Assembly (NCBI RefSeq): GCF_056746865.1
Contig: NZ_CM163382.1
Reading direction: 5' to 3' (one strand)
Length of the DNA: 64,000 nucleotides
The notes under the pieces were generated by a model that searched no databases, had not been told where the DNA came from, and saw nothing but the letters and a program-made list of their open reading frames with translations. The translations under genes and the position numbers were made by a program. Shown here piece by piece: positions 1 through 64,000 of this stretch (position 1 is the first letter of the stretch; each line of letters begins with the position of its first letter).

Positions 1-3000
1 CATCGCCACGGACGACGTGATTAACGCCGCAGAAAAAGGCGCTGATTTAACGCTTTCCGGCACCACCACTAACGTAGAACCCGGTCAAACCGTCACCGTC
101 ACCTTTGGCGGGAAAAATTACACTGCCAGCGTAGCGAGCGATGGTAGCTGGACTGCCACCGTACCCGCCGCCGATCTGGCGTCATTACCCGAGGGCAGCG
201 CCTCCGCACAGGCCAGCGTCAGCAATATCAACGGCAATAGCGCCTCGGCGGTGCATAACTACAGCATCGATAGCAGTGCCCCGACCATCATTATCAATAC
301 CGTCGCCAGCGACAATATCGTCAACGCCAGCGAAGCCGATGCGGGTGTGACGGTGAGCGGCAGCACCACCGCTGAAGCGGGGCAGATTGTTACGGTTACG
401 CTCAATAGCCCGACCGTGCAGACCTATCAGGCAACGGTGCAGGCGGACGGCAGCTGGAGCATCAATATTCCGGCGGCAGATCTTGAGGCATTGACCGATG
501 GCAGCCACACCCTGACCGCCACGGTCAATGACAAAGCGGGCAACCCGGCGAGCACCACGCATAATCTGGCGGTGGATCTCACCGTTCCGGTACTTACCAT
601 CAACACCATTGCGGGCGACGATATTATTAACGCCGCCGAACACGGGCAGGCGCTGGTGATTTCCGGTTCCAGCACTGGCGGAGAAGCGGGGGATGTCGTC
701 ACCGTCACGCTAAACAGTAAAACCTACACCACGACGCTGGATGCTTCCGGCAACTGGAGCGTCGGCGTTCCGGCGGCGGATGTCACGGCACTGGGCAGCG
801 GCCCGCAAACTGTTACCGCCACGGTGACTGATGCGGCGGGTAATAGCGATAACGAGACGCACACGGTTACCGTTAACCTTGCTGCGCCGACCATTGGCAT
901 TAACACCATTGCTACCGATGACGTGATTAACGCCACCGAAAAAGGCGCGGATCTGCAAATTTCCGGCACCAGTAATCAGCCAGCAGGCACCACAATTACG
1001 CTGACGCTGAACGGGCAAAATTACACTGCGACGACGGACGCCGCAGGCAACTGGAGCACCACGGTGCCAGCTTCCGCAGTCGGTGCGCTGGGCGAAGCCA
1101 GCTACACGGTGACGGCGAACGTCACCGACAGCGCGGGCAACAGCAATTCCGCCAGTCATAACGTGCAGGTCAATACCGCGCTGCCTGGCGTCACCCTTAA
1201 TCCGGTGGCGAGCGACGACATTATTAACGCTGCCGAATCGGGCGTGGCGCAGACCATCAGCGGGCAGGTGACGGGCGCGGCGGCGGGCGATACGGTTACC
1301 GTAACGCTTGGCGGGAAAACTTACACCGCTACCGTGCAGGGGAATTTAAGCTGGAGCGTGGACGTTCCGGCGGCGGATATTCAGGCCATCGGCAATGGCG
1401 ACCTGACAGTTAATGCCTCGGTGACCAACGGCGTTGGTAATACCGGCAGCGGTTCGCGAGATATTACTATCGACGCTAATTTGCCTGGCCTGCGCGTCGA
1501 TACCGTGGCGGGCGATGATGTGGTCAACAGCATCGAGCACAGTCAGGCACTGGTGATAACTGGTAGCAGCAGCGGGCTGGCGGCGGGCGCGGCGCTGACG
1601 GTGGTGATTAACACGGTCACTTACGCTGCGACAGTATTAGCCGATGGCACATGGAGCCTTGGCGTTCCGGCGGCAGATGTGGGCAACTGGCCTGCGGGTA
1701 CGGTGAATATCACGGTTTCAGGTGCCACTAGCGCAGGAAACCCGGTCACTATCACCCATCCGGTCACCGTCGATCTGGCGGCGGTGGCGATCTCCATTAA
1801 CACCGTTTCCGGCGACGATGTGATTAACGCCGCCGAAAAAGGGGCAGATTTAACCCTTTCCGGCAGCACCTCCGGCGTGGAGCTGGGGCAAACGGTCACC
1901 GTTACCTTTGGCGGCAAAACCTACACCGCCACCGTAGCGGGCGATGGCAGCTGGACAACCAGTGTACCTGCTGCCGATCTCGCCGCATTACGCGACGGCG
2001 ACGCCACGGTACAGGCCAGCGTCAGCAATATTAACGGCAACACGGCTTCGGCGACCCACGCCTACAGCGTCGATGCCACGGCACCGACGTTTGCCATTAA
2101 CACCATCGCCACCGACGATATTCTGAACGCCGCCGAGGCGGGCAATCCGCTAACCATCAGCGGCAGTAGCACCGCCGAAGCGGGGCAGACGGTAACCGTC
2201 ACGCTTAATGGCGTGACTTACACCGGCACCGTCCAGGCGGATGGCAGCTGGAGCGTCAGCGTGCCGACGGCGGATCTCAGCAATCTGACCGCCAGCCAGT
2301 ACACGGTCAGCGCCTCGGTAAGCGATAAAGCGGGTAACCCGGCAACCGCCACTCATGGGCTGGCGGTGGATCTCACCGTTCCCGTATTAACCATCAACAC
2401 CGTCTCCGGCGATGACATTATTAACGCTGCCGAACACGGACAGGCGCTGGTGATCTCCGGCTCCAGCACTGGCGGGGAAGCGGGCGATGTCATCACCGTC
2501 ACGTTAAACAGTAAAACCTACACCACCACGCTGGACGCTTCCGGCAACTGGAGCGTCGGCGTTCCGCTGTCAGACGTTACTGCCCTTGGCAGCGGCCCGC
2601 AAACCATCACAGCTACCATTACCGACGCGGCAGGCAACAGCGATGATGCCAGCCGCACGGTCACCGTGAATCTGACCGCGCCAACCATTGGCATTAATAC
2701 TATTGCCGACGATGACGTGATTAACGCTACGGAAAAAGGCGCGGATCTGCAAATTACCGGCACCAGTAATCAGCCCGCAGGCACCACAATAACGGTGACG
2801 CTGAACGGGCAAAATTACACCGCCATAACAGATGCTTCCGGCAACTGGAGCGCCACGGTGCCAGCGTCAGCGGTCAGTGCATTGGGTGAGGCCAACTACA
2901 CGGTAACCGCGAACGTCACCGACAGCGCAGGCAACAGCAATTCCGCCAGCCATAACGTGCTGGTCAACAGCGCGTTACCTGCCGTCACCATTAACGCGGT

Positions 3001-6000
3001 GGCGGCCGATGACATTATTAACGCTGCCGAAGCGGGCAATGCGCAAACCATCAGTGGGCAGGTGACGGGTGCCGCGGCGGGCGACACAGTTACCGTTACG
3101 CTGGGTGGCAACACCTACACCGCCACGGTGCAGGCTAATTTAAGCTGGAGCGTTAGCGTGCCGGCGGCGGATATTCAGGCCATCGGCAATGGTAATCTCA
3201 CAGTAAACGCCTCGGTCACTAATGGCGTGGGCAACACCGGCAGCGGCTCGCGCGATATCACGATCGATGCCAATCTGCCTGGCTTGCGGGTCGATACCGT
3301 GGCGGGCGATGATGTTATTAACAGCATTGAGCACAATCAGGCGCTGGTGATAACAGGTAGCAGCACCGGGTTAACGGCGGGAACGGCGTTAACGGTCGAG
3401 ATTAACAACGTTACTTATGGCGCGACGGTATTAGCCGACGGCACGTGGAGCCTCGGTATTCCGGCGGCAGACGTCAGCAACTGGCCTGCGGGTACGGTGG
3501 ATATTACGGTAAGCGGCACCAACAGCGCCGGAACAACCTCTACCATTACCCATCCGGTTACCGTCGATCTGGCGGCGGTCGCCATCACCATTAACACCCT
3601 TTCCGGCGATGATGTGATCAACGCCGTGGAGAAAGGCGAAACGCTGGTCGTAAGCGGCAGCACCAGCGGTGTGGAAGCTGGGCAGACGGTGACCGTCACC
3701 TTTGGCGGTAAAAATTACACCACCACTGTGGAAGCCAACGGCAGCTGGACGGTGAATGTGCCGCCTGCCGATCTCGCTGCGCTACCGGACGGCGCGGGCA
3801 ACGTGCAGGCGAGCGTCAGCAATATTAACGGCAACAGCGCCCAGGCCGATCGCGCGTATAGCGTCGATGCCACCGCGCCGCTTATTACTATCAACACCAT
3901 CGCCAGCGACGATACTCTTAACGTGAGCGAAGCGGGCGCGGGGATCACCATCAGCGGCACCACCACGGCGCAGGCCGGGCAGACGCTGACCGTCACGCTC
4001 AATAACAACACGTACCAGACCACCATTCTCGCGGATGGCACCTGGAGCGTGAACGTTCCGGCAACGGATTTAAGCGGATTAACCGCCAGCAGTTATACCG
4101 TGACTGCGACGGTGAGCGACAAAGCGAGCAACCCGGCAAGCGCCGATCATGCGCTGGCGGTGGACGTTACCGCTCCGGATCTCACCATTAACACCGTCGC
4201 GGGCGATGACATCATCAACGCTATCGAACACGGGCAGGCGCTGGTGGTGAGCGGCACCAGCACGGGCGCGGCGGCAGGCGATGTGGTGACCGTCTCGCTC
4301 AACGGCAAAAACTACACCACCACGCTGGATGCCTCTGGTAACTGGAGCGTCGGTATCCCGGCGGCAGATGTGACGGCGCTGGCAACCGGAAGCCAGACCA
4401 TTACTGCCAGCCTGAGCGATCGCGCGGGCAACAGCGACAGCGCTACCCATAATGTCACCGTTGATCTTAGCGGCCCGACGCTGACCATCAGTACCGTCTC
4501 CGGCGACGACATCATCAATAATGCGGAGAAAACTCAGGATCTGACCATCAGCGGCGGCTCCAGCGGTCTGGCGACCGGCACCACGGTCACCGTGATGTTG
4601 AACGGCCTGGCGTACAGCGCCACCACCGATAGTTCCGGCAACTGGAGCGTTACCGTGCCTGCTTCGGCGGTCGGTGCCCTGGGCGAGGCGGTCTATTCGA
4701 TTAGCGCCAGCGCCACCGACAGCGCGGGCAACAGCGGCAGTACCACCCATACGGTGAATGTCGAATCGCTCCTGCCTGGGGTGATCATTAATACCGTGGC
4801 GGGCGATGACATTATCAACGCCGCTGAAATCGTTGTGGCGCAGACCATCAGCGGTCAGGTCACGGGAACGGCGGTTGCCGGGAATACGGTGATTGTCACC
4901 ATTGGCGGCAATCAATATAACGCCACCGTGCAGTCAGATTTAAGCTGGAGCGTCAGCGTACCGGCGAACGTTTTGCAGGCGCTGGGTAACGGTGAACTGA
5001 CCATCAGCGCCTCGGTGACCAATTCCGCAAATAATACCAGCACCGCGACGCACGATATCGTGATAGATGCCAACCTGCCAGGTCTGCGCGTCGATACCGT
5101 GGCAGGCGATGATGTGATTAACAGCATCGAGCACACTCAGGCGTTGGTGATCACCGGTAGCAGTAGCGGACTGGCGGCGGGCGCGGCGTTGACGGTGGTT
5201 ATCAATAGCGTCACCTACGGCGCAACGGTACTCGCCGATGGCAGCTGGAGCGTCGGTGTTCCGGCGGCAGATGTCACAAACTGGCCTGCGGGAACGGTCA
5301 ATATTGCCGTTTCTGGCACCAATACCGCCGGAACCACAACCAGCATTAGCCATCCGGTCACGGTCGATCTCGCGGCCGTGGCGATTACCATTAACACCCT
5401 TTCCACTGACGATGTGATTAATGCCGCCGAAAAAGGCAGCGATTTGCAGCTCTCCGGCACCACCTCCGATGTGGAAGCGGGGCAAACCATCACCGTTATC
5501 TTCGGCGGCAAAAGCTACACCACCACGGTTGCCGCGGGCGGCACCTGGGGGCTGACAATCCCAGCAGCCGATCTCGCAACCTTGCCTGACGGCGCAGCAA
5601 ACGTCCAGGCCAGCGTCAGCAACGTCGCAGGTAACAGCGCCCAGGCAACGCATGCTTACAGCGTCGATGCCACCGCGCCTTCCGTTACCATCAACACCAT
5701 CGCCACGGACGATATTCTTAACGCCGACGAAGCGGGATCGGCGCTGACCATCAGCGGCACCAGCACGGCGGAAGCCGGGCAGACGGTGACCGTGACGCTA
5801 AACGGCGTCAATTACAGCGGCAACGTGCAGGCAGACGGGAGCTGGAGCGTCAGCGTCCCGACCGGCGATTTAGCTAACCTCACTGCCAGCCCCTATACGG
5901 TGAGCGCAGCGGTCAGCGACAAAGCCGGAAATCCGGCCTCGGCGACGCATAACCTGACGGTGGATCTTGTTGCGCCGGTCGTTACCATTAACACGGTAGC

Positions 6001-9000
6001 GGGCGATGACATCATTAACGCCACAGAACACGGACAGGCGCAGATTATCAGCGGCTCGGCAACGGGCGCGACGACCGGTAACACGGTGTCCGTGACGATT
6101 GGCACGACCACTTACACCACCGTGCTGGACGCCAACGGCAACTGGAGCATCGGCGTGCCTGCCAGCGTGATTTCCGCACTGGCGCAGGGGAATGTGACCA
6201 TTACCGCCACGGTCACCGACTCCGCAGGCAACAGCGGCACGGCCTCGCACACTGTCAGCGTGGCGCTCGGCGCGCCGATACTGAGTATTAACACCATCGC
6301 CGTTGATGACATCATTAATGCCACGGAGAAAGGCGCGGATCTGGCGATTTCCGGAAGCAGCAACCAGCCTGCGGGTACGCAGATAACCGTTACGCTCAAC
6401 GGGCAAAATTACACCACCACTGCCGATGCATCCGGTAACTGGAGCGTGACCGTTCCGGCGTCACGGGTGAGCACCCTCGGTGAAGCCACTTACACGGTGA
6501 CTGCCGCCGCCACTGACGCCGATGGCAACAGCGGTTCCGCCAGCCATAACGTGCAGGTTAATACCGCGCTGCCGGGCGTCACCATTAACGTTGTCGCGAG
6601 CGACGATATTATTAACGCTGCCGAAGCGGGCGCGGGCCAGAGCATCAGCGGGCAGGTGACGGGCGCGGCAGCGGGCGACACGGTAACCGTCACGCTCGGC
6701 GAGGCGACTTACACTGCCACGGTGCAGGCGAATTTAAGCTGGAGCGTCGATGTTCCGGCCTCCGCGCTACAGGCGTTGGGCAACGGTGAACTGACCATTT
6801 CGGCTTCGGTAACGAACAGCGTAGGCAATACCGGCAACGGCACGCGCGAAATCACCATCGACGCGAATCTCCCCGGTCTGCGGATTGACACCGTGGCGGG
6901 CGATGATGTGGTCAACATTATCGAGCACGGGCAGGCGCTGGTGATTACCGGCAGCAGCTCCGATCTGGCAGCGGGCAGCAACGTCACGCTGACCATTAAC
7001 GGGCAAACCTATGTTGCGGCGGTACTGGCGGATGGCTCATGGAGCGTCGGCGTTCCGGCGGTGGATGTCAGCGCCTGGCCTGCGGGGACGGTCACGATTA
7101 CAGCCAGCGGCAACACCACCGCCGGAAACCCGGTGAGCGTTACGCATCCGGTGACTGTCGATCTCACTGCGGTGGCGGTCAGCATCAACGCCATTACTGC
7201 CGATGACGTGATTAACGCTGCCGAAAAAGGCGCGGCGTTAACGCTCTCTGGCAGCACTTCTGGTGTCGAAGCCGGGCAAACGGTCACCGTCACCTTTGGC
7301 GGCAAAACCTACACTGCAAGCGTCGCGGCGAATGGTTCCTGGAGTACCACGGTTCCGGCGACAGATATGGCAGCCCTGCGTGATGGCGATGCCAGCGCGC
7401 AGGCCAACGTCAGCAATGTTAACGGCAACAGCGCCACCACTACCCACGCTTACAGCGTCGATGCTACCGCGCCAACGGTGACCATTAACACCATTGCGGG
7501 CGACGACATTCTTAACGCCGCCGAAGCCGGAGCGGCGCTGACCATCACTGGCAGCAGCACGGCGGAAGCGGGGCAGACGGTGACCGTCACCCTCAATGGT
7601 GCAAACTATACTGGCACCGTACAGACGGACGGCAGCTGGAGCATCAGCGTACCGCCAGCCGACTTAAGCGCCCTGACCGCCAGCAACTACACCGTTAGCG
7701 CGGCGGTGAGCGACAAAGTCGGAAACCCGGCCTCGGTTAATCACAACCTGACGGTGGATACGTCTGTTCCGGTCGTCACCATCAACACGGTGGCAGGCGA
7801 TGATGTGATCAACGCGACGGAACACGCCCAGGCGCAGATTATCAGCGGCTCCGCCACGGGTGCGGCAACCGGCAGCGCCGTGACGGTGACTATCGGCACA
7901 AACACCTTTACCACCGTACTGGATGCCAGCGGTAACTGGAGCGTCGGCGTTCCGGCAAGCGTCGTCTCGGCGCTGGCGAACGGCACGGTGACCATTAACG
8001 CCAGCGTCACCGATGCCGCCGGAAACAGCGGCAGCGCTACGCATCTGGTGACGGTCAATACTGGCCTTCCGTCAATTACCTTTAACGCCATCAGCGGCGA
8101 TAACGTCCTGAACGCCGATGAAAAAGGCCAGCCGTTGACCATTAGCGGTAGCAGTACGGGGTTGGCGACCGGCGCACAGGTTACCGTCACACTCAACGGT
8201 CATAACTACAGCGCTACCACCGACGCGGCGGGCAACTGGACGTTAACCGTGCCGGTGAGCGATCTGGCGGCTTTAGGCCAGGCCAACTATATCGTCAGCG
8301 CCAGCGCCACCAGTGCGGCAGGCAACATCGCCAGCAGCCAGGCGAATTTACTGGTCGATAGCGGCCTGCCGGGCGTCACCATCAACACCGTGGCGGGCGA
8401 TGATATTATCAACGCCGCCGAAGCCGGGGCCGATCAAACCATCAGCGGGGTGGTCACTCGTGCCGCCGCTGGCGATACGGTTACCGTCACGCTGGGCGGC
8501 AACACTTACACCACCACGGTACAGGGCAACTTAAGCTGGAGTATCAGCGTTCCGGCAGCCGATCTCCAGGCGTTGGGCAATGGCGATTTGACCATTAACG
8601 CTTCGGTCACCAACGCGAATGGCAATACGGGCAGCGGTACGCGGGATATCACCATTGACGCTAACCTGCCAGGGCTGCGCGTGGATACGGTAGCGGGCGA
8701 TGATATCGTCAACAGCATTGAACACGGGCAGGCGCTGGTGATCACTGGCGGCAGTAGCGGCCTGAATGCAGGCGTGCCATTGACGATCACGATTAACGGC
8801 ACGGCTTATTCCGCCACGGTACAGGCAGACGGGAGCTGGAGCGTCGGCATTCCGGCGACAAACGTCAGCGCATGGCCTGCGGGGGCGTTAACCGTTGACG
8901 TGGCAGGCCAGAGCAGCGCCGGAAATCCGGTCAGCGTCAGCCATCCGTTCACCGTCGATTTAACGGCGGTGGCAATCAGCATCAACACCGTTGCCAGCGA

Positions 9001-12000
9001 CGACGTAATTAACGCCGCCGAAAAAGGCACCGACCTGACCCTTTCTGGCAGCACCAGCGGAATTGAAAGCGGGCAAACCGTTACCGTCACTTTTGGCGGT
9101 AAAACCTACACTGCAAGCGTCGCCGCCAACGGTAGCTGGAGTGTGAACGTTCCAGCGGCAGATCTGGCAACTCTGCCAGACGGCGCGGCGAACGTGCAGG
9201 CCAGTGTCAGCAGCGCGAGCGGTAACAGTGCCTCGGCGACCCATGCGTACAGCGTTGACGCCAGCGCACCGACGCTCACCATTAACACCATTGCCAGCGA
9301 CGATATTCTTAACGCCACGGAGGCGGGAAGCCCGCTCACCATCAGCGGCACCAGCACCGCCGAAACCGGGCAGACGGTCACCGTAACCCTTAACGGCGCA
9401 ACCTACAGCGGTAATGTGCAGGCAGACGGTAGCTGGAGCGTCAGCGTTCCCCCTTCAGCCTTAGGCGCGCTGACCGCAAGCAATTACACCGTCAGCGCCA
9501 CGGTCAACGACAAAGCGGGCAACCCCGGCAGCACCAGCCATAATCTGGCGGTAGACACCACCGCGCCGGTTCTCACCATTAACACCGTGGCAGGCGATGA
9601 CATCATCAACGATGCTGAACACGCCCAGGCGCTGGTGATTTCCGGCACCAGCAGCGGCGGGGAAGCGGGCGATGTGGTGAGCGTTGTGCTCAACGGCAAA
9701 ACCTACACCTCCACCCTGGATGCCTCCGGCAACTGGAGCGTTGGCGTTCCGGCGGCGGATGTTACGGCGCTGGGTAGCGGCGCACAGACCATCACCGCCA
9801 GCGTCAGCGATCGGGCGGGTAACAGCGATGACGCCAGCCGCACCGTGACCGTCAGCCTCAGCGCGCCAGTGATTAGCATCAACACCATCGCGGGCGATGA
9901 TGTGATCAACGCGACGGAAAAAGGATCTGATCTGACGCTTTCCGGCACCAGCGATCAGCCTGCGGGTACGGCGATCACCGTTACGCTGAACGGACAAAAC
10001 TACAGCGCCACCACCGACGCCTCCGGCAACTGGAGCGTTACCGTGCCTGCCTCTGCTGTCAGTGCGCTGGGCGAAGCCACCTACAGCGTGACGGCGAGCG
10101 TCACCAATGCTCAGGGTAACAGCAGCACCGCCAGCCATAACGTGCAGGTCAATACCGCGCTGCCGGGCGTCACCATTAATCCGGTGGCGACGGACGATAT
10201 TATCAACGCCGCTGAAGCAGGCAGTGCGCAAACCATCAGCGGCCAGGTAACCGGTGCGGCGGCGGGCAGCACCGTCACCGTTGAACTGGGCGGCAAAACT
10301 TACACCGCCACGGTCCAGGCTGATTTAAGTTGGAGTGTGAGCGTACCTGCCGCCGACTGGCAGGCGCTGGGTAACGGTGAGTTAACGGTTAATGCCTCGG
10401 TGACCAACGCCGTTGGCAACACCGGTAGCGGCACGCGCGATATCACCATCGATGCCAGTCTGCCTGGCCTGCGGGTGGATACCGTCGCGGGTGATGATGT
10501 GGTCAATATCATCGAACACAGTCAGGCGCAGGTGATCACCGGTAGCAGCTCCGGCTTTGCGGTGGGCACGGCGCTGAACGTAGTGATAAATAATCAAACT
10601 TACGCCGCCACGGTGCTGGCGAACGGCAGCTGGAGCGTCGGCGTTCCTGCGACGGATGTCAGTAACTGGCCTGCGGGAACGCTGAATATTACCGTTAGCG
10701 GCGCGAACAGTGCCGGAACGCAAACCAGCATTACCCATCCGCTGACCGTTGATCTCACCACCGTCGCCGTCAGCATAAACAGCATCACCAGCGATGATGT
10801 GATTAACGCCGCCGAAAAAGGCGCGGCGCTAACGCTCTCCGGCAGCACGTCCGGCGTCGAAGCGGGGCAAACCGTTACCATTACTTTTGGCGGTAAAACC
10901 TACACCACCACGGTGGCGGCAAACGGTAGCTGGAGCACCACCGTTCCGGCGGCGGATATGGCGGCCCTGCGTGACGGCGATGCCAGCGCCCAGGTGCGGG
11001 TGACTAACGTCAACGGCAACAGCGCCACGGCAACGCATGAATACAGCGTCGATAGCGCCGCGCCAACGGTCACCATCAACACCATTGCCAGCGATAACAT
11101 CATCAATGCCAGCGAAGCGGCGGCGGGCGTAACGGTGTCCGGCACCAGCACGGCGCAAACCGGGCAGACGCTCACCGTCACGCTTAATGGCACTAACTAC
11201 CAGACCACGGTGCAGGCAGACGGCAGCTGGAGCTTAACGCTGCCCGCCAGCGACTTAACCGCACTTGCCAATAACGGCTACACCCTGACCGCCACGGTCA
11301 GCGATTTGGCGGGTAACCCTGGCAGCGCCAGCAAAGGTGTGACCGTCGATACCACCGCGCCCGTCATCAGCTTTAACACCGTGGCGGGCGACGATGTGAT
11401 TAACAGAGTTGAACACACTCAGGCGCAGATTATCAGCGGCACCGCCACGGGCGCGGTGGCGGGCGACCGTCTGGTGGTGACCATCGCCGGGCAGCAGTAT
11501 GTCACCAGCACCGATGCCAGCGGCAACTGGAGCGTCGGCGTGCCTGCCAGCGTGATTTCCGGCCTTGCAGATGGCACAGTGACTATCAGCGCCACTATCA
11601 CCGATAGCGCAGGCAACAGCAGCACCCAGACGCACAACGTACAGGTAAACACGGCGGCAGTGTCGCTCTCGGTCAGCACCATCAGCGGCGATAATATTAT
11701 TAACGCCGCCGAAGCGGGCAGTGCGCTGACCCTGAGCGGCACCGGAACGAACTTTGCCGCAGGTACAGTGGTGACCGTGTTGCTTAACGGCAAAGGCTAC
11801 AGCGCTACCATTCAGAACAACGGGAGCTGGAGTGTGAACGTGCCGGCGGCAGACGTCGCGGCACTGGCGGATGGCACCAGCTACACGGTTAGCGCCTCCG
11901 CCCAGGATAGCGCCGGAAACAGCGCCACGGCCTCGCGCAGTGTGGCGGTGGATCTCACCGCGCCGGTTATCAGCATAAACACGGTTTCAACGGACGACCG

Positions 12001-15000
12001 ACTCAACGCCGCCGAACAGCAGCAGCCGTTAACCCTTAACGGCTCGACCAGCGCGGAAGTAGGGCAGACGGTAACCGTCACCTTTGGCGGCAAAACTTAT
12101 ACCGCCACGGTGGCCGCCAATGGCACCTGGGCGCTGAACGTGCCTGCGGCAGATCTGGCCGCGCTCGGGCAGGGCGCACAGACCATTACCGCCAGCGTGA
12201 ACGATCGCGCCGGTAACCCCGGTCAAACCACGCACGCCCTGACCGTCGATACCGTTGCGCCAACGGTCACCATCGCCACGGTGGCGGGTGACGATATTAT
12301 CAACAACGCCGAACAGCTCGCTGGGCAAACCATCAGCGGCACCACCACCGCTGAAGTGGGCCAGACGGTGACCGTCACCTTTAACGGTCAGAGCTGGACT
12401 GCAACGGTCGGCAGCGGCGGAAGCTGGTCGGTGTTTATTCCGGCGCAGCAGTTTGCCGGATTAAGCGACGGCAGCTACACCATTAGCGCGACGGTTAGCG
12501 ATCAGGCCGGAAACCCTGGTAGCGCCAGCCGTGGCGTGACATTGAACGGCGACGTCCCCTCCGTCACCATCAACACCTTTGCGGGCGATGATGTGGTGAA
12601 TGCGGCGGAGCACGGCTCGTCGCTGGTGATCAGCGGCACCACCACCGCCCCAGTCGGGCAGACGCTGACCCTGACCTTAAACGGCAAAACCTACACTACC
12701 ACGGTACAGACCGGCGGTAGCTGGAGCTACACCCTCGGCAGCGCCGATGTCACCGCGCTGGCGGACGGCAATGCCTACGTGATTAACGCCTCGGTGAGCA
12801 ACGCCATTGGCAACACCGGCAGCAGCAATCACACCATTACCGTCGACCTCAGCGCCCCGGCGATGGGCATTAATATCGATTCCCTGCAAGCCGACACTGG
12901 CCTTAGCTCCAGCGACTTTATCACCAGCGTCAGCCCGGTGGTGGTCAACGGCTCGCTCACCGCCGCGCTTGCCAGTAACGAGACGGCGCAAATCAGTATC
13001 GACGGCGGCGTAACCTGGACCACGCTTACCGTTACCGGCACGACCTGGCGCTATAACGACAGCCGCACGCTGACCGATGGTAACTATCTCTATCAGGTAC
13101 GGGTGATTGACGCAGCGGGCAACGTCGGTGCCACTGACAGCCAGAATGTGGTGATCGACACCATCGCGCCAGATCCAGCAGTAAAAACCATCGCCATCAG
13201 CGCGATCACCACCGATACTGGATTGATTACTAACGATTTTGTCACCAGCGACACGACGCTTGCGGTGAGCGGCACGCTGGGGGCGGCGCTTTCTGCCGGT
13301 GAGTTCGCGCAAATCAGCATTGATGGCGGCACCACCTGGCAGAATCTTTCGGTAAGCGGTTTGACCTGGACATATCTTGACGGGCGTACGCTGACTGACG
13401 GCAACTACAACTATCAGGTACGGGTGATCGACACCGCCGGAAATATCGGCGCGACTGCCAGCCAGATAGTCACCGTGGATACCACCGCGCCGCTGGCGAG
13501 CAAAACCATCGCCATTGCGGGCATTAGCGATGACACCGGGTTAAGCAGCAGCGATTTTGTTACTCGCGACACTACGCTTACTGTGCGCGGCACGCTCGGC
13601 GCGGCGCTGGCGGCAGACGAACGGGCGCAAATCAGCCTCGACGGCGGTGTCACCTGGACCACGTTAACCGTTATCGGCACCAGCTGGAGCTATGCCGATG
13701 GTCGCACACTGACCGACGGCACCTGGAACTACACGGTGCGGGTGGTGGATCTGGCGGGGAACGTTGGGCAGACCGCAACGCAAAACGTGGTGGTCGACAC
13801 CACCAGCCCGGAAGCGGCGAAAAGTATCACCATTACCGGTATCAGCGATGACACCGGAGCCAGCAGCAGCGATTTTATTACCAGCGACACCTCGCTTACC
13901 GTGCGCGGCGTATTGGGGGCGGCGCTCGGCGCTAACGAATTCGCGCAAATCAGTACCGACAACGGCGCAACCTGGGTGAACGTGACCGTCGCCGCAGACG
14001 GCCTTAACTGGAGTTACGTTGACGGACGCACGCTCACCAACGGCACCACCACCTGGCAGGTGCGGGTGGTGGATCTGGCGGGCAACGTTGGCGCAACCGG
14101 CAGCCAGTCGGCGCAGATTGACACCGTGAACCCGGCGCAGGTACTCACCATCGCCAGCATCAGCACCGACACGGGGAGTTCGGCAACTGACTTTATCACC
14201 AGCGATACCTCGCTCACGCTGACCGGTTCGCTGGGGGCGGGGCTTGCCAGCGGCGAAGTGGCGCAGATTAGCCTCGACGGCGGCGCGACCTGGATCACGC
14301 TCACCACCAACGGCACGCAGTGGACCTACACTGACAGCCGCACGCTGACCGACGGCAGCTACGTTTACCAGGTGCGGGTGCTGGATCTGGCGGGGAATAC
14401 TGGCCCGGTGGTGTCGAAAACGGTGGTGGTCGATACGATTAACCCCACCGCGACGCCGACCATTGTGTCGTACACTGATGACGTCGGGCAGCGGCAGGGG
14501 ACATTAAGCAGTTCGCAGGCCACCGACGACACTACGCCGTTGCTGAACGGCGTGCTCTCCGGCCCGCTTGCCAGCGGTGAAGTGGTTTACCTCTACCGTA
14601 ACGGCCTGCTGTTAGGCGCGGTAACGATGGTAGGCGCACTGAACTGGACCTACAGCGACAGCGGGCTGGTGAGCGGTGCCTACACCTACAGCGCGCGAGT
14701 GGTGGATCTGGCGGGGAATATCACCTCCTCCAGTGATTTTGTCCTGATGGTCGATACCTCTATTCCGACCACGCTGGCGCAAATTACCAGCCAGACCACG
14801 CGCGATACTACGCCGATTATCAGCGGGGTGATCACCGCCGCGCTTGCCAGCGGGCAGTATGTTGAAGTGGTGATCAACGGCAAAACCTACACCTCTGAAC
14901 CGGGCGGTGCGGTGGTGGTCGATCCGGCGCACAACACCTGGTATGTACAGTTGCCGGATACCGACGCGCTGGCGGCTTCTGCGACCGCCTATAACGTCAC

Positions 15001-17248
15001 CGCGCAGGTAAAAAGCTCGGCGGGCAACGGCAATAACGCCAATATTAGCAACGGCACGGTGACGGTTAACGCGGCGATTGATTACACACCGACCTGGACC
15101 ACCGCCAGCAAAACCACCGCCTGGGGGCTGACCTACGGCCTCGACACGCACGGAATGTGGACGGTGCTGGCAAACCAGCAGGTAATGCAATCGACTGACC
15201 CACTCACCTGGTCGAAGACCGCGCTGACGCTGTATCAGAGCGGCAACAACTACGCCACCAGCTCCATCGCCGATTACGACCGTAACGGCACGGGCGATCT
15301 GTTTATCACCCGTGATGACTACGGTACAGGCTATATCAACGGCTTTACCAATAACGGCGACGGCACCTTTTCCAGCGCTATTCAGGTCACCGTCGGCACC
15401 CTGACGTGGTACGGCTCGATTGTGGCATTTGATAAAGAGGGCGACGGCTATCTCGACTTCTGGATTGGCGACGCGGGCGGGCCGGACTCCAACACCTTCC
15501 TGTGGAACAACGCAGGTACGCTGGTAGGTAACTCCACTACGTCGAACAGCGGCGGTAGCGCCACGGTGGGCGGGGCGGTGACGGGGTATCTTTCGCTCAA
15601 CGAAGGTTCTGGCGTCGATCTGAACAATGACGGCAGGATCGACCTGGTTCAGCACACCTACAACCTGAACAACTATTACACGCTATCTTCGCTCATCAAC
15701 CAGGGGAATGGCACGTTTGTCTGGGGGCAGAACACCACCAATACCTTCCTGAGCGGGGCGGGTAGTGGCGCTATGAGCAGCAGCGTTTCTATGACCTGGG
15801 CCGATTTCGATGGCGACGGCGATATGGACCTCTTCCTGCCTGCCAGCCAGGGAAGAGCTAACTACGGCTCGCTGTTATTCAACACCAACGGCGTGCTGGG
15901 CAGTCCGGTGGCGGTGGGCGCAACGGCAACCACCTACGCCAGCCAGTTTAGCGTGGCGGTGGACTGGAACCACGACGGCCTGATGGATATCGCCCGTATC
16001 GCCCAGACCGGACAATCGTATCTTTACACCAACGTTGGTGGTGCCAGCAACTGGACACAATCGGCCCTCGGCGGCAGCCAGAGCGGTACCACCAGCGGCG
16101 TGGCGGCAATGGACTACGACTGGGACGGCGCGGTGGATGTACTGGTGACCAAACAGTCGGGCAGCGTGTTCCTGATCCGCAACACCAACACGGTGAGCTA
16201 CGGCACTTCGCTACACCTGCGCATCACCGATCCCAACGGCATTAACGTCTATTACGGTAATACCGTAAAACTGTATAACTCGGCGGGGGTGCTGGTCGCC
16301 ACGCAAATCATTAACCCGCAGTCGGGGATGGGGGTTAACGACACCTCGGCGCTGGTCAACTTCTACGGGCTGAATGCCGGAGAAACCTACAACGCGGTGC
16401 TGATCAAATCCACTGGCACCACCGCCAGCAATATCGACCAGACGGTCAACACCAGCTGGGGCGGCTTACAGGCCACCGATGCCACTCACGCTTACGACCT
16501 CAGCGCCGAAGCAGGCACCGCGAGCAACAATGGCAAGTTCGTCGGCACGGGCTATAACGACACCTTCTTTGCCACCGCAGGTACTGACACTTACGACGGC
16601 TCCGGCGGCTGGGTGTACAGCTCCGGCACCGGAACGTGGCTGGCAAACGGCGGCATGGACGTGGTTGATTTCCGCCTCTCGACGGTGGGCGTGACCGCGA
16701 ACTTAAGCAGCACCGCCGCACAGGCCACCGGCTTTAACACCTCGACATTTACCAATATCGAAGGCATTTCCGGCTCGAATTTTAACGACACTCTGACCGG
16801 CAGCAGCGGCGATAACCAACTGGAAGGGCGCGGCGGCAACGACACCCTTAACATCGGAAACGGCGGTCACGATACCTTGCTCTATAAATTGCTCAACGCC
16901 AGTGACGCTACCGGCGGCAACGGCTCAGACGTGGTGAATGGCTTTACGGTAGGGACATGGGAAGGCACCGCCGACACCGATCGCATTGATATCCGCGAGT
17001 TGTTACAGGGCAGCGGCTACACCGGCAACGGCAAAGCCAGCTACGTCAACGGCGTGGCAACGCTGGATGCGCAGGCTGGAAACATCGGTGATTTTGTCAA
17101 AGTCACCCAGAGCGGCAGCGACACCATCGTGCAGATCGACCGCGACGGCACGGGCGGCACTTTTGCGGCAACTAACGTGGTCACGCTGACGGGCGTGCAT
17201 ACCGACCTCGCCACTTTGCTGGCGAATCATCAGTTGATGGTGGTGTAG
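1..17248 (+). CDS. Giant T1SS-secreted repeat adhesin (SiiE/LapA/Bap-like), 5' partial; 5743 codons in window
   Basis: Reading frame is open from window start (frame 2) to the stop at 17248. About 12.8 kb of ~100-aa Ig-like repeats, then a second repeat class, FG-GAP/VCBS-like motifs, RTX-like Gly/Asp-rich repeats and an acidic C-terminus, with a T1SS ABC transporter gene 4 bp downstream. Confidence 0.9.
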   Translation, partial: IATDDVINAAEKGADLTLSGTTTNVEPGQTVTVTFGGKNYTASVASDGSWTATVPAADLASLPEGSASAQASVSNINGNSASAVHNYSIDSSAPTIIINTVASDNIVNASEADAGVTVSGSTTAEAGQIVTVTLNSPTVQTYQATVQADGSWSINIPAADLEALTDGSHTLTATVNDKAGNPASTTHNLAVDLTVPVLTINTIAGDDIINAAEHGQALVISGSSTGGEAGDVVTVTLNSKTYTTTLDASGNWSVGVPAADVTALGSGPQTVTATVTDAAGNSDNETHTVTVNLAAPTIGINTIATDDVINATEKGADLQISGTSNQPAGTTITLTLNGQNYTATTDAAGNWSTTVPASAVGALGEASYTVTANVTDSAGNSNSASHNVQVNTALPGVTLNPVASDDIINAAESGVAQTISGQVTGAAAGDTVTVTLGGKTYTATVQGNLSWSVDVPAADIQAIGNGDLTVNASVTNGVGNTGSGSRDITIDANLPGLRVDTVAGDDVVNSIEHSQALVITGSSSGLAAGAALTVVINTVTYAATVLADGTWSLGVPAADVGNWPAGTVNITVSGATSAGNPVTITHPVTVDLAAVAISINTVSGDDVINAAEKGADLTLSGSTSGVELGQTVTVTFGGKTYTATVAGDGSWTTSVPAADLAALRDGDATVQASVSNINGNTASATHAYSVDATAPTFAINTIATDDILNAAEAGNPLTISGSSTAEAGQTVTVTLNGVTYTGTVQADGSWSVSVPTADLSNLTASQYTVSASVSDKAGNPATATHGLAVDLTVPVLTINTVSGDDIINAAEHGQALVISGSSTGGEAGDVITVTLNSKTYTTTLDASGNWSVGVPLSDVTALGSGPQTITATITDAAGNSDDASRTVTVNLTAPTIGINTIADDDVINATEKGADLQITGTSNQPAGTTITVTLNGQNYTAITDASGNWSATVPASAVSALGEANYTVTANVTDSAGNSNSASHNVLVNSALPAVTINAVAADDIINAAEAGNAQTISGQVTGAAAGDTVTVTLGGNTYTATVQANLSWSVSVPAADIQAIGNGNLTVNASVTNGVGNTGSGSRDITIDANLPGLRVDTVAGDDVINSIEHNQALVITGSSTGLTAGTALTVEINNVTYGATVLADGTWSLGIPAADVSNWPAGTVDITVSGTNSAGTTSTITHPVTVDLAAVAITINTLSGDDVINAVEKGETLVVSGSTSGVEAGQTVTVTFGGKNYTTTVEANGSWTVNVPPADLAALPDGAGNVQASVSNINGNSAQADRAYSVDATAPLITINTIASDDTLNVSEAGAGITISGTTTAQAGQTLTVTLNNNTYQTTILADGTWSVNVPATDLSGLTASSYTVTATVSDKASNPASADHALAVDVTAPDLTINTVAGDDIINAIEHGQALVVSGTSTGAAAGDVVTVSLNGKNYTTTLDASGNWSVGIPAADVTALATGSQTITASLSDRAGNSDSATHNVTVDLSGPTLTISTVSGDDIINNAEKTQDLTISGGSSGLATGTTVTVMLNGLAYSATTDSSGNWSVTVPASAVGALGEAVYSISASATDSAGNSGSTTHTVNVESLLPGVIINTVAGDDIINAAEIVVAQTISGQVTGTAVAGNTVIVTIGGNQYNATVQSDLSWSVSVPANVLQALGNGELTISASVTNSANNTSTATHDIVIDANLPGLRVDTVAGDDVINSIEHTQALVITGSSSGLAAGAALTVVINSVTYGATVLADGSWSVGVPAADVTNWPAGTVNIAVSGTNTAGTTTSISHPVTVDLAAVAITINTLSTDDVINAAEKGSDLQLSGTTSDVEAGQTITVIFGGKSYTTTVAAGGTWGLTIPAADLATLPDGAANVQASVSNVAGNSAQATHAYSVDATAPSVTINTIATDDILNADEAGSALTISGTSTAEAGQTVTVTLNGVNYSGNVQADGSWSVSVPTGDLANLTASPYTVSAAVSDKAGNPASATHNLTVDLVAPVVTINTVAGDDIINATEHGQAQIISGSATGATTGNTVSVTIGTTTYTTVLDANGNWSIGVPASVISALAQGNVTITATVTDSAGNSGTASHTVSVALGAPILSINTIAVDDIINATEKGADLAISGSSNQPAGTQITVTLNGQNYTTTADASGNWSVTVPASRVSTLGEATYTVTAAATDADGNSGSASHNVQVNTALPGVTINVVASDDIINAAEAGAGQSISGQVTGAAAGDTVTVTLGEATYTATVQANLSWSVDVPASALQALGNGELTISASVTNSVGNTGNGTREITIDANLPGLRIDTVAGDDVVNIIEHGQALVITGSSSDLAAGSNVTLTINGQTYVAAVLADGSWSVGVPAVDVSAWPAGTVTITASGNTTAGNPVSVTHPVTVDLTAVAVSINAITADDVINAAEKGAALTLSGSTSGVEAGQTVTVTFGGKTYTASVAANGSWSTTVPATDMAALRDGDASAQANVSNVNGNSATTTHAYSVDATAPTVTINTIAGDDILNAAEAGAALTITGSSTAEAGQTVTVTLNGANYTGTVQTDGSWSISVPPADLSALTASNYTVSAAVSDKVGNPASVNHNLTVDTSVPVVTINTVAGDDVINATEHAQAQIISGSATGAATGSAVTVTIGTNTFTTVLDASGNWSVGVPASVVSALANGTVTINASVTDAAGNSGSATHLVTVNTGLPSITFNAISGDNVLNADEKGQPLTISGSSTGLATGAQVTVTLNGHNYSATTDAAGNWTLTVPVSDLAALGQANYIVSASATSAAGNIASSQANLLVDSGLPGVTINTVAGDDIINAAEAGADQTISGVVTRAAAGDTVTVTLGGNTYTTTVQGNLSWSISVPAADLQALGNGDLTINASVTNANGNTGSGTRDITIDANLPGLRVDTVAGDDIVNSIEHGQALVITGGSSGLNAGVPLTITINGTAYSATVQADGSWSVGIPATNVSAWPAGALTVDVAGQSSAGNPVSVSHPFTVDLTAVAISINTVASDDVINAAEKGTDLTLSGSTSGIESGQTVTVTFGGKTYTASVAANGSWSVNVPAADLATLPDGAANVQASVSSASGNSASATHAYSVDASAPTLTINTIASDDILNATEAGSPLTISGTSTAETGQTVTVTLNGATYSGNVQADGSWSVSVPPSALGALTASNYTVSATVNDKAGNPGSTSHNLAVDTTAPVLTINTVAGDDIINDAEHAQALVISGTSSGGEAGDVVSVVLNGKTYTSTLDASGNWSVGVPAADVTALGSGAQTITASVSDRAGNSDDASRTVTVSLSAPVISINTIAGDDVINATEKGSDLTLSGTSDQPAGTAITVTLNGQNYSATTDASGNWSVTVPASAVSALGEATYSVTASVTNAQGNSSTASHNVQVNTALPGVTINPVATDDIINAAEAGSAQTISGQVTGAAAGSTVTVELGGKTYTATVQADLSWSVSVPAADWQALGNGELTVNASVTNAVGNTGSGTRDITIDASLPGLRVDTVAGDDVVNIIEHSQAQVITGSSSGFAVGTALNVVINNQTYAATVLANGSWSVGVPATDVSNWPAGTLNITVSGANSAGTQTSITHPLTVDLTTVAVSINSITSDDVINAAEKGAALTLSGSTSGVEAGQTVTITFGGKTYTTTVAANGSWSTTVPAADMAALRDGDASAQVRVTNVNGNSATATHEYSVDSAAPTVTINTIASDNIINASEAAAGVTVSGTSTAQTGQTLTVTLNGTNYQTTVQADGSWSLTLPASDLTALANNGYTLTATVSDLAGNPGSASKGVTVDTTAPVISFNTVAGDDVINRVEHTQAQIISGTATGAVAGDRLVVTIAGQQYVTSTDASGNWSVGVPASVISGLADGTVTISATITDSAGNSSTQTHNVQVNTAAVSLSVSTISGDNIINAAEAGSALTLSGTGTNFAAGTVVTVLLNGKGYSATIQNNGSWSVNVPAADVAALADGTSYTVSASAQDSAGNSATASRSVAVDLTAPVISINTVSTDDRLNAAEQQQPLTLNGSTSAEVGQTVTVTFGGKTYTATVAANGTWALNVPAADLAALGQGAQTITASVNDRAGNPGQTTHALTVDTVAPTVTIATVAGDDIINNAEQLAGQTISGTTTAEVGQTVTVTFNGQSWTATVGSGGSWSVFIPAQQFAGLSDGSYTISATVSDQAGNPGSASRGVTLNGDVPSVTINTFAGDDVVNAAEHGSSLVISGTTTAPVGQTLTLTLNGKTYTTTVQTGGSWSYTLGSADVTALADGNAYVINASVSNAIGNTGSSNHTITVDLSAPAMGINIDSLQADTGLSSSDFITSVSPVVVNGSLTAALASNETAQISIDGGVTWTTLTVTGTTWRYNDSRTLTDGNYLYQVRVIDAAGNVGATDSQNVVIDTIAPDPAVKTIAISAITTDTGLITNDFVTSDTTLAVSGTLGAALSAGEFAQISIDGGTTWQNLSVSGLTWTYLDGRTLTDGNYNYQVRVIDTAGNIGATASQIVTVDTTAPLASKTIAIAGISDDTGLSSSDFVTRDTTLTVRGTLGAALAADERAQISLDGGVTWTTLTVIGTSWSYADGRTLTDGTWNYTVRVVDLAGNVGQTATQNVVVDTTSPEAAKSITITGISDDTGASSSDFITSDTSLTVRGVLGAALGANEFAQISTDNGATWVNVTVAADGLNWSYVDGRTLTNGTTTWQVRVVDLAGNVGATGSQSAQIDTVNPAQVLTIASISTDTGSSATDFITSDTSLTLTGSLGAGLASGEVAQISLDGGATWITLTTNGTQWTYTDSRTLTDGSYVYQVRVLDLAGNTGPVVSKTVVVDTINPTATPTIVSYTDDVGQRQGTLSSSQATDDTTPLLNGVLSGPLASGEVVYLYRNGLLLGAVTMVGALNWTYSDSGLVSGAYTYSARVVDLAGNITSSSDFVLMVDTSIPTTLAQITSQTTRDTTPIISGVITAALASGQYVEVVINGKTYTSEPGGAVVVDPAHNTWYVQLPDTDALAASATAYNVTAQVKSSAGNGNNANISNGTVTVNAAIDYTPTWTTASKTTAWGLTYGLDTHGMWTVLANQQVMQSTDPLTWSKTALTLYQSGNNYATSSIADYDRNGTGDLFITRDDYGTGYINGFTNNGDGTFSSAIQVTVGTLTWYGSIVAFDKEGDGYLDFWIGDAGGPDSNTFLWNNAGTLVGNSTTSNSGGSATVGGAVTGYLSLNEGSGVDLNNDGRIDLVQHTYNLNNYYTLSSLINQGNGTFVWGQNTTNTFLSGAGSGAMSSSVSMTWADFDGDGDMDLFLPASQGRANYGSLLFNTNGVLGSPVAVGATATTYASQFSVAVDWNHDGLMDIARIAQTGQSYLYTNVGGASNWTQSALGGSQSGTTSGVAAMDYDWDGAVDVLVTKQSGSVFLIRNTNTVSYGTSLHLRITDPNGINVYYGNTVKLYNSAGVLVATQIINPQSGMGVNDTSALVNFYGLNAGETYNAVLIKSTGTTASNIDQTVNTSWGGLQATDATHAYDLSAEAGTASNNGKFVGTGYNDTFFATAGTDTYDGSGGWVYSSGTGTWLANGGMDVVDFRLSTVGVTANLSSTAAQATGFNTSTFTNIEGISGSNFNDTLTGSSGDNQLEGRGGNDTLNIGNGGHDTLLYKLLNASDATGGNGSDVVNGFTVGTWEGTADTDRIDIRELLQGSGYTGNGKASYVNGVATLDAQAGNIGDFVKVTQSGSDTIVQIDRDGTGGTFAATNVVTLTGVHTDLATLLANHQLMVV
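2..12850 (+). repeat. Tandem array of ~300-bp (~100-aa) Ig-like domain repeats organised as a ~1.8-kb higher-order unit of six domain subtypes, at least 7 copies
   Basis: Recurring motifs (INAAEKGADLTLSG, TVTFGGKTYTA, INAAEHGQALVISG, INATEKGADLQISG, AQTISGQVTGAAAGDTVTVTLGG, VNSIEHSQALVITG) return in the same order. Antisense artefact ORFs recur at 1621, 3415, 5215, 7009, 8806 and 10600, giving a period of about 1797 bp. Confidence 0.85.
12851..14450 (+). repeat. Second class of ~105-aa repeats in the adhesin (about six copies)
   Basis: Repeated pattern DTGLSSSDFITSDTSLTVRGTLGAALAA.E.AQIS.DGG.TW..LTV.G..W.Y.DGRTLTDG.Y.YQVRV.D.AGN; two more degenerate copies follow to about 15050. Confidence 0.6.
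15270..16150 (+). repeat. FG-GAP/VCBS-like calcium-binding repeats (probable beta-propeller) in the adhesin
   Basis: Spaced Dx[DN]xDGxxD motifs: DYDRNGTGDLF, FDKEGDGYLDF, DLNNDGRIDLV, DFDGDGDMDLF, DWNHDGLMDIA, DYDWDGAVDVLV. Confidence 0.55.
16540..16890 (+). repeat. RTX-like glycine/aspartate-rich nonapeptide repeats preceding the C-terminal secretion signal
   Basis: GTGYNDTFFATAGTDTYDGSGG and GSNFNDTLTGSSGDNQLEGRGGNDTLNIGNGGHDTLLY resemble GGxGxDxUx repeats; the protein ends ...TLLANHQLMVV. Confidence 0.6.
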
Positions 17249-17251
17249 AGA

Positions 17252-19414
17252 ATGAAAAAAAATGCCCAGTCCGTGGAAGCCTGGCTGGAGGCGATGATCG
17301 CCGTGGCGCGTTATTACCGCCTTGATTTTTCTCAGGAGAATGTGCGCGCGACCGTCAACTGGGAGCGCGACAGTAAGCGGGAGGAGTTACTCACCGACAT
17401 GGCGCGGCAGTTGGGGATGGGGCTTCGGCTGGTGGAGTTCTCCACCGACTCGCTCAACCCGTGGCGGCTGCCGTTGATCGCCGTTTTTGATAATCAACAA
17501 ATTGGCGTGATCACCCGCCGTGACAATCACGACAATATCAGCATTCAGTTTAGCGGTGACGAAGGGCTGGAAACTACGCTTAACGTCGCGGATGTTGAGG
17601 ATAAAATCGTTGAACTGGCGCTACTGCGCCCGCTCAGCGCCATCCCTGACGCGCGGGTAGATGACTATATTCGCCCGTATCAGGCGAACTGGTTCTGGAG
17701 CCTTTCGCTAAAAGACTGGCGGCGCTACGGCGATATTATGCTGGCCTCGCTGGTGGCGAACGTGCTGGCGCTGGCGGCGATGATTTTCTCGATGCAGGTT
17801 TACGACCGGGTGGTTCCGGCGCAATCGTACCCGACGCTATGGGTGCTGTTCGCCGGGGTGATGATGGCGATCCTGTTTGAGTTCTGTATGCGCATGGTGC
17901 GCACACATCTTTCGGATGTGATCGGCAAGCGGGCGGATCTGCGCATTTCGGATCGCGTTTTTGGTCACGCATTACGGCTGAAAAATAACGTGCGATCGAA
18001 ATCCACCGGATCGTTTATCTCGCAGATCCGCGAGCTGGAATCGGTGCGGGAGCTGATTACTTCCACCACCATCGGCGCGGTGGCGGATCTGCCGTTCTTC
18101 CTGCTGTTTGTCTTTATTTTATGGATGATCGGCGGCTGGCTGGTGCTGGTGGTTTTGCTGGCGCTGCCGTTATTGGTGATCCCCGGCCTGCTGGTGCAAC
18201 GCCCGCTGGCGCGGCTGGCGAACGAAGGGATGCGCGAGTCGGCGGTGCGTAACGCTACGCTGGTGGAAGCCGTGCAGTCGATTGAAGATATTAAGCTGCT
18301 GCGCGCCGAACAGCGTTTTCAGAATCAGTGGAACCACACCAACGACGTGGCCTCGTCCATCAGCATGAAGCAACGTTTTCTCACCGGGCTACTGCTCACC
18401 TGGACCCAGGAAGTGCAGTCCATCGTTTACGTCGTGGTGCTGTTGGTGGGCTGCTTTATGGTAATGAACGGTGACATGACCACCGGCGCGCTGGTCGGGA
18501 CGACGATCCTGGCTTCGCGCACCATCGCGCCGCTGTCGCAGATATCCGGCGTGCTCTCGCGCTGGCAGCAGGCGAAAGTGGCGCGCAACGGACTTGATGA
18601 ACTGATGAAGCGCCCGGTGGATCAGCCGGAACACGGCAAACTGGTGCATAAAGCGGTGCTACACGGCAATTATCAGTTCAGCAACGCTATCTTTTATTAC
18701 GATGAAGAAGAGAAAATTGCCGATGTGGCGATTGGCAAACTCAACATTCAGGCCGGAGAGAAAATCGCCATTCTTGGGCGCAACGGCGCGGGTAAATCAA
18801 CGCTACTGCAAATGCTCGCCGGAATGCGTATCGCCCAGCAGGGGCAGGTGCTGCTGGATAACATCAGCATCGGTCAGCTTGATCCGGCGGATCTGCGCCG
18901 CGACATGGGGCTGCTGAGCCAGACCGGGAGACTCTTTTTCGGTTCGCTGCGGGAAAACCTGACGATGGGGATGCCGGAAGCCAGCGATGAAGATATCGAA
19001 CGCGCGTTAACCCTCAGCGGGGCGCTGCCGTTTGTGCAGAAGCAGAAAAACGGCCTCAACTACATGATTCAGGAAGGGGGATTTGGCCTCTCTGGTGGTC
19101 AGCGGCAAACGCTGCTGCTGGCGCGGCTGCTCATCTCTCAACCCAATATCGTGCTGCTCGATGAACCCAGCGCCTCGCTGGACGAAATGGCGGAAGCGCA
19201 TTTAATCGAACAACTGAAACAGTGGATTGGCCATCGCACGCTGATTATCGCCACTCACCGCACGGCGATGCTGCAACTGGTGGACCGCATTATCGTGATG
19301 GATCAGGGGCGGATTGTGATGGATGGCGCGAAAGAGGCCATTTTGCGTGAACAGAGCGAACCCACGGCGCGACGGGTGGTGTTGCAGGAGAAGAATAAGG
19401 GGTCTGCCGCATGA
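17252..19414 (+). CDS. T1SS ABC transporter (ATPase/permease, HlyB/LapB-like) with N-terminal C39-like domain
   Basis: 720 aa. Walker A GRNGAGKST, ABC signature LSGGQRQ, Walker B IVLLDEP and H-loop ATHR are present, with hydrophobic segments in the middle. Starts 4 bp after the adhesin stop and overlaps the next gene by 4 bp. Confidence 0.9.
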   Translation: MKKNAQSVEAWLEAMIAVARYYRLDFSQENVRATVNWERDSKREELLTDMARQLGMGLRLVEFSTDSLNPWRLPLIAVFDNQQIGVITRRDNHDNISIQFSGDEGLETTLNVADVEDKIVELALLRPLSAIPDARVDDYIRPYQANWFWSLSLKDWRRYGDIMLASLVANVLALAAMIFSMQVYDRVVPAQSYPTLWVLFAGVMMAILFEFCMRMVRTHLSDVIGKRADLRISDRVFGHALRLKNNVRSKSTGSFISQIRELESVRELITSTTIGAVADLPFFLLFVFILWMIGGWLVLVVLLALPLLVIPGLLVQRPLARLANEGMRESAVRNATLVEAVQSIEDIKLLRAEQRFQNQWNHTNDVASSISMKQRFLTGLLLTWTQEVQSIVYVVVLLVGCFMVMNGDMTTGALVGTTILASRTIAPLSQISGVLSRWQQAKVARNGLDELMKRPVDQPEHGKLVHKAVLHGNYQFSNAIFYYDEEEKIADVAIGKLNIQAGEKIAILGRNGAGKSTLLQMLAGMRIAQQGQVLLDNISIGQLDPADLRRDMGLLSQTGRLFFGSLRENLTMGMPEASDEDIERALTLSGALPFVQKQKNGLNYMIQEGGFGLSGGQRQTLLLARLLISQPNIVLLDEPSASLDEMAEAHLIEQLKQWIGHRTLIIATHRTAMLQLVDRIIVMDQGRIVMDGAKEAILREQSEPTARRVVLQEKNKGSAA

Positions 19415-20586
19415 ACGGACAACTGCAATACAACCGTGGCCTGACTGAACCCCGCTTGCCGCGTTCGGCGCTGGCGGTACGCGTTACCGCTGTGATGCTG
19501 CTCTGTTTTCTCGGCTGGGCGTGGTACTTCCAGCTTGATGAAGTCACCACCGGCAGCGGCACGGTAGAACCCTCCGGGCGCGAACAGGTGGTGCAGTCGC
19601 TGGAAGGCGGAATTCTGTATCATCTCGACGTCAAGGTTGGCGATATTGTTGAACAGGGCCAGCCACTGGCGCAGCTTAACCGCACCAAAACGGAATCCGA
19701 CGTCCAGGAAGCAATGTCGCGGCTGTACGCGGCGCTGGCAACCTCGGCGCGGCTGCGGGCGGAAGTGAGTAATAAACCGCTGGTCTTCCCTGACGAACTG
19801 AATAAATTCCCCGAACTTATCGAGTCGGAAACGGCGTTGTACAACACTCGCCGCGATGGGCTGAACAAAGCCACCACCGGGCTGACGCAGGGGATTAGCC
19901 TGGTCAACCGCGAACTGGCGATGACCCAGCCGCTGGTAAAACAGGGGGCGGCGAGCAGCGTTGAAGTGCTGCGCCTGCAACGCCAGGCCAATGAACTGGA
20001 AAACAAACTCAGCGACGTGCGCACGCAATACTACGTTCAGGCGCGCGAAGAGTTAGCAAAAGCCAATGCGGAAGTGGAAACCCAGCGTTCGGTGATCCGT
20101 GGACGGGAAGACTCCCTCACCCGGCTCAACTTTACCGCGCCGGTACGTGGCATTGTTCAGGACATTGACGTCACCACGGTTGGCGGCGTTATTGCCCCCG
20201 GTGGTAAACTGATGACCATCGTGCCGCTGGATGAGCAACTGCTGATCGAGGCAAAAATCTCCCCGCGCGATGTGGCGTTTATCCATCCGGGGCAAAAATC
20301 GCTGGTGAAAATAACCGCCTACGATTACTCCATCTACGGCGGCCTGCCGGGAGAAGTGGCGGTGATATCACCAGACACCGTGCAGGATGAAGTACGGCGC
20401 GATGTTTATTACTATCGGGTGTACATTCGCACTTTCAGCAACCATCTGGAAAATAAAAGCAAACAGCAGTTTCCGATATTCCCCGGTATGGTGGCGACGG
20501 TCGATATCCGCACCGGCAAAAAAAGCGTGCTGGATTATCTGTTGAAACCCTTTAACAAAGCACAGGAGGCGTTGCGCGAACGATGA
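19411..20586 (+). CDS. T1SS periplasmic adaptor (HlyD-family membrane fusion protein)
   Basis: 391 aa. N-terminal transmembrane helix ([20 protein letters not shown]), long coiled-coil-prone central region, C-terminal beta domain; start overlaps the ABC transporter stop. Confidence 0.85.
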
Positions 20587-20990
20587 ACATTAGCGATGTA
20601 GCAAAAATTACCGGCCTGACCAGCAAAGCCATTCGCTTCTATGAAGAGAAGGGGCTGGTGACGCCGCCGATGCGCAGCGAAAATGGTTATCGAACCTACA
20701 CGCAGCAGCATCTCAACGAACTGACCTTACTGCGCCAGGCGCGCCAGGTGGGCTTTAACCTGGAAGAGAGCGGCGAACTGGTGAATCTGTTTAACGATCC
20801 GCAGCGTCACAGTGCCGACGTCAAACGTCGCACCCTGGAGAAAGTGGCGGAGATCGAGCGACATATCGAAGAACTGCAATCCATGCGCAACCAGCTGTTG
20901 GCGCTGGCGAATGCCTGCCCTGGCGATGACAGCGCCGACTGCCCGATTATCGAAAATCTCTCCGGCTGCTGTCATCATCGGGCGGGGTGA
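20583..20990 (+). CDS. cueR: Copper-responsive MerR-family regulator CueR
   Basis: 135 aa, [25 protein letters not shown]...[24 protein letters not shown], recognised as E. coli CueR with its C-terminal Cys metal-binding motif. Confidence 0.95.
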
Positions 20991-20993
20991 AAA

Positions 20994-21197
20994 TCAGTTA
21001 ATCCCCGTTTGCACCGAAAGAATATGCTGCAAACTTTCTACCATAATGCGCCCCGACTGAAATAAGCCTTCCTGGATTTCGTTGTTAACATTCACAGCGT
21101 GAACCAGGGAGGCTAATAACACCACTTGCAAGAAGGCAAAAATAAACGCACCGATAATCATAATATGCGTCAGGGGGATTTTCCTTTGCTCTTTCAT
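20994..21197 (-). CDS. Small single-pass membrane protein (67 aa), last gene of the autotransporter operon
   Basis: Hydrophobic helix IMIIGAFIFAFLQVVLLASLV. Its ATG overlaps the stop of the upstream lipoprotein gene (ATGA), suggesting translational coupling. Confidence 0.45.
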   Translation of the reverse strand: MKEQRKIPLTHIMIIGAFIFAFLQVVLLASLVHAVNVNNEIQEGLFQSGRIMVESLQHILSVQTGIN

Positions 21198-21616
21198 TTT
21201 AAATAACCCACAAACTGACCTTCCTTCATTAAGGCGACTTTTCCCGTGTGGTGATAAACAATGACGTTATAAAGACCTGACTGATAAACAGTGGCATCTT
21301 TATTGTCTTCATCAATTGCACATAATGAATCATTGAGATAAGCAAAGTTCTTACTGCTCATTCTAAAGGTCATGCCAAATCCTTTATAAATAGATTTTTT
21401 AGCGGCCTGGGCATGTTGTGCGGCTTCTGCATTTTTAAATGCCTGCGCTTCTGATGCACTTAAAATAGCCGCCTGACGCTGTTGTTCTGCGAGATAACAG
21501 GTGTCATGGCTGACGCCCTGCGCCTGGCAATCTGCGATGCGGGAAGTGGGTGAACTACAGCCAGCCAGTAATATAACCGCCAGCAGGGAAAACGATTTAA
21601 TGGAGCTATTCATCAT
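21194..21616 (-). CDS. Lipoprotein (140 aa) encoded immediately downstream of the trimeric autotransporter
   Basis: Signal peptide with lipobox LLAGC|SS; same strand as and 53 bp downstream of the autotransporter gene. Confidence 0.7.
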   Translation of the reverse strand: MMNSSIKSFSLLAVILLAGCSSPTSRIADCQAQGVSHDTCYLAEQQRQAAILSASEAQAFKNAEAAQHAQAAKKSIYKGFGMTFRMSSKNFAYLNDSLCAIDEDNKDATVYQSGLYNVIVYHHTGKVALMKEGQFVGYLK

Positions 21617-21669
21617 TGTTAACCTTAAATAATGTACGGAAAATTGCGAATAAGAAATTGCTGTTAAAA

Positions 21670-23454
21670 TTAGAACGAATATCCCACGCCGACACCCGCA
21701 CCGAAATCAGATTGTGTATCCGCAGAAATACCTGCTTTAAGTACCGTATGCGTTCCGGCATTAAAAGATGTTCCTACAGACACCGCAGATTCACCGTTGT
21801 ACGTTCCCGCTCCCGCTGACACCATCATCAAGTCACCGGTTTTCACCTGTGGTTGTGAGGCGATAGCGATGGCAGATGCAGTTCCCGCATTGGCTTCTTT
21901 ACGATTGTCCTCAACTTCGTTTTTCAGAGAATCGAAATGGTTATTGAGCGTAGTAATCTGCTGGCTATTATCCGCTACTCGTTTTTGCGTGTTGCTTAAC
22001 TGCTGATGCGTTTGGGTTACGTCTTGTGTCAGGCTGTCAATTTGTTCATGCGTTTGTGTTGAGTCTTGCGCCAGACGCTGAATTTGTTCCCCGTACTGCA
22101 CACTATCGATATGCTGTTGCGTTGCCTGGTTAGTCGCCAGAGTATCTATTTTTTGTTTTTGTTCTGCTGCAGTACGCGCATTCGCATCATTTTGTGCTCT
22201 CAGTCCGGCGTTAACCATCTCTTGATAATGTGCGTTGGTCTGGGCATCGCCAAGTGCGGAAACCGTTTTTTGCGTCGCGTCGATTTGTTTCTGCTGATCG
22301 TCCATTTGTTGCTGCTGGGTGTCAGCTTGTGCCTGTTGCGCATTGGCAGCGGCTGTCTGTCTGGCGTCAATCATGCTCTGATATCGGGCGGCAGTCTGCA
22401 CATCCCCGGTGGCGGCAACGGTTTTCCGGGTTTCGTCGAGTTGTTGCTGCTGGTCAGCAATATCGCTGCGGTTCTGTTCGATATTATTTTTGTTTTCTGT
22501 CACAGCACCGGAAAGTTTGACGCCGTTCATCAGAGCGGTGTTGGCGTTAGCGTTGGCATGGTCAGCCGTTGACTGGGCATGTGCGACATCGCCTTTTATG
22601 TTGGTGACGTCTGACTGCACTGCGGAGACATCATTACGGGTGTCGGCGATGGCGGCTTTATTGGCATCAATATCCGTCTGCGCCACCATAATGGCGTGCT
22701 GCGCGTCATCAGCTTTCATTGAAGCCCAGTTGGCGACATGTTGTGCGTCCTGAATGGCGGTATCCTGCCCGTTGTCGCGGACGATCTGTTTTTGCTCGTT
22801 TGATGCCAACAGTTTCTGCTGGTCGGCAATATCGCTGCGGTTCTGTTCGATGTTGTTTTTGTTTTCTGTCACAGCACCGGAAAGTTTGACGCCGTTCATC
22901 AGAGCGGTGTTGGCGTTAGCGTTGGCATGGTCAGCCGTTGACTGGGCATGTGCGACATCGCCTTTTATGTTGGTGACGTCTGACTGCACTGCGGAGACAT
23001 CATTACGGGTGTCGGTGATGGCGGCTTTGTTGGCATCAATATCCGTCTGCGCCACCGTGATGGCGTGCTGCGCGTCATCAGCTTTCAGTGAAGCCCAGTT
23101 GGCGGCATGTTGTGCGTCCTGAATGGCGGTATCCTGCCCGTTGTCGCGGTCGGTCTGCGCTTGATTGGTTATCGGGTTCAGCGTATTGGCGGGCTGTACG
23201 GGAGAGGCAGCTGTATTTTCCTGAGGTGTCGTTGTCCGGTAATCATGCGCAATCAGATAATTTTGTGCGGCTGCACTATTCCCTGTCCTTTCTAAAAATC
23301 GACCAATTTTCTGATCAATTTCCGATTGCGACATTCCTGGCTGGATTGCCGTTAATTCTGTCGTTGCCGCCTCAACAGTATCACCCGCAAACGCAGATGG
23401 ACTTACCGCGGTAGCAACAACGACAGCCAGTAAAGACAGCTTTACAGTTTTCAT
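21670..23454 (-). CDS. Trimeric autotransporter adhesin-like protein with YadA-like C-terminal anchor (~594 aa)
   Basis: Sec signal MKTVKLSLLAVVVATAVSPSAFA; long Q/A/D-rich coiled-coil-like stalk with internal repeats; C-terminus GTASAIAIASQPQ...GAGVGVGYSF matches the YadA-type anchor pattern. ATG chosen at 23454; the ORF track extends to a TTG at 23472. Confidence 0.8.
   Translation of the reverse strand: MKTVKLSLLAVVVATAVSPSAFAGDTVEAATTELTAIQPGMSQSEIDQKIGRFLERTGNSAAAQNYLIAHDYRTTTPQENTAASPVQPANTLNPITNQAQTDRDNGQDTAIQDAQHAANWASLKADDAQHAITVAQTDIDANKAAITDTRNDVSAVQSDVTNIKGDVAHAQSTADHANANANTALMNGVKLSGAVTENKNNIEQNRSDIADQQKLLASNEQKQIVRDNGQDTAIQDAQHVANWASMKADDAQHAIMVAQTDIDANKAAIADTRNDVSAVQSDVTNIKGDVAHAQSTADHANANANTALMNGVKLSGAVTENKNNIEQNRSDIADQQQQLDETRKTVAATGDVQTAARYQSMIDARQTAAANAQQAQADTQQQQMDDQQKQIDATQKTVSALGDAQTNAHYQEMVNAGLRAQNDANARTAAEQKQKIDTLATNQATQQHIDSVQYGEQIQRLAQDSTQTHEQIDSLTQDVTQTHQQLSNTQKRVADNSQQITTLNNHFDSLKNEVEDNRKEANAGTASAIAIASQPQVKTGDLMMVSAGAGTYNGESAVSVGTSFNAGTHTVLKAGISADTQSDFGAGVGVGYSF
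22440..23160. repeat. Near-identical ~369-bp tandem duplication (two copies) inside the autotransporter stalk
   Basis: Sequence from ctgctggtcagcaatatcgctgcggttctgttcg at 22447 recurs at 22816 with few mismatches; encodes the duplicated ~123-aa block DNGQDTAIQDAQH...NIEQNRSDIADQQ. Confidence 0.85.
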
Positions 23455-23472
23455 GCATTTTTTCTCTTTCAA

Positions 23473-23820
23473 AGTAAGTCACATATTTGTTTCTATAAGC
23501 AACGTAAAACGTTGTTATAAGAATTAATCTGCGTTGCAATTTGATCGAAATCTACGCCGCCATTTGTGTGATGTAAAGCGCATTTTTGTCTGGTGTAAGC
23601 GTAAACATCACCAATAAGAAACAAAAAATGTTTCTTATATAAATAAAATCGAAAATCATTTTGTGCTCTTTCAATGTAAAAAAGAGTAAAGACTTGTTTT
23701 GATAAGCGAAATAAATTCTGTTTCTGGACTAAACGTGAAGCGGTTCCTGATGTGTGCTAAAATGCGTTTCTTTGATAAATCTCAATTTTTAAGAGGTTTA
23801 CGCCAGGCAGGAAAATTTAA
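23473..23820. promoter_or_regulatory. AT-rich divergent control region between the autotransporter operon and a small ORF
   Basis: About 350 bp of markedly AT-rich non-coding DNA; perfect palindrome aagaaaca-aaaaa-tgtttctt at 23616-23636. Confidence 0.4.
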
Positions 23821-24183
23821 ATGAATGAATTTGAGAAGATTTTTAATGAAATGAATCTGGACCGGGCATTGCTACCGATCCTTTTTCGTTCGAACCGGTC
23901 AACAGTGTGGAAATATTTAAGTGGCGATAGTACGGCTCCTGCCTCAGCTATGTCACTGATTATGCTGTTGCAGTTAATCCAGAAACGAAACCCCGATCTG
24001 TTAGCCGAATGGTTAACGCTTTCTGATTTCACCATTCCGCCAGAAGTTTACCTGGACCAGCCTGATTACTGGAAAGGGTGGGTGTATACGCAACACAAGG
24101 TCAATAAAAACGTCCTGGAATATCTAAAAAAACATTATCCGGATGAAGACCAAAAAAACATGAATAAAGGTAGTGACGAGTAA
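23821..24183 (+). CDS. Hypothetical small protein (120 aa), possible helix-turn-helix regulator
   Basis: AT-rich ORF divergent from the autotransporter; segment SNRSTVWKYLSGDSTAPASAMSLIMLL loosely resembles an XRE-type HTH. No confident family assignment. Confidence 0.4.
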   Translation: MNEFEKIFNEMNLDRALLPILFRSNRSTVWKYLSGDSTAPASAMSLIMLLQLIQKRNPDLLAEWLTLSDFTIPPEVYLDQPDYWKGWVYTQHKVNKNVLEYLKKHYPDEDQKNMNKGSDE

Positions 24184-24194
24184 TTTGCCAATGC

Positions 24195-24365
<171 letters not shown>

Positions 24366-24367
24366 CA

Positions 24368-24826
24368 TCAGGCGATGACCGCACGGATGATCAGCGTTAT
24401 CCCTTCTATCGCAATGACTTCAACATGCGTACCTGCACCGAGATCCTCGCTGGCGCTGACAGGCCATGAACTGTCACCGACGCGCATATGACCTCGCCCG
24501 TTGACCAGCGGAGATTCCAGCACAAAACGTCGGCCAATAAGCTGCTGCCCGCGCTGGTTTAAATGACTGTCGCTGTGCTTTTGTTCGCGCACCCGCCGCG
24601 ACAACCATTTCCACCACAGCCAGGCGGCGAGCAGCGTCAGGACGGCAAACATCACCCCTTGCCACTCCCAACCCAGCGGCACCAGCCAGACCACCAGACC
24701 GGTAATCACCGCTGCCACGCCGCTCCACAACAAATAACCATTTCCGCCCAGCATCTCGGCTGCCAGCAGCAACCCGCCGAGACTGAGCCAGAAAATATGT
24801 GGATGAACGACCATTAACTCCATCAT
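24368..24826 (-). CDS. ybbJ: NfeD-family inner membrane protein YbbJ
   Basis: 152 aa, hydrophobic N-terminal half; overlaps the upstream stomatin-like gene, consistent with the qmcA-ybbJ pair. Confidence 0.85.
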
Positions 24827-25740
24827 GGCTGAGTCCGTTTGTTGGCGCTGTCTTTCACCAGCTCGGCAATCCCGGCAATCGACCCCATCAGGCTGCTGGC
24901 CTCTAATGGCATCATCACTACTTTGCTGTTACTGGAGGAACCGATCTGCTGTAACGCTTCGGTGTATTTCTGCGCTACGAAGTAGTTCACCGCCTGAATA
25001 TCACCGGAGGCGATGGCTTCAGACACCATTTTGGTGGCGCGGGCTTCTGCTTCAGCGGAACGTTCACGAGCTTCAGCCTGTAAAAACGCCGACTGACGTT
25101 CGCCTTCCGCTTTCAGGATTTGCGACTGTTTTTCACCTTCGGCTTTGAGGATTTCCGCCTGACGGATCCCTTCCGCTTCGAGGATGTAAGCGCGTTTGGT
25201 ACGTTCCGCTTTCATCTGCGCGTTCATTGAAGAGATAAGCTCTGCCGGTGGGCGCACGTCGCGAATTTCAATACGGGTGACTTTAATCCCCCACGGGTTG
25301 GTGGCTTCATCGACAATACGCAGCAGGCGTGAGTTGATGCTGTCGCGCTGAGAGAGCATTTCGTCAAGTTCCATTGAACCCAACACGGTACGGATGTTAG
25401 TCATGGTCAGGTTGATGATCGCCAGCTCCAGATTGCTGACTTCATAGGCAGCGCGTGGCGCGTCAATCACCTGAATAAAGCACACGGCGTCGATGGTAAC
25501 GTTGGCGTTATCTTTCGAGATAACTTCCTGGGAAGGGATATCGAGCACTTGCTCCATCATATTGATCTTGCGACCAATGCGATCCATAAACGGCACCACC
25601 AGACTGAGCCCCGGCTGTAACGTTTTGGTATAGCGACCAAAACGTTCTACTGTCCACTGATAGCCCTGCGGCACGATTTTGACGCCCGCGCCGACAATGA
25701 CCAGCGCGACAAAAATGAGAATCGGGATAAAGATAAGCAT
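24823..25740 (-). CDS. qmcA: SPFH/band-7 stomatin-like protein QmcA
   Basis: 305 aa, [37 protein letters not shown]..., recognised as E. coli QmcA (YbbK). Confidence 0.9.
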
Positions 25741-25885
25741 CGGAAAAACCTCCTGTTGTACCGTCCATAATCAGCAAAATTGCTGCTTGATTAAACAAAT
25801 TATACCTGATTACTGAAAGAGAGTTCCCCCTTATTCCTGCGAAGGATAAACTGTTTTTAGTAAAAATCAGAAAAAGGGAACAGCG

Positions 25886-26563
25886 ATGCAGGAAAATAGT
25901 CCTTTGCTTCAGCTACAAAACGTAGGATATCTGGCGGGTGATGCGAAGATTCTTAATAACATCAATTTTTCGCTGCGTGCTGGCGAATTTAAGTTAATTA
26001 CCGGTCCTTCTGGTTGTGGCAAAAGTACGCTGCTAAAAATAGTTGCTTCATTGATCAGCCCAACCAGCGGAACGTTACTGTTTGAAGGTGAGGATGTCAG
26101 CACACTAAAGCCAGAAATCTACCGCCAGCAAGTGTCTTACTGCGCCCAGACGCCGACGCTGTTTGGCGATACGGTATACGATAATCTGATCTTTCCCTGG
26201 CAGATCCGTAACCAGCAGCCTGACCCGGCCATTTTTCTCGATTTTCTTGAACGTTTCGCTTTGCCGGACAGCATTTTGACGAAGAATATCGCCGAGCTAT
26301 CTGGTGGTGAAAAACAACGCATCTCATTGATTCGTAACCTGCAATTTATGCCGAAGGTTTTATTGCTGGATGAAATCACCAGTGCGCTGGATGAAAGTAA
26401 TAAACATAACGTTAATGAGATGATCCATCGCTATGTGCGCGAGCAAAATATTGCCGTGCTGTGGGTGACACACGATAAAGACGAAATTAATCATGCGGAT
26501 AAAGTGATTACACTGCAACCGCATGCCGGAGAAATGCAGGAAGCACGCTATGAACTCGCATAA
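25886..26563 (+). CDS. fetA: ABC transporter ATP-binding protein FetA (YbbL)
   Basis: 225 aa; Walker A GPSGCGKST, signature LSGGEKQR. Confidence 0.9.
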   Translation: MQENSPLLQLQNVGYLAGDAKILNNINFSLRAGEFKLITGPSGCGKSTLLKIVASLISPTSGTLLFEGEDVSTLKPEIYRQQVSYCAQTPTLFGDTVYDNLIFPWQIRNQQPDPAIFLDFLERFALPDSILTKNIAELSGGEKQRISLIRNLQFMPKVLLLDEITSALDESNKHNVNEMIHRYVREQNIAVLWVTHDKDEINHADKVITLQPHAGEMQEARYELA

Positions 26564-27329
26564 TATTACTAACGAATCATTGGCACTGGCATTAATGCTG
26601 GTGGTGGTGGCAATCTTAATTAGCCATAAAGAAAAACTGGCGCTGGAGAAAGATATTCTCTGGAGCGTCGGGCGCGCGATAATTCAGCTGATTATTGTCG
26701 GCTATGTGCTGAAGTATATTTTCAGCGTGGATGATGCCAGCCTGACATTATTGATGGTGTTATTTATCTGCTTTAATGCGGCGTGGAACGCGCAAAAACG
26801 CAGTAAATATATTGCTAAAGCTTTTATCTCATCGTTTATTGCCATTACGGTCGGGGCGGGAATTACCCTGGCGGTGCTGATTCTCTCAGGGTCGATTGAA
26901 TTTATCCCGATGCAGGTGATCCCTATCGCCGGGATGATAGCCGGTAACGCCATGGTAGCGGTGGGGTTGTGTTACAACAATTTAGGGCAACGGGTGATTA
27001 GCGAACAGCAACAGATTCAGGAGAAACTGAGTCTTGGCGCGACGCCGAAACAGGCTTCAGCGATATTGATTCGCGACAGTATTCGCGCTGCTTTAATTCC
27101 GACGGTCGATTCAGCAAAAACGGTAGGCTTAGTGAGTTTACCAGGAATGATGTCCGGGCTGATATTTGCCGGGATTGATCCGGTGAAGGCGATTAAATAT
27201 CAGATTATGGTGACCTTTATGCTGCTCTCAACCGCCAGCCTGTCGACCATTATTGCCTGCTATTTAACCTATCGTAAGTTTTACAATTCGCGCCACCAGT
27301 TGGTGGTGACGCAATTGAAGAAGAAATGA
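26550..27329 (+). CDS. fetB: ABC transporter permease FetB (YbbM)
   Basis: Start placed at the ATG giving MNSHNITNESLALALMLVVVAIL...; multiple transmembrane segments; overlaps the fetA 3' end. Confidence 0.9.
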   Translation: MNSHNITNESLALALMLVVVAILISHKEKLALEKDILWSVGRAIIQLIIVGYVLKYIFSVDDASLTLLMVLFICFNAAWNAQKRSKYIAKAFISSFIAITVGAGITLAVLILSGSIEFIPMQVIPIAGMIAGNAMVAVGLCYNNLGQRVISEQQQIQEKLSLGATPKQASAILIRDSIRAALIPTVDSAKTVGLVSLPGMMSGLIFAGIDPVKAIKYQIMVTFMLLSTASLSTIIACYLTYRKFYNSRHQLVVTQLKKK

Positions 27330-27335
27330 TGCAAT

Positions 27336-27361
27336 GCCGGATGCGCAGCATCGCATCCGGC
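27336..27361. terminator. Hairpin between convergent fetB and ybbN (probable bidirectional terminator)
   Basis: gccggatgcg-cagcat-cgcatccggc, a 10-bp perfect stem. Confidence 0.5.
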
Positions 27362-27391
27362 GTTGTGGTTCATGTGCCGATCAACGGAAAC

Positions 27392-28288
<897 letters not shown>

Positions 28289-28306
28289 TTAAGCGCGCGC
28301 TTCAAC

Positions 28307-29116
28307 TCACCCCTGCAATATTTTGTCCATCACGCGCCCCGGCAGCAGGCGCTTAAGCACCATTACTGCCCAGGTCACCAGCGTTACCGGATAGCGCATC
28401 TTCGGTTTCTCGCTAATAAAAGCATGGCGTACTTTGTCGACCACCGCTTCCGGTCCCAACGTAAAGCGGGCGGCGATGCCAGGATTTTCGACTGGTTTAT
28501 CACTTTGCGTCTGGTTGACGTTGTCGGTGAAGCGAGTACGAATGGGACCGGGTTCGATCAGGCTAACTTTAACTCCGCTGTGGCGCAGCTCCATGCGCAG
28601 CGCATCCGACCACGCCTCCAGCGCATATTTACTGGCTGCGTAAGCGCCGCGACCCGGCGTGGAGATTAATCCCATCACCGATGAGGTCATCACAATACGC
28701 CCTTCACCGTGCGGTAACATCGCGGGTAACAGGCGCATGGTGAGCTGGTGAGCGCCGAAAAAGTTGGCAGAAAACTGCTGTTCCATCTGCGCACGGCTGA
28801 TGGTGGAAAGGGGGCCATACATGCCGAATCCGGCATTGTTAAAGATCCCATACAGACAATTATCGGTCAGGGCGATCACTTCGTCGGCTGCGCGATCAAC
28901 ACTTTCTGGTGAATCCAGATCGATCAACACGCCGGTAAATCCCATGCTGTTCATGCGCTCAACATCATCCGGTTTCCGGCAACCTGCCAGCACATGAAAA
29001 CCCTGGCGTTTTAATTCGAGCGCGCTTTCCAGGCCAATTCCACTGGAACATCCGGTAATTAAGACCGATTTTTGCATAACTTTACCTGTCAGGATCTCCG
29101 TTGCTTTATGAGTCAT
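28307..29116 (-). CDS. ybbO: Short-chain dehydrogenase/reductase YbbO
   Basis: 269 aa; SDR glycine motif TGCSSGIG and catalytic YAASK. Confidence 0.9.
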   Translation of the reverse strand: MTHKATEILTGKVMQKSVLITGCSSGIGLESALELKRQGFHVLAGCRKPDDVERMNSMGFTGVLIDLDSPESVDRAADEVIALTDNCLYGIFNNAGFGMYGPLSTISRAQMEQQFSANFFGAHQLTMRLLPAMLPHGEGRIVMTSSVMGLISTPGRGAYAASKYALEAWSDALRMELRHSGVKVSLIEPGPIRTRFTDNVNQTQSDKPVENPGIAARFTLGPEAVVDKVRHAFISEKPKMRYPVTLVTWAVMVLKRLLPGRVMDKILQG

Positions 29117-29732
29117 GATTTACTAAAGGCTGCAACTGCTTCGCCATCCAGTCGGCAATAAACGGCTGGGCGTCGCGGTTGGGATGAATACCGTCATCCT
29201 GCATCCATTGTGGCTTGAGGTAGACCTCTTCCATAAAAAAGGGCAGCAGCGGAACATCAAACTCTTTGGCGAGTTTGGGGTAAATGGCGCTAAAGGCTTC
29301 ATTATAACGGCGACCATAGTTTGCAGGCAGACGTATTTGCATTAACAATGGTTCAGCGTTGGCGGCTTTGACATCCTGCAAAATCTGGCGCAGCGTCTGC
29401 TCGGTTTGTTGTGGCTGAAAACCACGCAAACCGTCATTGCCGCCCAGTTCTACCAGCACCCAGCGCGGCTGATGCTGTTTCAGCAGAGCCGGAAGGCGCG
29501 CCAGCCCTTGTTGCGAGGTGTCGCCGCTGATGCTGGCATTGACTACCGACGTTTTATTCTGCCACTTATCATTCAACAAGGCAGGCCAGGCCGCGCTGGC
29601 AGACATTCGATACCCGGCGCTCAGGCTATCACCCAGAATCAATAACGTGTCCGCTGCGGCGGCACGGAAGGTTAACAGGACCAGGAACAGGAAGGGCAAA
29701 TGCCAGCGGAAAACATTGTTGAAGTTCATCAT
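29106..29732 (-). CDS. tesA: Acyl-CoA thioesterase I / lysophospholipase L1 TesA (SGNH hydrolase)
   Basis: Start placed at MMNFNNVFRWHLPFLFLVLLTFRAAAADTLLILGDSLSAGY; GDSL motif present. Confidence 0.9.
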   Translation of the reverse strand: MMNFNNVFRWHLPFLFLVLLTFRAAAADTLLILGDSLSAGYRMSASAAWPALLNDKWQNKTSVVNASISGDTSQQGLARLPALLKQHQPRWVLVELGGNDGLRGFQPQQTEQTLRQILQDVKAANAEPLLMQIRLPANYGRRYNEAFSAIYPKLAKEFDVPLLPFFMEEVYLKPQWMQDDGIHPNRDAQPFIADWMAKQLQPLVNHDS

Positions 29733-30386
29733 CTTAAGAAGTCCGTCGGTCAGGGGGAGCATGAACTCTCCATCCTCACCGGAGTTGAGCTGGTTGTCAA
29801 ACGTGGCGAGACCATCGCACTGGTGGGCGAGTCGGGATCGGGTAAGTCAACCTTGCTGGCGATCCTCGCCGGGCTGGATGACGGCAGCAGTGGCGAAGTG
29901 AGTCTGGTGGGACAACCGCTACATAATATGGACGAAGAAGCGCGGGCAAAGTTGCGCGCGAAGCACGTCGGCTTTGTTTTTCAGTCATTTATGTTAATTC
30001 CTACCCTTAACGCGCTGGAAAACGTCGAGCTTCCGGCGCTGCTGCGCGGTGAGAGTAGCGCGGAAAGTCGTAACGGAGCGAAAGCGTTGCTCGAACAGTT
30101 AGGGCTGGGTAAACGTCTGGATCATCTTCCGGCACAGCTTTCCGGCGGTGAACAGCAACGAGTGGCGCTGGCACGAGCCTTTAACGGTCGACCTGATGTG
30201 CTGTTTGCCGACGAACCCACCGGCAACCTTGACCGCCAGACCGGCGATAAAATTGCCGACCTGCTGTTTTCCCTCAACCGTGAACATGGCACCACGTTGA
30301 TTATGGTGACCCACGACCTGCAACTGGCGGCACGCTGCGACCGCTGCTTACGGCTGGTGAACGGGCAGTTGCAGGAGGAAGCATGA
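29700..30386 (+). CDS. ybbA: ABC transporter ATP-binding protein YbbA
   Basis: 228 aa; Walker A GESGSGKST, signature LSGGEQQR. Confidence 0.9.
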   Translation: MPAENIVEVHHLKKSVGQGEHELSILTGVELVVKRGETIALVGESGSGKSTLLAILAGLDDGSSGEVSLVGQPLHNMDEEARAKLRAKHVGFVFQSFMLIPTLNALENVELPALLRGESSAESRNGAKALLEQLGLGKRLDHLPAQLSGGEQQRVALARAFNGRPDVLFADEPTGNLDRQTGDKIADLLFSLNREHGTTLIMVTHDLQLAARCDRCLRLVNGQLQEEA

Positions 30387-32797
30387 TTGCACGTTGGTTC
30401 TGGCGCGAATGGCGTTCGCCGTCGCTATTAATTGTCTGGCTGGCGCTAAGCCTGGCGGTGGCCTGCGTGCTGGCGCTGGGCAATATCAGCGATCGCATGG
30501 AGAAGGGCTTAAGCCAACAAAGCCGGGAGTTTATGGCGGGCGATCGGGCGTTGCGCAGTTCGCGCGAAGTGCCGCAAGCATGGCTGGAGGAAGCGCAAAA
30601 GCGCGGCCTGAAAGTCGGCAAGCAGCTGACTTTCGCCACCATGACATTTGCAGGCGACACACCGCAGCTGGCGAACGTTAAAGCGGTGGATGATATCTAC
30701 CCGATGTATGGCGATCTGCAAACCAATCCCCCTGGCCTGAAACCGCAGGCGGGCAGCGTATTGCTGGCCCCACGCCTGATGGCACTGCTTAACCTAAAAA
30801 CGGGCGACACCATTGACGTGGGCGATGCCACCTTGCGGATTGCCGGAGAAGTGATTCAGGAACCGGATTCCGGTTTTAACCCCTTCCAGATGGCTCCGCG
30901 TCTGATGATGAATCTGGCGGATGTCGATAAAACCGGAGCCGTGCAGCCGGGGAGTCGGGTCACCTGGCGCTATAAATTCGGCGGCAACGAGAACCAGCTC
31001 GACAGCTATGAGAAATGGTTGTTACCTCAGCTTAAACCCGAACAACGCTGGTACGGTCTGGAACAGGACGAAGGCGCGCTGGGGCGCTCGATGGAACGCT
31101 CGCAACAGTTCCTGCTGCTTTCGGCGCTTCTGACCTTGCTGCTGGCAGTGGCAGCGGTGGCGGTGGCGATGAATCATTACTGTCGCAGTCGCTACGATCT
31201 TGTGGCGATCCTCAAAACGCTGGGGGCAGGGCGAGCGCAACTGCGTAAGCTAATCGTCGGTCAGTGGTTGATGGTGCTGACGCTTTCAGCCGTTACCGGC
31301 GGGGCGATAGGCCTGTTGTTCGAAAACGTGTTGATGGTGCTGCTCAAGCCCGTTTTGCCTGCTGCACTACCGCCAGCCAGCCTCTGGCCGTGGTTGTGGG
31401 CGCTGGGCACCATGACGGTCATCTCGCTGCTGGTGGGGCTACGACCGTACCGCTTGTTGCTGGCAACCCAGCCTTTACGCGTATTGCGTAATGATGTGGT
31501 CGCGAACGTCTGGCCGCTCAAGTTTTATCTGCCGATTGTCAGTGTGGTGGTTGTGCTGCTGCTCGCCGGATTAATGGGCGGCAGTATGCTGCTCTGGGCG
31601 GTGCTGGCGGGCGCGGTAGTACTGGCTTTGCTGTGCGGTGTGCTGGGCTGGATGCTGCTGAATGTACTTCGCCGCATGACGCTGAAATCGCTACCTCTGC
31701 GCCTGGCGGTTAGCCGCCTGTTACGTCAGCCGTGGTCAACGTTAAGCCAGCTTTCGGCATTTTCGCTCTCCTTTATGCTGCTGGCGCTGTTGCTGGTATT
31801 GCGTGGCGATCTGCTCGACCGCTGGCAACAGCAGCTACCGCCAGAAAGCCCGAACTACTTTTTAATCAACATCGCCACAGAACAGGTAGAACCGCTAAAA
31901 GCGTTCCTCGCGGAACATCAGATAGTCCCGGAATCATTTTATCCGGTGGTGCGGGCGCGACTGACGGCGATTAACGACAAGCCGACAGAAGGCAATGAAG
32001 ATGAGGCGCTTAACCGCGAACTCAATCTTACCTGGCAAAATACGCGGCCCGATCATAATCCGATTGTCGCCGGTAACTGGCCGCCAAAAGCCGATGAAGT
32101 GTCAATGGAAGAGGGGCTGGCGAAACGCTTAAACGTTGCCCTCGGCGATACCGTGACTTTTATGGGCGATACCCAGGAGTTCCGCGCTAAAGTGACCAGC
32201 CTGCGCAAAGTGGACTGGGAAAGTCTGCGGCCTAATTTCTATTTTATTTTCCCTGAAGGGGCATTAGACGGACAACCGCAGAGTTGGCTTACCAGTTTCC
32301 GCTGGGAGAATGGCAACGGCATGTTGACGCAACTCAACCGCCAGTTCCCTACCATTAGCCTGTTAGACATTGGCGCGATTTTAAAACAGGTCGGTCAGGT
32401 GCTGGAGCAGGTAAGTCGGGCGCTGGAAGTGATGGTGGTGCTGGTCACCGCCTGCGGTATGTTGCTGTTGCTGGCACAGGTGCAGGTGGGAATGCGTCAG
32501 CGTCATCAGGAGCTGGTGGTGTGGCGCACACTCGGTGCGGGCAAAAAACTGCTGCGCACGACATTGTGGTGTGAGTTCGCCATGCTCGGGTTTGTATCCG
32601 GCCTGGTGGCCGCAATTGGTGCGGAAACGGCACTGGCGGTACTGCAATCGAAAGTGTTTGATTTCCCGTGGGAGCCAGACTGGCGATTGTGGATTGTTCT
32701 GCCGTGCAGCGGTGCGCTGCTGCTGTCGCTTTGCGGCGGCTGGCTGGGTGCGCGACTGGTTAAGGGTAAGGCGCTATTCAGGCAGTTTGTGGGATGA
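30383..32797 (+). CDS. ybbP: FtsX-like ABC transporter permease YbbP
   Basis: 804 aa, multiple transmembrane segments; start overlaps the ybbA stop. Confidence 0.9.
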   Translation: MIARWFWREWRSPSLLIVWLALSLAVACVLALGNISDRMEKGLSQQSREFMAGDRALRSSREVPQAWLEEAQKRGLKVGKQLTFATMTFAGDTPQLANVKAVDDIYPMYGDLQTNPPGLKPQAGSVLLAPRLMALLNLKTGDTIDVGDATLRIAGEVIQEPDSGFNPFQMAPRLMMNLADVDKTGAVQPGSRVTWRYKFGGNENQLDSYEKWLLPQLKPEQRWYGLEQDEGALGRSMERSQQFLLLSALLTLLLAVAAVAVAMNHYCRSRYDLVAILKTLGAGRAQLRKLIVGQWLMVLTLSAVTGGAIGLLFENVLMVLLKPVLPAALPPASLWPWLWALGTMTVISLLVGLRPYRLLLATQPLRVLRNDVVANVWPLKFYLPIVSVVVVLLLAGLMGGSMLLWAVLAGAVVLALLCGVLGWMLLNVLRRMTLKSLPLRLAVSRLLRQPWSTLSQLSAFSLSFMLLALLLVLRGDLLDRWQQQLPPESPNYFLINIATEQVEPLKAFLAEHQIVPESFYPVVRARLTAINDKPTEGNEDEALNRELNLTWQNTRPDHNPIVAGNWPPKADEVSMEEGLAKRLNVALGDTVTFMGDTQEFRAKVTSLRKVDWESLRPNFYFIFPEGALDGQPQSWLTSFRWENGNGMLTQLNRQFPTISLLDIGAILKQVGQVLEQVSRALEVMVVLVTACGMLLLLAQVQVGMRQRHQELVVWRTLGAGKKLLRTTLWCEFAMLGFVSGLVAAIGAETALAVLQSKVFDFPWEPDWRLWIVLPCSGALLLSLCGGWLGARLVKGKALFRQFVG

Positions 32798-32809
32798 TGA
32801 CAGGCGTTA

Positions 32810-32930
32810 GATTGCCTGATGCGCTACGCTTATCAGGCCTACGAGGATCGTGCAATATATTGATTTTGCAAGATTGTGTAGGCCGGATAAGGCGTTTACG
32901 CCGCATCTGGCATGAACAGTGTGCATTTTG
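32810..32930. repeat. REP/BIME palindromic repeats downstream of ybbP
   Basis: gcctgatgcgctacgcttatcaggcctac and gtaggccggataaggcgtttacgccgcatc motifs. Confidence 0.6.
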
Positions 32931-32942
32931 GCAATAAATATG

Positions 32943-32997
32943 AAACCAACTGTCATGTCGGTTTTTTTAAAGGCCGAAGGTGGTAAACCTTCGGCCT
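32943..32997. terminator. Hairpin pair: imperfect copy of a 30-bp terminator-like element plus a strong adjacent 10-bp stem-loop
   Basis: aaccaactgtcatgtcggttttttt followed by aggccgaagg-tggtaaa-ccttcggcct. Confidence 0.45.
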
Positions 32998-33305
32998 TAG
33001 CTACGTTTCCTCAGTTATTCAATAAACTGACGGATCAGTTCCAGCAGCGCGATTAGCGCCTTAAGAACGATGAGAACTGCCTCTCTCCAAATTAGAGCAC
33101 CAGAATCAGCACCACCTGTATCCTGACCAGGACTTAAAAGTACTTTTCCGCACTGCGGTAATCCCTTGAGGCAGTATCACTACTAGCGTCGGGATTGTAT
33201 CGCCAACATAGCTGTTTGAATATGTAGGCATCCTGACTTATAATTCATTTGCTAGATGAGGACTGTTTCATTTCTGCCCGGAACCACCAAGTCTTGGGCG
33301 GAAAA

Positions 33306-33340
33306 AATAAAAAAACCGACTGTCATGTCGGTTTTTTTAT
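33306..33340. terminator. Bidirectional rho-independent terminator downstream of selU
   Basis: aaaaaaaccgac-tgtcat-gtcggttttttt: stem-loop flanked by an A-run and a T-run. Confidence 0.65.
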
Positions 33341-33401
33341 ATCTGTATTCTGGTGCAACCATTCTGTTCTCACGACAATCGCCGTTTCAGAATACCGCCC
33401 A

Positions 33402-34511
<1,110 letters not shown>

Positions 34512-34564
34512 TCAAATCAGCTTGCGCGCTATTTTACGCGCCAACGCGCAAGGAAACTTGATTT

Positions 34565-35491
34565 TTAACTGCGTGGGTTGCCGAAAATTTCTAAAAATCC
34601 GCTGATTTCCGGCCTGCGCTGGGTAAACAAGGTCACAATATCTTCTACCGCTTTGCCGCTGCCAAATTTGCGCCATGCCAGACTCAATGGCGAAGGAGGG
34701 CGCATCGTTGGGATTACCCGGCTGACCAGTTGTTGATTATCGATCATTGACTGGCAAAGTGATTTTGGCAAAAAACCAATGCCAACGCCCGCCAGATGGG
34801 CGGCGATTTTCGTTTCCATATCGGGAACAATAATCTCTTTTTGCCCCGGCAATCGCCAGGCGACGCGTTTGGTTAGTGTTCGGGCGCTGTCTTCAATATT
34901 GACCGCCGGAAAGCGCCGCAACTGTGCTTCTGTTAGCGGCTCTTCAACGTTCGCCAGCGGATGATCCGCCGCCATGACAAAGCGCCATTGCACCGATCCT
35001 AAGGGATCAAGACTAAAGGTATTTGCCAGCGCCTCGGTTCCCGTGACGCCGATAGCCAGTGAAAAACCTTCGTACAATAGCGAGTCCCAGACGCCCATAT
35101 AGATTTGTCGGGAGATGTGAAACTGGGTAAACGGGTAACGTTCATTCAGCCACGCCAGCAGCTGGGCGACGGCCTGGGGGGTGTAGAGCAGGTTGTTGAT
35201 GACAATATTCACCTGGCGTTCCACGCCATCATTCACCTGTTGCAGCTCGCTGGGCATACTTTCCAGCCAGCTCAGCCAGTCTCTGGCCTGGGAAAGTAGA
35301 TGCTCGCCAGCCGCTGTCAACGTCACGCTGCGAGTCGTGCGGAAAAACAGCGCCACTCCGGTATTCTCTTCCAGAAGTTTAATGCGATAACTGATCGTCG
35401 CCGTGGTTTTACACAATCGTTCTGCCGCTTTTGAAAAACTTCCTGTTTCAGCAACCGCAATGAAAGTCCGCAAGGTTTCTGGATCGAACAT
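34565..35491 (-). CDS. allS: LysR-type activator AllS
   Basis: 308 aa with N-terminal HTH; divergent from allA. Confidence 0.9.
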
Positions 35492-35598
35492 CTTCAGGTA
35501 TCCCCTTTTAAATCCGCAAGTTGCGTGATTTTCTTATCCTCTGATTTATCAGTATTTTTACATGATAACCCTGTTCAATTTGTGGACTAAATCTAGTT

Positions 35599-35615
35599 TT
35601 GGAAAAATATTCCAA
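35599..35615. promoter_or_regulatory. Candidate AllR operator in the allS-allA intergenic region
   Basis: Palindrome ttggaaaaatattccaa, near-identical to the palindrome upstream of gcl. Confidence 0.55.
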
Positions 35616-35720
35616 CTTTTGTGTTGATGTTGTTCTCTTAAGGTTTTAGATTGCCTGTTATTGAAACCAAGCTGACCGGTCGGCGGTGGTTGAACGGAAT
35701 TATGTTATAAGGACAAAAAG

Positions 35721-36203
35721 ATGAAACTTCAGGTATTACCGTTAAGTCAGGAAGCCTTTAGTGCTTATGGCGACGTAATCGAAACGCAGAAACGGGATTT
35801 TTTCCATATTAACAATGGACTGGTGGAGCGTTACCACGATTTGGCGCTGGTTGAGATTCTTGAGCAAGACCGTACGCTTATCAGCATTAACCGCGCGCAA
35901 CCGGCGAATCTGCCGCTGACCATTCACGAACTCGAACGTCATCCGCTGGGTACTCAGGCCTTTATCCCGATGAAAGGTGAAGTGTTTGTGGTGGTCGTGG
36001 CGTTAGGTGACGACAAACCAGACCTGTCAACGCTGCGGGCGTTTATTACCAACGGCGAACAGGGGGTGAATTACCATCGTAACGTCTGGCATCATCCACT
36101 TTTCGCCTGGCAGCGCGTCACCGATTTTCTGACCATCGATCGCGGCGGCAGTGACAACTGTGATGTTGAAAGTATTCCTGAACAGGAACTCTGTTTTGCG
36201 TGA
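35721..36203 (+). CDS. allA: Ureidoglycolate lyase AllA
   Basis: 160 aa, [21 protein letters not shown]... Confidence 0.9.
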
Positions 36204-36280
36204 CGCCTGCAACCGACTTGCATAAGATAAACTAATTGTTCATTGTTTATGCTCACTTGTAGGTCGGAGTTAACGTAGGT

Positions 36281-37096
36281 ATGACGGAAGTTAGACGGCG
36301 CGGCAGGCCAGGACAGGCGGAGCCTGTGGCACAGAAGGGCGCACAGGCGTTAGAGCGGGGAATTGCGATTCTGCAATATCTGGAAAAAAGTGGGGGAAGT
36401 TCGTCGGTTAGCGATATCTCTCTCAATCTGGATTTGCCGCTCTCCACGACCTTTCGCTTGCTGAAGGTTTTACAGGCAGCGGATTTTGTCTATCAGGACA
36501 GTCAGTTAGGCTGGTGGCATATAGGATTAGGTGTCTTTAACGTCGGTGCGGCGTACATCCATAACCGCGATGTCCTCTCCGTCGCCGGGCCGTTTATGCG
36601 CCGCCTGATGTTACTTTCCGGCGAAACGGTCAATGTCGCGATCCGTAACGGTAATGAAGCGGTATTAATTGGTCAGTTAGAGTGTAAATCGATGGTCAGG
36701 ATGTGCGCGCCACTGGGCAGTCGTCTGCCGCTGCATGCTTCCGGTGCGGGCAAAGCGCTGCTTTATCCGCTGGCGGAAGAGGAGTTGATGAGCATCATTC
36801 TGCAAACCGGTTTGCAGCAGTTTACGCCAACTACGCTTGTGGATATGCCCACCTTGCTGAAGGACCTGGAACAAGCGCGTGAACTGAGCTATACCGTAGA
36901 TAAAGAAGAGCATGTTGTCGGCCTGAATTGTATAGCTTCAGCAATTTACGATGATGTAGGTAGCGTTGTTGCCGCTATCTCCATCTCCGGGCCTTCATCA
37001 AGACTGACAGAAGATCGTTTTGTCAGTCAGGGTGAGCTGGTCAGAGACACCGCCCGCGATATCAGCACGGCGTTGGGACTGAAAGCACATCCATAG
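36281..37096 (+). CDS. allR: IclR-family repressor AllR
   Basis: 271 aa; N-terminal HTH and C-terminal IclR effector domain. Confidence 0.9.
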
Positions 37097-37108
37097 TGTC
37101 TGTCGCAT

Positions 37109-37133
37109 CCCGCTCTGCGGAGCGGGTTTTTTT
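37109..37133 (+). terminator. Rho-independent terminator after allR
   Basis: cccgctc-tgcg-gagcggg followed by ttttttt. Confidence 0.65.
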
Positions 37134-37148
37134 GACAAAATTTGAAAG

Positions 37149-37165
37149 TTGGAAAATTTTTCCAA
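37149..37165. promoter_or_regulatory. Candidate AllR operator in the gcl promoter
   Basis: Perfect palindrome ttggaaaatttttccaa, about 20 bp upstream of the gcl ribosome-binding site. Confidence 0.6.
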
Positions 37166-37185
37166 TTAATAGAGGTAGGAATAAA

Positions 37186-38967
37186 ATGGCAAAAATGAGA
37201 GCCGTTGACGCGGCAATGTATGTGCTGGAGAAAGAAGGTATCACCACCGCCTTCGGCGTTCCGGGAGCTGCAATCAATCCGTTCTACTCAGCGATGCGTA
37301 AGCACGGCGGTATTCGTCACATTCTGGCGCGTCATGTGGAAGGTGCTTCGCACATGGCGGAAGGTTATACCCGCGCAACGGCAGGGAATATCGGCGTATG
37401 TCTGGGAACCTCGGGACCAGCAGGCACTGACATGATCACCGCGCTCTATTCCGCTTCTGCTGATTCCATTCCTATTCTGTGTATTACCGGTCAGGCACCG
37501 CGCGCCCGTCTGCATAAAGAAGATTTTCAGGCCGTAGATATTGAAGCAATTGCTAAACCGGTCAGCAAAATGGCGGTTACAGTTCGTGAAGCGGCGCTGG
37601 TGCCTCGTGTGCTGCAACAGGCATTTCACCTGATGCGTTCTGGTCGTCCGGGGCCGGTACTGGTGGATTTACCGTTTGACGTACAGGTTGCGGAAATCGA
37701 GTTTGATCCTGACATGTACGAACCGCTGCCGGTCTACAAACCTGCAGCCAGCCGTATGCAGATCGAAAAAGCGGTAGAAATGTTAATTCAGGCCGAACGT
37801 CCGGTGATTGTTGCCGGGGGCGGGGTAATCAATGCTGACGCAGCTGCACTGTTACAACAGTTTGCTGAACTGACCAGCGTTCCGGTGATCCCAACGCTGA
37901 TGGGCTGGGGCTGTATCCCGGATGACCACGAACTGATGGCCGGGATGGTGGGTCTGCAAACTGCGCATCGTTACGGTAACGCAACGCTACTGGCGTCCGA
38001 CATGGTGTTTGGTATCGGTAACCGTTTTGCTAACCGTCATACCGGTTCGGTAGAGAAATACACCGAAGGGCGCAAAATCGTTCATATCGATATTGAGCCG
38101 ACGCAAATTGGCCGCGTGCTGTGTCCGGATCTGGGCATTGTCTCTGATGCTAAAGCGGCGCTGACGCTGCTGGTTGAAGTGGCGCAGGAGATGCAAAAAG
38201 CGGGTCGTCTGCCGTGTCGTAAAGAATGGGTCGCCGACTGCCAGCAGCGCAAACGCACTTTGCTGCGCAAAACCCACTTCGACAATGTGCCGGTGAAACC
38301 GCAGCGCGTGTATGAAGAGATGAACAAAGCCTTTGGTCGCGATGTTTGTTATGTCACCACCATTGGTTTGTCACAAATCGCTGCGGCACAAATGCTACAT
38401 GTCTTTAAAGACCGCCACTGGATCAACTGTGGGCAGGCAGGCCCGTTGGGCTGGACCATTCCGGCGGCGCTGGGCGTGTGTGCCGCTGATCCAGAGCGCA
38501 ATGTGGTGGCGATTTCCGGTGACTTCGACTTCCAGTTTCTGATTGAAGAATTAGCCGTTGGCGCACAGTTCAACATTCCGTACATCCATGTACTGGTCAA
38601 TAACGCCTATCTGGGTCTGATTCGCCAGTCGCAGCGCGCGTTTGATATGGATTACTGCGTACAGCTCGCGTTCGAAAATATTAACTCCAGCGAAGTGAAC
38701 GGTTACGGCGTCGACCACGTAAAAGTAGCGGAAGGTTTAGGTTGTAAAGCGATTCGCGTTTTCAAACCGGAAGATATAGCACCAGCCTTTGAACAGGCGA
38801 AAGCCTTAATGGCGCAATATCGGGTACCGGTAGTCGTGGAAGTTATTCTCGAGCGTGTGACCAATATTTCGATGGGCAGCGAACTGGATAATGTCATGGA
38901 ATTTGAAGATATCGCCGATAACGCAGTGGATGCACCGACTGAAACCTGCTTCATGCACTATGAATAA
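37186..38967 (+). CDS. gcl: Glyoxylate carboligase (tartronate-semialdehyde synthase)
   Basis: Start placed at [27 protein letters not shown]...; ThDP-enzyme architecture; RBS aggtagga upstream. Confidence 0.95.
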
Positions 38968-38979
38968 GGGAGATAAATA

Positions 38980-39756
38980 ATGTTACGTTTCTCTGCTAAT
39001 TTATCGATGTTATTTGGTGAATATGATTTTCTCGCCCGTTTTGAGAAAGCTGCGCAGTGTGGTTTTCGCGGCGTTGAATTTATGTTCCCTTATGACTACG
39101 ACATTGAAGAATTAAAACAGGTGCTGGCGAGTAATAAACTCGAACATACGCTGCACAATTTACCGGCAGGTGACTGGGCGGCGGGCGAGCGGGGTATTGC
39201 CTGTATTCCTGGCCGTGAAGAAGAGTTTCGGGATGGCGTAGCAGCAGCGATTCGTTATGCCCGTGCGCTGGGTAATAAAAAAATTAACTGTCTGGTCGGT
39301 AAAACGCCGGCTGGTTTCAGCAGTGAACAGATTCACGCAACGCTTGTAGAAAACCTGCGTTATGCCGCGAATATGCTGATGAAAGAAGATATTTTATTAC
39401 TGATTGAACCTATTAACCATTTTGATATTCCTGGTTTCCATCTCACCGGAACTCGGCAGGCACTGAAACTGATTGATGATGTTGGTTGCTGCAATTTGAA
39501 AATACAGTATGACATTTATCACATGCAGCGGATGGAAGGTGAATTAACCAACACTATGACGCAATGGGCCGATAAAATTGGTCACCTGCAAATTGCTGAT
39601 AATCCGCATCGCGGCGAACCGGGGACCGGAGAAATTAATTATGATTATCTCTTTAAGGTAATCGAAAATTCTGACTACAACGGTTGGGTTGGGTGTGAAT
39701 ATAAACCCCAAACCACCACGGAAGCCGGTTTACGCTGGATGGATCCGTACCGTTAA
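38980..39756 (+). CDS. hyi: Hydroxypyruvate isomerase
   Basis: 258 aa, MLRFSANLSMLFGEYDFLARFEKAAQCGFRGVEF... Confidence 0.9.
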   Translation: MLRFSANLSMLFGEYDFLARFEKAAQCGFRGVEFMFPYDYDIEELKQVLASNKLEHTLHNLPAGDWAAGERGIACIPGREEEFRDGVAAAIRYARALGNKKINCLVGKTPAGFSSEQIHATLVENLRYAANMLMKEDILLLIEPINHFDIPGFHLTGTRQALKLIDDVGCCNLKIQYDIYHMQRMEGELTNTMTQWADKIGHLQIADNPHRGEPGTGEINYDYLFKVIENSDYNGWVGCEYKPQTTTEAGLRWMDPYR

Positions 39757-39855
39757 AACGTAACGCTATTCAGACAATGCTTTTTTAGGCCGCTAAGTTG
39801 GCAGGGGATCGTGTTGTCTGAATTCAGGAAAAGCGAAATTTAAAAGAGGTTAATT

Positions 39856-40734
39856 ATGAAACTGGGATTTATTGGCTTAGGCATTATGGGTACACCGATG
39901 GCCATTAATCTGGCGCGAGCCGGTCATCAACTGCATGTCACAACCATTGGTCCGGTTGCTGATGAATTACTGTCACTGGGTGCCGTCAGTGTTGAAACTG
40001 CGCGCCAGGTAACGGAAGCATCGGACATCATTTTTATTATGGTGCCGGATACGCCACAGGTTGAAGAAGTTCTGTTTGGTGAAAATGGTTGTACCAAAGC
40101 CTCGCTGAAGGGCAAAACCATTGTTGATATGAGCTCCATTTCCCCGATTGAAACTAAGCGTTTCGCTCGTCAGGTGAATGAACTGGGCGGCGATTATCTC
40201 GATGCGCCCGTCTCCGGCGGTGAAATCGGCGCGCGTGAAGGGACGTTGTCGATTATGGTTGGCGGTGACGAAGCGGTATTTGAACGTGTTAAACCGCTGT
40301 TTGAACTGCTCGGTAAAAATATCACCCTCGTGGGCGGTAACGGCGACGGTCAAACCTGCAAAGTGGCAAATCAGATTATCGTGGCGCTCAATATTGAAGC
40401 GGTTTCTGAAGCCCTGCTGTTTGCTTCAAAAGCCGGTGCAGATCCGGTACGTGTGCGCCAGGCGCTGATGGGCGGCTTTGCTTCCTCACGTATTCTGGAA
40501 GTTCACGGTGAGCGCATGATTAAACGCACCTTTAATCCAGGTTTTAAAATTGCGCTGCACCAGAAAGATCTCAACCTGGCACTGCAAAGTGCGAAAGCAC
40601 TTGCGCTGAACCTGCCAAACACTGCGACCTGCCAGGAGTTATTTAATACCTGTGCGGCAAACGGTGGCAGCCAGTTGGATCACTCTGCGTTAGTGCAGGC
40701 GCTGGAATTAATGGCTAACCATAAACTGGCCTGA
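39856..40734 (+). CDS. glxR: Tartronate semialdehyde reductase
   Basis: 292 aa; NAD-binding GFIGLGIMG motif. Confidence 0.9.
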   Translation: MKLGFIGLGIMGTPMAINLARAGHQLHVTTIGPVADELLSLGAVSVETARQVTEASDIIFIMVPDTPQVEEVLFGENGCTKASLKGKTIVDMSSISPIETKRFARQVNELGGDYLDAPVSGGEIGAREGTLSIMVGGDEAVFERVKPLFELLGKNITLVGGNGDGQTCKVANQIIVALNIEAVSEALLFASKAGADPVRVRQALMGGFASSRILEVHGERMIKRTFNPGFKIALHQKDLNLALQSAKALALNLPNTATCQELFNTCAANGGSQLDHSALVQALELMANHKLA

Positions 40735-40903
40735 TACCCGCAATAAAAATGGCCGATATCAGAAAATGAATCGGCCAGCAATATTAAAAAAAGAAAGCAG
40801 CCAAAGATGTTGCTTCAGTATTAAAAATAATATTTTTATTTTATTTGTTCCTCATAGCTAGATTAAAACAGCGTTATTCGATACGTGAAATTAAGAGGGA
40901 TTT

Positions 40904-42358
40904 ATGGAACATCAGAGAAAACTATTCCAGCAACGCGGCTATAGCGAAGATCTATTGCCGAAAACGCAAAGCCAGCGGACCTGGAAAACATTTAACTATT
41001 TTACCTTATGGATGGGTTCGGTTCATAACGTTCCCAATTATGTGATGGTCGGCGGCTTTTTTATTCTCGGCTTGTCTACCTTTAGTATTATGCTGGCAAT
41101 TATCCTCAGCGCCTTTTTCATTGCCGCGGTAATGGTATTAAACGGTGCTGCGGGCAGTAAATACGGTGTGCCTTTTGCCATGATCCTGCGTGCTTCTTAC
41201 GGCGTACGTGGTGCACTGTTTCCCGGATTATTAAGAGGCGGGATTGCTGCCATTATGTGGTTTGGCCTGCAATGTTACGCTGGATCGCTGGCCTGCTTGA
41301 TTCTGATTGGCAAAATCTGGCCGGGATTTTTAACTCTCGGTGGTGATTTTACCCTGTTAGGGCTTTCTCTACCGGGCTTAATCACTTTCTTACTCTTCTG
41401 GCTGGTGAACGTCGGAATCGGTTTCGGTGGTGGCAAAGTTTTAAATAAATTCACTGCCATTCTTAACCCGTGCATCTATATCGTTTTCGGCGGTATGGCG
41501 ATTTGGGCGATTTCGCTGGTCGGGCTCGGTCCAATCTTTGACTACATTCCGAGCGGTATTCAGAAAGCAGAAAACAGTGGCTTCCTGTTCCTGGTGGTGA
41601 TTAACGCGGTAGTTGCGGTCTGGGCGGCACCGGCGGTGAGCGCATCCGACTTTACGCAAAACGCCCACTCGTTTCGTGAGCAGGCGCTGGGGCAAACGCT
41701 CGGTTTAGTTGTGGCCTATATTCTGTTTGCGGTCGCCGGGGTATGTATTATTGCCGGAGCCAGTATTCACTACGGCGCTGACACCTGGAACGTGCTGGAT
41801 ATTGTTCAGCGTTGGGATAGCCTGTTTGCCTCGTTCTTTGCGGTACTGGTTATTCTGATGACGACTATCTCCACTAACGCCACCGGTAATATTATTCCTG
41901 CTGGTTATCAGATTGCCGCTATTGCACCGACGAAACTGACCTATAAAAACGGCGTACTGATTGCCAGTATTATCAGCCTGCTGATCTGCCCGTGGAAATT
42001 AATGGAAAATCAGGACAGTATTTATCTGTTCCTCGATATTATCGGCGGAATGCTGGGTCCGGTAATTGGTGTCATGATGGCGCATTATTTTGTGGTGATG
42101 CGTGGGCAAATTAATCTTGATGAACTGTACACCGCACCTGGCGATTATAAATATTACGATAACGGTTTTAACCTCACTGCGTTTTCAGTAACTCTGGTGG
42201 CCGTTATTTTATCTCTTGGCGGTAAGTTTATTCCCTTTATGGAACCGTTATCTCGTGTTTCATGGTTTGTCGGCGTCATCGTCGCCTTTGCGGCCTACGC
42301 CTTATTAAAGAAACGTACAACAGCAGAAAAAACAGGAGAGCAAAAAACCATAGGTTAA
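40904..42358 (+). CDS. ybbW: Allantoin permease (NCS1 family) YbbW
   Basis: 484 aa, polytopic membrane protein within the allantoin cluster. Confidence 0.85.
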   Translation: MEHQRKLFQQRGYSEDLLPKTQSQRTWKTFNYFTLWMGSVHNVPNYVMVGGFFILGLSTFSIMLAIILSAFFIAAVMVLNGAAGSKYGVPFAMILRASYGVRGALFPGLLRGGIAAIMWFGLQCYAGSLACLILIGKIWPGFLTLGGDFTLLGLSLPGLITFLLFWLVNVGIGFGGGKVLNKFTAILNPCIYIVFGGMAIWAISLVGLGPIFDYIPSGIQKAENSGFLFLVVINAVVAVWAAPAVSASDFTQNAHSFREQALGQTLGLVVAYILFAVAGVCIIAGASIHYGADTWNVLDIVQRWDSLFASFFAVLVILMTTISTNATGNIIPAGYQIAAIAPTKLTYKNGVLIASIISLLICPWKLMENQDSIYLFLDIIGGMLGPVIGVMMAHYFVVMRGQINLDELYTAPGDYKYYDNGFNLTAFSVTLVAVILSLGGKFIPFMEPLSRVSWFVGVIVAFAAYALLKKRTTAEKTGEQKTIG

Positions 42359-42417
42359 TTAATCCCGATATTGAACATTGAGTTAAAAACCAATCTGTAT
42401 TTTACAAGGAGTTTGTT

Positions 42418-43779
42418 ATGTCTTTTGATTTAATCATTAAAAACGGCACCGTTATTTTAGAAAACGAAGCTCGCGTTGTAGATATCGCCGTTAAAGGCGG
42501 AAAAATTGCTGCTATCGGTCAGGATCTGGGCGATGCAAAAGAAGTTATGGATGCGTCTGGTCTGGTGGTTTCGCCAGGCATGGTTGATGCGCACACCCAT
42601 ATTTCTGAACCGGGTCGTAGCCACTGGGAAGGTTATGAAACTGGTACTCGCGCAGCGGCAAAAGGTGGTATCACCACCATGATCGAAATGCCGCTCAACC
42701 AGCTGCCTGCAACGGTTGACCGCGCTTCAATTGAACTGAAGTTCGATGCCGCTAAAGGCAAGCTGACTATCGATGCGGCACAACTCGGTGGCCTGGTGTC
42801 TTACAACATCGACCGTCTGCATGAGCTGGATGAAGTGGGCGTTGTCGGCTTCAAATGCTTCGTTGCGACCTGTGGCGATCGCGGTATCGACAACGACTTC
42901 CGTGACGTCAATGACTGGCAGTTCTTCAAAGGTGCGCAGAAGCTGGGCGAACTGGGGCAGCCGGTGCTGGTGCACTGCGAAAACGCACTGATCTGTGATG
43001 CACTGGGCGAAGAAGCGAAAAGTGAAGGTCGCGTAACTGCCCATGACTATGTGGCTTCGCGTCCGGTATTTACCGAAGTGGAAGCGATTCGCCGCGTACT
43101 GTACCTGGCGAAAGTTGCCGGTTGCCGTCTGCACATTTGCCATATCAGCAGCCCGGAAGGCGTTGAGGAAGTGACTCGTGCACGTCAGGAAGGTCAGGAT
43201 GTTACCTGTGAATCCTGCCCGCATTACTTTGTACTGGATACCGAACAGTTCGAAGAAATCGGTACTCTGGCGAAGTGTTCACCGCCGATCCGCGATCTGG
43301 AAAACCAGAAAGGCATGTGGGAAAAACTATTTAACGGTGAAATCGACTGCCTGGTTTCCGACCACTCACCATGCCCTCCGGAAATGAAAGCCGGCAACAT
43401 CATGGAAGCATGGGGCGGTATTGCCGGTCTGCAAAACTGTATGGACGTGATGTTCGATGAAGCGGTACAGAAACGCGGAATGTCTCTGCCAATGTTCGGC
43501 AAATTAATGGCGACTAACGCAGCAGATATTTTCGGTCTGCAGCAAAAAGGCCGTATCGCCCCAGGAAAAGATGCCGACTTCGTCTTCATTCAGCCGAATA
43601 GCAGCTATGTTCTTACCAATGACGATCTGGAATATCGCCACAAAGTCAGCCCGTATGTTGGCCGTACCATTGGCGCGCGTATCACGAAAACCATCTTACG
43701 TGGTGATGTGATTTACGACATTGAACAGGGCTTCCCTGTTGCGCCGAAAGGTCAATTTATCCTTAAACATCAGCAGTAA
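42418..43779 (+). CDS. allB: Allantoinase
   Basis: 453 aa; amidohydrolase metal-binding motif DAHTH. Confidence 0.9.
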
Positions 43780-43835
43780 TCTGGCCCCTGCAATGCCCGT
43801 CCTTGCGGCGGGCATTCTCCGGTTAAGGTGTGTTT

Positions 43836-45137
43836 ATGTTCAATTTTGCAGTCAGCCGCGAAAGCCTGTTATCAGGATTTCAGTGGTTTTTCTTTATTTT
43901 TTGCAACACTGTTGTGGTTCCTCCTACGCTACTTTCTGCTTTTCAGTTGCCGCAAAGCAGCCTGCTTACGCTCACGCAATATGCTTTTCTTGCTACCGCA
44001 CTGGCCTGCTTCGCTCAGGCGTTCTGCGGTCATCGTCGCGCTATTATGGAAGGGCCGGGTGGCCTGTGGTGGGGAACCATCCTTACTATCACCCTTGGCG
44101 AAGCATCGCGCGGGACACCGATCAACGATATCGCTACCAGTCTGGCGGTGGGGATTGCGCTCTCCGGCGTGCTGACGATGTTGATTGGTTTTAGCGGATT
44201 AGGTCATCGCCTGGCGCGATTATTTACGCCGTCGGTGATGGTCCTGTTTATGTTGATGCTGGGCGCACAGCTGACCACTATCTTTTTCAAAGGTATGCTC
44301 GGGCTGCCGTTTGGCATAGCCGACCCGAATTTTAAAATTCAGTTACCGCCGTTCGCGCTCTCGGTGGCGGTGATGTGCCTGGTACTGGCGATGATTATTT
44401 TCCTGCCGCAACGTTTTGCCCGTTACGGCCTGCTGGTCGGCACGATAACCGGCTGGTTGTTGTGGTACTTTTGCTTTCCTTCTTCGCATTCGCTCTCCGG
44501 TGAGTTGCACTGGCAGTGGTTCCCGCTCGGCAGTGGAGGTGCTTTGTCGCCGGGGATTATTCTGACGGCGGTGATTACAGGTCTGGTTAATATCAGCAAT
44601 ACCTACGGTGCGATTCGGGGCACGGATGTTTTTTATCCGCAGCAGGGCGCGGGGAATACGCGTTATCGTCGTAGCTTTGTGGCGACCGGATTTATGACGC
44701 TGATAACCGTACCGCTGGCGGTAATTCCATTTTCACCGTTTGTTTCATCCATTGGTTTATTAACCCAGACTGGCGATTACACGCGGCGTTCGTTTATTTA
44801 TGGCAGCGTTATTTGCCTGCTGGTTGCACTGGTTCCGGCACTCACTCGACTGTTTTGCAGTATCCCTTTACCCGTGAGTAGCGCGGTTATGCTGGTTTCT
44901 TATCTGCCTTTACTCTTTTCCGCGCTGGTGTTTAGCCAGCAAATCACGTTTACCGCTCGCAATATTTATCGACTCGCATTGCCGTTATTTGTCGGCATAT
45001 TTTTAATGGCATTACCGCCTGTGTATCTGCAAGACCTTCCATTAACGCTTCGTCCTCTGCTCAGTAACGGCTTACTGGTCGGGATTTTACTGGCTGTTCT
45101 TATGGATAATCTTATTCCGTGGGAACGCATCGAATAA
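43836..45137 (+). CDS. ybbY: Putative purine/uracil permease YbbY
   Basis: Polytopic membrane protein; ATG at 43836 gives MFNFAVSRESLLSG...; the ORF track extends to a GTG at 43830. Confidence 0.8.
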   Translation: MFNFAVSRESLLSGFQWFFFIFCNTVVVPPTLLSAFQLPQSSLLTLTQYAFLATALACFAQAFCGHRRAIMEGPGGLWWGTILTITLGEASRGTPINDIATSLAVGIALSGVLTMLIGFSGLGHRLARLFTPSVMVLFMLMLGAQLTTIFFKGMLGLPFGIADPNFKIQLPPFALSVAVMCLVLAMIIFLPQRFARYGLLVGTITGWLLWYFCFPSSHSLSGELHWQWFPLGSGGALSPGIILTAVITGLVNISNTYGAIRGTDVFYPQQGAGNTRYRRSFVATGFMTLITVPLAVIPFSPFVSSIGLLTQTGDYTRRSFIYGSVICLLVALVPALTRLFCSIPLPVSSAVMLVSYLPLLFSALVFSQQITFTARNIYRLALPLFVGIFLMALPPVYLQDLPLTLRPLLSNGLLVGILLAVLMDNLIPWERIE

Positions 45138-45158
45138 TTTGTTGAAAAAGGATTGATA

Positions 45159-46304
45159 ATGAAGATTGTCATTGCGCCAGACTCGTTTAAAGAGAGCTTA
45201 AGTGCAGAAAAATGTTGTCAGGCAATTAAAGCCGGGTTTTCGACCCTCTTTCCCGATGCGAACTATATCTGTTTGCCGATAGCGGATGGCGGCGAAGGGA
45301 CGGTGGATGCGATGGTCGCCGCGACGGGCGGCAACATCGTGACGCTTGAAGTCTGCGGGCCGATGGGCGAAAAAGTGAATGCTTTTTATGGCCTTACCGG
45401 CGACGGGAAAACAGCGGTGATTGAGATGGCGGCAGCAAGTGGTCTGATGCTGGTCGCGCCTGAAAAGCGTAATCCGTTGCTGGCCTCCAGTTTTGGTACG
45501 GGGGAGTTAATTCGTCATGCGCTGGATAACGGCATTCGCCATATTATTCTCGGCATAGGCGGCAGTGCGACGGTCGACGGTGGTATGGGCATGGCGCAGG
45601 CGCTTGGTGTGCGTTTCCTTGATGCCGACGGTCAGGTGCTGGCGGCTAACGGCGGCAATTTAGCACGCGTGGCAAGTATTGAGATGGATGAATGCGATCC
45701 GCGTCTGGCGAACTGCCATATTGAAGTAGCATGTGATGTTGATAACCCGCTGGTGGGGCCACGCGGTGCGGCGGCGGTGTTTGGTCCGCAAAAAGGGGCA
45801 ACGCCGGAAATGGTCGAAGAGCTGGAGCAGGGACTGCAAAATTACGCCCGTGTTTTACAACAGCAAACTGAAATCAACGTCTGCCAGATGGCGGGCGGCG
45901 GCGCGGCGGGCGGGATGGGCATTGCGGCGGCGGTATTCCTCAATGCGGATATTAAACCGGGTATTGAGATTGTACTGCGGGCGGTCAACCTGGAGCAGGC
46001 GGTGCAGGGCGCAGCGCTGGTGATCACCGGGGAAGGGCGCATCGACTCGCAAACGGCAGGCGGTAAAGCACCGCTGGGCGTGGCGTCGGTGGCGAAGCAG
46101 TTTAATGTCCCGGTGATTGGGATTGCTGGCGTATTGGGTGATGGCGTGGAAGTGGTGCACCAGTACGGCATTGACGCGGTGTTCAGCATTTTGCCACGTC
46201 TGGCACCTTTAGCCGAAGTGCTCGCCAGCGGTGAAACCAATCTCTTCAACAGCGCACGAAATATTGCCTGCGCCATTAAAATAGGTCAGGGAATTAAAAA
46301 CTGA
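45159..46304 (+). CDS. glxK: Glycerate 2-kinase
   Basis: Start placed at [27 protein letters not shown]... Confidence 0.9.
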
Positions 46305-46318
46305 CTCTTGCCATTAGA

Positions 46319-46349
46319 GCGGATGCATTTTATCCCGCATCCGTTTTTT
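46319..46349 (+). terminator. Rho-independent terminator after glxK
   Basis: cggatgc ... gcatccg followed by tttttt. Confidence 0.6.
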
Positions 46350-46364
46350 ACCTGAATTTACCGC

Positions 46365-46395
46365 AAAAAAAGCCACGGTATAAACCGTGGCAAAA
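46365..46395. terminator. Bidirectional terminator between glxK and allE
   Basis: aaaaaaa-gccacggt-ataa-accgtggc-aaaa. Confidence 0.6.
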
Positions 46396-46433
46396 TCCAA
46401 CATAGCTAAAAATAATCAGGCGAGTGGTATGAC

Positions 46434-47219
46434 TTAAATCTCTACGTCGCGGTTGCAATCTTTCGAGTAAATATAACTAAACGCTTCACCACGCCCTACG
46501 CCATAACCGGCCTGTAAGGAATAAGCGCCCATGAAGATGTAATCGCCTTTTTTCACCGGGATCCAGTTATTGTCGAGGTTATAAACCCCCTGACCGGAAA
46601 GAATATAGGCACCGTGTTCCTGGACGTGAGTTTCGATATAACCGTGGCTGGCACCTGGCGCAAAAGAGAGGATATGCATGTTCATATCAAAACCTAACTC
46701 TTTGGGCAGAAAATCTAGCAGAATAACATCGTCCATGCCTTCATAATGAATGCGTTCGAGTTCGCTGGCATTGCCAGAAACCAGCCACGGTGCATGGCCT
46801 TCTACCGGAACATAGCGGCGCTTATATAAAAAGATTTGGCTGTCTTCGGCCTGGGCGTTAACAAACGTCATTAAGGAGCCTGGTGGGCAATAAAGATAGC
46901 CACCTTCGCTTAAGGCAAATGTTTTGCCTTCAGCTTTGGCAGTGATATTTCCAGAGATCACATACAGGAACGTTTCAATGCCTTCGCCACCGAAGCCCTG
47001 TTGGTTGCCACCGTTTTGATGCAGTGTGACCAGATAATCAACAAAAGAGGCACCCAGCTTTGGCGTGGAGAGGATTGTCGCGTCACAATTTTCAAAGCCC
47101 GGAATAATATTTTTTACCAGACCATCCGGGGTTAAAAGTGCGAAATTACCGTGTTTAACAATCGCACGGTTAGCCAGTAAATCATCGCGGTAACCGGTGA
47201 CGTTATTTAAATATCCCAT
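46434..47219 (-). CDS. allE: Ureidoglycine aminohydrolase (cupin) AllE/YlbA
   Basis: 261 aa, MGYLNNVTGYRDDLLANRAIVKHGNFALL... Confidence 0.9.
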   Translation of the reverse strand: MGYLNNVTGYRDDLLANRAIVKHGNFALLTPDGLVKNIIPGFENCDATILSTPKLGASFVDYLVTLHQNGGNQQGFGGEGIETFLYVISGNITAKAEGKTFALSEGGYLYCPPGSLMTFVNAQAEDSQIFLYKRRYVPVEGHAPWLVSGNASELERIHYEGMDDVILLDFLPKELGFDMNMHILSFAPGASHGYIETHVQEHGAYILSGQGVYNLDNNWIPVKKGDYIFMGAYSLQAGYGVGRGEAFSYIYSKDCNRDVEI

Positions 47220-47229
47220 TTATGACTCC

Positions 47230-48465
47230 TTATTTCTGCCAGGCAAGTTGATAAAGCATGAGTGCCAACGTTTTGACCCCTTCGGCAAGGTCGGTAATAT
47301 TGGTGCGTTCCGCCGGGTTATGGCTGATCCCGTTGATGCTGGGGATAAAAATCATGCAGGTTGGTACGCGAGGCGCGAAAATTTGCGCGTCGTGCCCGGC
47401 ACCACTGTGCATCACCCGGTAATTCAGTTTTTCACTTTCACACAATTCTATCAGGGTGGCGACCAGTTCCTTGTTCATCGGCACGGGTTCTTCGTCCATC
47501 CATAAATCGATATCAATACCAATGTCCATTTCATCGCAAATCGCCCGCATGTCGTTTTCTAACTGTTGGGTGAAATCGCGCAGCACGGCAGCATCGGTAT
47601 GGCGACAATCAATGGTGAACGTGGTTTTACCCGGCACCACATTCACCGTATTCGGGCGCGGCTCCACCTTACCAAAGGTCAGCACCAGCGGGTCGCCCAT
47701 CTTTTTCGCTTTTTCGACAGACTGATGGCAAATGCGACTGAAAGCGTAAACCGTATCACGACGATAACCCATCGGCGTGGTGCCTGCATGGTTTGATTCG
47801 CCGTTCAGCGTCACCGTATAGCGACGCTGCCCGACAATTGCATTCACCACGCCAATTGATTGACCATTACTTTCCAGCACACAGCCCTGTTCGATATGCA
47901 GTTCGACAAAGGCTTTAATATCCTGACGCGGAGTTAGTGGGGCGTTCGGCAGAGTAAATCCGCAAGCCTTCATCGCATCGACAAAACTATTTCCTTTGGC
48001 ATCACAGATATTCCGCACGTCGTCAGGATTCGCCAGCCCAAAGATATTTTTACTGCCCCAGAAGACATACGGGAAGCGGCTGCCTTCTTCTTCTGCCATC
48101 GCCACCACTTCGACCGTACGTAACGGCGCGCCGTATTGCGTTTTCAGCCAGTCAATTGCCAGCCACGCCGCCAGCGCGCCGAATTGCCCGTCGAGGTTAC
48201 CGCCGTTAACCACGGTATCGATATGCGAACCGCTCAGAACCACTTCTTGTGGATATTCGGTGCCACTCAGGCGACCATATAAATTCCCCACTTCATCGAA
48301 ACGTGTTTCCAGCCCGCTTGCTGCCATTCTTTTTTTAAATTGCTGCTGAGTTTCCAGCCATTCCGGCGAATAAAGTAAACGGGTCATCCCACCCGTTGGG
48401 TCAGCGCCAAAAGAGGAAAGCCAGGGCAGCGTTTCTTCTATGGCTTGACGGAAATGTGTAATCAT
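47230..48465 (-). CDS. allC: Allantoate amidohydrolase
   Basis: Start placed at MITHFRQAIEETLPWLSSFGADPTGGMTRLLY...; M20-family peptidase fold. Confidence 0.9.
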   Translation of the reverse strand: MITHFRQAIEETLPWLSSFGADPTGGMTRLLYSPEWLETQQQFKKRMAASGLETRFDEVGNLYGRLSGTEYPQEVVLSGSHIDTVVNGGNLDGQFGALAAWLAIDWLKTQYGAPLRTVEVVAMAEEEGSRFPYVFWGSKNIFGLANPDDVRNICDAKGNSFVDAMKACGFTLPNAPLTPRQDIKAFVELHIEQGCVLESNGQSIGVVNAIVGQRRYTVTLNGESNHAGTTPMGYRRDTVYAFSRICHQSVEKAKKMGDPLVLTFGKVEPRPNTVNVVPGKTTFTIDCRHTDAAVLRDFTQQLENDMRAICDEMDIGIDIDLWMDEEPVPMNKELVATLIELCESEKLNYRVMHSGAGHDAQIFAPRVPTCMIFIPSINGISHNPAERTNITDLAEGVKTLALMLYQLAWQK

Positions 48466-48486
48466 AAGAAAGTCCTGTCTCAATAA

Positions 48487-49536
48487 TTATTGCGCAAAGG
48501 GATTTTTCGTTTCGTATGACGTGTTATAAAGCGCGTCAGAAATTAAATACTGGTAAATATCATCAACAATTTCGATGCCTTCGACGGCGGCTTTGCGTTG
48601 TTTAATATCCTGATCCTGTCCGGGATAATAAACCTGGTTAAAACCGGGCGCGGGGGTTATGGCATTTAATTCGCGCATGGTCTGGCTAAGATGTTGACGG
48701 AATAGTTCGCTGGAGGAGAAAAAGTTCGGGTTAATAACGATATGTAATTGCCCCAAATTACGCCCGGCGTGTAAATCGTCATACATCGAACTAACCTGTC
48801 GCCCGAACGGTAAGCCGAGTAAGACGCCTGAGAGGACGTCAATCATCATCATCAGGCCATACCCTTTCGGTCCGGCGGCAGGGAGCAGGGCGTTAACTGC
48901 AAATGGATCGGTTGTTGGTGCTCCGTTTTTATCGACCGCCCAGGTATCCGGGATAGACATATTACGCGAGCGGGCGTCGAGCACTTTTCCCCATGCCTGT
49001 ACGGTAGTCGCCATATCAAAGGTAAGGATCTCGTCGCCTTCTCCCGGCGCGGCAAAGGCCAGTGGGTTAGTACCGTAGTAAATTTCCGCGCCGCCAAACG
49101 GCACCACCATTGGATCGGACTGGCACATCGAAATGCCAATTAATCCTGCGCGGGCTGCCTGCTGCACAAAATAAGAGATTGCGCCGCTGTGACCCATCCG
49201 GCTGATACCGACCACCGCAACGCCATTTTGCTGGGCGGTTTTGATGGCATGTTCCATACCCATTTTCGCCGCGACCTGTCCGGCAGCATTGTCGGCATGT
49301 AAAATTGCCGAACACGGCCCGGTTTCTTCAAGACGAAATTCCGGTTCACGGTTGGTGCCGCCTTTTGAAATGCGTTCCGCGTAGTATTCCACGCGCACCG
49401 CGCCATGAGAGTGGATCCCTCTGGCATCGGCGTAAACCAATACTTCAGCCACGGTTGCAGCGTGCTCACGTTTTAACCCAGCCTGGCAGAGTTTATTCTC
49501 GATTAGCTGGCGGAGTGTTTCCCGACTGATTTTCAT
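48487..49536 (-). CDS. allD: Ureidoglycolate dehydrogenase
   Basis: 349 aa, MKISRETLRQLIENKLCQAGLKREHAATVAEVLVYADARGIHSHG... Confidence 0.9.
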   Translation of the reverse strand: MKISRETLRQLIENKLCQAGLKREHAATVAEVLVYADARGIHSHGAVRVEYYAERISKGGTNREPEFRLEETGPCSAILHADNAAGQVAAKMGMEHAIKTAQQNGVAVVGISRMGHSGAISYFVQQAARAGLIGISMCQSDPMVVPFGGAEIYYGTNPLAFAAPGEGDEILTFDMATTVQAWGKVLDARSRNMSIPDTWAVDKNGAPTTDPFAVNALLPAAGPKGYGLMMMIDVLSGVLLGLPFGRQVSSMYDDLHAGRNLGQLHIVINPNFFSSSELFRQHLSQTMRELNAITPAPGFNQVYYPGQDQDIKQRKAAVEGIEIVDDIYQYLISDALYNTSYETKNPFAQ

Positions 49537-49595
49537 CTGTCTTCCTTTTTAACGACGGTGTGAAGCATGACTGCAATTAACATACAGGGAAAATA

Positions 49596-49615
49596 TCTGG
49601 ATTATGTGATCCAGA
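49596..49615. promoter_or_regulatory. Palindrome in the divergent allD/fdrA control region (candidate operator)
   Basis: tctggat-tatgtg-atccaga, a perfect 7-bp inverted repeat with 6-bp spacer in a 316-bp AT-rich intergenic region. Confidence 0.3.
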
Positions 49616-49852
49616 CAGGCAAAAAAATATAGTTAGAATTTATTTGATAATCCGCTCGCTTTTAACCTGGTTTTTAAAACAACCACGCTTATTAAAAAAT
49701 AACACGTAATAGCATGGCGGTTATTTGAATTCTTTTGTTAATAATCCCTGTGTGATATTCATCACCTTATTTTCCCGTTCTCATCGATACCGTAATCGCC
49801 ACATTAACACTGCTCGTGCAATTGCCATGGGTGCAATTTTTAAGGAGTTGTT

Positions 49853-51520
49853 ATGATCCACGCCTTTATTAAAAAAGGGTGTTTTCAGGATTCTGTCAGT
49901 TTAATGATTATTTCACGAAAACTCAGCGAATCAGAAAATGTTGATGATGTTTCCGTAATGATGGGTACGCCCGCCAATAAAGCGTTATTAGATACCACAG
50001 GTTTCTGGCATGACGATTTTAATAACGCCACGCCGAACGATATTTGCGTGGCAATTCGTAGCGAAGCGGCGGATGCGGGGATCGCGCAGGCGATTATGCA
50101 ACAGCTTGAAGAGGCGCTAAAACAACTGGCGCAGGGTTCAGGCAGCAGCCAGGCGTTGACGCAGGTGCGTCGCTGGGACAGTGCCTGTCAGAAATTACCC
50201 GATGCCAGTCTGGCGCTGATTTCAGTGGCTGGCGAGTATGCGGCGGAGCTGGCTAATCAGGCGCTGGATCGCAACCTCAACGTGATGATGTTCTCCGATA
50301 ACGTCACGCTGGAAGATGAAATCCAGCTCAAAACCCGCGCACGCGATAAAGGCTTGCTGGTGATGGGGCCGGACTGCGGTACGTCGATGATTGCCGCCAC
50401 GCCGCTGGCTTTTGCTAACGTGATGCCGGAAGGCAATATTGGCGTCATTGGCGCTTCCGGTACCGGGATTCAGGAGCTGTGTTCGCAGATTGCGCTGGCA
50501 GGTGAGGGAATTACCCACGCGATTGGTCTTGGCGGGCGCGACCTCAGCCGTGAAGTGGGCGGCATCAGTGCGCTAACGGCGCTGGAAATGTTAAGCGCCG
50601 ACGCGAAAAGCGAAGTGCTGGCATTTGTTTCAAAACCACCTGCCGAAGCTGTGCGTCTGAAAATTGTTAATGCCATGAAAGCAACCGGCAAACCGACGGT
50701 GGCGCTGTTTTTAGGTTATACCCCGGCGGTGGCCCGCGACGAGAATGTCTGGTTTGCCTCCTCGCTTGATGAGGCCGCACGCCTGGCTTGCCTGCTTTCA
50801 CGCGTCACGGCGCGACGTAACGCAATAGCACCTGTCAGCAGCGGATTTATTTGCGGTTTGTATACCGGCGGTACGCTGGCTGCTGAAGCGGCGGGATTAC
50901 TTGCCGGACACCTTGGCGTGGAAGCCGACGATACCCATCAACATGGCATGATGCTCGACGCCGACGGACATCAGATCCTCGACCTGGGCGATGATTTTTA
51001 CACCGTCGGGCGTCCCCATCCGATGATCGACCCGACCTTACGCAACCTGTTAATTGCCGATCTCGGCGCTAAACCGCAAGTGCGCGTGTTGCTGCTTGAT
51101 GTCGTGATTGGCTTCGGTGCGACTGCCGATCCTGCCGCCTCGCTGGTGAGCGCCTGGCAAAAAGCCTGTGCCGCGCGTCCAGACAATCAACCACTGTATG
51201 CCATTGCCACGGTGACAGGCACCGAACGTGACCCGCAATGCCGCTCGCAACAAATCGCCACGCTGGAAGATGCGGGGATCGCGGTCGTGAGTTCGCTGCC
51301 GGAAGCCACCTTGCTGGCGGCAGCGTTAATTCATCCGCTCTCGCCTGCCACACAGCAACACACACCGTCATTACTGGAAAACGTCGCCGTGATTAACATC
51401 GGATTACGCAGCTTTGCGCTGGCGCTACAAAGCGCCAGCAAACCGGTTGTGCATTACCAATGGTCGCCAGTCGCCGGCGGCAATAAAAAACTGGCTCGTT
51501 TATTAGAACGTTTGCAATAA
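49853..51520 (+). CDS. fdrA: FdrA (CoA-binding, succinyl-CoA synthetase alpha-like) protein
   Basis: 555 aa, MIHAFIKKGCFQDSVSLMIISRKLSESENVDDVSVMMGTPANK... Confidence 0.85.
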   Translation: MIHAFIKKGCFQDSVSLMIISRKLSESENVDDVSVMMGTPANKALLDTTGFWHDDFNNATPNDICVAIRSEAADAGIAQAIMQQLEEALKQLAQGSGSSQALTQVRRWDSACQKLPDASLALISVAGEYAAELANQALDRNLNVMMFSDNVTLEDEIQLKTRARDKGLLVMGPDCGTSMIAATPLAFANVMPEGNIGVIGASGTGIQELCSQIALAGEGITHAIGLGGRDLSREVGGISALTALEMLSADAKSEVLAFVSKPPAEAVRLKIVNAMKATGKPTVALFLGYTPAVARDENVWFASSLDEAARLACLLSRVTARRNAIAPVSSGFICGLYTGGTLAAEAAGLLAGHLGVEADDTHQHGMMLDADGHQILDLGDDFYTVGRPHPMIDPTLRNLLIADLGAKPQVRVLLLDVVIGFGATADPAASLVSAWQKACAARPDNQPLYAIATVTGTERDPQCRSQQIATLEDAGIAVVSSLPEATLLAAALIHPLSPATQQHTPSLLENVAVINIGLRSFALALQSASKPVVHYQWSPVAGGNKKLARLLERLQ

Positions 51521-51529
51521 GGGGTTCCC

Positions 51530-52789
51530 ATGTTTACATCAGTGGCGCAAGCCAATGCTGCGGTTATCGAACAAATTCGTCGTGCTCGTCCACACTGGCT
51601 GGATGTGCAACCGGCTTCTTCACTTATCAGCGAACTAAACGAGGGCAAAACACTGCTTCACGCCGGGCCGCCAATGTGCTGGCAGGAGATGACCGGACCC
51701 ATGAAAGGGGCATGTGTGGGCGCATGTCTGTTTGAAGGCTGGGCGAAAGATGAAGCGCAGGCGCTGGCAATGCTGGATCAGGGGGAAGTGAACTTCATTC
51801 CTTGTCACCATGTGAATGCCGTCGGGCCAATGGGCGGCATTACTTCTGCCAGTATGCCGATGCTGGTGGTCGAGAACGTGACCGACGGCAACCGGGCGTA
51901 CTGCAACCTCAACGAAGGTATCGGCAAAGTGATGCGTTTTGGCGCTTACGGCGAAGATGTCCTGACTCGCCATCGCTGGATGCGCGATGTGTTAATGCCA
52001 GTATTAAGCGCGGCGCTGGGGCGCATGGAGCGCGGTATCGATCTCACCGCGATGATGGCGCAGGGCATTACCATGGGCGATGAGTTCCATCAACGCAATA
52101 TTGCTTCCTCAGCACTGTTAATGCGTACGCTGGCCCCACAAATTGCTCGCCTCGATCATGATAAACAGCACATTGCGGAAGTGATGGATTTCCTCAGCGT
52201 GACCGATCAGTTCTTCCTCAACCTCGCGATGGCCTACTGCAAGGCGGCGATGGATGCTGGCGCGATGATCCGCTCAGGCAGCATCGTCACGGCTATGACC
52301 CGCAACGGCAATATGTTCGGGATTCGGGTCAGCGGGCTGGGCGAACGCTGGTTTACTGCGCCTGTAAACACTCCCCAAGGTCTGTTTTTCACCGGTTTCT
52401 CGCAGGAGCAGGCGAACCCGGATATGGGCGATAGCGCAATTACCGAAACCTTTGGTATTGGCGGAGCGGCGATGATCGCAGCGCCTGGCGTAACGCGCTT
52501 TGTCGGTGCGGGTGGCATGGAAGCGGCCAGAGCGGTATCTGAAGAGATGGCGGAAATCTTCCTTGAACGCAATATGCAGTTGCAGATCCCCGGCTGGGAT
52601 TTTCAGGGCGCGTGCCTGGGGCTGGATATTCGTCGCGTGGTAGAAACCGGCATTACGCCACTCATCAATACCGGTATCGCCCATAAAGAGGCGGGGATCG
52701 GGCAGATTGGCGCAGGCACTGTGCGGGCACCGCTGGCGTGCTTTGAACAGGCGCTGGAAGCACTGGCTGAAAGCATGGGGATTGGTTGA
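51530..52789 (+). CDS. ylbE: DUF1116-family protein YlbE (intact)
   Basis: 419-aa uninterrupted ORF between fdrA and ylbF. Confidence 0.8.
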
Positions 52790-52799
52790 GGAACGCACA

Positions 52800-53615
52800 A
52801 TGACGATCATCCATCCTCTGCTTGCCAGCCGTAGTGCACCGAATTATCGCCAGTCCTGGCGGTTAGCGGGCGTGTGGCGGCGGGCGATTAACCTGATGAC
52901 GGAAAGCGGTGAATTGTTAACACTGCATCGTCAGGGTAGTGGTTTCGGCCCCGGAGGATGGGTGCTTCGCCGCGCGCAATTCGATGCGTTATGCGGTGGA
53001 TTATGCGGCAATGAACAACCGCAGGTTGTGGCACAAGGGATTCGCCTCGGACGTTTCACGGTTAAACAGCCACAGCGTTATTGTTTGCTGCGTATTACGC
53101 CGCCTGCGCATCCTCAACCGCTTGCAGCTGCATGGATGCAACGCGCGGAGGAAACCGGGCTTTTCGGGCCACTGGCGTTGGCGGCAGGCGATCCGCTTCC
53201 TGCTGAATTACGCCAGTTTCGCCACTGTTTTCAGGCCGCGCTCAATGGCGTGAAGACCGACTGGCGGCACTGGCTGGGCAAAGGTCCGGGATTAACGCCG
53301 AGTCATGATGACACGCTGAGCGGAATGCTGCTGGCGGCCTGGTATTATGGCGCTTTAGATACGCGCTCCGGTCGCCAGTTTTTTGCCTGTTCCGACAATC
53401 TTCAACTCGTTACCACAGCGGTGAGCGTCAGTTATTTACGTTATGCCGCGCAAGGATATTTCGCCTCGCCACTCCTGCACTTTGTCCATGCTCTGAGTTG
53501 CCCGAAACGTACCGCTGTTGCGATTGATTCGCTGCTGGCGCTGGGGCATACGTCAGGGGCAGATACGCTGCTGGGGTTCTGGCTTGGTCAACAATTATTA
53601 CAAGGAAAACCATGA
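52800..53615 (+). CDS. ylbF: DUF2877-family protein YlbF
   Basis: Start placed at [28 protein letters not shown]...; the longer ORF from 52707 overlaps ylbE out of frame. Confidence 0.8.
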
Positions 53616-54505
53616 AAACACTGGTTGTGGCTCTTGGGGGCAACGCCTTACTCCAGCGCGGTGAGGCGCTGACGGCGGAAAATCAATATCGCAATATCGC
53701 CAGTGCTGTACCCGCGCTGGCACGCCTGGCCCGTTCTTATCGGCTGGCGATTGTTCACGGCAACGGGCCGCAGGTGGGGCTGCTGGCATTGCAGAATCTG
53801 GCGTGGAAAGAAGTGGAACCGTATCCGCTGGATGTGCTGGTGGCGGAAAGCCAGGGGATGATTGGCTATATGCTGGCGCAGAGCTTGAGCGCACAGCCGC
53901 AGATGCCGCCTGTCACGACGGTGCTGACGCGCATTGAAGTTTCGCCTGATGATCCGGCATTTTTACAGCCAGAGAAGTTTATCGGTCCGGTTTATCAGCC
54001 AGAAGAACAAAAGGCACTGGAAGCGGCTTACGGCTGGCAGATGAAACGTGATGGTAAATACTTGCGCCGGGTGGTGGCGTCTCCGCAACCGCGTAAAATT
54101 CTCGACAGCGAAGCCATCGAGTTGTTGCTCAAAGAGGGGCATGTGGTGATTTGCAGTGGTGGTGGCGGTGTGCCTGTGACGGACGACGGAGCAGGGAGCG
54201 AAGCAGTGATTGATAAAGATCTCGCCGCTGCGTTGCTCGCCGAGCAGATTAACGCCGATGGGCTGGTGATCCTCACCGATGCTGACGCGGTTTATGAAAA
54301 CTGGGGAACGCCGCAGCAACGCGCCATTCGCCGTGCCACACCGGATGAGTTAGCGCCATTTGCCAAAGCCGATGGTTCGATGGGGCCGAAGGTAACGGCG
54401 GTGAGTGGCTATGTCAGAAGCCGTGGCAAACCTGCGTGGATTGGGGCGTTATCGCGGATTGAAGAGACGCTGGCGGGCGAAGCGGGGACCTGTATTTCGC
54501 TGTAG
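53612..54505 (+). CDS. ybcF: Carbamate kinase-like protein YbcF
   Basis: 297 aa, [29 protein letters not shown]... (amino acid kinase fold); start overlaps the ylbF stop. Confidence 0.85.
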
Positions 54506-54630
54506 TCGTAGGCATTAGACATTTGTGCCTGATGCGACGCTTGACGCGTCTTATCAGGCCTACAATGGGTACCGGAGCGTTAAGCCGGATAAGGCGTTCA
54601 CGCCGAATCCGGTAAGAATATGTGCACCAG
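54506..54630. repeat. REP/BIME palindromic repeats between ybcF and purK
   Basis: gcctgatgcgacgcttgacgcgtcttatcaggcctaca and gccggataaggcgttcacgccgaatccggt motifs. Confidence 0.6.
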
Positions 54631-54631
54631 G

Positions 54632-55699
54632 TTAACTGAACTTACTCTGCGCCCAAATCACGCCGCTGGCATACTCTGGCGGCAGCAGCGGGATTAAGGC
54701 TTCCAGCGTCGCGGTCAGACGCGATGTGTCGCTGTCGGTCAAATTCAGATGCCCCACTTTACGGCCCGGACGGACTTCTTTGTCGTACCAGTGCAGATGC
54801 ACCAGCGGCAATTTCAGCCAGTCATAATTCACATCGCTACCAATCAGGTTGATCATCACCGACGGACTATTCACTACCGGTTGCGGTAACGGCAGATCGG
54901 TAATCGCCCGCAGATGCAGCTCAAACTGGCTGATGCTGGCACCGTTTTGTGTCCAGTGACCGCTGTTATGCACACGCGGAGCCAGTTCGTTGATCAGCAG
55001 ACCTTGCGGGGTGACAAAACACTCCATCGCCATCACGCCCACATAGCCCAGCTCCTGCATAATCGCCGACAGCATCTCTTCGGCTTGCGCTTGCTGCTGC
55101 GCATTGGCCTGCGGGAAAGCGACGCTGGTACGCAAAATACCGTCCTGATGCAGGTTATGCGTCAGCGGATAAAACACGGTGCTACCATCAAAGCCGCGCG
55201 CGCCAACCAGCGACACTTCGCCAGAGAAGTTAATGCCCTGCTCGACAATACATTCGCCGTAACACTCTGCCGGTAACTGTTCGGTTTCATCGGCACGTAA
55301 ACGCCATTGACCGCGACCGTCATAGCCACCAGTGCGACGCTTAACAATCGCCAGCTCACCTAAACGATCAAACACCGCAGGCCACTCGCTGCGATCGGCA
55401 AGTAACTGCCACGGTGCGGTCGGCAGGTGGAGCTTATCGAAAAGCTGTTTCTGAGTCAGACGGTCGGCAATAATCGGGAACACATCGCGGTTCACAAAGG
55501 CCGGATGGCGCGCCAGTTCGCGGGTTAATGCGGTTTCCGGCCAGCGTTCGATCTCAGCGGTAATCACGCTTTGTTGAAAAGGCACCGCCGCCGGTTCAGC
55601 GTCCAGTCCGACCGGCCAGACAGCAATGCCTAACGGTTCGCCTGCCTGACGCAGCATACGGCCTAACTGCCCGTTACCGAGGACGCAAACCTGTTTCAT
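54632..55699 (-). CDS. purK: N5-carboxyaminoimidazole ribonucleotide synthase
   Basis: 355 aa, [25 protein letters not shown]... (ATP-grasp). Confidence 0.95.
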
Positions 55700-56205
55700 G
55701 CCGCACCTCGCGGGTCCGGGTTTTCCAGCACTTCATCAGTTTGTGCTTTGCGCCAGTCATTCAGACGCTGGTGCAGTTCTTTATCATGAGTCGCAAGAAT
55801 TTGTGCTGCCAGTAATGCCGCGTTTGCCGCGCCAGCTTTACCAATCGCCAGCGTACCCACCGGAATGCCGCGTGGCATTTGTACGATGGAGTAGAGGCTA
55901 TCGACACCGCTCAGTGCGGCGCTCTGTACTGGCACGCCCAGCACCGGCACCAGCGTTTTGGCGGCAATCATACCTGGCAGGTGCGCTGCGCCGCCTGCGC
56001 CCGCAATAATCACCTGATAACCGTTCTCTTCGGCGCTTTCGGCGAAGCTGAACAGTTTATCGGGGGTGCGGTGAGCAGAAACCACTTCAACGTGGTGCGG
56101 GACATTCAGGATTTCGAAGATTTCGGCGGCGAACTGCATGGTAGCCCAGTCGCTTTTGGACCCCATCACGATGGCGACACGCGCCGGATTATTGCGGGAA
56201 GACAT
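55696..56205 (-). CDS. purE: N5-CAIR mutase
   Basis: Start placed at [28 protein letters not shown]...; overlaps the purK start. Confidence 0.95.
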
Positions 56206-56322
56206 GCGTCTTAAAACTCCTGTGGTGCACAACTCTCGGCTTTAGAGGGCACAGAGAATAGCACGGAAAGAGAGCAAGGAAAACGGTTGCGTGGCTGTGA
56301 AATCAGCAAAGTTGCGGGTTTT

Positions 56323-57045
56323 TTAAAACGGAAAATGAATCAGCTCAACGTCATCCGCCGTGACTTTCACCATTGAACCTTCAGTATGCCAGGCTCCCAG
56401 CACGACGCGGAAAGCAGGTTGCTGATTGGCGATAAGTTCATGTACTGCCGGGCGATGGGTATGCCCGTGAATCAGCCATTGCACCTGATGTTTTTCCATC
56501 GCACTGACTACCGCGTTTTGGTTAACGTCCATGATCGCCAGCGATTTACTGCTGTTGGCTTCTTTGCTGTTCGCTCGCATTCGCGCGGCAATGCGTTTGC
56601 GCACAAACAACGGCAGGGCGAGGAATAGCGTTTGCAGCCAGGGTTTGTGGACTTTGGCGCGAAAAGCCTGATAACCGGCGTCATCGGTGCACAGCGTGTC
56701 GCCATGCATAATCAATACCCGGCGACCATACAGTTCGAGCACCTTTTCTTCCGGCAATAACGTCATGCCGCTTTCACGGGCAAAGCGTTTGCCGAGCAGA
56801 AAATCACGGTTGCCATGAATGAAATAACAGGGAACACCGGAATCGGACACCGCTTTGATCGCTGCCGCCATCTGGCGATGGAGTGGGTTGGGATCGTCGT
56901 CGCCAATCCACGCTTCAAACAGATCGCCAAGAATATACAGCGCGTCGGCCTTGCGGGCTTCCCCCGCTAAAAAACGCAGAAAACCGGCGGTGATCGCCGG
57001 TTCTTCCGCGCAGAGATGAAGATCTGCAATAAAGAGTGTCGCCAC
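56323..57045 (-). CDS. lpxH: UDP-2,3-diacylglucosamine hydrolase
   Basis: 240 aa, [26 protein letters not shown]... (metallophosphatase). Confidence 0.9.
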
Positions 57046-57047
57046 GA

Positions 57048-57542
57048 TTACTCGCTAACGGTCACGCTTTCAATGATAACGTCTTCTTTTGGCACGTCCT
57101 GGTGCATACCGCTACGACCGGTTGCAACACCTTTGATTTTGTCTACCACGTCCATGCCTTCAACCACTTCAGCAAACACGCAGTAGCCCCAACCTTGCAG
57201 GCTTTCGCCAGAGAAGTTCAGGAAGTCGTTATCAACCACGTTGATGAAGAACTGTGCAGTTGCAGAGTGCGGTGCCTGAGTACGGGCCATTGCCAGCGTA
57301 CCACGGGTATTTTTCAGACCGTTGTTGGCTTCGTTTTTGATCGGTTCTTTGGTGGCTTTTTGTTTCATACCCGGTTCAAAACCGCCGCCCTGAATCATAA
57401 AGCCGTTGATAACACGGTGGAAAATGGTGTTGTTGTAAAAACCTTCGCGGCAGTAGTCCAGGAAGTTTTTAACTGTTTCAGGTGCTTTATCGTCAAAAGT
57501 TTTGATGACAATATCGCCGTGATTGGTGTGGAAAGTAACCAT
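57048..57542 (-). CDS. ppiB: Peptidyl-prolyl cis-trans isomerase B (cyclophilin)
   Basis: 164 aa, [44 protein letters not shown]... Confidence 0.95.
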
Positions 57543-57715
57543 TTTTGCATCCTGTTCCGTTTGATTGGTGCTTCAACCCGGTTCGGGTCATATATAGGGT
57601 GGTGTTATAGCATAACCGCACGATCGGATCATCACGCAATGTATGCTGATTCGCGCGGGAAATATGGGTATTATACGCAACTCAATTACCCACACATGTC
57701 TAAACGGAATCTTCG

Positions 57716-59101
57716 ATGCTAAAAATCTTCAATACTCTGACACGCCAAAAAGAGGAATTTAAGCCTATTCACGCCGGGGAAGTCGGCATGTACGTGTGTG
57801 GAATCACCGTTTACGATCTCTGTCATATCGGTCACGGGCGTACCTTTGTTGCCTTTGACGTGGTTGCGCGCTATCTGCGTTTCCTCGGCTATAAGCTGAA
57901 GTATGTGCGCAACATTACTGATATCGACGACAAAATCATCAAACGCGCCAATGAAAATGGCGAAAGCTTTGTGGCGCTGGTGGATCGCATGATCGCCGAA
58001 ATGCACAAAGATTTTGATGCTTTGAACATTCTGCGCCCGGATATGGAGCCGCGCGCGACGCACCATATCGCAGAAATTATTGAACTCACTGAACAACTGA
58101 TCGCCAAAGGTCACGCTTATGTGGCGGACAACGGCGACGTGATGTTTGACGTACCGACCGATCCGACATATGGCGTGCTGTCGCGTCAGGATCTCGACCA
58201 GCTGCAGGCAGGCGCGCGCGTTGACGTGGTCGACGACAAACGCAACCCGATGGATTTCGTTCTGTGGAAGATGTCGAAAGAGGGCGAACCGAGCTGGCCG
58301 TCGCCGTGGGGCCCGGGCCGTCCAGGCTGGCACATTGAATGTTCGGCAATGAACTGCAAGCAGCTGGGGAACCACTTTGATATCCACGGCGGCGGTTCTG
58401 ACCTGATGTTCCCACACCACGAAAACGAAATCGCTCAGTCCACCTGTGCGCATGATGGTCAGTATGTGAACTACTGGATGCACTCCGGGATGGTAATGGT
58501 TGACCGCGAGAAGATGTCCAAATCGCTGGGTAACTTCTTCACCGTGCGCGATGTGCTGAAATACTACGATGCCGAAACCGTGCGTTACTTCCTGATGTCG
58601 GGCCACTATCGCAGCCAGCTGAACTACAGCGAAGAGAACCTGAAGCAGGCGCGTGCGGCGCTGGAGCGTCTCTACACTGCGCTGCGCGGCACCGATAAAA
58701 CCGTTGCGCCTGCGGGTGGCGAAGCGTTTGAAGCGCGCTTTATTGAAGCGATGGACGACGATTTCAACACCCCGGAAGCCTATTCCGTGCTGTTTGATAT
58801 GGCGCGTGAAGTAAACCGTCTGAAAGCAGAAGATATGGCAGCGGCAAACGCGATGGCGTCTCATCTGCGTAAACTTTCCTCCGTATTGGGCCTGCTGGAG
58901 CAAGAACCGGAAGCGTTCCTGCAAAGCGGCGCGCAGGCAGACGACAGCGAAGTGGCTGAGATTGAAGCGTTAATTCAACAGCGTCTGGATGCCCGTAAAG
59001 CGAAAGACTGGGCGGCGGCAGATGCGGCGCGTGACCGTCTTAACGAGATGGGGATCGTGCTGGAAGATGGCCCGCAAGGGACCACCTGGCGTCGTAAGTA
59101 A
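57716..59101 (+). CDS. cysS: Cysteinyl-tRNA synthetase
   Basis: 461 aa; class I motifs HIGH (CHIGHGRT) and KMSKS present. Confidence 0.95.
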
Positions 59102-59111
59102 TTGCGCTATT

Positions 59112-59137
59112 GCCGGATGCGAGTTTTCGCATCCGGT
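59112..59137. terminator. Hairpin between convergent cysS and ybcI
   Basis: ccggatgcg-agtttt-cgcatccgg, a 9-bp stem. Confidence 0.5.
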
Positions 59138-59658
59138 TATCGTCTGCGCCACCACAACATTCCCATCAGTAGCATCCCCGGCAACCACACCCACATCAAT
59201 TCAGAAATAATCACCTGATGCCCGTACGGTGTGCTGTAACGAGACAATGCAAACGGCGCGACTTTAATCACCTGCCAGGGAGCGAAAAAGCGTTCATCTG
59301 ACCACGGCCACAGCCAGCCAACCCCTTTACCGCCAGTGGTTACCGAATCCAGCAAGCTGTGCGATAGCAACGAGACGGTTAAAAACAGCCAGCAGCGAAT
59401 CAGCCCAGCCCTGAACCATCGGCGTCCAATCAGCACACATAACAGCGGGACAACAAACGCAAACACCAGCGAATGGGTAAACCCGCGATGACCAAAAACA
59501 TTGCCGTAAGCAACGCCAAATTTAAACGACAAGACGTCGGCATCGGGCAGCATCGCCAGGATGATTCCGGCAAATAACAGGCGCGGAGGGATGACTTTCG
59601 AACCCAACCCTAAACCAATGCAAAGGGGAACGGCGGCGTGCGTAATAACGGTTGGCAT
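59137..59658 (-). CDS. ybcI: Inner membrane protein YbcI (DUF457, membrane-bound metal-dependent hydrolase family)
   Basis: 173 aa, multiple transmembrane segments, His-rich. Confidence 0.85.
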   Translation of the reverse strand: MPTVITHAAVPLCIGLGLGSKVIPPRLLFAGIILAMLPDADVLSFKFGVAYGNVFGHRGFTHSLVFAFVVPLLCVLIGRRWFRAGLIRCWLFLTVSLLSHSLLDSVTTGGKGVGWLWPWSDERFFAPWQVIKVAPFALSRYSTPYGHQVIISELMWVWLPGMLLMGMLWWRRR

Positions 59659-59765
59659 GATGGTCCCTTCGGCAAAATGTCGATGCTATCAGCATGGATG
59701 AACGGGGCGTAGAGGGCAAAAGTCTGAAAAGAGAACCGGCCTGTTGATACAGGCCGGGGAAGGGA

Positions 59766-59978
59766 TCAGGCAACAACCTGTACGCTGTGACCGGCAAAAC
59801 TCACTGTCTGACCGGCGACGATTTTGCAGCGTTTGCGCGTTTCAACCGCACCGTCGACTTTTACCTGGCCTTCGGCAATCGCGATTTTCGCCTGCGCGCC
59901 GCTTTCGCTCCAGCCTTCCAGTTTCAGCAAGTCGCACAGCTCAACGTGCGGATGTTTACCTAAAGAAAATGTCGCCAT
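59766..59978 (-). CDS. ybcJ: S4-like RNA-binding protein YbcJ
   Basis: Start placed at MATFSLGKHPHVELCDLLKLEGWSESGAQAK... (70 aa), one base from the folD stop. Confidence 0.85.
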   Translation of the reverse strand: MATFSLGKHPHVELCDLLKLEGWSESGAQAKIAIAEGQVKVDGAVETRKRCKIVAGQTVSFAGHSVQVVA

Positions 59979-59979
59979 G

Positions 59980-60846
59980 TTACTCACCCTGTGGATCATG
60001 ATATTCAACGCACGCCTGTAGCGTGTTTTCAATCAGCGTGGCAACCGTCATCGGGCCAACGCCGCCGGGAACAGGCGTAATGTATGAGGCGCGTTTAGCC
60101 GCGTCTTCAAACACGACGTCGCCCACAACTTTGCCATTTTCCAGACGGTTGATGCCGACATCAATCACAATTGCGCCTTCTTTGATCCAGTCACCGGGAA
60201 TAAAGCCTGGCTTACCGACGGCAACGATCAATAGATCGGCATTTTCTACGTGGTGACGCAGATTTTTAGTGAAACGGTGAGTCACGGTGGTGGTGCAACC
60301 TGCCAGTAGCAGTTCCATGCTCATCGGGCGGCCAACGATATTCGATGCGCCAATCACCACGGCGTTGAGGCCGAAGGTATCAATGTTGTAACGCTCAAGC
60401 AGCGTGACAATACCGCGCGGGGTGCAGGGACGCAGACGCGGCGCGCGCTGGCACAGGCGACCGACGTTATAAGGATGGAAACCGTCTACGTCTTTGTCCG
60501 GGTGAATTCGTTCCAGCACTTTGACGTTATCAATACCCGCCGGTAACGGCAGTTGAACCAGAATGCCATCGATGGTGTTGTCGGCATTCAGCGTATCGAT
60601 AAGCTCCAGCAGCTCCGCTTCGCTGGTGGTTTCCGGGAGGTCGTAAGAGCGGGAGACGAACCCGACTTCTTCACAAGCCTTGCGTTTGCTTGCGACATAA
60701 ATTTGCGATGCAGGGTTACTACCCACCAGCACAACGGCCAGTCCTGGTGCCCGCAGTCCGGCTGCAATACGCGCCTGAACTTTTTGAGCAACTTCAGAGC
60801 GCACCTGCTGCGCAATCGTTTTACCGTCAATAATCTTTGCTGCCAT
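59980..60846 (-). CDS. folD: Bifunctional methylenetetrahydrofolate dehydrogenase/cyclohydrolase
   Basis: 288 aa, [42 protein letters not shown]... Confidence 0.95.
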
Positions 60847-61316
60847 CAGAGAGAGGATTCCATCTGTTACGTAGGTCGAAGGGGATGCGCCTATTTTGTC
60901 AGAAGCGGGGCGCGCTGTCAGGTTTCGTTTCAGATTTATCGCGTGAAGCGACCTCGTGCGAAGGTGAGGCGCACTGTCGCTGAGATTGAAAGCTTCATTT
61001 TTCGTCCATGATGGCGTTGTAAATCTGGAACTGACTTATTTCCTTGTCAAAGGATTAAGATAATTTAAGAAATACCTGACAATATAAAAAGAATTTTCGG
61101 CCTGGTAATTTACCGCTTCAGGTCTATATTTGTGTTGAATATATTTTGCGCGGAAGTATTCATCTAACGGGGCTCTCTATTTTTTAGAATAGAGTGCATA
61201 TTTTCAATTAAGACATTCTTAGAGGATAAAAAGGAATTTACTACTATCAGTGTCTTAAATAAAGTAATCGGTTATATACGGATGTGGAGTCGATAAATGA
61301 GATTGAAGGAATATAT

Positions 61317-61859
61317 ATGAAATTAAGATTTATTTCGTCTGCGCTGGCCGCCGCACTATTCGCCGCTACGGGTAGTTATGCTGCCGTTGTAGATGGCGGT
61401 ACAATTCACTTTGAAGGCGAACTGGTGAATGCTGCCTGTTCAGTGAATACTGACTCGGCAGACCAGGTTGTCACACTCGGTCAATATCGTACCGATATTT
61501 TCAATGCTGTTGGTAATACCTCTGCATTAATTCCATTCACTATACAGTTGAACGACTGCGATCCTGTCGTTGCCGCTAATGCTGCCGTTGCATTTTCTGG
61601 TCAGGCGGATGCAATCAATGATAATTTATTGGCCATTGCATCCAGTACTAATACAACAACAGCAACGGGTGTCGGTATTGAAATACTTGATAATACATCC
61701 GCAATTCTCAAACCTGATGGGAATAGCTTCTCAACCAACCAGAACTTGATCCCCGGGACCAACGTTCTTCATTTTTCTGCACGTTATAAAGGCACCGGTA
61801 CAAGTGCATCAGCAGGGCAAGCAAATGCTGACGCGACTTTTATTATGAGATACGAATAA
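61317..61859 (+). CDS. sfmA: Type 1-like fimbrial major subunit SfmA
   Basis: Start placed at [23 protein letters not shown] (signal peptide); FimA-like pilin. Confidence 0.85.
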
Positions 61860-62078
61860 TCAAAACCACGTTGTTTTGAATTATATATCACGTCTTATAA
61901 CAAAGTAATGTACCGGTTGTCTGAAGCGGTATGGTGGCAATGTAAATCGAAATCATATTCACTTTGTATCATGCCGCTTTATTAAATGAAAAGGGAATGA
62001 TGTGTTGTAAGAAACCAAAGCAATCATTTCTTTATATTTCTTATTTTTGCCGTCAGGAATACACAAGGCGTATTAACT

Positions 62079-62771
62079 ATGATGACTAAAATAAAGTTAT
62101 TGATGCTCATTATATTTTATTTAATCATTTCGGCCAGCGCTCATGCTGCCGGAGGGATCGCATTAGGTGCCACGCGTATTATTTATCCCGCTGATGCTAA
62201 ACAGACTGCGGTATGGATTAGAAATAGCCATACCAATGAGCGCTTTCTGGTCAATTCATGGATTGAAAACAGCAGCGGTGTAAAAGAAAAGTCATTCATC
62301 ATTACACCGCCACTGTTTGTTAGTGAACCCAAAAGCGAAAATACTTTGCGTATTATTTACACCGGTCCACCGCTGGCGGCAGATCGTGAGTCTCTGTTCT
62401 GGATGAATGTTAAGACGATCCCTTCGGTAGATAAAAATGCATTGAACGGCAGGAATGTTTTGCAACTGGCGATTTTATCGCGCATGAAATTATTTCTCCG
62501 TCCAATTCAATTACAAGAATTACCCGCAGAAGCGCCGTACACACTCAAGTTTTCGCGATCCGGTAACTATATCAATGTTCATAATCCATCACCTTTTTAT
62601 GTCACCCTGGTTAACTTGCAAGTGGGCAGCCAAAAACTGGGGAATGCTATGGCTGCACCCAGAGTTAATTCACAAATTCCCTTACCCTCAGGAGTGCAGG
62701 GAAAGCTGAAATTTCAGACCGTTAATGATTATGGTTCAGTAACCCCGGTCAGAGAAGTGAACTTAAACTAA
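62079..62771 (+). CDS. sfmC: Fimbrial periplasmic chaperone SfmC
   Basis: 230 aa with signal peptide; PapD-like chaperone. Confidence 0.85.
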
Positions 62772-62791
62772 CCGAATCATCTGACAATATC

Positions 62792-64000
62792 AGAGCTAAT
62801 TATGAAAATACCCACTACTACGGATATTCCGCAGAGGTATACCTGGTGTCTGGCCGGAATTTGTTATTCATCTCTTGCCATTTTACCCTCCTTTTTAAGC
62901 TATGCGGAAAGTTATTTCAACCCGGCATTTTTATTAGAGAATGGCACATCCGTTGCTGATTTATCGCGCTTTGAGAGAGGTAATCATCAACCTGCGGGCG
63001 TGTATCGGGTGGATCTCTGGCGTAATGATGAGTTCATTGGTTCACAGGATATCGTATTTGAATCGACGACAGTAAATACAGGTGATAAATCAGGTGGGTT
63101 AATGCCTTGTTTTAATCAGGCACTCCTTGAACGAATTGGCCTTAATAGCAGTGCATTCCCCGAGTTAGCCCAGCAGCAAAATAATAAATGCATTAATTTA
63201 CTGAAAGCTGTACCTGATGCCACAATTAACTTTGATTTTGCAGCGATGCGCCTGAACATCACTATTCCTCAGATAGCGTTGTTGAGTAGCGCTCACGGTT
63301 ACATTCCGCCTGAAGAGTGGGATGAAGGTATTCCTGCTTTACTCCTGAATTATAATTTCACCGGTAACAGAGGTAATGGTAACGATAGCTATTTTTTTAG
63401 TGAGCTCAGCGGGATTAATATTGGCCCGTGGCGTTTACGCAACAATGGTTCCTGGAACTATTTTCGCGGAAATGGATATCATTCAGAACAGTGGAATAAT
63501 ATTGGCACCTGGGTACAGCGCGCCATTATTCCGCTGAAAAGTGAACTGGTAATGGGAGACGGCAATACAGGAAGTGATATTTTCGATGGCGTTGGATTTC
63601 GTGGTGTACGGCTTTATTCTTCCGATAATATGTATCCTGATAGCCAGCAAGGGTTTGCCCCAACGGTACGTGGGATTGCCCGTACGGCGGCCCAGCTAAC
63701 GATTCGGCAAAATGGTTTTATTATCTATCAAAGCTATGTTTCCCCCGGCGCTTTTGAAATTACAGATTTGCACCCGACATCTTCAAATGGCGATCTGGAT
63801 GTCACCATCGACGAGCGCGATGGCAATCAGCAGAATTATACAATTCCGTATTCAACAGTGCCGATTTTACAACGCGAAGGGCGTTTCAAATTTGACCTGA
63901 CGGCGGGCGATTTTCGTAGCGGTAATAGTCAGCAATCATCGCCTTTCTTTTTTCAGGGTACGGCACTCGGCGGTTTACCACAGGAATTTACTGCCTACGG
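62792..64000 (+). CDS. sfmD: Fimbrial usher SfmD, 3' partial (runs off the window)
   Basis: ATG at 62792 gives [48 protein letters not shown]..., a FimD-like usher N-terminus; absent from the ORF track because no stop lies within the window. Confidence 0.8.

Follow-up and report, generated by a model that had tools for sequence, protein, structure and literature searches.

Variation in the number of repeats in a surface protein is a well-known route to altered reach, shielding and antigenicity; the Saa protein of Shiga-toxigenic E. coli, for example, has variable 37-amino-acid repeats. In periscope proteins, near-identical DNA repeats encode a rod-like stalk, and homologous recombination varies their number and the projection of the tip (Whelan et al. 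2021, PMC8201768; PMC9704523). Trimeric autotransporters are explicitly left out of the periscope class in a review (PMC9704523). Two of them have nevertheless been described with variable repeats. In Cha of a Haemophilus cryptic genospecies, strains differ in the number of tandem peptide repeats, a difference linked to how exposed the distal domain is (Sheets and St Geme 2011, as cited in PMC9704523). In BadA of Bartonella henselae, as outlined by Thibau et al. (2022, PMC8859334), the repetitive neck/stalk differs among isolates, and long reads are needed for it.

The closest described relatives of the gene considered here are Ec042-0536 of enteroaggregative E. coli 042, which is listed as a trimeric autotransporter for which the literature offers no functional clue (Chaudhuri et al. 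2010, PMC2808357), and z0639 of E. coli O157. The product of the latter, GmrA, has been reported to bind the fliA promoter by gel shift and ChIP-qPCR; deletion of gmrA abolished motility in eight strains, with restoration by complementation in O157, and deletion of the whole island OI-29 in O157 left adherence to HeLa and Caco-2 cells unaltered (Yang et al. 2018, PMC5826968). The O157 strain of that adherence test carries an allele with none of the repeat units described below.

The repeat analysed here probably represents a coiled-coil module of 123 residues, variable in copy number, within the stalk of a small trimeric autotransporter that OI-29 encodes. In its predicted mode of action the protein resembles periscope proteins, yet it does not belong to their class. 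Its repeats are longer than 50 residues (123), have high DNA identity (97-100%) and vary in number (one to five copies in one allele family), as in periscope proteins; however, the latter are monomeric chains of independently folding domains, whereas the units here form coiled-coil stretches of what is predicted to be a trimer. With Cha, as the review presents it, the protein shares strain-variable passenger repeats in a trimeric autotransporter, but the Cha repeats are short and unrelated in sequence, and the unit here is a predicted 123-residue coiled-coil rod. With BadA it shares a repetitive stalk that varies among isolates; BadA, however, is a very large protein, with both a head and neck/stalk modules that belong to known domain types.

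Genomic context

The window (the whole 64,000-nucleotide stretch analysed, from contig NZ_CM163382.1 of assembly GCF_056746865.1) comes from the E. coli chromosome, with the gene lying in the O157 island OI-29, flanked by cueR and ybbJ. It occupies positions 21670..23454 on the minus strand, encodes 594 amino acids plus a stop, and is a two-unit allele of the gene called z0639/gmrA in O157:H7 and Ec042-0536 in EAEC 042. The open reading frame as listed begins with TTG at 23472. Translation probably begins at the ATG at 23454 (MKTVKL...), since the corresponding ATG of O157 is immediately preceded by a TGA stop, as seen from the mapped primer sequence. RefSeq names the product 'YadA-like family protein', and its CDS is cut short at an internal Met in every allele with at least two units.

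On the same strand and 53 bp downstream is a gene for a 140-residue lipoprotein (21194..21616, minus strand; lipobox LLAGC), homologous to z0638, to which the z0638 primers map; the O157 homologue is annotated 'lipoprotein' in RefSeq. It overlaps by 4 bp a small ORF for a 67-residue hydrophobic product (20994..21197, minus strand). On the other side, a homologue of z0640 encoding 120 amino acids (23821..24183, plus strand) is divergently transcribed; it was placed by the ORF list, RefSeq and primer mapping, and has no NCBIfam family match. None of the four island proteins reached a family cut-off in NCBIfam, and a promoter and terminator scan returned counts no better than those from shuffled sequence.

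The order cueR, 67-residue ORF, lipoprotein, autotransporter, z0640 and ybbJ is the same in O157. Z0639 is of the same protein family as the window protein, with 62% identity across signal peptide and tip and 78% across the common stalk and anchor. It differs in having 338 residues, in lacking any 123-residue unit, and in having been published as a transcription factor.

Protein architecture

The protein begins with a predicted Sec signal peptide, MKTVKLSLLAVVVATAVSPSAFA (23386..23454, minus strand), recognised by eye in the translation from its basic N-terminal end, hydrophobic core of 12 residues and A-F-A motif; cleavage is expected just ahead of GD. A tip region follows (residues 24-102; 23149..23385, minus strand), with three short predicted helices (26-69) and then a proline-rich linker of low confidence in an AlphaFold2 monomer model. 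This linker ends in the 12-residue leader of the first repeat unit, TLNPITNQAQTD (23149-23184). Residues 1-72 are 54-78% identical among three allele families.

The stalk carries the two repeat units, which, like all features of this gene, are read on the minus strand. The core of unit 1 (residues 103-213, RDNGQD...SDIADQQ; 22816..23148) shows heptads and lies in one long predicted helix (103-220). Next come the inter-unit linker KLLASNEQKQIV (22780..22815), doubling as the leader of unit 2 and making a junction found only in alleles with at least two units, and then the core of unit 2 (residues 226-336; 22447..22779). Further along are an older tandem pair of about 52 residues (338-385 and 390-437; 22144..22443), with 46% identity over 48 residues by BLASTP (E = 9e-11), and a 42-bp pair (14 residues, two heptads; 22001..22084), with 78% matches in Tandem Repeats Finder and 74% in a second repeat search. 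Long helices are predicted from residue 103 to 529.

The final 60 residues (21673..21852) are a YadA-type beta-barrel membrane anchor (Pfam PF03895, i-Evalue 1.4e-11, covering model positions 1-60 of 60), which is the sole significant Pfam match. This part also matches by sequence the solved anchors of Hia (2gr7, 3emo), AtaA (9vnj) and YadA (2lme). Anchors of this type give four strands to a 12-stranded trimeric barrel. With the anchor, a predicted Sec signal peptide and a coiled-coil stalk, the 594-residue protein is, as judged from its sequence, a trimeric autotransporter (type Vc). The repeat sits within the coiled coil of this protein, so the location in an autotransporter stalk given by an earlier sequence-only reading holds.

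The adhesive head assumed in that reading was not found. Head domains are common among trimeric autotransporter adhesins, yet are not required for membership. YadA head, Hep_Hag, HIM and neck domains had no Pfam match at any E-value up to 10, and the model has no recognisable head, just a conserved helical tip of about 50 residues and the proline-rich linker. Searches of PDB sequences, run both with the complete protein and with a unit profile, matched nothing outside the anchor but generic trimeric coiled coils (E >= 0.01). EibD fragments are present in the PDB; the same searches returned no Eib chain and no similarity between the passengers of the Eib immunoglobulin-binding autotransporters and the window protein.

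The repeat array

Tandem Repeats Finder reports 22443-23157 as one array with a period of 369, 1.9 copies, 96% matches, 0% indels and a score of 1346, and a separate repeat search pairs 22443-22742 with 22812-23111 at 97%. A direct repeat of 715 bp at 96% identity is far beyond chance. In a pairwise alignment of 22447-22815 with 22816-23184, the units proposed in the sequence-only reading, mean identity is 96% without gaps, above the line of about 95% drawn there. The nearly identical, in-frame tandem duplication of 369 bp, encoding 123 residues, is therefore real. The period is divisible by three and the array lies inside a single open minus-strand frame (21670-23472). Two ORFs on the plus strand within the repeat (22409-22753 and 22754-23122) were dismissed as its antisense by-products.

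Identity is unevenly spread. Alignment columns 1-342 are about 97% identical, and the final 27 columns are far more diverged. As phased in the earlier reading, a unit is a 12-residue leader plus a 111-residue core. The two 36-bp leaders (23149-23184 and 22780-22815) share just 19/36 bases, and near-perfect identity thus covers 2 x 333 bp, not 2 x 369 bp, with cores at 97%. Over 330 shared coding bases there are nine differences, falling in five synonymous and four non-synonymous codons, and the longest perfect run between the two units is 160 bp.

Each unit comprises about 16 uninterrupted heptads followed by the 12-residue linker. The a/d columns are unbroken across residues 111-216, and the register shifts by 4 at the linker: as 123 = 17 x 7 + 4, the linker takes up the leftover four-residue shift. 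All unit-unit junctions are therefore equivalent, and whole units can be added or removed with the fibre otherwise undisturbed. Asn occupies d positions in the stalk heptad pattern, residues invariant across unit families fall on a/d positions, and the four amino-acid differences between the window's units are all at surface (non a/d) positions. Natural indels within units are of 14 residues, exactly two heptads. The AlphaFold2 model has one long helix per unit with a predicted break at residues 221-228, and each unit would add about 18 nm of stalk (123 residues x ~0.15 nm); both break and step are estimates, as the model is of a single-sequence monomer with a mean pLDDT of 60.

Copy-number alleles

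Complete genomes hold alleles with zero to five units. The unit is absent from O157:H7 and UTI89 (338 residues) and single in two loci (471 residues), one of them from strain GPEC403-625. Two units are found in the window and two further loci (594 residues), three in EAEC 042 (717 residues, same allele family as the window), four in AST215 and VCSW7 (840 residues) and five in 18KM2445 (963 residues). Thus, the predicted variation in stalk length is borne out: the one-, two- and three-copy alleles that had been foreseen all occur in complete E. coli genomes, as do those with zero, four and five.

The gene family is present at the OI-29 locus in 1414 of 5426 complete E. coli genomes, about a quarter, and the unit-bearing allele family in 350/5426. 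A junction-specific query of the same set found the duplication junction in 181 genomes. At least three units are spanned by the top 35 ranked records, an approximate figure for this class, as records were counted and some strains appear under two accessions. Copy number was taken from the span of each record, from the query specific to the junction and from translating the fetched loci directly. BLAST coverage was rejected as a copy counter: pieces reusing one subject stretch are joined, one-copy alleles cover 97% of a two-copy query, and with a three-unit query every genome scores at least 80% coverage. Two loci in frameshift-ridden assemblies were excluded and clean E. coli records used.

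A word-indexed protein search with one unit gave only 15 matches, mostly fragments, and was unfit for a length census; it brought out a divergent allele family. Among 100,044 species-representative genomes scanned for the unit, only Escherichia sp. E1V33 was positive, and there is therefore no wider family for comparison.

History of the array

Unit 2 of the window differs from the lone unit of GPEC403-625 at 2/330 bases, versus 9/330 from its own neighbour, unit 1. Across strains, first units cluster with first units and last with last, and informative sites form blocks common to different unit positions and strains. The upstream flanks of alleles differing in copy number diverge by about 1% or less, and the one- to five-unit alleles have one linker in common. 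The divergent allele of TB06052 and Escherichia sp. E1V33 has two units, at 72% protein and 74% DNA identity, with a related linker, and in an O145 allele the lone unit is a hybrid between the two units of this type. The inter-unit linker shares 22/36 bases with that of the divergent family (background 12-15), versus 19/36 with its own N-terminal leader, which is suggestive of orthology between the linkers of the two families.

Because the two-unit layout recurs in the divergent family and variant blocks have been shuffled between positions, the array looks old, and unequal crossover together with gene conversion appears to have maintained its uniformity. Very recent expansions do occur elsewhere, as in four-copy AST215, in which units 1-3 differ at 0-1 bases. 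The earlier description of a recent duplication is thus only partly right, being at odds with the shared layout at 74% identity and with the closeness of unit 2 to another strain's unit.

At the DNA level the units form long direct repeats of 333 bp that are 97-100% identical and include perfectly matching stretches of up to 160 bp. Whole units would be gained and lost when sister chromosomes undergo homologous recombination out of register (by unequal crossover or gene conversion) or when replication slips, and either process could also keep them alike. Such variation would be slow and at the level of lineages rather than rapid phase switching; one and the same two-copy allele is found fixed across many genomes (141 at >=99% identity).

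Alternative explanations

A single recent, neutral duplication in the window's lineage, with no dynamics since, would account for cores that are 97% identical with zero indels and for an allele fixed unchanged in many genomes at >=99%. It is improbable, however, given that unit 2 is nearer to another strain's lone unit (2/330) than to unit 1 (9/330), that units group by position across strains, and that one- to five-unit alleles share a linker while the divergent family has the same layout at 74%; present data also point toward the junction lying on several deep branches. That the two copies are an assembly artefact, from a mis-joined or collapsed repeat, has next to no likelihood. The sequence-only reading had called the repeat a likely site of assembly error, which is a fair point in general, because short-read assemblies give repeat-only contigs: partial proteins of pure unit sequence lie on contigs of 232-507 bp. 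It fails for this window, as a 2001-bp region across the repeat is present at >=99% identity in 141 complete E. coli genomes, all 36 such genomes among the matches listed have it full length as a single uninterrupted two-copy piece, the two-copy matches stem from many laboratories and hosts, and nine fixed differences tell the copies apart.

Two further alternatives concern function. The protein might be the cytoplasmic transcriptional activator GmrA, with the repeat extending a DNA-binding coiled-coil protein, as the reported fliA promoter binding and the loss and rescue of motility (PMC5826968) would have it. However, primer mapping shows that the primers of that study bound exactly the autotransporter CDS, whose zero-unit O157 product has a YadA anchor (Pfam 2.6e-11) in addition to a predicted Sec-type signal peptide. 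In Pfam the anchor alone was significant in the O157 protein, a DNA-binding domain (TMF_DNA_bd) being not significant at E = 0.16, and NCBIfam gave only Rad50/SMC coiled-coil matches far under their cut-offs. A cytoplasmic activator is thus very improbable; the sequence of z0639/gmrA predicts an outer-membrane trimeric autotransporter, at odds with the published role. Somewhat less remote, though still unlikely, is that the unit is a ligand-binding module, by analogy with immunoglobulin binding by the Eib stalk or with M protein repeats, and that copy number would tune avidity or antigenicity more than reach. The surface positions of the four differences between units and a small tip of no known adhesive fold are in keeping with this, but neither Eib nor any solved autotransporter stalk shows detectable similarity to the protein, the matches being confined to generic trimeric coiled coils at E >= 0.01. 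Ligand binding and the length explanation are compatible with each other.

Implications

For the coiled-coil module of variable number favoured here, surface display, trimerisation and fibre length are predictions, and differences in copy number could be selectively neutral. A longer stalk would move the conserved N-terminal tip outward relative to lipopolysaccharide, capsule and other surface structures. A broader proposal, put forward tentatively and open to real doubt, is that OI-29 'GmrA' may be a headless trimeric autotransporter fibre of variable length, a trimeric coiled-coil counterpart of periscope proteins built from 0-5 swappable modules estimated at ~18 nm each; stalk length might then set whether the tip clears the O-antigen and capsule layer, and the motility defect might be an indirect effect on envelope or surface. 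The conflict with the literature matters in any case, as the sole functional study takes the orthologue for a regulator that binds DNA, despite its signal peptide and YadA anchor. Pan-genome and virulence-gene surveys will also miscount or mis-size the gene, because alleles with at least two units are truncated in RefSeq and the repeat interrupts short-read assemblies.

There is nothing new in the mechanism, a familiar bacterial way of varying the length of a surface protein. What is new is a clean natural series, from zero to five units, in a trimeric autotransporter of E. coli that has hardly been studied; the series is ready material for tests of fibre length against surface exposure.

Structure of the repeat and its gene

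One strong array is detected in the window by Tandem Repeats Finder at 22443-23157 (period 369, 1.9 copies, 96% matches, no indels, score 1346), in agreement with a separate repeat search (97% identity, spacing 369). The near-perfect 369-bp tandem duplication claimed in the sequence-only reading is confirmed by pairwise alignment of that reading's own units, 22447-22815 and 22816-23184, which are 96% identical without gaps; columns 1-342 are ~97% identical and the final 27 are far more diverged. The two units differ at 9 of 330 common coding bases, 5 of the affected codons being synonymous and 4 non-synonymous, and are perfectly identical over stretches of up to 160 bp. Chance cannot account for this repeat. 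On the plus strand, ORFs at 22409-22753 and 22754-23122 (114 and 122 aa) run antisense to the two units; most likely they are a side effect of the repeat, not genes. The qmcA gene also contains a weak tandem repeat at 25089-25185 (33-bp period, 2.9 copies, 73% matches).

The ORF holding the repeat is on the minus strand at 21670-23472. Its start codon is likely the ATG at 23454 (MKTVKL...), giving 594 aa, since O157:H7 carries a TGA stop immediately before the equivalent ATG, as seen when a published primer is mapped. A typical Sec signal peptide (ending AFA, then GD) precedes a ~50-aa tip, for which three short helices are predicted; then come a proline-rich segment, ~430 residues predicted as helical in an AlphaFold2 monomer model, and a C-terminal YadA-type anchor. 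This anchor is the sole significant Pfam domain of the protein (1.4e-11, full model length), and its sequence can also be matched to the solved structures of the Hia, AtaA and YadA anchors. The repeat was therefore rightly placed in an autotransporter stalk, being within the helical region of a YadA-anchored protein. The adhesive head that was also claimed is not evident, Pfam finding neither a head nor a neck domain in the 594-aa protein. Among solved structures, no relative of the unit was detected.

When residues 111-216 are laid out in sevens, the a/d core is unbroken, with Asn at several d positions, and residues conserved without exception among unit families lie at the a/d positions. 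The heptad pattern moves four columns between L216 and I234, in agreement with 123 = 17 x 7 + 4, and natural indels within units are of 14 aa, exactly two heptads. The AlphaFold2 model, indicative only as a single-sequence prediction with mean pLDDT 60, renders each unit as a single helix (103-220 and 229-349), the two being separated by a break at 221-228. The unit is thus a self-contained rod with equivalent junctions at both ends, which accounts for the gain and loss of whole units; each would add ~18 nm to the stalk at ~0.15 nm per residue. Direct repeats are a substrate for RecA-mediated misaligned exchange, and the 333 bp at 97-100% identity would be ample for such exchange between units. 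The stalk also contains an older tandem duplication, a ~52-aa pair with 46% identity at 22144-22443, and a further 42-bp pair (two heptads) at 22001-22084. As these older pairs are also present, the stalk, judged from its sequence, has evidently been built up by successive duplications. One O145 allele (L013) lacks 20 aa within the ~52-aa pair (22144-22443).

Copy number among alleles

Translation of fetched loci gives no units in the 338-aa proteins of O157:H7 PA20 and UTI89, one in GPEC403-625 and DS566 (471 aa), two in the window, CFSAN061770 and 33F4 (594 aa), three in EAEC 042 (717 aa), four in AST215 and VCSW7 (840 aa), and five in 18KM2445 (963 aa). THO-008 has three units with a 14-aa deletion (703 aa), and its flanks are identical to those of 042. 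The one-, two- and three-copy alleles that had been predicted are all found, and the actual range is wider, from zero to five units. The N-terminal region of the window's allele family is present in 350 of 5426 complete genomes, and the junction specific to at least two units in 181 of 5426; thus ~169 genomes are single-unit. With a three-unit query, the first 35 ranked records span at least three units. A further ~1060 genomes hold more distant alleles at the locus, and those examined have zero units. In a search of 100,044 species-representative genomes, the unit was found only in Escherichia sp. E1V33.

The 2-kb region around the repeat is identical to that of many E. coli chromosomes and is matched at >=99% by 141 complete genomes. 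Among the matches listed, all 36 such rows carry a full-length two-copy allele in one piece, and come from unrelated laboratories and hosts. The two-copy state is not an assembly error, and the warning that this is a likely site of one fails for the window. It holds for short-read assemblies: the protein database contains "partial" E. coli proteins made purely of unit sequence from contigs of 232-507 bp (P0001-P0003, P0009), one such protein being exactly one 123-aa unit, circularly permuted, from a 369-bp contig, and therefore these assemblies collapse or break at the locus. Annotation is also affected. In every multi-copy allele examined the RefSeq/PGAP CDS is of 339-349 aa and begins inside the last unit, at an internal Met (window 22719). 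RefSeq records that are identical to the window, such as that of the two-unit allele L001 (10121-11221), thus carry no annotation for the signal peptide and N-terminal half (window 22720-23454). One single-unit allele is also annotated 40 residues late at its start.

Age and dynamics of the array

A recent duplication, as first read from the near-identity of the units, is not favored for the window's array. Unit 2 of the window is 2 bases from the lone unit of GPEC403-625, versus 9 from the adjoining unit 1, and across strains first units tend to cluster with first units and last with last. The layout of two units plus a linker recurs in a third allele family, that of E. coli TB06052 and Escherichia sp. 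E1V33, whose units share only 72% of their residues and 74% of their bases. The 36-bp linker of this family and that of the window's family are mutual best matches (22/36 bases), each linker matching its own N-terminal leader at only 15-19 of 36 bases against a background of 12-15; this is no more than suggestive of orthologous linkers. Informative sites fall in blocks common to different unit positions and strains, the mark left by unequal crossover or gene conversion. In O145 strains the lone unit is a hybrid of the TB06052/E1V33-type pair, as unequal crossover would yield. We take the array to be an old one, in which concerted evolution, rather than a fresh duplication, accounts for how alike the units of the window's family are. 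Recent duplication does apply to some expansions, which are very recent, units 1-3 of AST215 having 0-1 base differences.

Flanks of fetched alleles differing in copy number are ~1% or less apart upstream and up to 4% downstream. Copy-number change is slow and at the level of lineages, as many genomes are near-identical at >=99%, and is not a phase switch.

Genomic context

The gene order is siiEA giant adhesin, type I secretion ABC transporter (17252-19414), HlyD-family adaptor (19411-20586), cueR (20583-20990), a 67-aa ORF, a 140-aa lipoprotein, the autotransporter gene, a 120-aa protein and ybbJ. The cueR-to-ybbJ stretch is O-island 29 of O157:H7 (Yang et al. 2018, PMC5826968). The 3' 17 kb of siiEA ("BapA-related adhesin") is one open frame in the window (ORF 17-17248, at least 5743 aa); for 042 and O157 the EAEC 042 genome paper (PMC2808357) reports a frameshift in this substrate gene. 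The same genome paper lists Ec042-0536 as one of two trimeric autotransporters of EAEC 042, and states that the literature offers no clue to its function.

The lipoprotein gene (21194-21616, minus strand) is directly downstream of the autotransporter gene, and the 67-aa hydrophobic ORF (20994-21197) lies downstream on the same strand. Both are kept in all allele families, neither has a family match at cut-off, and they may be accessory factors of the autotransporter, by analogy with SadB, the lipoprotein of Salmonella SadA. The intergenic stretch 23473-23820, which separates the autotransporter gene from the divergent 120-aa gene, is AT-rich (32-33% G+C vs ~53% in the gene), and promoter-like matches in it are no commoner than in shuffled sequence. 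REP-like palindromic elements are found at 24220-24400, between the 120-aa gene and ybbJ; in a frameshift-ridden related locus (L010, 3632-3863) such elements form a 100-bp tandem array.

The identity of GmrA

The O157:H7 orthologue, z0639, was named GmrA and presented as a DNA-binding activator of fliA (Yang et al. 2018, PMC5826968), and is still listed as a transcription factor in a 2024 review. However, the deletion primers of Yang et al. flank exactly the autotransporter CDS of O157 (PA20 locus L008, 1602-2618), and their cloning primers run from ATGAAAACTGTAAAC to the GVGYSF codons. The sole significant Pfam domain of the 338-aa O157 protein is the YadA anchor (2.6e-11); TMF_DNA_bd is a non-significant coiled-coil match (E = 0.16), and NCBIfam gives only Rad50/SMC coiled-coil matches far under their cut-offs. 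Thus, z0639/GmrA is predicted to be an exported trimer anchored in the outer membrane, and an indirect route to its motility phenotype should be considered.

Comparison with known systems

The OI-29 protein resembles Cha and BadA in that repeat number varies in a trimeric autotransporter. In Haemophilus Cha, tandem peptide repeat number alters exposure of the distal domain, as cited in the periscope review (PMC9704523), which excludes trimeric autotransporters from the periscope class as multimeric coiled coils. BadA of Bartonella is given as another long-read example of repeat variation (Thibau et al. 2022, PMC8859334). Such variation is already documented, and the mechanism is an ordinary one with good precedent. 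This locus is of value for its clean allelic series of zero to five units, for the annotation and assembly pitfalls it exposes, and for the discrepancy over GmrA.

What the first reader, a model, noticed from the sequence alone, without database searches (positions are those of the whole stretch)
29700..29732. Divergent tesA and ybbA overlap at their 5' ends
With the starts chosen by protein identity (tesA ATG at 29732 on the minus strand, ybbA ATG at 29700 on the plus strand) the first 33 bp of the two genes overlap on opposite strands. Their promoters must then lie inside each other's coding sequence, with scope for transcriptional interference. This appears to be the conserved arrangement rather than a novelty.
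Basis: seen in the sequence. Interest (0 to 1): 0.2.

Follow-up and report, generated by a model that had tools for sequence, protein, structure and literature searches.

The report
Head-to-head overlap of tesA and ybbA
Two back-to-back E. coli genes, tesA and ybbA, really do share their first 30-33 bases on opposite strands and are transcribed from promoters buried inside each other, but this rare arrangement is already annotated and published, so it is a known curiosity rather than a discovery.

Summary
ybbA starts at ATG 29700 (+), its only workable start. tesA starts at ATG 29732 (K-12 annotation, 208 aa) or ATG 29729 (PGAP, 207 aa) on the minus strand. The coding sequences therefore overlap head-to-head by 33 or 30 bp.

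All 18 Enterobacterales loci examined keep a CDS overlap of at least 30 bp by rule-chosen starts. Two rival tesA starts (TTG 29699, no overlap; ATG 29762, 63 bp) are not conserved.

- The ybbAP transcript starts 342-568 nt upstream of its ATG, inside tesA.
- The divergent tesA transcript starts about 189 nt upstream of its ATG, inside ybbA.
- The two transcripts are complementary over 789 nt.
- dsRNA is detected over the junction, and antisense reads in tesA exceed sense reads.

The pair is listed among 16 divergent "excludons" of E. coli. The operon overlap is noted in the 2025 YbbAP-TesA structure paper. The finding is already known.

One thing I did not find described: across gamma- and betaproteobacteria the pair almost never has intergenic DNA. 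In 19 of 34 non-enteric genera the two start codons share a palindromic CATG, with interleaved ribosome-binding sites. Whether this junction has a regulatory role is untested.

The parts
29700..29732 (.). Head-to-head CDS overlap. It is 33 bp with tesA ATG1, or 30 bp (29700-29729) with ATG2. The codons of the two genes are in exact antisense register.
   Evidence: Sequence and ORFs. K-12 and PGAP annotations. Conserved in 15 enteric genera with no third-position excess in either frame.
29106..29732 (-). tesA CDS (208 aa; 207 aa if it starts at 29729). It encodes a periplasmic SGNH/GDSL esterase with a 26-residue signal peptide. The first 11 codons (MMNFNNVFRWH) lie in the overlap.
   Evidence: ORF. 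Pfam Lipase_GDSL/GDSL_2. PDB chains 1IVN and 9GE8_T begin at residue 27. Annotation.
29700..30386 (+). ybbA CDS (228 aa), the ABC ATPase of the YbbAP type VII transporter. ATG 29700 is its only workable start.
   Evidence: ORF list. Pfam ABC_tran. Start-to-Walker A distance is 42 codons, against 37-48 in most orthologues.
29689..29696 (+). ybbA Shine-Dalgarno sequence AGGAAGGG, 3 nt before the ATG. It is encoded antisense to tesA signal-peptide codons 13-15 (Pro-Phe-Leu).
   Evidence: Sequence. The TTCCT core is invariant in 15 enteric genera. A p19-captured 21-nt duplex maps at 518,931-518,954, window 29,674-29,697.
29742..29744 (-). Weak tesA Shine-Dalgarno-like GGA, 9 nt upstream of ATG 29732, inside ybbA codons 15-16.
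   Evidence: Sequence. Simple SD scan: 'GGA' in the Escherichia-to-Mangrovibacter loci, none in Yersinia, Rahnella or Photorhabdus.
29697..29699 (-). Alternative tesA start TTG (Leu12), directly abutting the ybbA ATG. Gene callers that forbid 5'-5' overlaps choose it, giving a 197-aa TesA.
   Evidence: Absent from the listed tesA-frame starts in 7 of 15 enteric loci (a GTG stands there in Mangrovibacter). It would leave a 15-residue signal peptide with no charged n-region.
29760..29762 (-). Upstream in-frame ATG of the tesA ORF, which would give a 218-aa product and a 63-bp overlap. Judged not to be the start.
   Evidence: Rahnella has TAG immediately before ATG1. Citrobacter sp. FP75, Yersinia, Photorhabdus and Pectobacterium lack this ATG.
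29131..29132 (+). Mapped 5' end of the ybbA-ybbP transcript, 568 nt upstream of the ybbA ATG. It lies antisense within the 3' end of tesA.
   Evidence: Conway operon promoter 518,389, as relayed in Huang Table S1e. Cappable-seq TSS 518,388. Coordinates converted as U00096.2 minus 489,257.
29320..29358 (+). Second plus-strand TSS (29,358), 342 nt upstream of ybbA, with a sigma-70-like promoter TTTGCA-18-AACAAT. It lies inside tesA, antisense.
   Evidence: Cappable-seq TSS 518,615, score 2.45. Relaxed promoter scan.
29916..29950 (-). Inferred 5' end of the tesA(-ybbO) transcript at about 29,921, roughly 189 nt upstream of the tesA ATG. A sigma-70-like promoter sits just upstream: -35 TTTGCC at 29950-29945, 16-nt spacer, -10 TATTAT at 29928-29923. 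All of this lies inside ybbA, around codons 73-84.
   Evidence: Right-hand end (519,178) of the 789-nt Conway overlap region. Promoter elements. No TSS table for this strand could be read, so this is an inference.
29132..29921 (.). The 789-nt region transcribed on both strands. It is the complementary 5' parts of the tesA and ybbAP transcripts.
   Evidence: Conway overlap length 789, type 'Divergent'. In wild type, tesA has 48.7 RPM antisense against 29.7 RPM sense.
29638..29763 (.). Immunoprecipitated dsRNA locus MS-118 (Lybecker et al.), category 'Divergent', centred on the CDS overlap.
   Evidence: U00096.2 518,895-519,020, as tabulated in Huang Table S1e.
29427..29700 (.). p19-captured RNase III dsRNA cluster S-52, genes 'tesA ybbA', overlap type "5' & Full".
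   Evidence: U00096.2 518,684-518,957. Per-gene p19 dsRNA for tesA is 182-2396 RPM, against 6-86 RPM for ybbO, ybbA and ybbP.
30383..32797 (+). ybbP CDS (804 aa, FtsX-domain permease). It is co-transcribed with ybbA and overlaps it by 4 bp (ATGA).
   Evidence: The operon terminator at 522,176 lies beyond ybbP.
28307..29116 (-). ybbO CDS (short-chain dehydrogenase), downstream of tesA on the same strand. It overlaps the tesA 3' end by 11 bp.
   Evidence: Described as a putative tesA-ybbO operon.

Best explanation
This is a genuine, conserved head-to-head dual-coding junction between tesA and ybbA-ybbP. tesA encodes a periplasmic esterase. YbbAP is the type VII ABC transporter that the esterase docks onto.

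Shown:
- ybbA begins at ATG 29700. tesA begins at ATG 29732 or 29729. The first 10-11 codons of each gene are written on the complement of the other.
- The ybbA ribosome-binding site lies inside tesA codons 13-15.
- There is no intergenic DNA.

Shown by published K-12 data:
- The promoters face each other from inside the partner gene.
- ybbAP RNA starts at window ~29,132 and 29,358, and runs antisense through most of tesA.
- The divergent tesA transcript starts at about 29,921, inside ybbA.
- The two RNAs are complementary over 789 nt.
- dsRNA forms in vivo over the junction and yields RNase III-type 21-22-nt duplexes.

Inferred:
- Polymerases from the two face-to-face promoter sets must traverse each other's promoter and 5' region, so collision or occlusion, together with dsRNA processing, damps both genes reciprocally. 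This is excludon-type coupling.
- I judge a measurable reciprocal effect about 50% likely, and a true on/off switch unlikely.
- The enteric 30-33-bp overlap probably derives from an older state, still found in most gamma- and betaproteobacteria, in which the two start codons share a CATG or abut. In that scenario the tesA start later moved about 10 codons upstream into ybbA.
For: - Sequence and ORFs.
- Reference annotations with 33-bp and 30-bp overlaps.
- The locus is present in 5,418 of 5,426 complete E. coli genomes.
[quoted passage not shown] Where ybbA His11 becomes Arg, tesA ATG1 is lost but ATG2 stays. Where His10 becomes Gln, ATG2 is lost but ATG1 stays. Outside the enterics these YbbA positions are not His..
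- tesA Arg9, the only basic residue of the signal-peptide n-region, is invariant, even where the opposite ybbA codon changes Ala to Thr.
- Variable sites in the overlap are 6/5/5 of 11 by codon position, against 11/7/18 of 20 in the adjacent ybbA-only region. This is as expected if both frames are read.
- Mature TesA begins at residue 27 in PDB entries.
- Transcript maps: Conway promoter 518,389, overlap 789 nt, 'Divergent'. Cappable-seq plus-strand TSSs at 518,388 and 518,615, with none closer to ybbA.
- Sigma-70-like elements lie at both places.
- dsRNA: Lybecker locus 518,895-519,020 and p19 cluster 518,684-518,957. tesA p19 reads are 182-2396 RPM against 6-86 RPM for its neighbours. tesA antisense is 48.7 RPM against 29.7 RPM sense, while its neighbours have about 1 RPM antisense.
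- Listed as a divergent excludon.
- Family-wide lack of intergenic DNA: 63 of 77 scored loci have start codons overlapping or no more than 11 bp apart.
Against: - No experiment read here fixes the tesA initiation codon. Only the processed N-terminus is known.
- The covariation and codon-position tests rest on 15 sequences and are suggestive, not decisive.
- The tesA transcript start at ~29,921 is inferred from the end of an overlap interval in a secondary table. The minus-strand TSS tables were not readable.
- All mapped plus-strand TSSs are weak (Cappable-seq scores 1.6-2.5).
- The default consensus promoter scan found nothing in 29,300-30,100.
- On regulation: in two RNase III mutants, tesA sense reads do not rise (29.7 against 27.2 and 27.4 RPM) and ybbA sense reads fall slightly (21.7 against 13.6 and 17.1 RPM). 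These are one value per strain in the table. RNase III-dependent repression is therefore not evident.
- The two products work in one complex, which fits awkwardly with mutually exclusive expression.
Confidence: 0.78

Rival explanations
1. The overlap is an annotation artefact. On this view tesA is translated from TTG 29699 (Leu12), so the two genes merely abut (CAA|ATG), and the upstream ATGs are an accidental open stretch on the complement of ybbA.
For: - Many database entries call a 194-197-aa TesA starting MPFLFL....
- All divergent overlaps over 60 bp examined by Palleja et al. were start-codon misannotations.
- A zero-gap junction would resemble Pseudoalteromonas and Aliidiomarina (CATATG).
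- The Shine-Dalgarno sequence upstream of ATG1/ATG2 is weak.
Against: - The short calls are what Prodigal must produce, because it forbids 5'-5' overlaps.
- No ATG, GTG or TTG is listed at the Leu12 position in 7 of 15 enteric loci (C. werkmanii, Erwinia, Rahnella, Yersinia, two Photorhabdus, Acerihabitans), whereas an ATG at position 1 or 2 is present in all 15.
- A TTG start would give a 15-residue signal peptide lacking the invariant Arg9.
- The overlap lacks the third-position excess expected if only ybbA were read.
- K-12 and PGAP curation both keep an ATG start.
Confidence: 0.08
2. The overlap is longer than annotated. On this view tesA starts at ATG 29762 (218 aa, MLPLTDGLLKMMNF...), giving a 63-bp overlap.
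For: - It is the first start codon of the ORF.
- By eye it has the best Shine-Dalgarno sequence of the three ATGs (GGAGAG, 3 nt upstream).
- Several database calls of 218-220 aa use it.
Against: - It is not conserved. Rahnella has a stop codon directly before ATG1. Citrobacter sp. FP75, Yersinia, Photorhabdus and Pectobacterium lack the ATG.
- The apparent conservation of LTDG... is explained by ybbA coding (SVGQGE) on the other strand.
- It would give an atypical 36-residue signal peptide with an acidic N-terminus.
Confidence: 0.03
3. The overlap and the antisense transcription are real but have no regulatory role. On this view it is a frozen, self-locking layout. Once two divergent genes lose their spacer, each promoter and ribosome-binding site sits inside the partner gene, so the layout can only change by rare start-codon shifts. 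The dsRNA is then a harmless by-product.
For: - RNase III mutants show no rise in tesA or ybbA sense reads.
- 35% of divergent E. coli operon pairs overlap at their 5' ends, so such overlap is commonplace.
- Several lineages (Aeromonas, Marinobacter, Porticoccus, Salinicola) have opened gaps of about 60-440 bp and still keep the pair.
- Pectobacterium tolerates a 45-bp insertion inside the overlap.
- Both genes are weakly expressed.
Against: - The spacer-free junction is retained across two proteobacterial classes while the flanking N-terminal sequences have diverged beyond recognition. An in-frame CATG is present in 19 of 34 non-enteric genera, against about 9% expected by chance.
- The 789-nt overlap is far above the 168-nt mean for overlapping divergent operons.
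- tesA is a strong dsRNA hot spot.
- The genes encode partners of one complex.
Confidence: 0.4

Closest known systems
Divergent excludons (overlapping 5' transcripts of divergent neighbours; ExcludonFinder map of E. coli MG1655)
   Same: - Divergent neighbours whose transcripts overlap at the 5' ends.
- dsRNA is detected.
- tesA-ybbA is itself one of the 16 divergent excludons listed.
   Different: - Classical excludons overlap in 5' UTRs across an intergenic region. ExcludonFinder reports a mean intergenic distance of 95 nt for E. coli excludons. Here the coding sequences themselves overlap and there is no intergenic DNA.
- Mutually exclusive expression, the functional hallmark, has not been shown for this pair.
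- The products are partners in one complex rather than opposing functions.
5'-overlapping divergent operons of E. coli K-12 (Conway et al. 2014), e.g. asd-yhgN, cyaA-hemC, rob
   Same: - Face-to-face promoters produce complementary 5' RNA.
- These regions are enriched in p19-captured RNase III products.
   Different: The overlap here is 789 nt, against a mean of 168 nt and a maximum of 1,012 nt. It spans almost the whole tesA CDS.
Head-to-head (divergent) overlapping protein-coding genes in prokaryote surveys
   Same: - Opposite strands with 5' ends overlapping.
- Phase 123:321 for the enteric 30/33-bp form.
- Phase 123:213, the commonest divergent phase, for the CATG form.
   Different: - Most reported divergent overlaps are suspected start misannotations, including all those over 60 bp.
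- This one is supported by ortholog conservation, and both genes have characterised products.
YbbAP-TesA type VII ABC transporter-hydrolase gene cluster (PLoS Biol 2025; PDB 9GE6-9GE8)
   Same: - The same genes in the same divergent layout.
[quoted passage not shown]
   Different: In the passages I searched, the paper does not analyse start codons, promoters, antisense RNA, or the nucleotide-level junction (CATG sharing) across taxa.

Membership tests
Head-to-head overlapping CDS pair | Two adjacent protein-coding genes on opposite strands, transcribed away from each other | tested here: met
   tesA is on the minus strand and ybbA on the plus strand. Both have Pfam domains above the gathering threshold.
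Head-to-head overlapping CDS pair | The true start codons lie such that the 5' coding ends overlap | tested here: met
   - The ybbA start is unambiguous.
- The tesA ATG1/ATG2 start is supported by conservation in 15 genera, the invariant Arg9, and the codon-position pattern. The rival starts are not conserved.
- No direct initiation-site experiment was available.
Head-to-head overlapping CDS pair | The overlap is conserved in orthologous loci, so it is not a lineage-specific annotation quirk | tested here: met
   All 18 Enterobacterales loci have a CDS overlap of at least 30 bp by rule-chosen starts. Among non-enteric loci, 24 share a CATG and 4 more overlap by 20 bp or more.
Divergent excludon | Transcripts of the divergent neighbours overlap at their 5' ends | tested here: met
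   Taken from published data, not measured here. The evidence is the Conway 789-nt overlap, the Cappable-seq plus-strand TSSs inside tesA, and the ExcludonFinder listing, which requires detection in at least 50% of 58 transcriptomes.
Divergent excludon | The overlapping RNAs pair in vivo and are processed by RNase III | tested here: met
   Taken from published data. The evidence is dsRNA-IP locus MS-118, p19 cluster S-52, and individual 21-22-nt duplexes within tesA.
Divergent excludon | Reciprocal (mutually exclusive) expression: raising one transcript lowers the other | not testable with these tools
   - No perturbation data for this pair were found.
- RNA-seq values from RNase III mutants show no derepression, which argues against one arm of the mechanism.
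- Those are one value per strain in the table.
YbbAP-TesA type VII ABC system gene cluster | An ABC ATPase gene followed by a long FtsX-domain permease gene, next to a signal-peptide-bearing SGNH/GDSL esterase gene | tested here: met
   - Pfam finds ABC_tran, FtsX and Lipase_GDSL.
- The window is 100% identical to annotated E. coli loci.
- A PDB 9GE8 chain matches residues 27-208.
- The same trio is present in nearly all of the 80 loci. YbbP was not detected in two betaproteobacterial loci, and the genes are degraded in one symbiont.

The most novel reading that the evidence does not exclude
The spacer-free head-to-head junction may be an ancient, selectively maintained expression-coupling device, not a frozen accident.

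The junction takes several forms:
- start codons sharing a palindromic CATG in many gamma- and betaproteobacteria;
- 30-78-bp dual coding in Enterobacterales and Shewanella;
- ribosome-binding sites interleaved within about 30 bp;
- promoters embedded in the partner gene.

On this reading, obligatory antisense 5' leaders tie synthesis of the periplasmic hydrolase TesA to that of its ABC-transporter partner YbbAP. They might set their ratio, or make high expression of one limit the other. That would make it a deeply conserved excludon linking subunits of a single complex. I did not find the nucleotide-level conservation described in the papers I read.
Probability: 0.25. Interest if true: 0.5.

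Novelty: already known. Interest (0 to 1): 0.2.

Why it matters
For E. coli, this finding adds nothing to what is already annotated and published. It has three practical uses.

1. It is a well-supported example of a real divergent CDS overlap, a class usually dismissed as misannotation.

2. It is an annotation trap. Prodigal cannot'-5' overlaps, so public protein sets carry truncated TesA entries (194-197 aa) as well as run-on ones (286-402 aa). The same will happen at the 2-nt CATG junction in other taxa.

3. Anyone engineering tesA, which is widely used for fatty-acid production, or deleting ybbA or ybbP, should know three things:
- The first 10-11 codons are shared.
- The ybbA ribosome-binding site lies in the tesA signal-peptide codons.
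- The tesA promoter appears to lie about 190 nt inside ybbA, and the ybbAP promoters inside tesA.

A clean deletion of one gene is therefore likely to disturb expression of the other, which could confound phenotypes assigned to YbbAP or TesA.

If the family-wide junction proves to be functional, it would be a tractable model for antisense coupling between partners of one complex.

Tried and rejected
- The default consensus promoter scan of 29,300-30,100 found no sigma-70 site. Only a relaxed scan found elements at the published transcript ends.
- TSS tables:
  - The ROSE paper supplement has no entry for these genes.
  - The ExcludonFinder and Conway supplements are not held.
  - The PMC id I tried for Thomason et al. 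2015 returned nothing.
  - The held part of the Cappable-seq file covers only plus-strand TSSs up to about 1 Mb, so no minus-strand (tesA) TSS could be read.
  - The tesA transcript start is therefore taken indirectly from the Conway overlap interval.
- Rfam found no RNA family at the locus.
- Start at ATG 29762: rejected, because it is not conserved.
- Start at TTG 29699: rejected as the main start, because it is not conserved and lacks an n-region.
- Hairpin idea: I considered whether the SD-start/start-SD quasi-palindrome around CATG could fold into a hairpin that hides each gene's SD. I did not pursue it. The stems would be only 4-5 bp with loops over 20 nt, and the two SDs are not symmetrically spaced.
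- I did not try to count all head-to-head CDS overlaps in K-12, because the annotation can only be read 50 kb at a time. I relied on published surveys instead.
- Starts in non-model taxa come from simple rules: the distance to the GDSL and Walker A motifs, and a basic residue before a hydrophobic run. In Halomonas, Massilia, Janthinobacterium and Pseudomonas more than one start is plausible, so those loci are ambiguous.
Full report
WHAT IS THERE

The window is Escherichia coli. Positions 29,000-30,500 are 100% identical to strain 118UI, and the stretch occurs in 5,418 of 5,426 complete E. coli genomes.

On the plus strand an ORF runs 29700..30386 (228 aa, ybbA). Its ATG is the first start codon after the in-frame stop. 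From the sequence and translation, the next in-frame start is GTG at codon 42, directly before the Walker A motif, so 29700 is the only workable start.

On the minus strand the tesA ORF runs 29106..29762. It has ATGs at 29762, 29732 and 29729, and a TTG at 29699.

The tesA His11 codon CAT is the complement of the ybbA ATG. The ybbA His10-His11 codons CAT CAT are the complement of the tesA ATG ATG.

The K-12 reference annotation has the same 33-bp overlap: tesA 519,139-519,765 and ybbA 519,733-520,419. PGAP starts tesA at the second ATG in the genome identical to the window, which gives 30 bp.

Pfam confirms a GDSL/SGNH esterase, an ABC ATPase, an FtsX-domain permease (ybbP) and a short-chain dehydrogenase (ybbO).

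WHICH tesA START IS REAL

Public protein sets disagree. TesA is called at 189-197, 204-210, 214-220 and even 286-402 residues.

I scanned one genome per species with a TesA alignment and obtained 80 loci. Nearly every locus has a YbbA homologue immediately upstream on the opposite strand, and in almost all it is followed by ybbP. The exceptions are:
- one symbiont with degraded genes;
- one locus where ybbA is split in two pieces;
- one locus where the genes lie about 440 bp apart;
- two betaproteobacterial loci in which tblastn did not detect ybbP.

In 15 enteric genera aligned on the ybbA ATG:
- The upstream ATG (29762 in the window) is not conserved. Rahnella has TAG directly before ATG1, and several genera lack the ATG.
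- No start codon is listed at the Leu12 position in 7 of the 15 loci.

There is covariation. Where YbbA His11 becomes Arg, tesA ATG1 becomes ACG and ATG2 remains. Where His10 becomes Gln, ATG2 becomes CTG and ATG1 remains. Outside the enterics these YbbA positions are Gln, Ser, Arg, Lys or Asp, not His.

tesA Arg9 is the only basic residue of the signal-peptide n-region. It is invariant even where the opposite ybbA codon changes Ala to Thr.

Variable sites in the overlap are spread 6/5/5 of 11 over the three codon positions. The neighbouring ybbA-only stretch shows the usual third-position excess, 11/7/18 of 20. Changes synonymous only in tesA (3) equal those synonymous only in ybbA (3). The sample is small, but this is the pattern expected if both frames are translated.

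PDB chains of TesA begin at residue 27 of the 208-residue numbering, consistent with a 26-residue signal peptide.

The short 194-197-residue calls are explained by software. [quoted passage not shown]

I put the probability of a real overlap of at least 30 bp at about 0.85-0.9. I cannot choose between 33 and 30 bp.

WHERE THE PROMOTERS ARE

Published K-12 data also support it.

Coordinates convert as window = U00096.2 - 489,257. The window and K-12 differ at 13 of 1,701 positions here, with no indels and no differences in the overlap or at the sites below.

- Huang et al. 2020, Table S1e, relays the Conway et al. operon map. A plus-strand operon runs from a promoter at 518,389 (window 29,132) to a terminator at 522,176, beyond ybbP. 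It overlaps the divergent annotated operon by 789 nt, over 518,389-519,178 (window 29,132-29,921).
- Cappable-seq independently lists plus-strand TSSs at 518,388, 518,615 and 518,168. It lists none between 518,615 and 523,635.
- ybbA mRNA therefore has a 342-568-nt leader (789 nt from the furthest TSS) that is antisense to tesA.
- The tesA transcript begins about 189 nt upstream of its ATG, inside ybbA.
- A relaxed scan finds TTTGCC-16-TATTAT just upstream of the inferred tesA 5' end, and TTTGCA-18-AACAAT upstream of the 29,358 TSS. The default scan found nothing.

The same table gives further evidence:
- An immunoprecipitated dsRNA locus (Lybecker MS-118, 'Divergent') lies at window 29,638-29,763, centred on the CDS overlap.
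- A p19-captured RNase III cluster lies at 29,427-29,700.
- Individual 21-22-nt duplexes occur across tesA, including one over the ybbA Shine-Dalgarno sequence.
- Per-gene p19 reads are 182-2396 RPM for tesA, against 6-86 RPM for ybbO, ybbA and ybbP.
- Wild-type RNA-seq gives 29.7 RPM sense and 48.7 RPM antisense for tesA, while its neighbours have about 1 RPM antisense.

ExcludonFinder lists tesA-ybbA among the 16 divergent excludons of MG1655.

For context, 136 of 388 divergent operon pairs in K-12 overlap at their 5' ends. The mean overlap is 168 nt and the longest is 1,012 nt. Transcript overlap is therefore common, but this one is long.

HOW IT PROBABLY WORKS

Shown:
- dual coding of the first 10-11 codons;
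- the ybbA ribosome-binding site embedded in tesA codons 13-15, with a TTCCT core invariant in 15 genera;
- face-to-face promoters inside the partner genes;
- complementary RNAs that pair in vivo.

Inferred: polymerases from each side must cross the other promoter and 5' region. Collision or occlusion, together with dsRNA processing, should then damp both genes reciprocally.

Points against a strong effect:
- In two RNase III mutants, tesA sense reads are unchanged (27.2 and 27.4 against 29.7 RPM).
- ybbA sense reads fall rather than rise (13.6 and 17.1 against 21.7 RPM). The table gives one value per strain.
- TesA and YbbAP work as one complex. Mutual exclusion sits awkwardly with that.

I therefore rate a measurable reciprocal effect at about 0.5. 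I keep a neutral, self-locking layout as a serious rival.

THE WIDER PATTERN

I chose starts by simple rules: the distance to the GDSL and Walker A motifs, and a basic residue before a hydrophobic run. With those starts, 63 of 77 scored loci have start codons that overlap or lie no more than 11 bp apart, and 72 of 77 lie within 70 bp.

All 18 Enterobacterales loci overlap by at least 30 bp.

Among the 61 non-enteric loci, 24 have the two ATGs sharing a palindromic CATG (a 2-nt overlap), and 6 abut with a gap of 0-2 bp.

An in-frame CATG at the ybbA start is present in 36 loci from 19 of 34 genera. These include Vibrio, Photobacterium, Psychromonas, Rheinheimera, Marinobacterium, Halomonas, Dokdonella, Cycloclasticus, Pseudomonas and the betaproteobacterium Massilia.

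Chance would give about 9% per lineage. Internal ybbA Met codons are preceded by C in 28% of cases, and one frame in three fits. The binomial P is about 1e-11 at genus level, although lineages are not independent.

Around the CATG the flanks are unconserved, except for purine-rich Shine-Dalgarno-like motifs 6-9 nt to the left (for tesA) and TCCTT-like complements to the right (for ybbA). The two ribosome-binding sites are therefore interleaved within about 30 bp, and the mRNAs must be leadered.

In Pseudomonas the published 21-residue signal peptide fits a downstream ATG, which leaves a 10-bp gap.

Shewanella has CATA in place of CATG, and only an upstream ATG, giving a 35-bp overlap. Pectobacterium has a 45-bp insertion inside the overlap that lengthens both N-termini, giving a 78-bp or 51-bp overlap.

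The enteric state thus looks derived from a CATG or abutting ancestor by an upstream shift of the tesA start. This is inference.

COMPARISON WITH WHAT IS KNOWN, AND VERDICT

Divergent overlaps are the rarest class, about 1% of well-characterised overlaps. All those over 60 bp were judged to be misannotations. They are strongly under-represented, presumably because initiation signals are demanding.

This pair is a well-supported exception, but it is not new:
- It is in the reference annotation.
- The operon overlap is stated in the YbbAP-TesA paper.
- The transcript overlap and dsRNA are in three published datasets.
- It is named as a divergent excludon.

No Rfam family lies at the locus.

Novelty: already known. 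Interest is low (0.2).

The family-wide CATG junction and the consequences for annotation and engineering are the only parts I did not find described. The CATG result rests on rule-based start assignments that need experimental or model-based confirmation.

Noticed in passing
L020-L082 (e.g. L020 3952-3955, L022 3991-3994, L052 4024-4027, L065 3982-3985): Outside Enterobacterales the tesA and ybbA start codons share a palindromic CATG (a 2-nt overlap). This holds in 24 of 61 loci by rule-chosen starts. An in-frame CATG occurs in 36 loci from 19 of 34 genera across gamma- and betaproteobacteria. The Shine-Dalgarno motifs of both genes are interleaved within about 30 bp. I did not find this described in the papers I read.
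   Followed up: yes
L013 and L014, 4001-4078 (Pectobacterium): A 45-bp insertion inside the overlap lengthens both N-termini (TesA MMNFKNVFYVRSFAWRSTRWAGLRKHVF..., YbbA MFAKTSPASATPSKTAHVEN...). The only ybbA start is now 4078. The overlap is 78 bp, or 51 bp if tesA uses GTG 4028. That is above the 60-bp limit beyond which divergent overlaps were reported to be artefacts.
   Followed up: partly
L062 and L063, 3920-3955 (Shewanella); L082 (Parashewanella): The shared CATG has become CATA. The only canonical upstream tesA start (ATG 3920) gives a 35-bp overlap and an unusually long signal peptide. This parallels the enteric state. Use of a non-canonical ATA start cannot be excluded.
   Followed up: partly
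Protein ids P0002, P0003, P0043, P0060, P0063, P0067, P0068, P0079, P0095, P0121: Public protein collections hold TesA entries with clearly wrong starts. Some are truncated (189-197 aa, from internal TTG or other codons). Others are run-on ORFs of 286-402 aa that read antisense through ybbA. The truncations match Prodigal's rule that 5' ends of opposite-strand genes may not overlap.
   Followed up: partly
window 29922-29929: The sequence CATAATAT is nearly symmetric. It reads TATTAT on the minus strand, the candidate tesA -10 element, and CATAAT on the plus strand, where the scan finds a promoter-like hit with a TSS near 29,934. It might fire in both directions, from inside ybbA.
   Followed up: no
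window 29728 (+): Dornenburg et al. list a weak antisense TSS (6 reads, -10 match 4/6) at U00096.2 518,985. That is 28 nt inside ybbA and opposite the tesA start codons. It cannot encode full-length YbbA.
   Followed up: no
L027 (Vibrio mexicanus), L019 (Ca. Pantoea persica), L079 (Halomonas sulfidaeris), L056 (Salinicola tamaricis): Four exceptions to the tight junction:
- L027: the tesA frame is out of register with the CATG, through a frameshift or an assembly error.
- L019: only fragments of ybbA and ybbP remain in a symbiont.
- L079: ybbA is split into two tblastn pieces.
- L056: the two genes lie about 440 bp apart.
   Followed up: no
window 29106-29116 and 30383-30386: The same-strand neighbours also overlap. 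The ybbO start overlaps the tesA 3' end by 11 bp. ybbA and ybbP overlap by 4 bp (ATGA), the usual translational-coupling geometry.
   Followed up: no
window 24241-24318 (-), 32835-32877 (-), 33252-33340 (+), 46361-46427 (+): Rfam matches above the gathering score elsewhere in the window: naRNA4, ES036, AgrB and STnc480. None touches the tesA-ybbA junction. Two of them lie just downstream of ybbP.
   Followed up: no

What the first reader, a model, noticed from the sequence alone, without database searches (positions are those of the whole stretch)
32798..33401. rhs-free ybbP-selU junction with duplicated terminator-like element and a start-less ORF remnant
In K-12, as I recall, the rhsD element lies between ybbP and selU; here only ~600 bp separate them. 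A ~30-bp hairpin element (ccgactgtcatgtcggttttttt) appears twice (32943-32968 imperfect, 33306-33340 perfect), bracketing ~340 bp. On the minus strand an open frame reads ...GALIWREAVLIVLKALIALLELIRQFIE-stop (about 33015-33176) but has no start codon. This looks like an unoccupied or decayed insertion site and could carry a fragment or small RNA.
Basis: partly seen in the sequence, partly recalled or inferred. Interest (0 to 1): 0.4.

Follow-up and report, generated by a model that had tools for sequence, protein, structure and literature searches.

The report
Disarmed DinQ-like toxin–antitoxin locus
The short ybbP–selU spacer is not an empty site: it holds a second, accessory copy of the known E. 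coli DinQ/AgrB small-toxin/antisense-RNA module, and in this strain a 108-bp deletion has removed the toxin gene's start, leaving the antisense RNA gene intact; this is ordinary gene decay in a known family.

Summary
There is no rhs element, there is a 40-nt repeat (32930-32969 and 33300-33339, 83% identical), and a minus-strand frame is open from 33176 to 33015 with no ATG, GTG or TTG.

The content is a dinQ-like (dql)/AgrB-like type I toxin-antitoxin locus.
- Rfam AgrB matches 33252-33340(+) at 53.6 bits (gathering score 40). It sits behind a TTGAAT-17-TATAAT promoter, and repeat copy 2 is its terminator.
- The start-less frame is the 3' two-thirds of a DinQ-family peptide gene. RefSeq annotates the identical sequence as "dinQ", with an ATT start.
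- Other strains carry 108 more bases at 33075/33076. These supply the Shine-Dalgarno sequence (SD) GGGAG, an ATG and codons 1-7 of a 27-aa peptide, MKTFLDKVLIVLKALIALLELIRQFIE.
- The window allele is therefore a deletion between AGT(C/T)CTCATC microhomologies, and the toxin is most likely a pseudogene.

Among 5426 complete E. coli genomes, 1325 carry the locus and about 140-190 carry the deletion. The core dinQ locus next to gor is in 5422.

The family is described (Weel-Sneve 2013; Kristiansen 2016; pOXA-48 DqlB 2025), so interest is low. Two annotation caveats apply: I found no LexA box, and the ATT-start coding sequence is doubtful.

The parts
32810..32915 (.). REP/BIME repeat (two inverted REP units) directly after ybbP. 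It is not part of the toxin-antitoxin module.
   Evidence: Arms 32829-32842 and 32878-32891 are 93% complementary. This stretch (query 14-160) matches a median of 30 places per E. coli genome. Rfam ES036/CssrF matches 32835-32877(-) at 40.3 bits against a gathering score of 37.6.
32930..32969 (+). Copy 1 of the 40-nt repeat, a decayed copy of the AgrB-like terminator. It lies just beyond the 3' end of the toxin gene. Its origin is inferred only.
   Evidence: It is 83% identical to 33300-33339 and has the same TGTCAT loop. No agr-like sequence lies upstream of it. On the minus strand it forms an 8-bp stem with a G-U pair.
32970..32998 (-). Terminator hairpin of the dql (dinQ-like) mRNA.
   Evidence: A 12-bp perfect inverted repeat. 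It aligns with the K-12 dinQ terminator hairpin.
33015..33077 (-). Remnant of the dql toxin coding sequence: codons 8-27 (VLIVLKALIALLELIRQFIE) plus the TAA stop.
   Evidence: Translation. NCBIfam toxin_DinQ NF041472 scores 34.4 bits against a cut-off of 30. RefSeq annotates a 'dinQ' coding sequence at window 33015-33092 in the identical strain 118UI, starting at ATT.
33069..33078 (-). Junction of the 108-bp deletion. Microhomology GATGAG(A/G)ACT on the + strand, with the crossover within ACT at 33076-33078.
   Evidence: Alignment with EC6622 and E2348/69, which carry 108 extra bases here.
33069..33088 (-). What remains of the AgrB-like target site in the dql 5'UTR (GGAGAGAGGCAGUUCUCAUC), now fused to codon 8.
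   Evidence: Pairing tables and alignment to the K-12 dinQ target region.
33079..33187 (-). Remaining 5' untranslated region of the dql mRNA. The 5' end is inferred.
   Evidence: Homology to the K-12 dinQ 5'UTR. The 330-nt intact transcript folds with z = -6.3, with its 5' end paired to the AgrB target.
33194..33199 (-). Putative -10 box (TACAAT) of the dql promoter. Inferred.
   Evidence: Its position aligns with the dinQ promoter/LexA-operator region of K-12. No consensus promoter was called on this strand. No CTG-N10-CAG motif is present.
33216..33244 (+). Sigma-70 promoter of the AgrB-like sRNA: TTGAAT, 17-nt spacer, TATAAT.
   Evidence: Matches 10 of 12 consensus positions and is the only promoter-like site in 32700-33500.
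33252..33340 (+). AgrB-like antisense sRNA gene: a 5' single-stranded antisense region, a middle stem-loop and a terminator.
   Evidence: Rfam RF02891 AgrB at 53.6 bits against a gathering score of 40, E = 1e-7, covering the full model. The fold has energy -33.9 kcal/mol, z = -4.9. The middle stem is kept through compensatory changes across 8 homologues.
33307..33340 (.). Copy 2 of the repeat: a bidirectional intrinsic terminator for the AgrB-like sRNA (+) and probably also for selU (-).
   Evidence: A 14-bp perfect stem with T-runs on both strands. selU stops at 33402.

Best explanation
The ybbP-selU spacer carries an accessory, chromosomal member of the DinQ/AgrB type I toxin-antitoxin family (a 'dql' locus).

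In strains with the intact allele:
- A roughly 330-nt mRNA is made on the minus strand. It has a long structured 5'UTR and encodes a 27-aa hydrophobic membrane peptide (MKTFLDKVLIVLKALIALLELIRQFIE) behind a GGGAG Shine-Dalgarno sequence (SD).
- A divergently transcribed AgrB-like sRNA of about 89 nt is made from a near-consensus promoter.
- The sRNA pairs through its 5' end with the 5'UTR. By analogy with dinQ/agrB and pOXA-48 dqlB/agrB, this blocks toxin translation.

In this window, a 108-bp deletion between two copies of AGT(C/T)CTCATC has removed part of the target, the SD, the ATG and codons 1-7. One copy of the microhomology lies in the AgrB target and the other in codons 7-10. The deletion is a multiple of three, so the 5'UTR reads through into codons 8-27. 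That gives the 'open frame without a start'. The toxin gene is therefore most likely a pseudogene. The AgrB-like gene, its promoter and its terminator (repeat copy 2) are intact, leaving an orphan antitoxin RNA. Repeat copy 1 is a decayed duplicate of that terminator, sitting beyond the toxin's own terminator.

Shown here: the homologies, the deletion, the promoter, terminator and RNA structure signals, and the distribution among genomes. Inferred, not shown: transcription, toxicity, antisense repression, loss of translation and the origin of copy 1.
For: - Rfam AgrB above its gathering score at 33252-33340, full model. The same hit occurs in the intact-allele strains and in Escherichia sp. 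E1V33.
- A 10/12 promoter lies 7 nt upstream.
- The AgrB three-part structure is conserved, with compensatory pairs.
- RefSeq annotates 'dinQ' on the identical sequence.
- NCBIfam toxin_DinQ scores 34.4 bits for the remnant and 40.9 bits for the intact peptide, against a cut-off of 30.
- The coding sequence, 5'UTR and terminator are homologous at DNA level to K-12 dinQ, and the sRNA region to agrA/agrB.
- The 108-bp segment is present in EC6622 and E2348/69 and contains the SD, ATG and codons 1-7. It has a counterpart in K-12 dinQ, so its absence here is derived.
- In the intact allele the sRNA 5' end and the 5'UTR form 16 contiguous Watson-Crick pairs, followed by a G-U-rich extension.
- The intact mRNA fold sequesters both the target site and the SD, matching the dinQ model (PMC5066626).
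- Serratia, Pantoea and K-12 relatives all pair a toxin with one or two AgrB genes and carry a 33-39-nt repeat shared by the 5'UTR and the sRNA.
- The family's function has been shown experimentally for dinQ/agrB (PMC3567139, PMC5066626) and for dqlB/agrB (PMC12365149).
Against: - No expression data were available for this locus.
- AgrB-like is the most divergent AgrB hit seen: 53.6 bits against 70-108 for the others.
- Its complementarity to the intact target is shorter: 16 contiguous Watson-Crick pairs, or 25 Watson-Crick plus 6 G-U over the 41 positions compared, against 34 Watson-Crick pairs and no G-U for K-12 agrB/dinQ over the same length.
- No LexA box is present, so the 'damage-inducible' behaviour of DinQ proper cannot be assumed.
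- The dql promoter did not pass the consensus scan.
- RefSeq treats the remnant as a live coding sequence with an ATT start. Weak translation cannot be excluded from sequence alone.
- The origin of repeat copy 1 is not established.
Confidence: 0.85

Rival explanations
1. The remnant is still a working toxin gene. A 25-aa peptide (M/I-WREAVLIVLKALIALLELIRQFIE) would be translated from the ATT codon at 33092-33090, as RefSeq annotates.
For: PGAP (the RefSeq annotation pipeline) calls this coding sequence in 118UI and other deletion-allele genomes. The peptide still passes the NCBIfam DinQ cut-off at 34.4 bits. The hydrophobic core and the ELIR motif are retained.
Against: The frame has no ATG, GTG or TTG. 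The SD GGGAG of the intact allele lies inside the deleted 108 bp, and no comparable SD precedes the ATT. Some identical-junction genomes carry no coding-sequence annotation at all (H57, H93 and H94), so the call is inconsistent. The ATT aligns with 5'UTR sequence of the intact allele, not with coding sequence.
Confidence: 0.07
2. The spacer is an empty or decayed rhs (or other mobile-element) insertion site, and the frame is a leftover of that element.
For: K-12 has the rhsD element at this position. The junction is polymorphic: an IS481-family insertion in E2348/69 and a REP-only 240-bp junction in Rb-50.
Against: No similarity between the spacer and the whole K-12 ybbP-selU interval. All non-REP sequence is accounted for by homology to dinQ, agrB and their flanks.
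Confidence: 0.02
3. The window allele is the ancestral form, and the 108 bp in other strains is an insertion.
For: Nothing specific, other than that both alleles exist.
Against: The 108 bp carry the SD, start codon and N-terminal codons. They align with the corresponding part of K-12 dinQ and are matched in Serratia relatives. The breakpoints sit in a 10-nt microhomology, as expected for a deletion. The intact form is the majority, 1136 of 1325 carriers, and is present in a separate Escherichia species-level lineage.
Confidence: 0.02
4. Repeat copy 1 (32930-32969) is an independent ybbP terminator that resembles the AgrB-like terminator by chance or convergence, not a duplicate of it.
For: It lies downstream of ybbP on the + strand and ends in a run of seven T. 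No agr-like sequence lies upstream of it. Relatives in Serratia, Pantoea and K-12 have no such second copy.
Against: It matches copy 2 at 33 of 40 positions, including the 6-nt loop TGTCAT. That loop differs from the loops of all other AgrB terminators compared. Its stem carries a disrupting A/C mismatch on the + strand.
Confidence: 0.15

Closest known systems
dinQ-agrA/agrB type I toxin-antitoxin locus of E. coli K-12 (gor-arsR spacer; Weel-Sneve 2013 PMC3567139; Kristiansen 2016 PMC5066626)
   Same: - Divergent toxin mRNA and AgrB sRNA.
- A 27-aa peptide with the ALIALLELIR core.
- Homologous 5'UTR, terminator hairpin and sRNA architecture.
- The sRNA 5' end is complementary to the 5'UTR upstream of the SD.
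- In the predicted fold the 5' end of the mRNA locks the target site and the SD is sequestered.
   Different: - A different chromosomal site (ybbP-selU), and accessory rather than core: 1325 against 5422 of 5426 genomes.
- One agr gene instead of two.
- About 69% DNA identity only.
- An ATG rather than a GTG start, and a DqlB-like C-terminus (RQFIE).
- No LexA operator found.
- Shorter perfect complementarity.
- In this window the toxin start is deleted.
dql (dinQ-like) genes, groups dqlA and dqlB, of Enterobacteriaceae chromosomes and plasmids (Kristiansen 2016 PMC5066626); DqlB/agrB addiction module of pOXA-48 (PMC12365149)
   Same: The same family. The C-terminal ELIRQFI(E/D) motif is shared with plasmid DqlB. 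Each plasmid locus examined also has an AgrB hit. Strains can carry a dql gene together with dinQ, as the paper states and as one search shows for Escherichia sp. E1V33.
   Different: The peptide is 27 aa, not 31. It scores below the NCBIfam DqlB cut-off (24.5 against 35) and above the DinQ cut-off. DNA identity to plasmid copies is 67-69% over the longer matches that span most of the module. It is chromosomal, so a plasmid-addiction role does not apply. I could not check whether this exact locus is one of the paper's 14 dql sequences, because its supplement is not held.
tisB/istR-1, zorO/orzO and shoB/ohsC: other E. coli type I systems with divergent, non-overlapping antisense RNAs
   Same: The same layout: the sRNA is encoded 5' of the toxin gene and divergent from it, and pairs with a long 5'UTR (T1TAdb description, PMC8594479).
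   Different: No sequence relationship was detected here. The OrzO-P Rfam model scores 24 bits against a gathering score of 60.

Membership tests
DinQ/AgrB (dql) type I toxin-antitoxin family | A small hydrophobic single-helix peptide with the DinQ signature sequence | tested here: met
   NCBIfam toxin_DinQ NF041472 scores 34.4 bits for the window remnant and 40.9 bits for the intact allele, against a cut-off of 30. The ALIALLELIR core is identical to K-12 DinQ.
DinQ/AgrB (dql) type I toxin-antitoxin family | A translatable toxin ORF with a Shine-Dalgarno sequence and a start codon | tested here: not met
   In the window allele the GGGAG SD, the ATG and codons 1-7 lie in the deleted 108 bp. 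No ATG, GTG or TTG is in frame. The feature is met in the intact allele of other strains. The window therefore holds a disabled member.
DinQ/AgrB (dql) type I toxin-antitoxin family | A divergently transcribed AgrB-type sRNA with its own promoter and a Rho-independent terminator | tested here: met
   Rfam RF02891 at 53.6 bits against a gathering score of 40. Promoter TTGAAT-17-TATAAT. A 14-bp terminator stem followed by a T-run. Conserved stem-loops.
DinQ/AgrB (dql) type I toxin-antitoxin family | About 30 nt of complementarity between the sRNA 5' end and the toxin 5'UTR | tested here: inconclusive
   In the intact allele there are 16 contiguous Watson-Crick pairs, then a G-U-rich extension with one mismatch. 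In the window allele a 20-nt imperfect site remains. This is shorter than in K-12 (34 Watson-Crick pairs). Whether it is enough was not testable.
DinQ/AgrB (dql) type I toxin-antitoxin family | A structured 5'UTR with mutually exclusive pairings that hide the SD and the target site in the primary transcript | tested here: inconclusive
   A single-sequence fold of the intact 330-nt mRNA pairs the 5' end with the target and places the SD in a hairpin, z = -6.3. No covariation analysis or probing was done.
DinQ proper (the SOS-regulated 'damage-inducible' toxin) | A LexA operator in the promoter | tested here: not met
   No CTG-N10-CAG motif in 32798-33401. The best relaxed match, CTGTTTGAATATGTAG (window 33212-33227), has TAG in place of CAG, and such matches are no more frequent than chance.
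DinQ/AgrB (dql) type I toxin-antitoxin family | Peptide toxicity, and rescue by the sRNA | not testable with these tools
   This needs expression experiments. It has been shown for the relatives dinQ/agrB (PMC3567139) and dqlB/agrB (PMC12365149).
Rhs element or its remnant | Sequence related to an Rhs core, tip or associated genes | tested here: not met
   No similarity between the spacer and the 7.3-kb K-12 rhsD-ylbG interval.
REP/BIME repeats | An imperfect palindromic REP unit present in many copies per genome | tested here: met
   Positions 32810-32915 only. Inverted REP arms and a median of 30 matching places per E. coli genome.

The most novel reading that the evidence does not exclude
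After the toxin was lost, the strongly promoted AgrB-like sRNA may have been kept because it acts in trans. It could damp the core dinQ mRNA, or neutralise incoming plasmid-borne dql toxins (an anti-addiction role). The locus would then be a domesticated orphan antitoxin rather than debris.

My checks do not favour this. The sRNA pairs with K-12 dinQ less well than AgrA does (22 against 27 Watson-Crick pairs over the same 41 positions), and AgrA does not protect against DinQ toxicity (PMC5066626). Its pairing with three sampled plasmid dql 5'UTRs is within the range of shuffled controls. Only three plasmid types were sampled, and there are no expression data.
Probability: 0.08. Interest if true: 0.45.

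Novelty: already known. Interest (0 to 1): 0.15.

Why it matters
The main value is for annotation.
- A sequence that looks like an empty junction is a known type I toxin-antitoxin module whose sRNA gene is not annotated in RefSeq.
- The toxin in this allele is called as a live 'damage-inducible DinQ' coding sequence from an ATT codon, although its real start is deleted and no LexA box is present.
- The locus gives a natural pair of alleles, intact and toxin-deleted with the sRNA kept. These could be used to ask what a chromosomal dql/AgrB module does and whether orphan antitoxin RNAs are maintained.

Nothing here changes what is understood about the family.

Tried and rejected
- **K-12 comparison.** I compared the spacer with the K-12 ybbP-rhsD-selU interval to look for rhs remnants. 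There was no similarity.
- **IS481 and ylbG.** I tested whether the IS481-family element of E2348/69 is related to K-12 ylbG, as a link between the two junction types. There was no DNA similarity.
- **LexA operators.** None with the strict pattern. Relaxed matches are at chance level.
- **Pfam.** No family matches the peptides.
- **Genome-contig scan.** The scan with the conserved 20-mer GCGCTGCTGGAACTGATCCG returned 70 loci, of which 62 were in unrelated taxa and not followed up. Only 8 Enterobacterales loci were useful.
- **Is copy 1 the end of a second agr gene?** I looked upstream of it and found no agr similarity, only REP sequence. Relatives show no comparable second terminator. Its origin stays open.
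- **Rb-50 as the pre-insertion site.** Its 240-bp junction holds only REP units and no terminator copy, so it does not show a target duplication.
- **Cross-pairing with plasmid dql 5'UTRs.** The AgrB-like sRNA pairs no better than shuffled controls.
- **Kristiansen 2016 supplement.** It is not held, so I could not confirm whether this locus is one of their dqlA sequences.

Full report
**The observation.**
- The window is E. coli. ybbP ends at 32797 and selU (mnmH) runs 33402-34496 on the minus strand, leaving a 604-bp spacer.
- K-12 MG1655 carries rhsD, ybbC, ylbH, ybbD, ylbI and ylbG between the same two genes. BLAST of the spacer against that 15-kb K-12 stretch finds nothing beyond a 13-nt chance word. 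The junction is therefore rhs-free and unrelated to the K-12 version.
- The duplicated hairpin element is real. It is a 40-nt direct repeat, 32930-32969 and 33300-33339, 83% identical, with a perfect 14-bp stem in copy 2 and a mismatched stem in copy 1.
- The minus-strand frame is open from 33176 to the TAA at 33017-33015. It has no ATG, GTG or TTG.

**What is there.** Three independent lines give the same answer.
- Rfam's AgrB model (RF02891) matches 33252-33340 on the + strand over its whole length. The score is 53.6 bits against a gathering score of 40.
- In strain 118UI the spacer is 100% identical, and RefSeq annotates a 'damage-inducible type I toxin DinQ' coding sequence at what is window 33015-33092, minus strand.
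- The peptide passes the NCBIfam equivalog model toxin_DinQ at 34.4 bits against a cut-off of 30. It falls below the DqlB cut-off.
- At DNA level, the coding sequence (88% over 43 nt), the 5'UTR and the terminator hairpin are homologous to the K-12 dinQ gene in the gor-arsR spacer. 33250-33350 is homologous to agrA and agrB.

**The sRNA gene looks intact.**
- The only consensus-grade promoter in 32700-33500 is TTGAAT-17-TATAAT at 33216-33244. It ends 7 nt before the Rfam hit.
- The 89-nt RNA folds into a 5' tail, a middle stem-loop and a terminator. The energy is -33.9 kcal/mol, z = -4.9.
- In an alignment with seven AgrA/AgrB homologues from Escherichia, Serratia and Pantoea, the middle stem is kept through compensatory changes.
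- Repeat copy 2 is therefore the AgrB-like terminator. With A- and T-runs on both sides, it probably also terminates the convergent selU.

**Why the frame has no start.**
- Strains EC6622 and E2348/69 have 108 additional bases between window positions 33075 and 33076.
- On the minus strand these bases carry the 3' part of the AgrB target, a stem-loop region, the SD GGGAG, an ATG six bases later, and codons 1-7.
- The intact product is MKTFLDKVLIVLKALIALLELIRQFIE, 27 aa, scoring 40.9 bits on the DinQ model.
- K-12 dinQ has the equivalent segment, so the window allele is a deletion, not the ancestral state.
- The breakpoints lie in a 10-nt microhomology, AGT(C/T)CTCATC on the mRNA strand. One copy is in the AgrB target and the other in codons 7-10.
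- Because 108 is a multiple of three, the 5'UTR reads into codon 8. That produces the long open but start-less frame.
- RefSeq's 25-aa coding sequence begins at an ATT that is 5'UTR sequence in the intact allele. It has no comparable SD, and some genomes with the same junction carry no coding sequence at all.
- I regard the toxin gene as a pseudogene. I give a small probability that it is weakly translated.

**Mechanism.** The following is inferred from the family.
- For dinQ/agrB, the primary transcript is translationally inert, a 5'-processed form is active, and AgrB pairs with the 5'UTR. That pairing leads to SD sequestration and RNase III cleavage (PMC3567139, PMC5066626).
- For plasmid dqlB/agrB, toxicity, rescue and dependence on pairing were shown with compensatory mutations (PMC12365149).
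- In the intact ybbP-selU allele, the AgrB-like 5' end forms 16 contiguous Watson-Crick pairs with the 5'UTR, then a G-U-rich extension with one mismatch.
- The predicted fold of the 330-nt mRNA pairs its extreme 5' end with that same target and puts the SD in a hairpin, z = -6.3. This matches the 'locking stem' logic of dinQ.
- In the window allele a 20-nt imperfect target survives, fused to codon 8. There is nothing left to repress.
- No LexA box is present, so SOS control should not be assumed for this paralogue.

**Distribution among 5426 complete E. coli genomes.**
- The core dinQ locus is in 5422.
- The ybbP-selU dql locus is in 1325.
- The 108-bp segment is in 1136.
- Roughly 140-190 genomes therefore carry the deletion. 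137 match the junction perfectly, and others match with one mismatch.

**Other junction states and relatives.**
- E2348/69 has an IS481-family element inserted between the dql and AgrB-like promoters.
- Rb-50 has a REP-only 240-bp junction.
- K-12 has the rhs type.
- Escherichia sp. E1V33 has both dinQ and this dql locus.
- The nearest relatives outside Escherichia are chromosomal loci in Serratia, at 75-76% identity. Each has an AgrB gene and a 33-39-nt repeat shared between the 5'UTR and the sRNA.
- 1669 plasmids carry more distant dinQ/dqlB relatives, again with AgrB hits in those examined.
- The peptide's C-terminus (ELIRQFIE) resembles plasmid DqlB more than DinQ.

**Loose ends.**
- Repeat copy 1 shares the TGTCAT loop with copy 2, and no other AgrB terminator compared has that loop. 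It is most simply a partial duplicate of the local terminator. However, no agr body precedes it and relatives lack it, so its origin and any use as a ybbP terminator remain inferred.
- The first 115 bp of the spacer are a REP/BIME repeat. It carries an Rfam ES036/CssrF hit.

**Verdict.** The element belongs to a described family: dinQ/agrB, and the dql genes that Kristiansen 2016 notes can coexist with dinQ in one strain. The toxin coding sequence is already annotated in RefSeq. The deletion allele with an orphan AgrB-like gene is a modest new detail. Interest is low.

Noticed in passing
window 32835-32877 (-): Rfam ES036 (CssrF) sRNA model matches above its gathering score (40.3 against 37.6 bits). 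The hit lies between the two REP units of the BIME after ybbP. A sub-threshold naRNA4 (CssrE) hit lies next to it at 32881-32917. The same ES036 hit occurs in E2348/69.
   Followed up: partly
window 33015-33092 (-), equal to L001 3218-3295: RefSeq/PGAP calls the truncated toxin as a 25-aa coding sequence starting at ATT and names it 'damage-inducible' DinQ. The real start is deleted and no LexA box is present. The AgrB-like sRNA at 33252-33340 is not annotated in the RefSeq records examined.
   Followed up: yes
L003 3528-4621 (E. coli E2348/69): An IS481-family element is inserted between the dql promoter and the AgrB-like promoter, with window 33210-33216 duplicated at its ends. It sits immediately upstream of the AgrB-like -35 box. 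RefSeq there annotates a 51-aa N-terminally extended 'dinQ'.
   Followed up: partly
L006 12001-12240 (E. coli Rb-50): A third junction type: ybbP and selU are separated by only 240 bp of REP units, with no rhs element and no dql/AgrB module.
   Followed up: partly
window 33097-33106 and 33347-33356: A 10-nt perfect inverted repeat (GCACCAGAAT / ATTCTGGTGC) links the dql 5'UTR remnant with the sequence just after the AgrB-like terminator. It is probably chance.
   Followed up: no
L004 1363-1396, 1562-1595, 1793-1826; L013, L042, L008: In every dinQ-family locus examined, the whole agr gene resembles the toxin 5'UTR on the same DNA strand, beyond the 31-34-nt core. This suggests that agr genes arose by duplication of the toxin leader.
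   Followed up: no

Follow-up and report, generated by a model that had tools for sequence, protein, structure and literature searches.

Two near-identical 17-bp palindromes in the window, that is, in the whole 64,000-nucleotide stretch of DNA analysed here, can be assigned with a probability of about 95% to the repressor AllR as its operators. In the proposed scheme the gcl promoter would be occluded at one of them, the other would serve as a single operator repressing both allA and allS, and glyoxylate would release AllR. The operators of this module are already known in E. coli, and an earlier note on this DNA had read the palindromes in the same way; that reading is now supported by the identities of the surrounding genes, by the recognition site quoted in the literature, by the fit to the AllR motif and by conservation in orthologous loci.

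Genomic context and gene identities

The window belongs to an E. coli chromosome, being 100% identical over the 2,901 bases compared (34500-37400) to strain 118UI and several other strains; the locus region was found in 5,404 of 5,426 complete E. coli genomes. According to the RefSeq annotation of strain 118UI, converted to window coordinates, the window holds the whole allantoin cluster. The proposed targets of the first operator are the divergent genes allS (34565-35491, minus strand), encoding a LysR-type activator, and allA (35721-36203, plus strand), encoding ureidoglycolate lyase, with scores of 642 and 364 bits on the NCBIfam equivalog models AllS and AllA, respectively. Between both operators lies allR (36281-37096, plus strand), which encodes the IclR-family repressor itself, and the proposed target of the second operator is gcl (37186-38967, plus strand), the gene for glyoxylate carboligase (1282 bits on the Gcl equivalog). 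All four proteins score above their NCBIfam equivalog cut-offs. The allR gene is intact, since its open reading frame of 271 amino acids spans the full AllR equivalog NF007548 (617.5 bits against a cut-off of 406), and the effector domain of the protein matches PDB 1TF1.

The gcl gene is the first of the gcl-hyi-glxR-allW-allB-ybbY-glxK operon. The genes located 3' of it are hyi, glxR, allW, allB, ybbY and glxK, then allE-allC-allD, followed by the allF (fdrA) operon. The start of gcl was taken as the annotated ATG at 37186, while the GTG at 37096 is a mechanical open reading frame start only.

Elsewhere, positions 1-17248 of the window fall within siiEA, a giant adhesin gene that is related to BapA and contains long internal repeats. 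Four Rfam matches at the gathering score were obtained, namely STnc480 (46361-46427, plus strand), naRNA4 (24241-24318, minus strand), AgrB (33252-33340, plus strand) and ES036 (32835-32877, minus strand). The STnc480 match sits between glxK and allE. Next to the AgrB match, between ybbP and mnmH, a dinQ-like type I toxin gene is annotated (about 33015-33092, minus strand).

Sequence and statistical support of the palindromes

Operator 1, in the allS-allA spacer, occupies positions 35599-35615 (centre 35607) with the sequence TTGGAAAAATATTCCAA, which is identical in K-12, and recurs at this place in all orthologous loci that include the region; operator 2, upstream of gcl, occupies 37149-37165 (centre 37157) with the sequence TTGGAAAATTTTTCCAA and is a perfect palindrome of 8+1+8 nucleotides. 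The letters of the window read ttggaaaaatattccaa and ttggaaaatttttccaa at these places, exactly as the earlier note had reported them. Its description of the two as near-identical palindromes is likewise borne out: about one central base, complementary pairs are formed by 7 of 8 arm positions at site 1 and by 8 of 8 at site 2, and the sites share 15 of 17 nucleotides in the same orientation, or 16 of 17 with one of them reverse-complemented. Site 1 is placed at the exact midpoint of the 229-bp divergent allS-allA intergenic region (35492-35720). Site 2 follows the allR terminator and is separated from the gcl ATG by 20 nt.

The arm pattern TTGGAA-N5-TTCCAA was seen twice in the 64 kb, against 0.0026 occurrences expected from base composition. 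When the published 19-nt AllR consensus was searched with up to 3 mismatches, only these two places in the window matched; shuffled sequences gave a mean of 0.14 hits, with fewer hits than the window in all 100 shuffles. A weight matrix was built from 38 orthologous non-Escherichia sites and is thus independent of this window. It scored the two sites at 38.2 and 35.7 bits, compared with 4.0 bits for the next best position of the window and 16.8 bits for the best among 100 local shuffles. A simple test for a pair of 17-mers with at least 14 of 17 identities turned out to be too loose, as 55 of 300 shuffles gave such a pair, and for this reason the argument relies on the expectation for the arms and on the weight matrix. 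With 7 or more of 8 arm positions paired, 39 palindromes of 17 nt occur in the window (29 expected), and further near-palindromic 17-mers that recur, for example ACGGTGACCGTCACCTT with its centres at 3694, 7585 and 12373, are explained by the internal repeats of siiEA.

The palindrome pair is therefore real and far beyond chance, and it is confirmed to be present in exactly two copies. In the motif scan of the whole window, which the earlier note had suggested as a check, no third copy appeared in 64 kb: with the consensus, looser patterns and the weight matrix, no further AllR site above noise was found upstream of allR, allW, allB, allD-allF or purE.

Predicted promoters and the terminator around the operators

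The built-in consensus promoter scan gave no convincing promoter around the operators, its one match being an implausible one across the gcl ATG. Promoters were therefore predicted by scoring sigma-70 hexamers across orthologues, using approximate textbook values for the frequencies. For allA, the best-scoring sigma-70 pair extends over 35624-35652 on the plus strand, with a -35 element TTGATG (35624-35629), a 17-bp spacer and a -10 element TAGATT (35647-35652). Its offset from the palindrome is constant in 17 of 20 loci, and it coincides with conserved blocks in the spacer alignment. Transcription of allA would accordingly be predicted to start at about 35659, which would centre operator 1 at about -52. 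In the opposite direction, a candidate allS promoter was placed at 35562-35591 on the minus strand (-35 TTTAGT, 35591-35586; 18-bp spacer; -10 TATCAT, 35567-35562). Here 10 of 20 loci have a -10 element at an offset of +40 or +41 among their three best candidates, and the spacer alignment shows conservation of this block, so that the allS promoter may mirror that of allA about the palindrome, a placement held less firmly than the allA one. Variants of the predicted allA -35 element (35624-35629) occur next to an unchanged operator, namely TTAATG in strain 2013C-4361 and TTGAAG in three Chinese isolates (L027-L030).

The geometry predicted at gcl is a different one. The candidate promoter spans 37132-37160 on the plus strand and combines a -35 element TTGACA (37132-37137) with a -10 element located in the A/T-rich centre of operator 2, at about 37153-37160. 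In 17 of 21 loci, the first base of the best -10 element is 1 to 5 nt ahead of the palindrome centre. With 20 nt separating site 2 from the gcl ATG, the ribosome-binding site GAGG included, transcription probably starts at about 37165-37169. The intrinsic terminator of allR (37109-37133, plus strand) consists of a hairpin at 37109-37126 and a T run, both conserved across genera, and the T run overlaps the predicted gcl -35 element. The 89 bp between allR and gcl pack together a terminator, a predicted promoter, an operator and a ribosome-binding site.

The palindromes had been described in the earlier note as lying in front of two promoters, those of allA and gcl. This is retained for site 1, while site 2 most likely overlaps the predicted gcl core promoter; likewise, allA and gcl stand as the genes concerned, with the correction that three promoters are involved, the mid-spacer site 1 also serving allS.

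Agreement with published AllR sites

AllR has been reported to bind the allS-allA control region and the promoter of the gcl operon, and allS to be repressed by AllR with glyoxylate as the inducer (PMC12535856). In the same work allF had no AllR site and showed no effect of an allR deletion (PMC12535856), consistent with the result of the weight-matrix scan, which revealed no AllR site in the allD-allF spacer. In vivo, AllR has been described as acting with high specificity, having one strong site or a few (PMC12059191).

A 2026 paper quotes AAATCTAGTTTTGGAAAAATATTCCAACTTTTGTATT as the recognition site that Rintoul et al. 2002 gave for AllR (PMC13300388). It corresponds to window positions 35589-35625 with 36 of 37 nucleotides identical, and the sole difference, at 35623, is outside the palindrome. 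The comparison with the published site, another check proposed in the earlier note, thus shows the site 1 palindrome to be identical to the quoted sequence. An AllR-repressed gclP reporter has been constructed from an 81-bp K-12 fragment (PMC13300388), the primers of which delimit the K-12 equivalent of window positions 37098-37178, site 2 included. A collection of motifs lists AllR as KTTGGAAWAWTWTTCCAAC and IclR as TGGAAATNATTTCCA (PMC8222616); the former fits site 1 with no mismatch and site 2 with one. The placement of the footprint at gcl is drawn from such secondary citations together with the comparative evidence.

Relative to K-12, the site 1 palindrome is identical and site 2 agrees at 16 of 17 positions, differing only at the centre base, which is T here and A in K-12. 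This position (37157) is polymorphic at about 50:50 in the species: exact matches of 31 nt were obtained in 2,467 complete E. coli genomes for the T form and in 2,500 for the A form. Because the palindrome has an odd length, the exchange of T for A at its centre merely turns site 2 into its own reverse complement, and the polymorphism is probably neutral.

Conservation across genera and strains

A scan with the AllR protein, taking one genome per species, yielded 22 loci from Escherichia, Superficieibacter, Klebsiella, Raoultella, Citrobacter, Buttiauxella, Izhakiella, Atlantibacter, Providencia and two other Enterobacteriaceae, with AllR identities down to 66% in Providencia. The gene order allS / allA-allR-gcl is kept in all 22. 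Wherever a locus includes the two regions, a single palindrome is found in the allS-allA spacer and another directly ahead of gcl; nothing else in the two spacer alignments is conserved as strongly as these. A single arm change was observed in only 4 of the 38 non-Escherichia sites, the five central bases varying between A and T, and the helix-turn-helix segment of AllR is nearly invariant in the same orthologous genomes. Five more-diverged E. coli strains have changes beside site 1 and none within it.

The two sites differ in a characteristic way. Site 1 shows the asymmetric form AAAA-W-TATT (35609) in 16 of 19 non-Escherichia loci, whereas site 2 has T at the matching position (37159) in 18 of 19. 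The asymmetry is thus conserved and site-specific, and it might tune the affinity of the site or overlap another signal.

One of the records, CACSKA010000001.1 (L009), is labelled 'Chryseobacterium sp. 18061' and contains a typical enterobacterial allS-allA-allR-gcl locus encoding an AllR 85% identical to that of E. coli. Its gene coordinates and both palindromes match the record of Citrobacter sp. 18056 (L021), and the assembly is probably mislabelled or contaminated.

Other elements near the operators

Several further elements were considered in the vicinity. A hairpin seemed at first to be conserved in the allA leader (35655-35712) but was dropped: no consensus structure emerged from the alignment, and the z-scores of single sequences lay between -2.0 and +0.9. 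An upstream RutR site has been cited for the gcl operon (PMC10163214); near gcl in the window, no RutR box with up to 3 mismatches was found. An A/T palindrome at 40822-40838 was also discarded, being not conserved outside Escherichia.

Directly upstream of allW, 10 loci of several genera share a conserved non-coding block (40845-40911 in the window) of the form TTGTTCCTCATAGCTAGA...AGCGTTATTCGATACGTGAA...AGAGGGA, which has no match in Rfam. Pairing is possible between its UGUUCC and the GGAACA of allW codons 2-3; for this helix 90% of the cells are paired, as against 80% for shuffled sequences, and one exchange of G-C for U-A is seen in 4 sequences. The block could be a leader or translational control element, or the site of a regulator.

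Regulatory model and alternative explanations

The following scheme is proposed for the module. In the absence of glyoxylate, AllR would bind each 17-bp inverted repeat TTGGAA-N5-TTCCAA with one helix-turn-helix per half-site. At gcl, operator 2 would cover the predicted -10 element and the start, so that RNA polymerase would be sterically excluded and the gcl operon kept off. Between allS and allA, a single operator about 52 bp upstream of both divergent starts would repress both genes, allS being the gene of an activator needed for the expression of allD and allF. Glyoxylate, the product of the pathway, would free AllR from the DNA, switching on all three units. Within this scheme, the binding of AllR, the repression and the release by glyoxylate come from the literature on K-12, and it is the promoter positions and the occlusion that we infer. 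Since operator 1 at about -52 does not overlap a predicted core promoter, the repression of allA and allS is not explained by simple occlusion.

AllR is reported to form a dimer of dimers and to require tetramerisation in vivo (Walker et al. 2006). Each operator, being a single palindrome, would engage one dimer, and the two sites are near-identical, which leaves some room for a model in which one AllR tetramer bridges both operators and loops out 1,550 bp with allA and allR. Repression would then act through this bridge and not by simple occlusion, and the TAT of site 1 as opposed to the TTT of site 2 might tune it. Such a mechanism appears improbable, because the centre-to-centre distance of the operators ranges from 1,541 to 1,636 bp among the loci with no conservation of helical phase, because looping is unreported in the literature examined, and because the 81-bp gclP fragment is still described as AllR-repressed at another chromosomal site (PMC13300388). 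It is also hard to regard the palindromes as chance A/T-rich inverted repeats or as ordinary promoter elements of the -10 or UP type that no repressor of their own would bind. Their centres are indeed A/T-rich and -10-like, and palindromes of this length are somewhat more frequent in the window than expected (39 versus 29). The specific arm sequence, on the other hand, exceeds its expectation by far (2 versus 0.0026), and the published AllR site is matched. Across genera, moreover, it is the A/T centre that varies and the arms, with their G/C bases, that stay almost unchanged; a -10 element would show the reverse. This explanation has a negligible probability.

The paralogous repressor of the glyoxylate shunt, IclR, deserves attention as a possible owner or co-user of the sites, since the outer arms of its box are shared and some cross-recognition is conceivable. 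With the IclR motif TGGAAATNATTTCCA, site 2 shows 2 mismatches and site 1 shows 3, and the AllR of the window scores 244 bits on the IclR NCBIfam model, a sign of related DNA-binding domains. At these mismatch levels, however, the IclR motif is not above chance (5 hits in the window, 2.5 expected), and the mismatches all fall at the inner positions, where the motifs differ (AAAA-W-TTTT in AllR, AAAT-N-ATTT in IclR). The protein passes the AllR equivalog cut-off and fails that of IclR (244 versus 380 bits), the sites accompany allR in every genome examined, and binding and repression at these promoters are assigned to AllR in the literature (PMC12535856, PMC13300388). An IclR assignment is therefore very unlikely, and the palindromes are best regarded as AllR operators.

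For the annotation of the window the pair provides direct sequence support of the allantoin regulon, with little beyond confirmation. On a wider scale, the allS-allA-allR-gcl module stably retains its AllR operator pair across Enterobacterales. The cross-genus collection of sites and the free choice of A or T at the centre base may be of use for the modelling of AllR or for glyoxylate biosensors based on gclP, as may the conserved asymmetry of site 1 and the predicted promoter geometry.

Comparison with known regulatory systems

The closest known counterpart is the pair of AllR operators in K-12, where the same genes carry them at the same positions, operator 1 being identical and operator 2 one centre base apart. 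The second system to be compared is the IclR box of the aceBAK and iclR promoters. Its 15-nt core shares with the AllR sites the outer arms TGGAA(A)...(T)TTCCA and an A/T-rich centre; the inner three positions of each half differ, and the AllR sites have an extra outer T/A (TTGGAA...TTCCAA). In the window, the match to the IclR motif fails, aceBAK and iclR are both absent, and the sites flank allA-allR and not the promoters of aceB or iclR. The repressors of the two systems are paralogous and the metabolic signal is related, IclR itself responding to glyoxylate; the genomic location and the regulator differ. A more remote likeness exists to BhcR of Paracoccus, an IclR-family regulator of the genes of the beta-hydroxyaspartate cycle and glyoxylate assimilation. 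BhcR is the second-best NCBIfam match of the window AllR, with 264.9 bits, which is below the BhcR cut-off of 350; the organism group and the pathway are different, and the likeness is one of protein score.

Follow-up and report, generated by a model that had tools for sequence, protein, structure and literature searches.

The allD-allF intergenic region

The window analyzed here, a stretch of 64,000 nucleotides, is a segment of the Escherichia coli chromosome with 100% identity to strain 118UI, and the region described below was found in 5,401 of 5,426 complete E. coli genomes. In this region, allD and fdrA, now named allF, are divergent and are separated by an intergenic region of 316 bp (49537 to 49852) with a G+C content of 36%. 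A sequence-only reading had described this region as AT rich and had pointed to a perfect 7-bp inverted repeat within it. The sequence and coordinates given for the repeat are exact. The genes and the elements between them are listed below in window coordinates, with positions at the allD and allF promoters counted from the predicted starts.

48487-49536, minus strand: coding sequence of allD (ureidoglycolate dehydrogenase)
49579-49584, minus strand: predicted allD -10 hexamer, TATGTT, with TAnnnT at a fixed 20 nt from GATCACA
49596-49615: palindrome TCTGGAT-TATGTG-ATCCAGA (7-6-7), at about -24 to -43 of the predicted allD promoter
49596-49602: left arm of the palindrome, TCTGGAT, at -30 to -24, in the predicted allD -35/-10 spacer; not conserved outside Escherichia
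49603-49608: spacer of the palindrome, TATGTG
49605-49611, minus strand: conserved core TGTGATC, which is GATCACA on the allD strand, at about -39 to -33 of the predicted allD promoter
49609-49615: right arm of the palindrome, ATCCAGA, at -43 to -37 of the predicted allD promoter; ATC invariant, CAGA common
49629-49652, minus strand: conserved block ATAGTTAGAATTTATTTGATAATC, at about -57 to -80 of the predicted allD promoter
49650-49709: AllS-binding electrophoretic mobility shift assay (EMSA) fragment (-203/-144 from the allF ATG; PMC12535856)
49711-49770: ArcA-P-binding EMSA fragment (allFp -142/-83; PMC12535856)
49749-49769, plus strand: full CRP site tgTGTGAtattcaTCACCtta, at -41.5 of the predicted allF promoter
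49788-49793, plus strand: predicted allF -10 hexamer, TACCGT, with TAnnnT at a fixed 21 nt after the proximal CRP half-site
49853-51520, plus strand: coding sequence of fdrA (allF)

As reported previously, both AllS and ArcA are needed for expression of an allF'-lacZ fusion (Kim and Kim 2025, PMC12535856). The expression of allD is anaerobic only, and the regulator imposing this restriction has not yet been assigned (PMC12535856). In EMSAs, a crude lysate containing AllS shifted the -203/-144 fragment, in which a PRODORIC motif is centered at -181 (near 49672), and a lysate containing ArcA-P shifted the allF -142/-83 fragment; the allF promoter boxes shown in the same paper are computational predictions from EcoCyc (PMC12535856). 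The palindrome, whose center is at -247.5 from the allF ATG, lies outside both of these binding fragments. Mapping of cis-elements has hardly begun for the allD and allF promoters, and the comparison presented here provides a guide for promoter mutagenesis.

Occurrence and variation of the palindrome

The two 7-bp arms of the palindrome are not extended by further pairing outward in either direction. To see how often such a repeat arises by chance, 5,000 dinucleotide-preserving shuffles of the 316 bp were scored. At least one perfect 7-bp inverted repeat was present in 20% of the shuffles with a spacer of up to 6 and in 27% with a spacer of up to 10. Because equal or better repeats are this frequent (20 to 27%), the palindrome is not significant by itself. 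When at least three G/C per arm were required, a filter set after the fact, a repeat was found in 4.5 to 6.3% of the shuffles. Two further inverted repeats, each perfect over 7 bp, occur in the 316-bp region itself, and their spacers are 14 and 16.

When three mismatches were allowed, the palindrome motif matched three times in the 64-kb window, against 1.2 matches expected. The other two matches fall in coding sequence, and at this threshold the window holds no second good copy. GATCACA, TCTGGAT, and ATCCAGA are absent from every other intergenic region of the all cluster; thus, none of them is a regulon-wide motif.

Within E. coli, the stretch around the palindrome (49581 to 49630) was identical to the window in 5,017 of 5,318 genomes. 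The corresponding counts were 1,877 of 5,318 for 49650 to 49699, which covers the published AllS motif, and 141 of 5,337 for 49770 to 49819. As these counts depend on the window's own haplotype, they serve as a rough guide only. The palindrome stretch is under constraint in E. coli, and at such divergence its two arms are indistinguishable. Four sampled E. coli variants differed from the window in the A-run at 49620 to 49629 or carried an IS1 insertion, and they were uninformative on the arms. The IS1 insertion, seen in one strain, lay inside the left arm.

Conservation across Enterobacterales

One scan of GTDB representative genomes with AllD gave 80 loci. In 37 loci with a full-length match, from Enterobacterales and close relatives, fdrA was divergent from allD, as in E. 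coli. The comparison set was composed of about 34 other Enterobacterales in which allD and fdrA are likewise divergent.

When the intergenic regions of 20 Enterobacteriaceae were aligned with MAFFT without anchoring, the longest stretch free of variation in the region was TGTGATC, which consists of the 3' part of the palindrome spacer and the first three bases of the right arm. Loci carrying it (as GATCACA on the allD strand) span Enterobacteriaceae, Serratia, Erwinia/Pantoea, Budviciaceae (Budvicia and Pragia), Rahnella, and Providencia. The distance from GATCACA to the allD ATG was 71 to 87 nt in 33 of the 34 loci compared and 111 nt in Pragia. In the anchored alignments the GATCACA columns are invariant by construction, and the independent support for the core comes only from the unanchored alignment and from this constant position.

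The whole right arm (TCTGGAT on the allD strand) was found in 18 of 35 genomes, or 15 of the 32 outside Escherichia, and the genera that keep it include Citrobacter, Superficieibacter, Atlantibacter, Serratia, Erwinia, and Pantoea. At the left arm, positions 49596 to 49600 carried 0.27 to 0.62 bits, with the E. coli base present in 2 to 11 of the 32 non-Escherichia genomes. The only left-arm bases retained were A49601 (28 of 32 non-Escherichia genomes) and an A/T at 49602.

Pairing between the arms was complete (7/7) in E. coli only. It was 6/7 in E. whittamii, with one end broken, and 1 to 4 of 7 in the 32 other genomes. Where the conserved arm varies, as in the ATCTGGA of Klebsiella, no compensatory changes were seen in the other arm. 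Selection that maintained the dyad symmetry would have kept both arms, or let them co-vary, in orthologues, and this was not the pattern found. Given the arm pairing and the lack of conservation of the left arm, the dyad symmetry is an Escherichia-specific layer over an older asymmetric element.

Predicted allD promoter

In 33 of 35 genomes, a TAnnnT hexamer was located downstream of GATCACA at a distance of exactly 20 nt. In E. coli it reads TATGTT (49584 to 49579), Klebsiella has TATTTT, and Serratia and Erwinia have TACATT; GTATGTT is conserved in the alignments. If this hexamer is the -10 element, transcription of allD would start near 49572 with a 36-nt leader, and the TCACA pentamer, exactly 20 nt upstream of the -10-like TATGTT, would occupy about -37 to -33. 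A literature search returned no paper tying CRP to allD and nothing useful on an experimental allD start.

Farther upstream, the block ATAGTTAGAATTTATTTGATAATC (49629 to 49652) contains many invariant columns in the alignment of 20 Enterobacteriaceae. Its conserved ...GATTATCAAATAAATTCTAAC (49652 to 49632) is placed exactly 20 nt before GATCACA in Enterobacteriaceae, and the block may be a recognition site for AllS or a site for ArcA. In general, the spacings around the core are rigid and the intervening sequence is variable.

The divergent allF promoter

On the allF side, tgTGTGAtattcaTCACCtta is listed as a novel high-affinity CRP site located between allD and fdrA at K-12 position 546586, with a Kd of 9.8 nM (Footprint-seq preprint, PMC12871828); K-12 coordinates correspond to window coordinates plus 496,827. 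For comparison with the allD side, a CRP position weight matrix was built from the 39 other novel CRP sites in Table 1 of the preprint (PMC12871828). With this matrix, the allF-side site scored 18.4, the best score in the whole window, and its GTGA-N6-TCAC was invariant in 33 genomes. A TAnnnT lay exactly 21 nt after the proximal CRP half-site (TCACn) in 30 of the 33 genomes. Taken as the -10 element, this hexamer would set the allF transcription start near 49800 and the CRP site at -41.5. A CRP site at -41.5 has the canonical class II geometry. The two divergent promoters appear to share a layout in which a conserved block near -60 is followed by a TCACA half-site near -41 and a TAnnnT at -10.

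A proposed one-sided CRP-type site at the allD promoter

Most likely, the palindrome arose by chance in one lineage, where it completed a conserved asymmetric activator site, either of CRP type or for activation by AllS, at the -35 region of allD. We assign a probability of roughly 0.55 to the full reading, namely, that the symmetry is a coincidence of this lineage, built on an older asymmetric element of the allD promoter, and that the likely occupant of this element is CRP-cAMP. The functional unit would be approximately A-W-W-W-TGTGATC-YRGA on the plus strand, or TCTGGATCACAwwwT on the allD strand. Its TCACA is positioned as expected of a class II activator that overlaps the -35 region and would touch RNA polymerase. 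CRP-cAMP would bind through one near-consensus half-site. Such a one-sided site would probably be too weak to act by itself and would need RNA polymerase and/or AllS, either of which could stabilize the complex. The observations comprise the sequence with its pattern of conservation, the rigid spacings, and the match to a CRP half-site, and both transcription starts, the protein bound, and the direction of regulation are inferred. With its left arm free of selection and placed in the -35/-10 spacer, the dyad would have no function of its own.

The similarity of the half-site to CRP half-sites is high. TGTGATC agrees with the half-site consensus at 7 of 7 positions, and the allD-side half-site scored 12.2 of a possible 13.4, ranking second among the 127,980 10-mers of the window. 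The A/T-rich 5' flank (49601 to 49604) and the invariant TC after TGTGA also match the CRP consensus AAATGTGATC. The geometry resembles that of class II CRP promoters, such as galP1, and of orphan half-sites. The proximal TCACA is 20 nt from the -10-like hexamer, compared with the canonical 21 nt, and the element is centered at -40.5, a class II activating position (about -41.5) provided that the predicted start is correct. In addition, the half-site would mirror the full, in vitro-bound CRP site at -41.5 of the neighboring allF promoter.

The element differs from class II CRP sites in that it lacks the distal half in every genome. In E. coli, the 20-mer at 49603 to 49622 does not show the two recognizable halves of TGTGA-N6-TCACA, and its full CRP score was 1.2, compared with a minimum of 9.8 among the training sites. 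This low score is due to the distal half, CAGGC, which matches the CRP half-site at 0 of 5 positions. In other genera the 20-mer scored 6.5 to 14.5 (Rahnella, 14.5; Atlantibacter, 13.6; Providencia, 12.8; Erwinia, 11.2), and several genera reached values (10.6 to 14.5) that fall within the span of the training sites. A CRP-like distal half was found in 0 of 35 genomes; one of the 35 has C at position 2, and none has A at position 5. The allD-side element is absent from the table of novel CRP sites with Kd values of <=10 nM in PMC12871828, a table that covers one subset of 1,217 regions.

The palindrome is probably ordinary promoter anatomy and not a new operator, since only its right half is conserved across the enterics and its left half is conserved only in Escherichia. 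The proposal of the sequence-only reading, that the palindrome is an operator for AllS or another regulator, is partly supported. The repeat does overlap regulatory DNA, but its dyad is not conserved and it lies outside the AllS and ArcA fragments; the proposal was partly right on the place and wrong on the reason. It is TGTGATC that matters, together with the blocks spaced at fixed distances from it, rather than the palindrome. The result is a new instance of a familiar type of element and does not point to a new kind of system.

AllS as a possible occupant of the core

The conserved half could instead be the activation site of AllS, an alternative that we regard as doubtful but worth keeping in mind. 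An AllS tetramer would then sit on a recognition site at 49629 to 49652 and on a weaker site, TCTGGATCACA (about -43 to -33), from which it would contact RNA polymerase at the allD promoter; on this view, too, the left arm would be incidental. AllS is reportedly essential for allD expression and is said, where the work of Rintoul et al. from 2002 is cited, to bind allD promoter DNA. LysR-type regulators typically use a recognition site near -65 together with an activation site overlapping the -35 region. On the predicted start, the core at -43 to -33 and the upstream block at -57 to -80 would fit this layout, and the distance between the block and GATCACA is fixed at 20 nt.

The better LysR-like dyad lies in the neighboring block at 49629 to 49652 and not in the palindrome. 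The block shows a TCAA...TT(C/G)(T/A) dyad and bears a weak resemblance to the motif of the AllS paralogue YdhB/AdnB (TsttwTCAAwAwwwTTGaaGGCA, with the core TCAAwAwwwTTGa). In Erwinia/Pantoea, the position-equivalent columns form the palindrome TTCAAA-N5-TTTGAA, which, judged by position, may be the same site. The palindrome itself lacks the T-N11-A dyad of LysR-type sites, and the ATCACA of the core agrees with the presumed AllS half-site TTCAAA at only 4 of 6 positions. An AllS activation site also offers no explanation for the 7/7 match to a CRP half-site. Moreover, the only fragment assayed for AllS binding, 49650 to 49709, shares 3 nt with the block and omits the palindrome, yet it shifts. 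This fragment, however, is poorly conserved both between genera and within E. coli, its shift was obtained with crude lysate, and the published AllS motif sits in the least conserved stretch of the region.

Other possible factors at the core

It is rather unlikely that the core serves some other factor, asymmetric or monomeric, such as an anaerobic or nitrogen regulator or integration host factor (IHF), or that it is an element read by RNA polymerase itself. The TC after TGTGA, and hence GATC, is more strictly invariant at the core than in the neighboring genuine CRP site, at a distance of 150 bp, which may point to a protein other than CRP. The anaerobic expression of allD, with its responsible regulator not assigned, would also leave room for such a factor. 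Read by eye, GATCACAttaTT is partly like the IHF core WATCAAnnnnTTR, and ATCACA agrees with the -35 consensus TTGACA at 4 of 6 positions. However, no other known motif gives a better fit than the CRP half-site, and ATCACA, at 20 bp from the -10 hexamer, is too far away to serve as a -35 element. FNR in particular is disfavored; its TTGAT-N4-ATCAA is matched at 4 of 5 positions by the proximal ATCAC but at only 0 to 3 of 5 by the distal half (by eye), and PRODORIC gave no FNR site (PMC12535856).

Two more far-reaching possibilities are given a small probability when taken together. In one, an ancestral one-sided activator site of allD may have been extended in Escherichia into a full 20-bp dyad (-24 to -43) that serves an Escherichia-specific dimeric regulator. 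In the other, the invariant GATCACA would be bound by an anaerobic or nitrogen regulator, not described before, that acts on the oxamate branch. If the former were true, the regulator could be the aerobic repressor or the anaerobic switch still missing for allD; if the latter were true, the regulator would be common to all Enterobacterales.

The palindrome as a possible dimeric operator

The claim that the whole 20-bp palindrome is the operator of a dimeric regulator, AllS or another, for allD and/or fdrA in Escherichia is very improbable. One possibility within it is a repressor that occludes -24 to -43 of the allD promoter. What speaks for such an operator is a perfect dyad that overlaps the predicted -35 region, is nearly fixed in E. 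coli (5,017 of 5,318 genomes, with the sampled variants in the A-run and not in the arms), and, with at least three G/C per arm, is matched in only about 5% of the shuffles. Without that after-the-fact filter, the chance rises to 20 to 27%. Conservation of the left arm stops at Escherichia, no compensatory changes are seen, no other copy occurs in the intergenic regions of the all cluster or in the 64-kb window, and the fragments that bind AllS and ArcA are elsewhere. A center-to-center arm spacing of 13 bp is also unusual for helix-turn-helix dimers.

PRODORIC places OxyR at -224 and SoxS at -237 from the allF ATG, predictions that adjoin or overlie the palindrome. Deletion of allR, oxyR, or soxS had no effect or changed allF'-lacZ expression about 1.3-fold, and the authors judged the changes of about 1.3-fold seen for oxyR and soxS to be indirect (PMC12535856).

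The least probable reading is an RNA hairpin, attenuator or terminator-like and with UAUUUUCCC after it, in an allD leader whose promoter would lie further upstream: a consensus scan flags the palindrome as terminator-like on the minus strand and the predicted RNA fold has an energy of -10.9 kcal/mol (z = -4.6), but a strong fold is the automatic outcome of picking a palindrome, the U-tract is short and interrupted, the stem is neither conserved outside Escherichia nor supported by covariation, Rfam gave no match (the sole hit was a chance SCARNA7, far below threshold), and a start near 49572, as predicted, would leave the palindrome outside the allD mRNA.

Other motifs in the region

Several further motifs were considered and set aside. 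CATAAT in the palindrome spacer region (minus strand, 49606 to 49601) was tried as the allD -10 element and rejected, as its position is not conserved; the CACAAT of Klebsiella is shifted by 2 nt, whereas the distance of the TAnnnT at 49584 to 49579 is constant in 33 of 35 genomes. A sigma-54 promoter (GG-N10-GC) across the palindrome has no GC at -12, and the TGG is not conserved. No good direct-repeat pair for an ArcA box was present in or near the palindrome.

The sequence-only reading had also held that the palindrome is distinct from the AllR palindromes, and this was confirmed. The operators of AllR, a member of the IclR family, belong to the same gene cluster and are likewise inverted repeats in control regions, but they are of the form TTGGAAAA-N2-TTTTCCAA, and none is present in the allD-fdrA region. 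In agreement with this, no AllR site was predicted there and deletion of allR had no effect on allF'-lacZ (PMC12535856). With up to three mismatches allowed, the only matches to the AllR operator were those at 35598 to 35615 and 37148 to 37166.

Conserved elements upstream of allD and fdrA

On the fdrA (allF) side, the 316-bp intergenic region has the appearance of a canonical class II CRP-dependent promoter kept across Enterobacterales, as indicated by conservation of the following two elements.

49749-49769, fdrA/allF side: CRP site, with GTGA-N6-TCAC invariant in 33 genomes
49788-49793, fdrA/allF side: TAnnnT hexamer, exactly 21 nt downstream of the CRP site in 30/33 genomes

The novel in vitro CRP site reported by Footprint-seq (PMC12871828) is the same site as 49749-49769. 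The allF regulators predicted and tested by Kim and Kim 2025 (PMC12535856) were only AllS, ArcA, OxyR, and SoxS.

Two conserved direct-repeat blocks, TTTATTTGATAATCC at 49639-49653 and TTTTGTTAATAATCC at 49733-49747, were found in the intergenic region, one for each predicted divergent start and lying approximately 55-80 nt upstream of it, and the 8-mer TTATTTGA was present twice, at 49640 and 49721. The block at 49733-49747 coincided with the top PRODORIC ArcA prediction (-117). The block at 49639-49653 may be the allD counterpart of that site or, alternatively, an AllS recognition site. The AllS motif and EMSA fragment as published (49650-49709) corresponded to the least conserved part of the region, which aligned poorly between genera and was divergent even in E. 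coli E69 (AACCTGG versus GGTTTGT). Identity to the window at 49650-49699 was found in only 1877 of the 5318 E. coli genomes.

A perfect 9-bp inverted repeat was also detected, with one arm near each predicted core promoter (GGGAAAATA at 49587-49595 and TATTTTCCC at 49768-49776) and 172 nt between the arms. The allD-side copy was kept in Enterobacteriaceae. Since the fdrA-side copy had already changed in E. whittamii and E. coli E69, the pairing of the two arms is probably due to chance.

AllR-type palindromes were present elsewhere in the window, as expected from the literature.

35598-35615: AllR-type palindrome TTTGGAAAAATATTCCAA, allS-allA intergenic region
37148-37166: AllR-type palindrome TTGGAAAATTTTTCCAAT, allR-gcl intergenic region

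Variation of the region in other genomes

In Proteus (compared loci L024, L025, L027, L029, L030, L032, L036, L042, L050, and L055), no fdrA relative was found near allD at these ten loci. GATCAC(A/G)GCAGATC, with two GATC sites 10 bp apart, was located approximately 110-119 nt upstream of allD, and in P. mirabilis the two sites form the palindrome TGATC-N6-GATCA. This motif may be a differently arranged relative of the GATCACA element, the conserved core of the 49596-49615 palindrome on the allD strand.

In E. coli GCEC19 (L084, NZ_CP137765.1), an IS1 lies inside the left arm of the 49596-49615 palindrome (junction at ~49599), where it takes the place of the allD-proximal part of this strain's control region. 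Insertions of ~125 bp resembling ERIC/IRU repeats and containing ...GAGTCCCCAGGAGC...GTGACTGGGGTGAACG... were observed in the allD-fdrA intergenic regions of Klebsiella spallanzanii (L017; columns ~175-300 of the intergenic alignment, A1) and Serratia sp. Ag1 (L028; upstream of allD).

Two records, titled Chryseobacterium sp. 18061 (L008) and MAG Sporobacter termitidis bin60 (L011), carried AllD 83% identical to that of E. coli and the same intergenic layout. Because these allD-fdrA loci are of the Enterobacteriaceae type, contamination or mislabelling of both assemblies is suggested.
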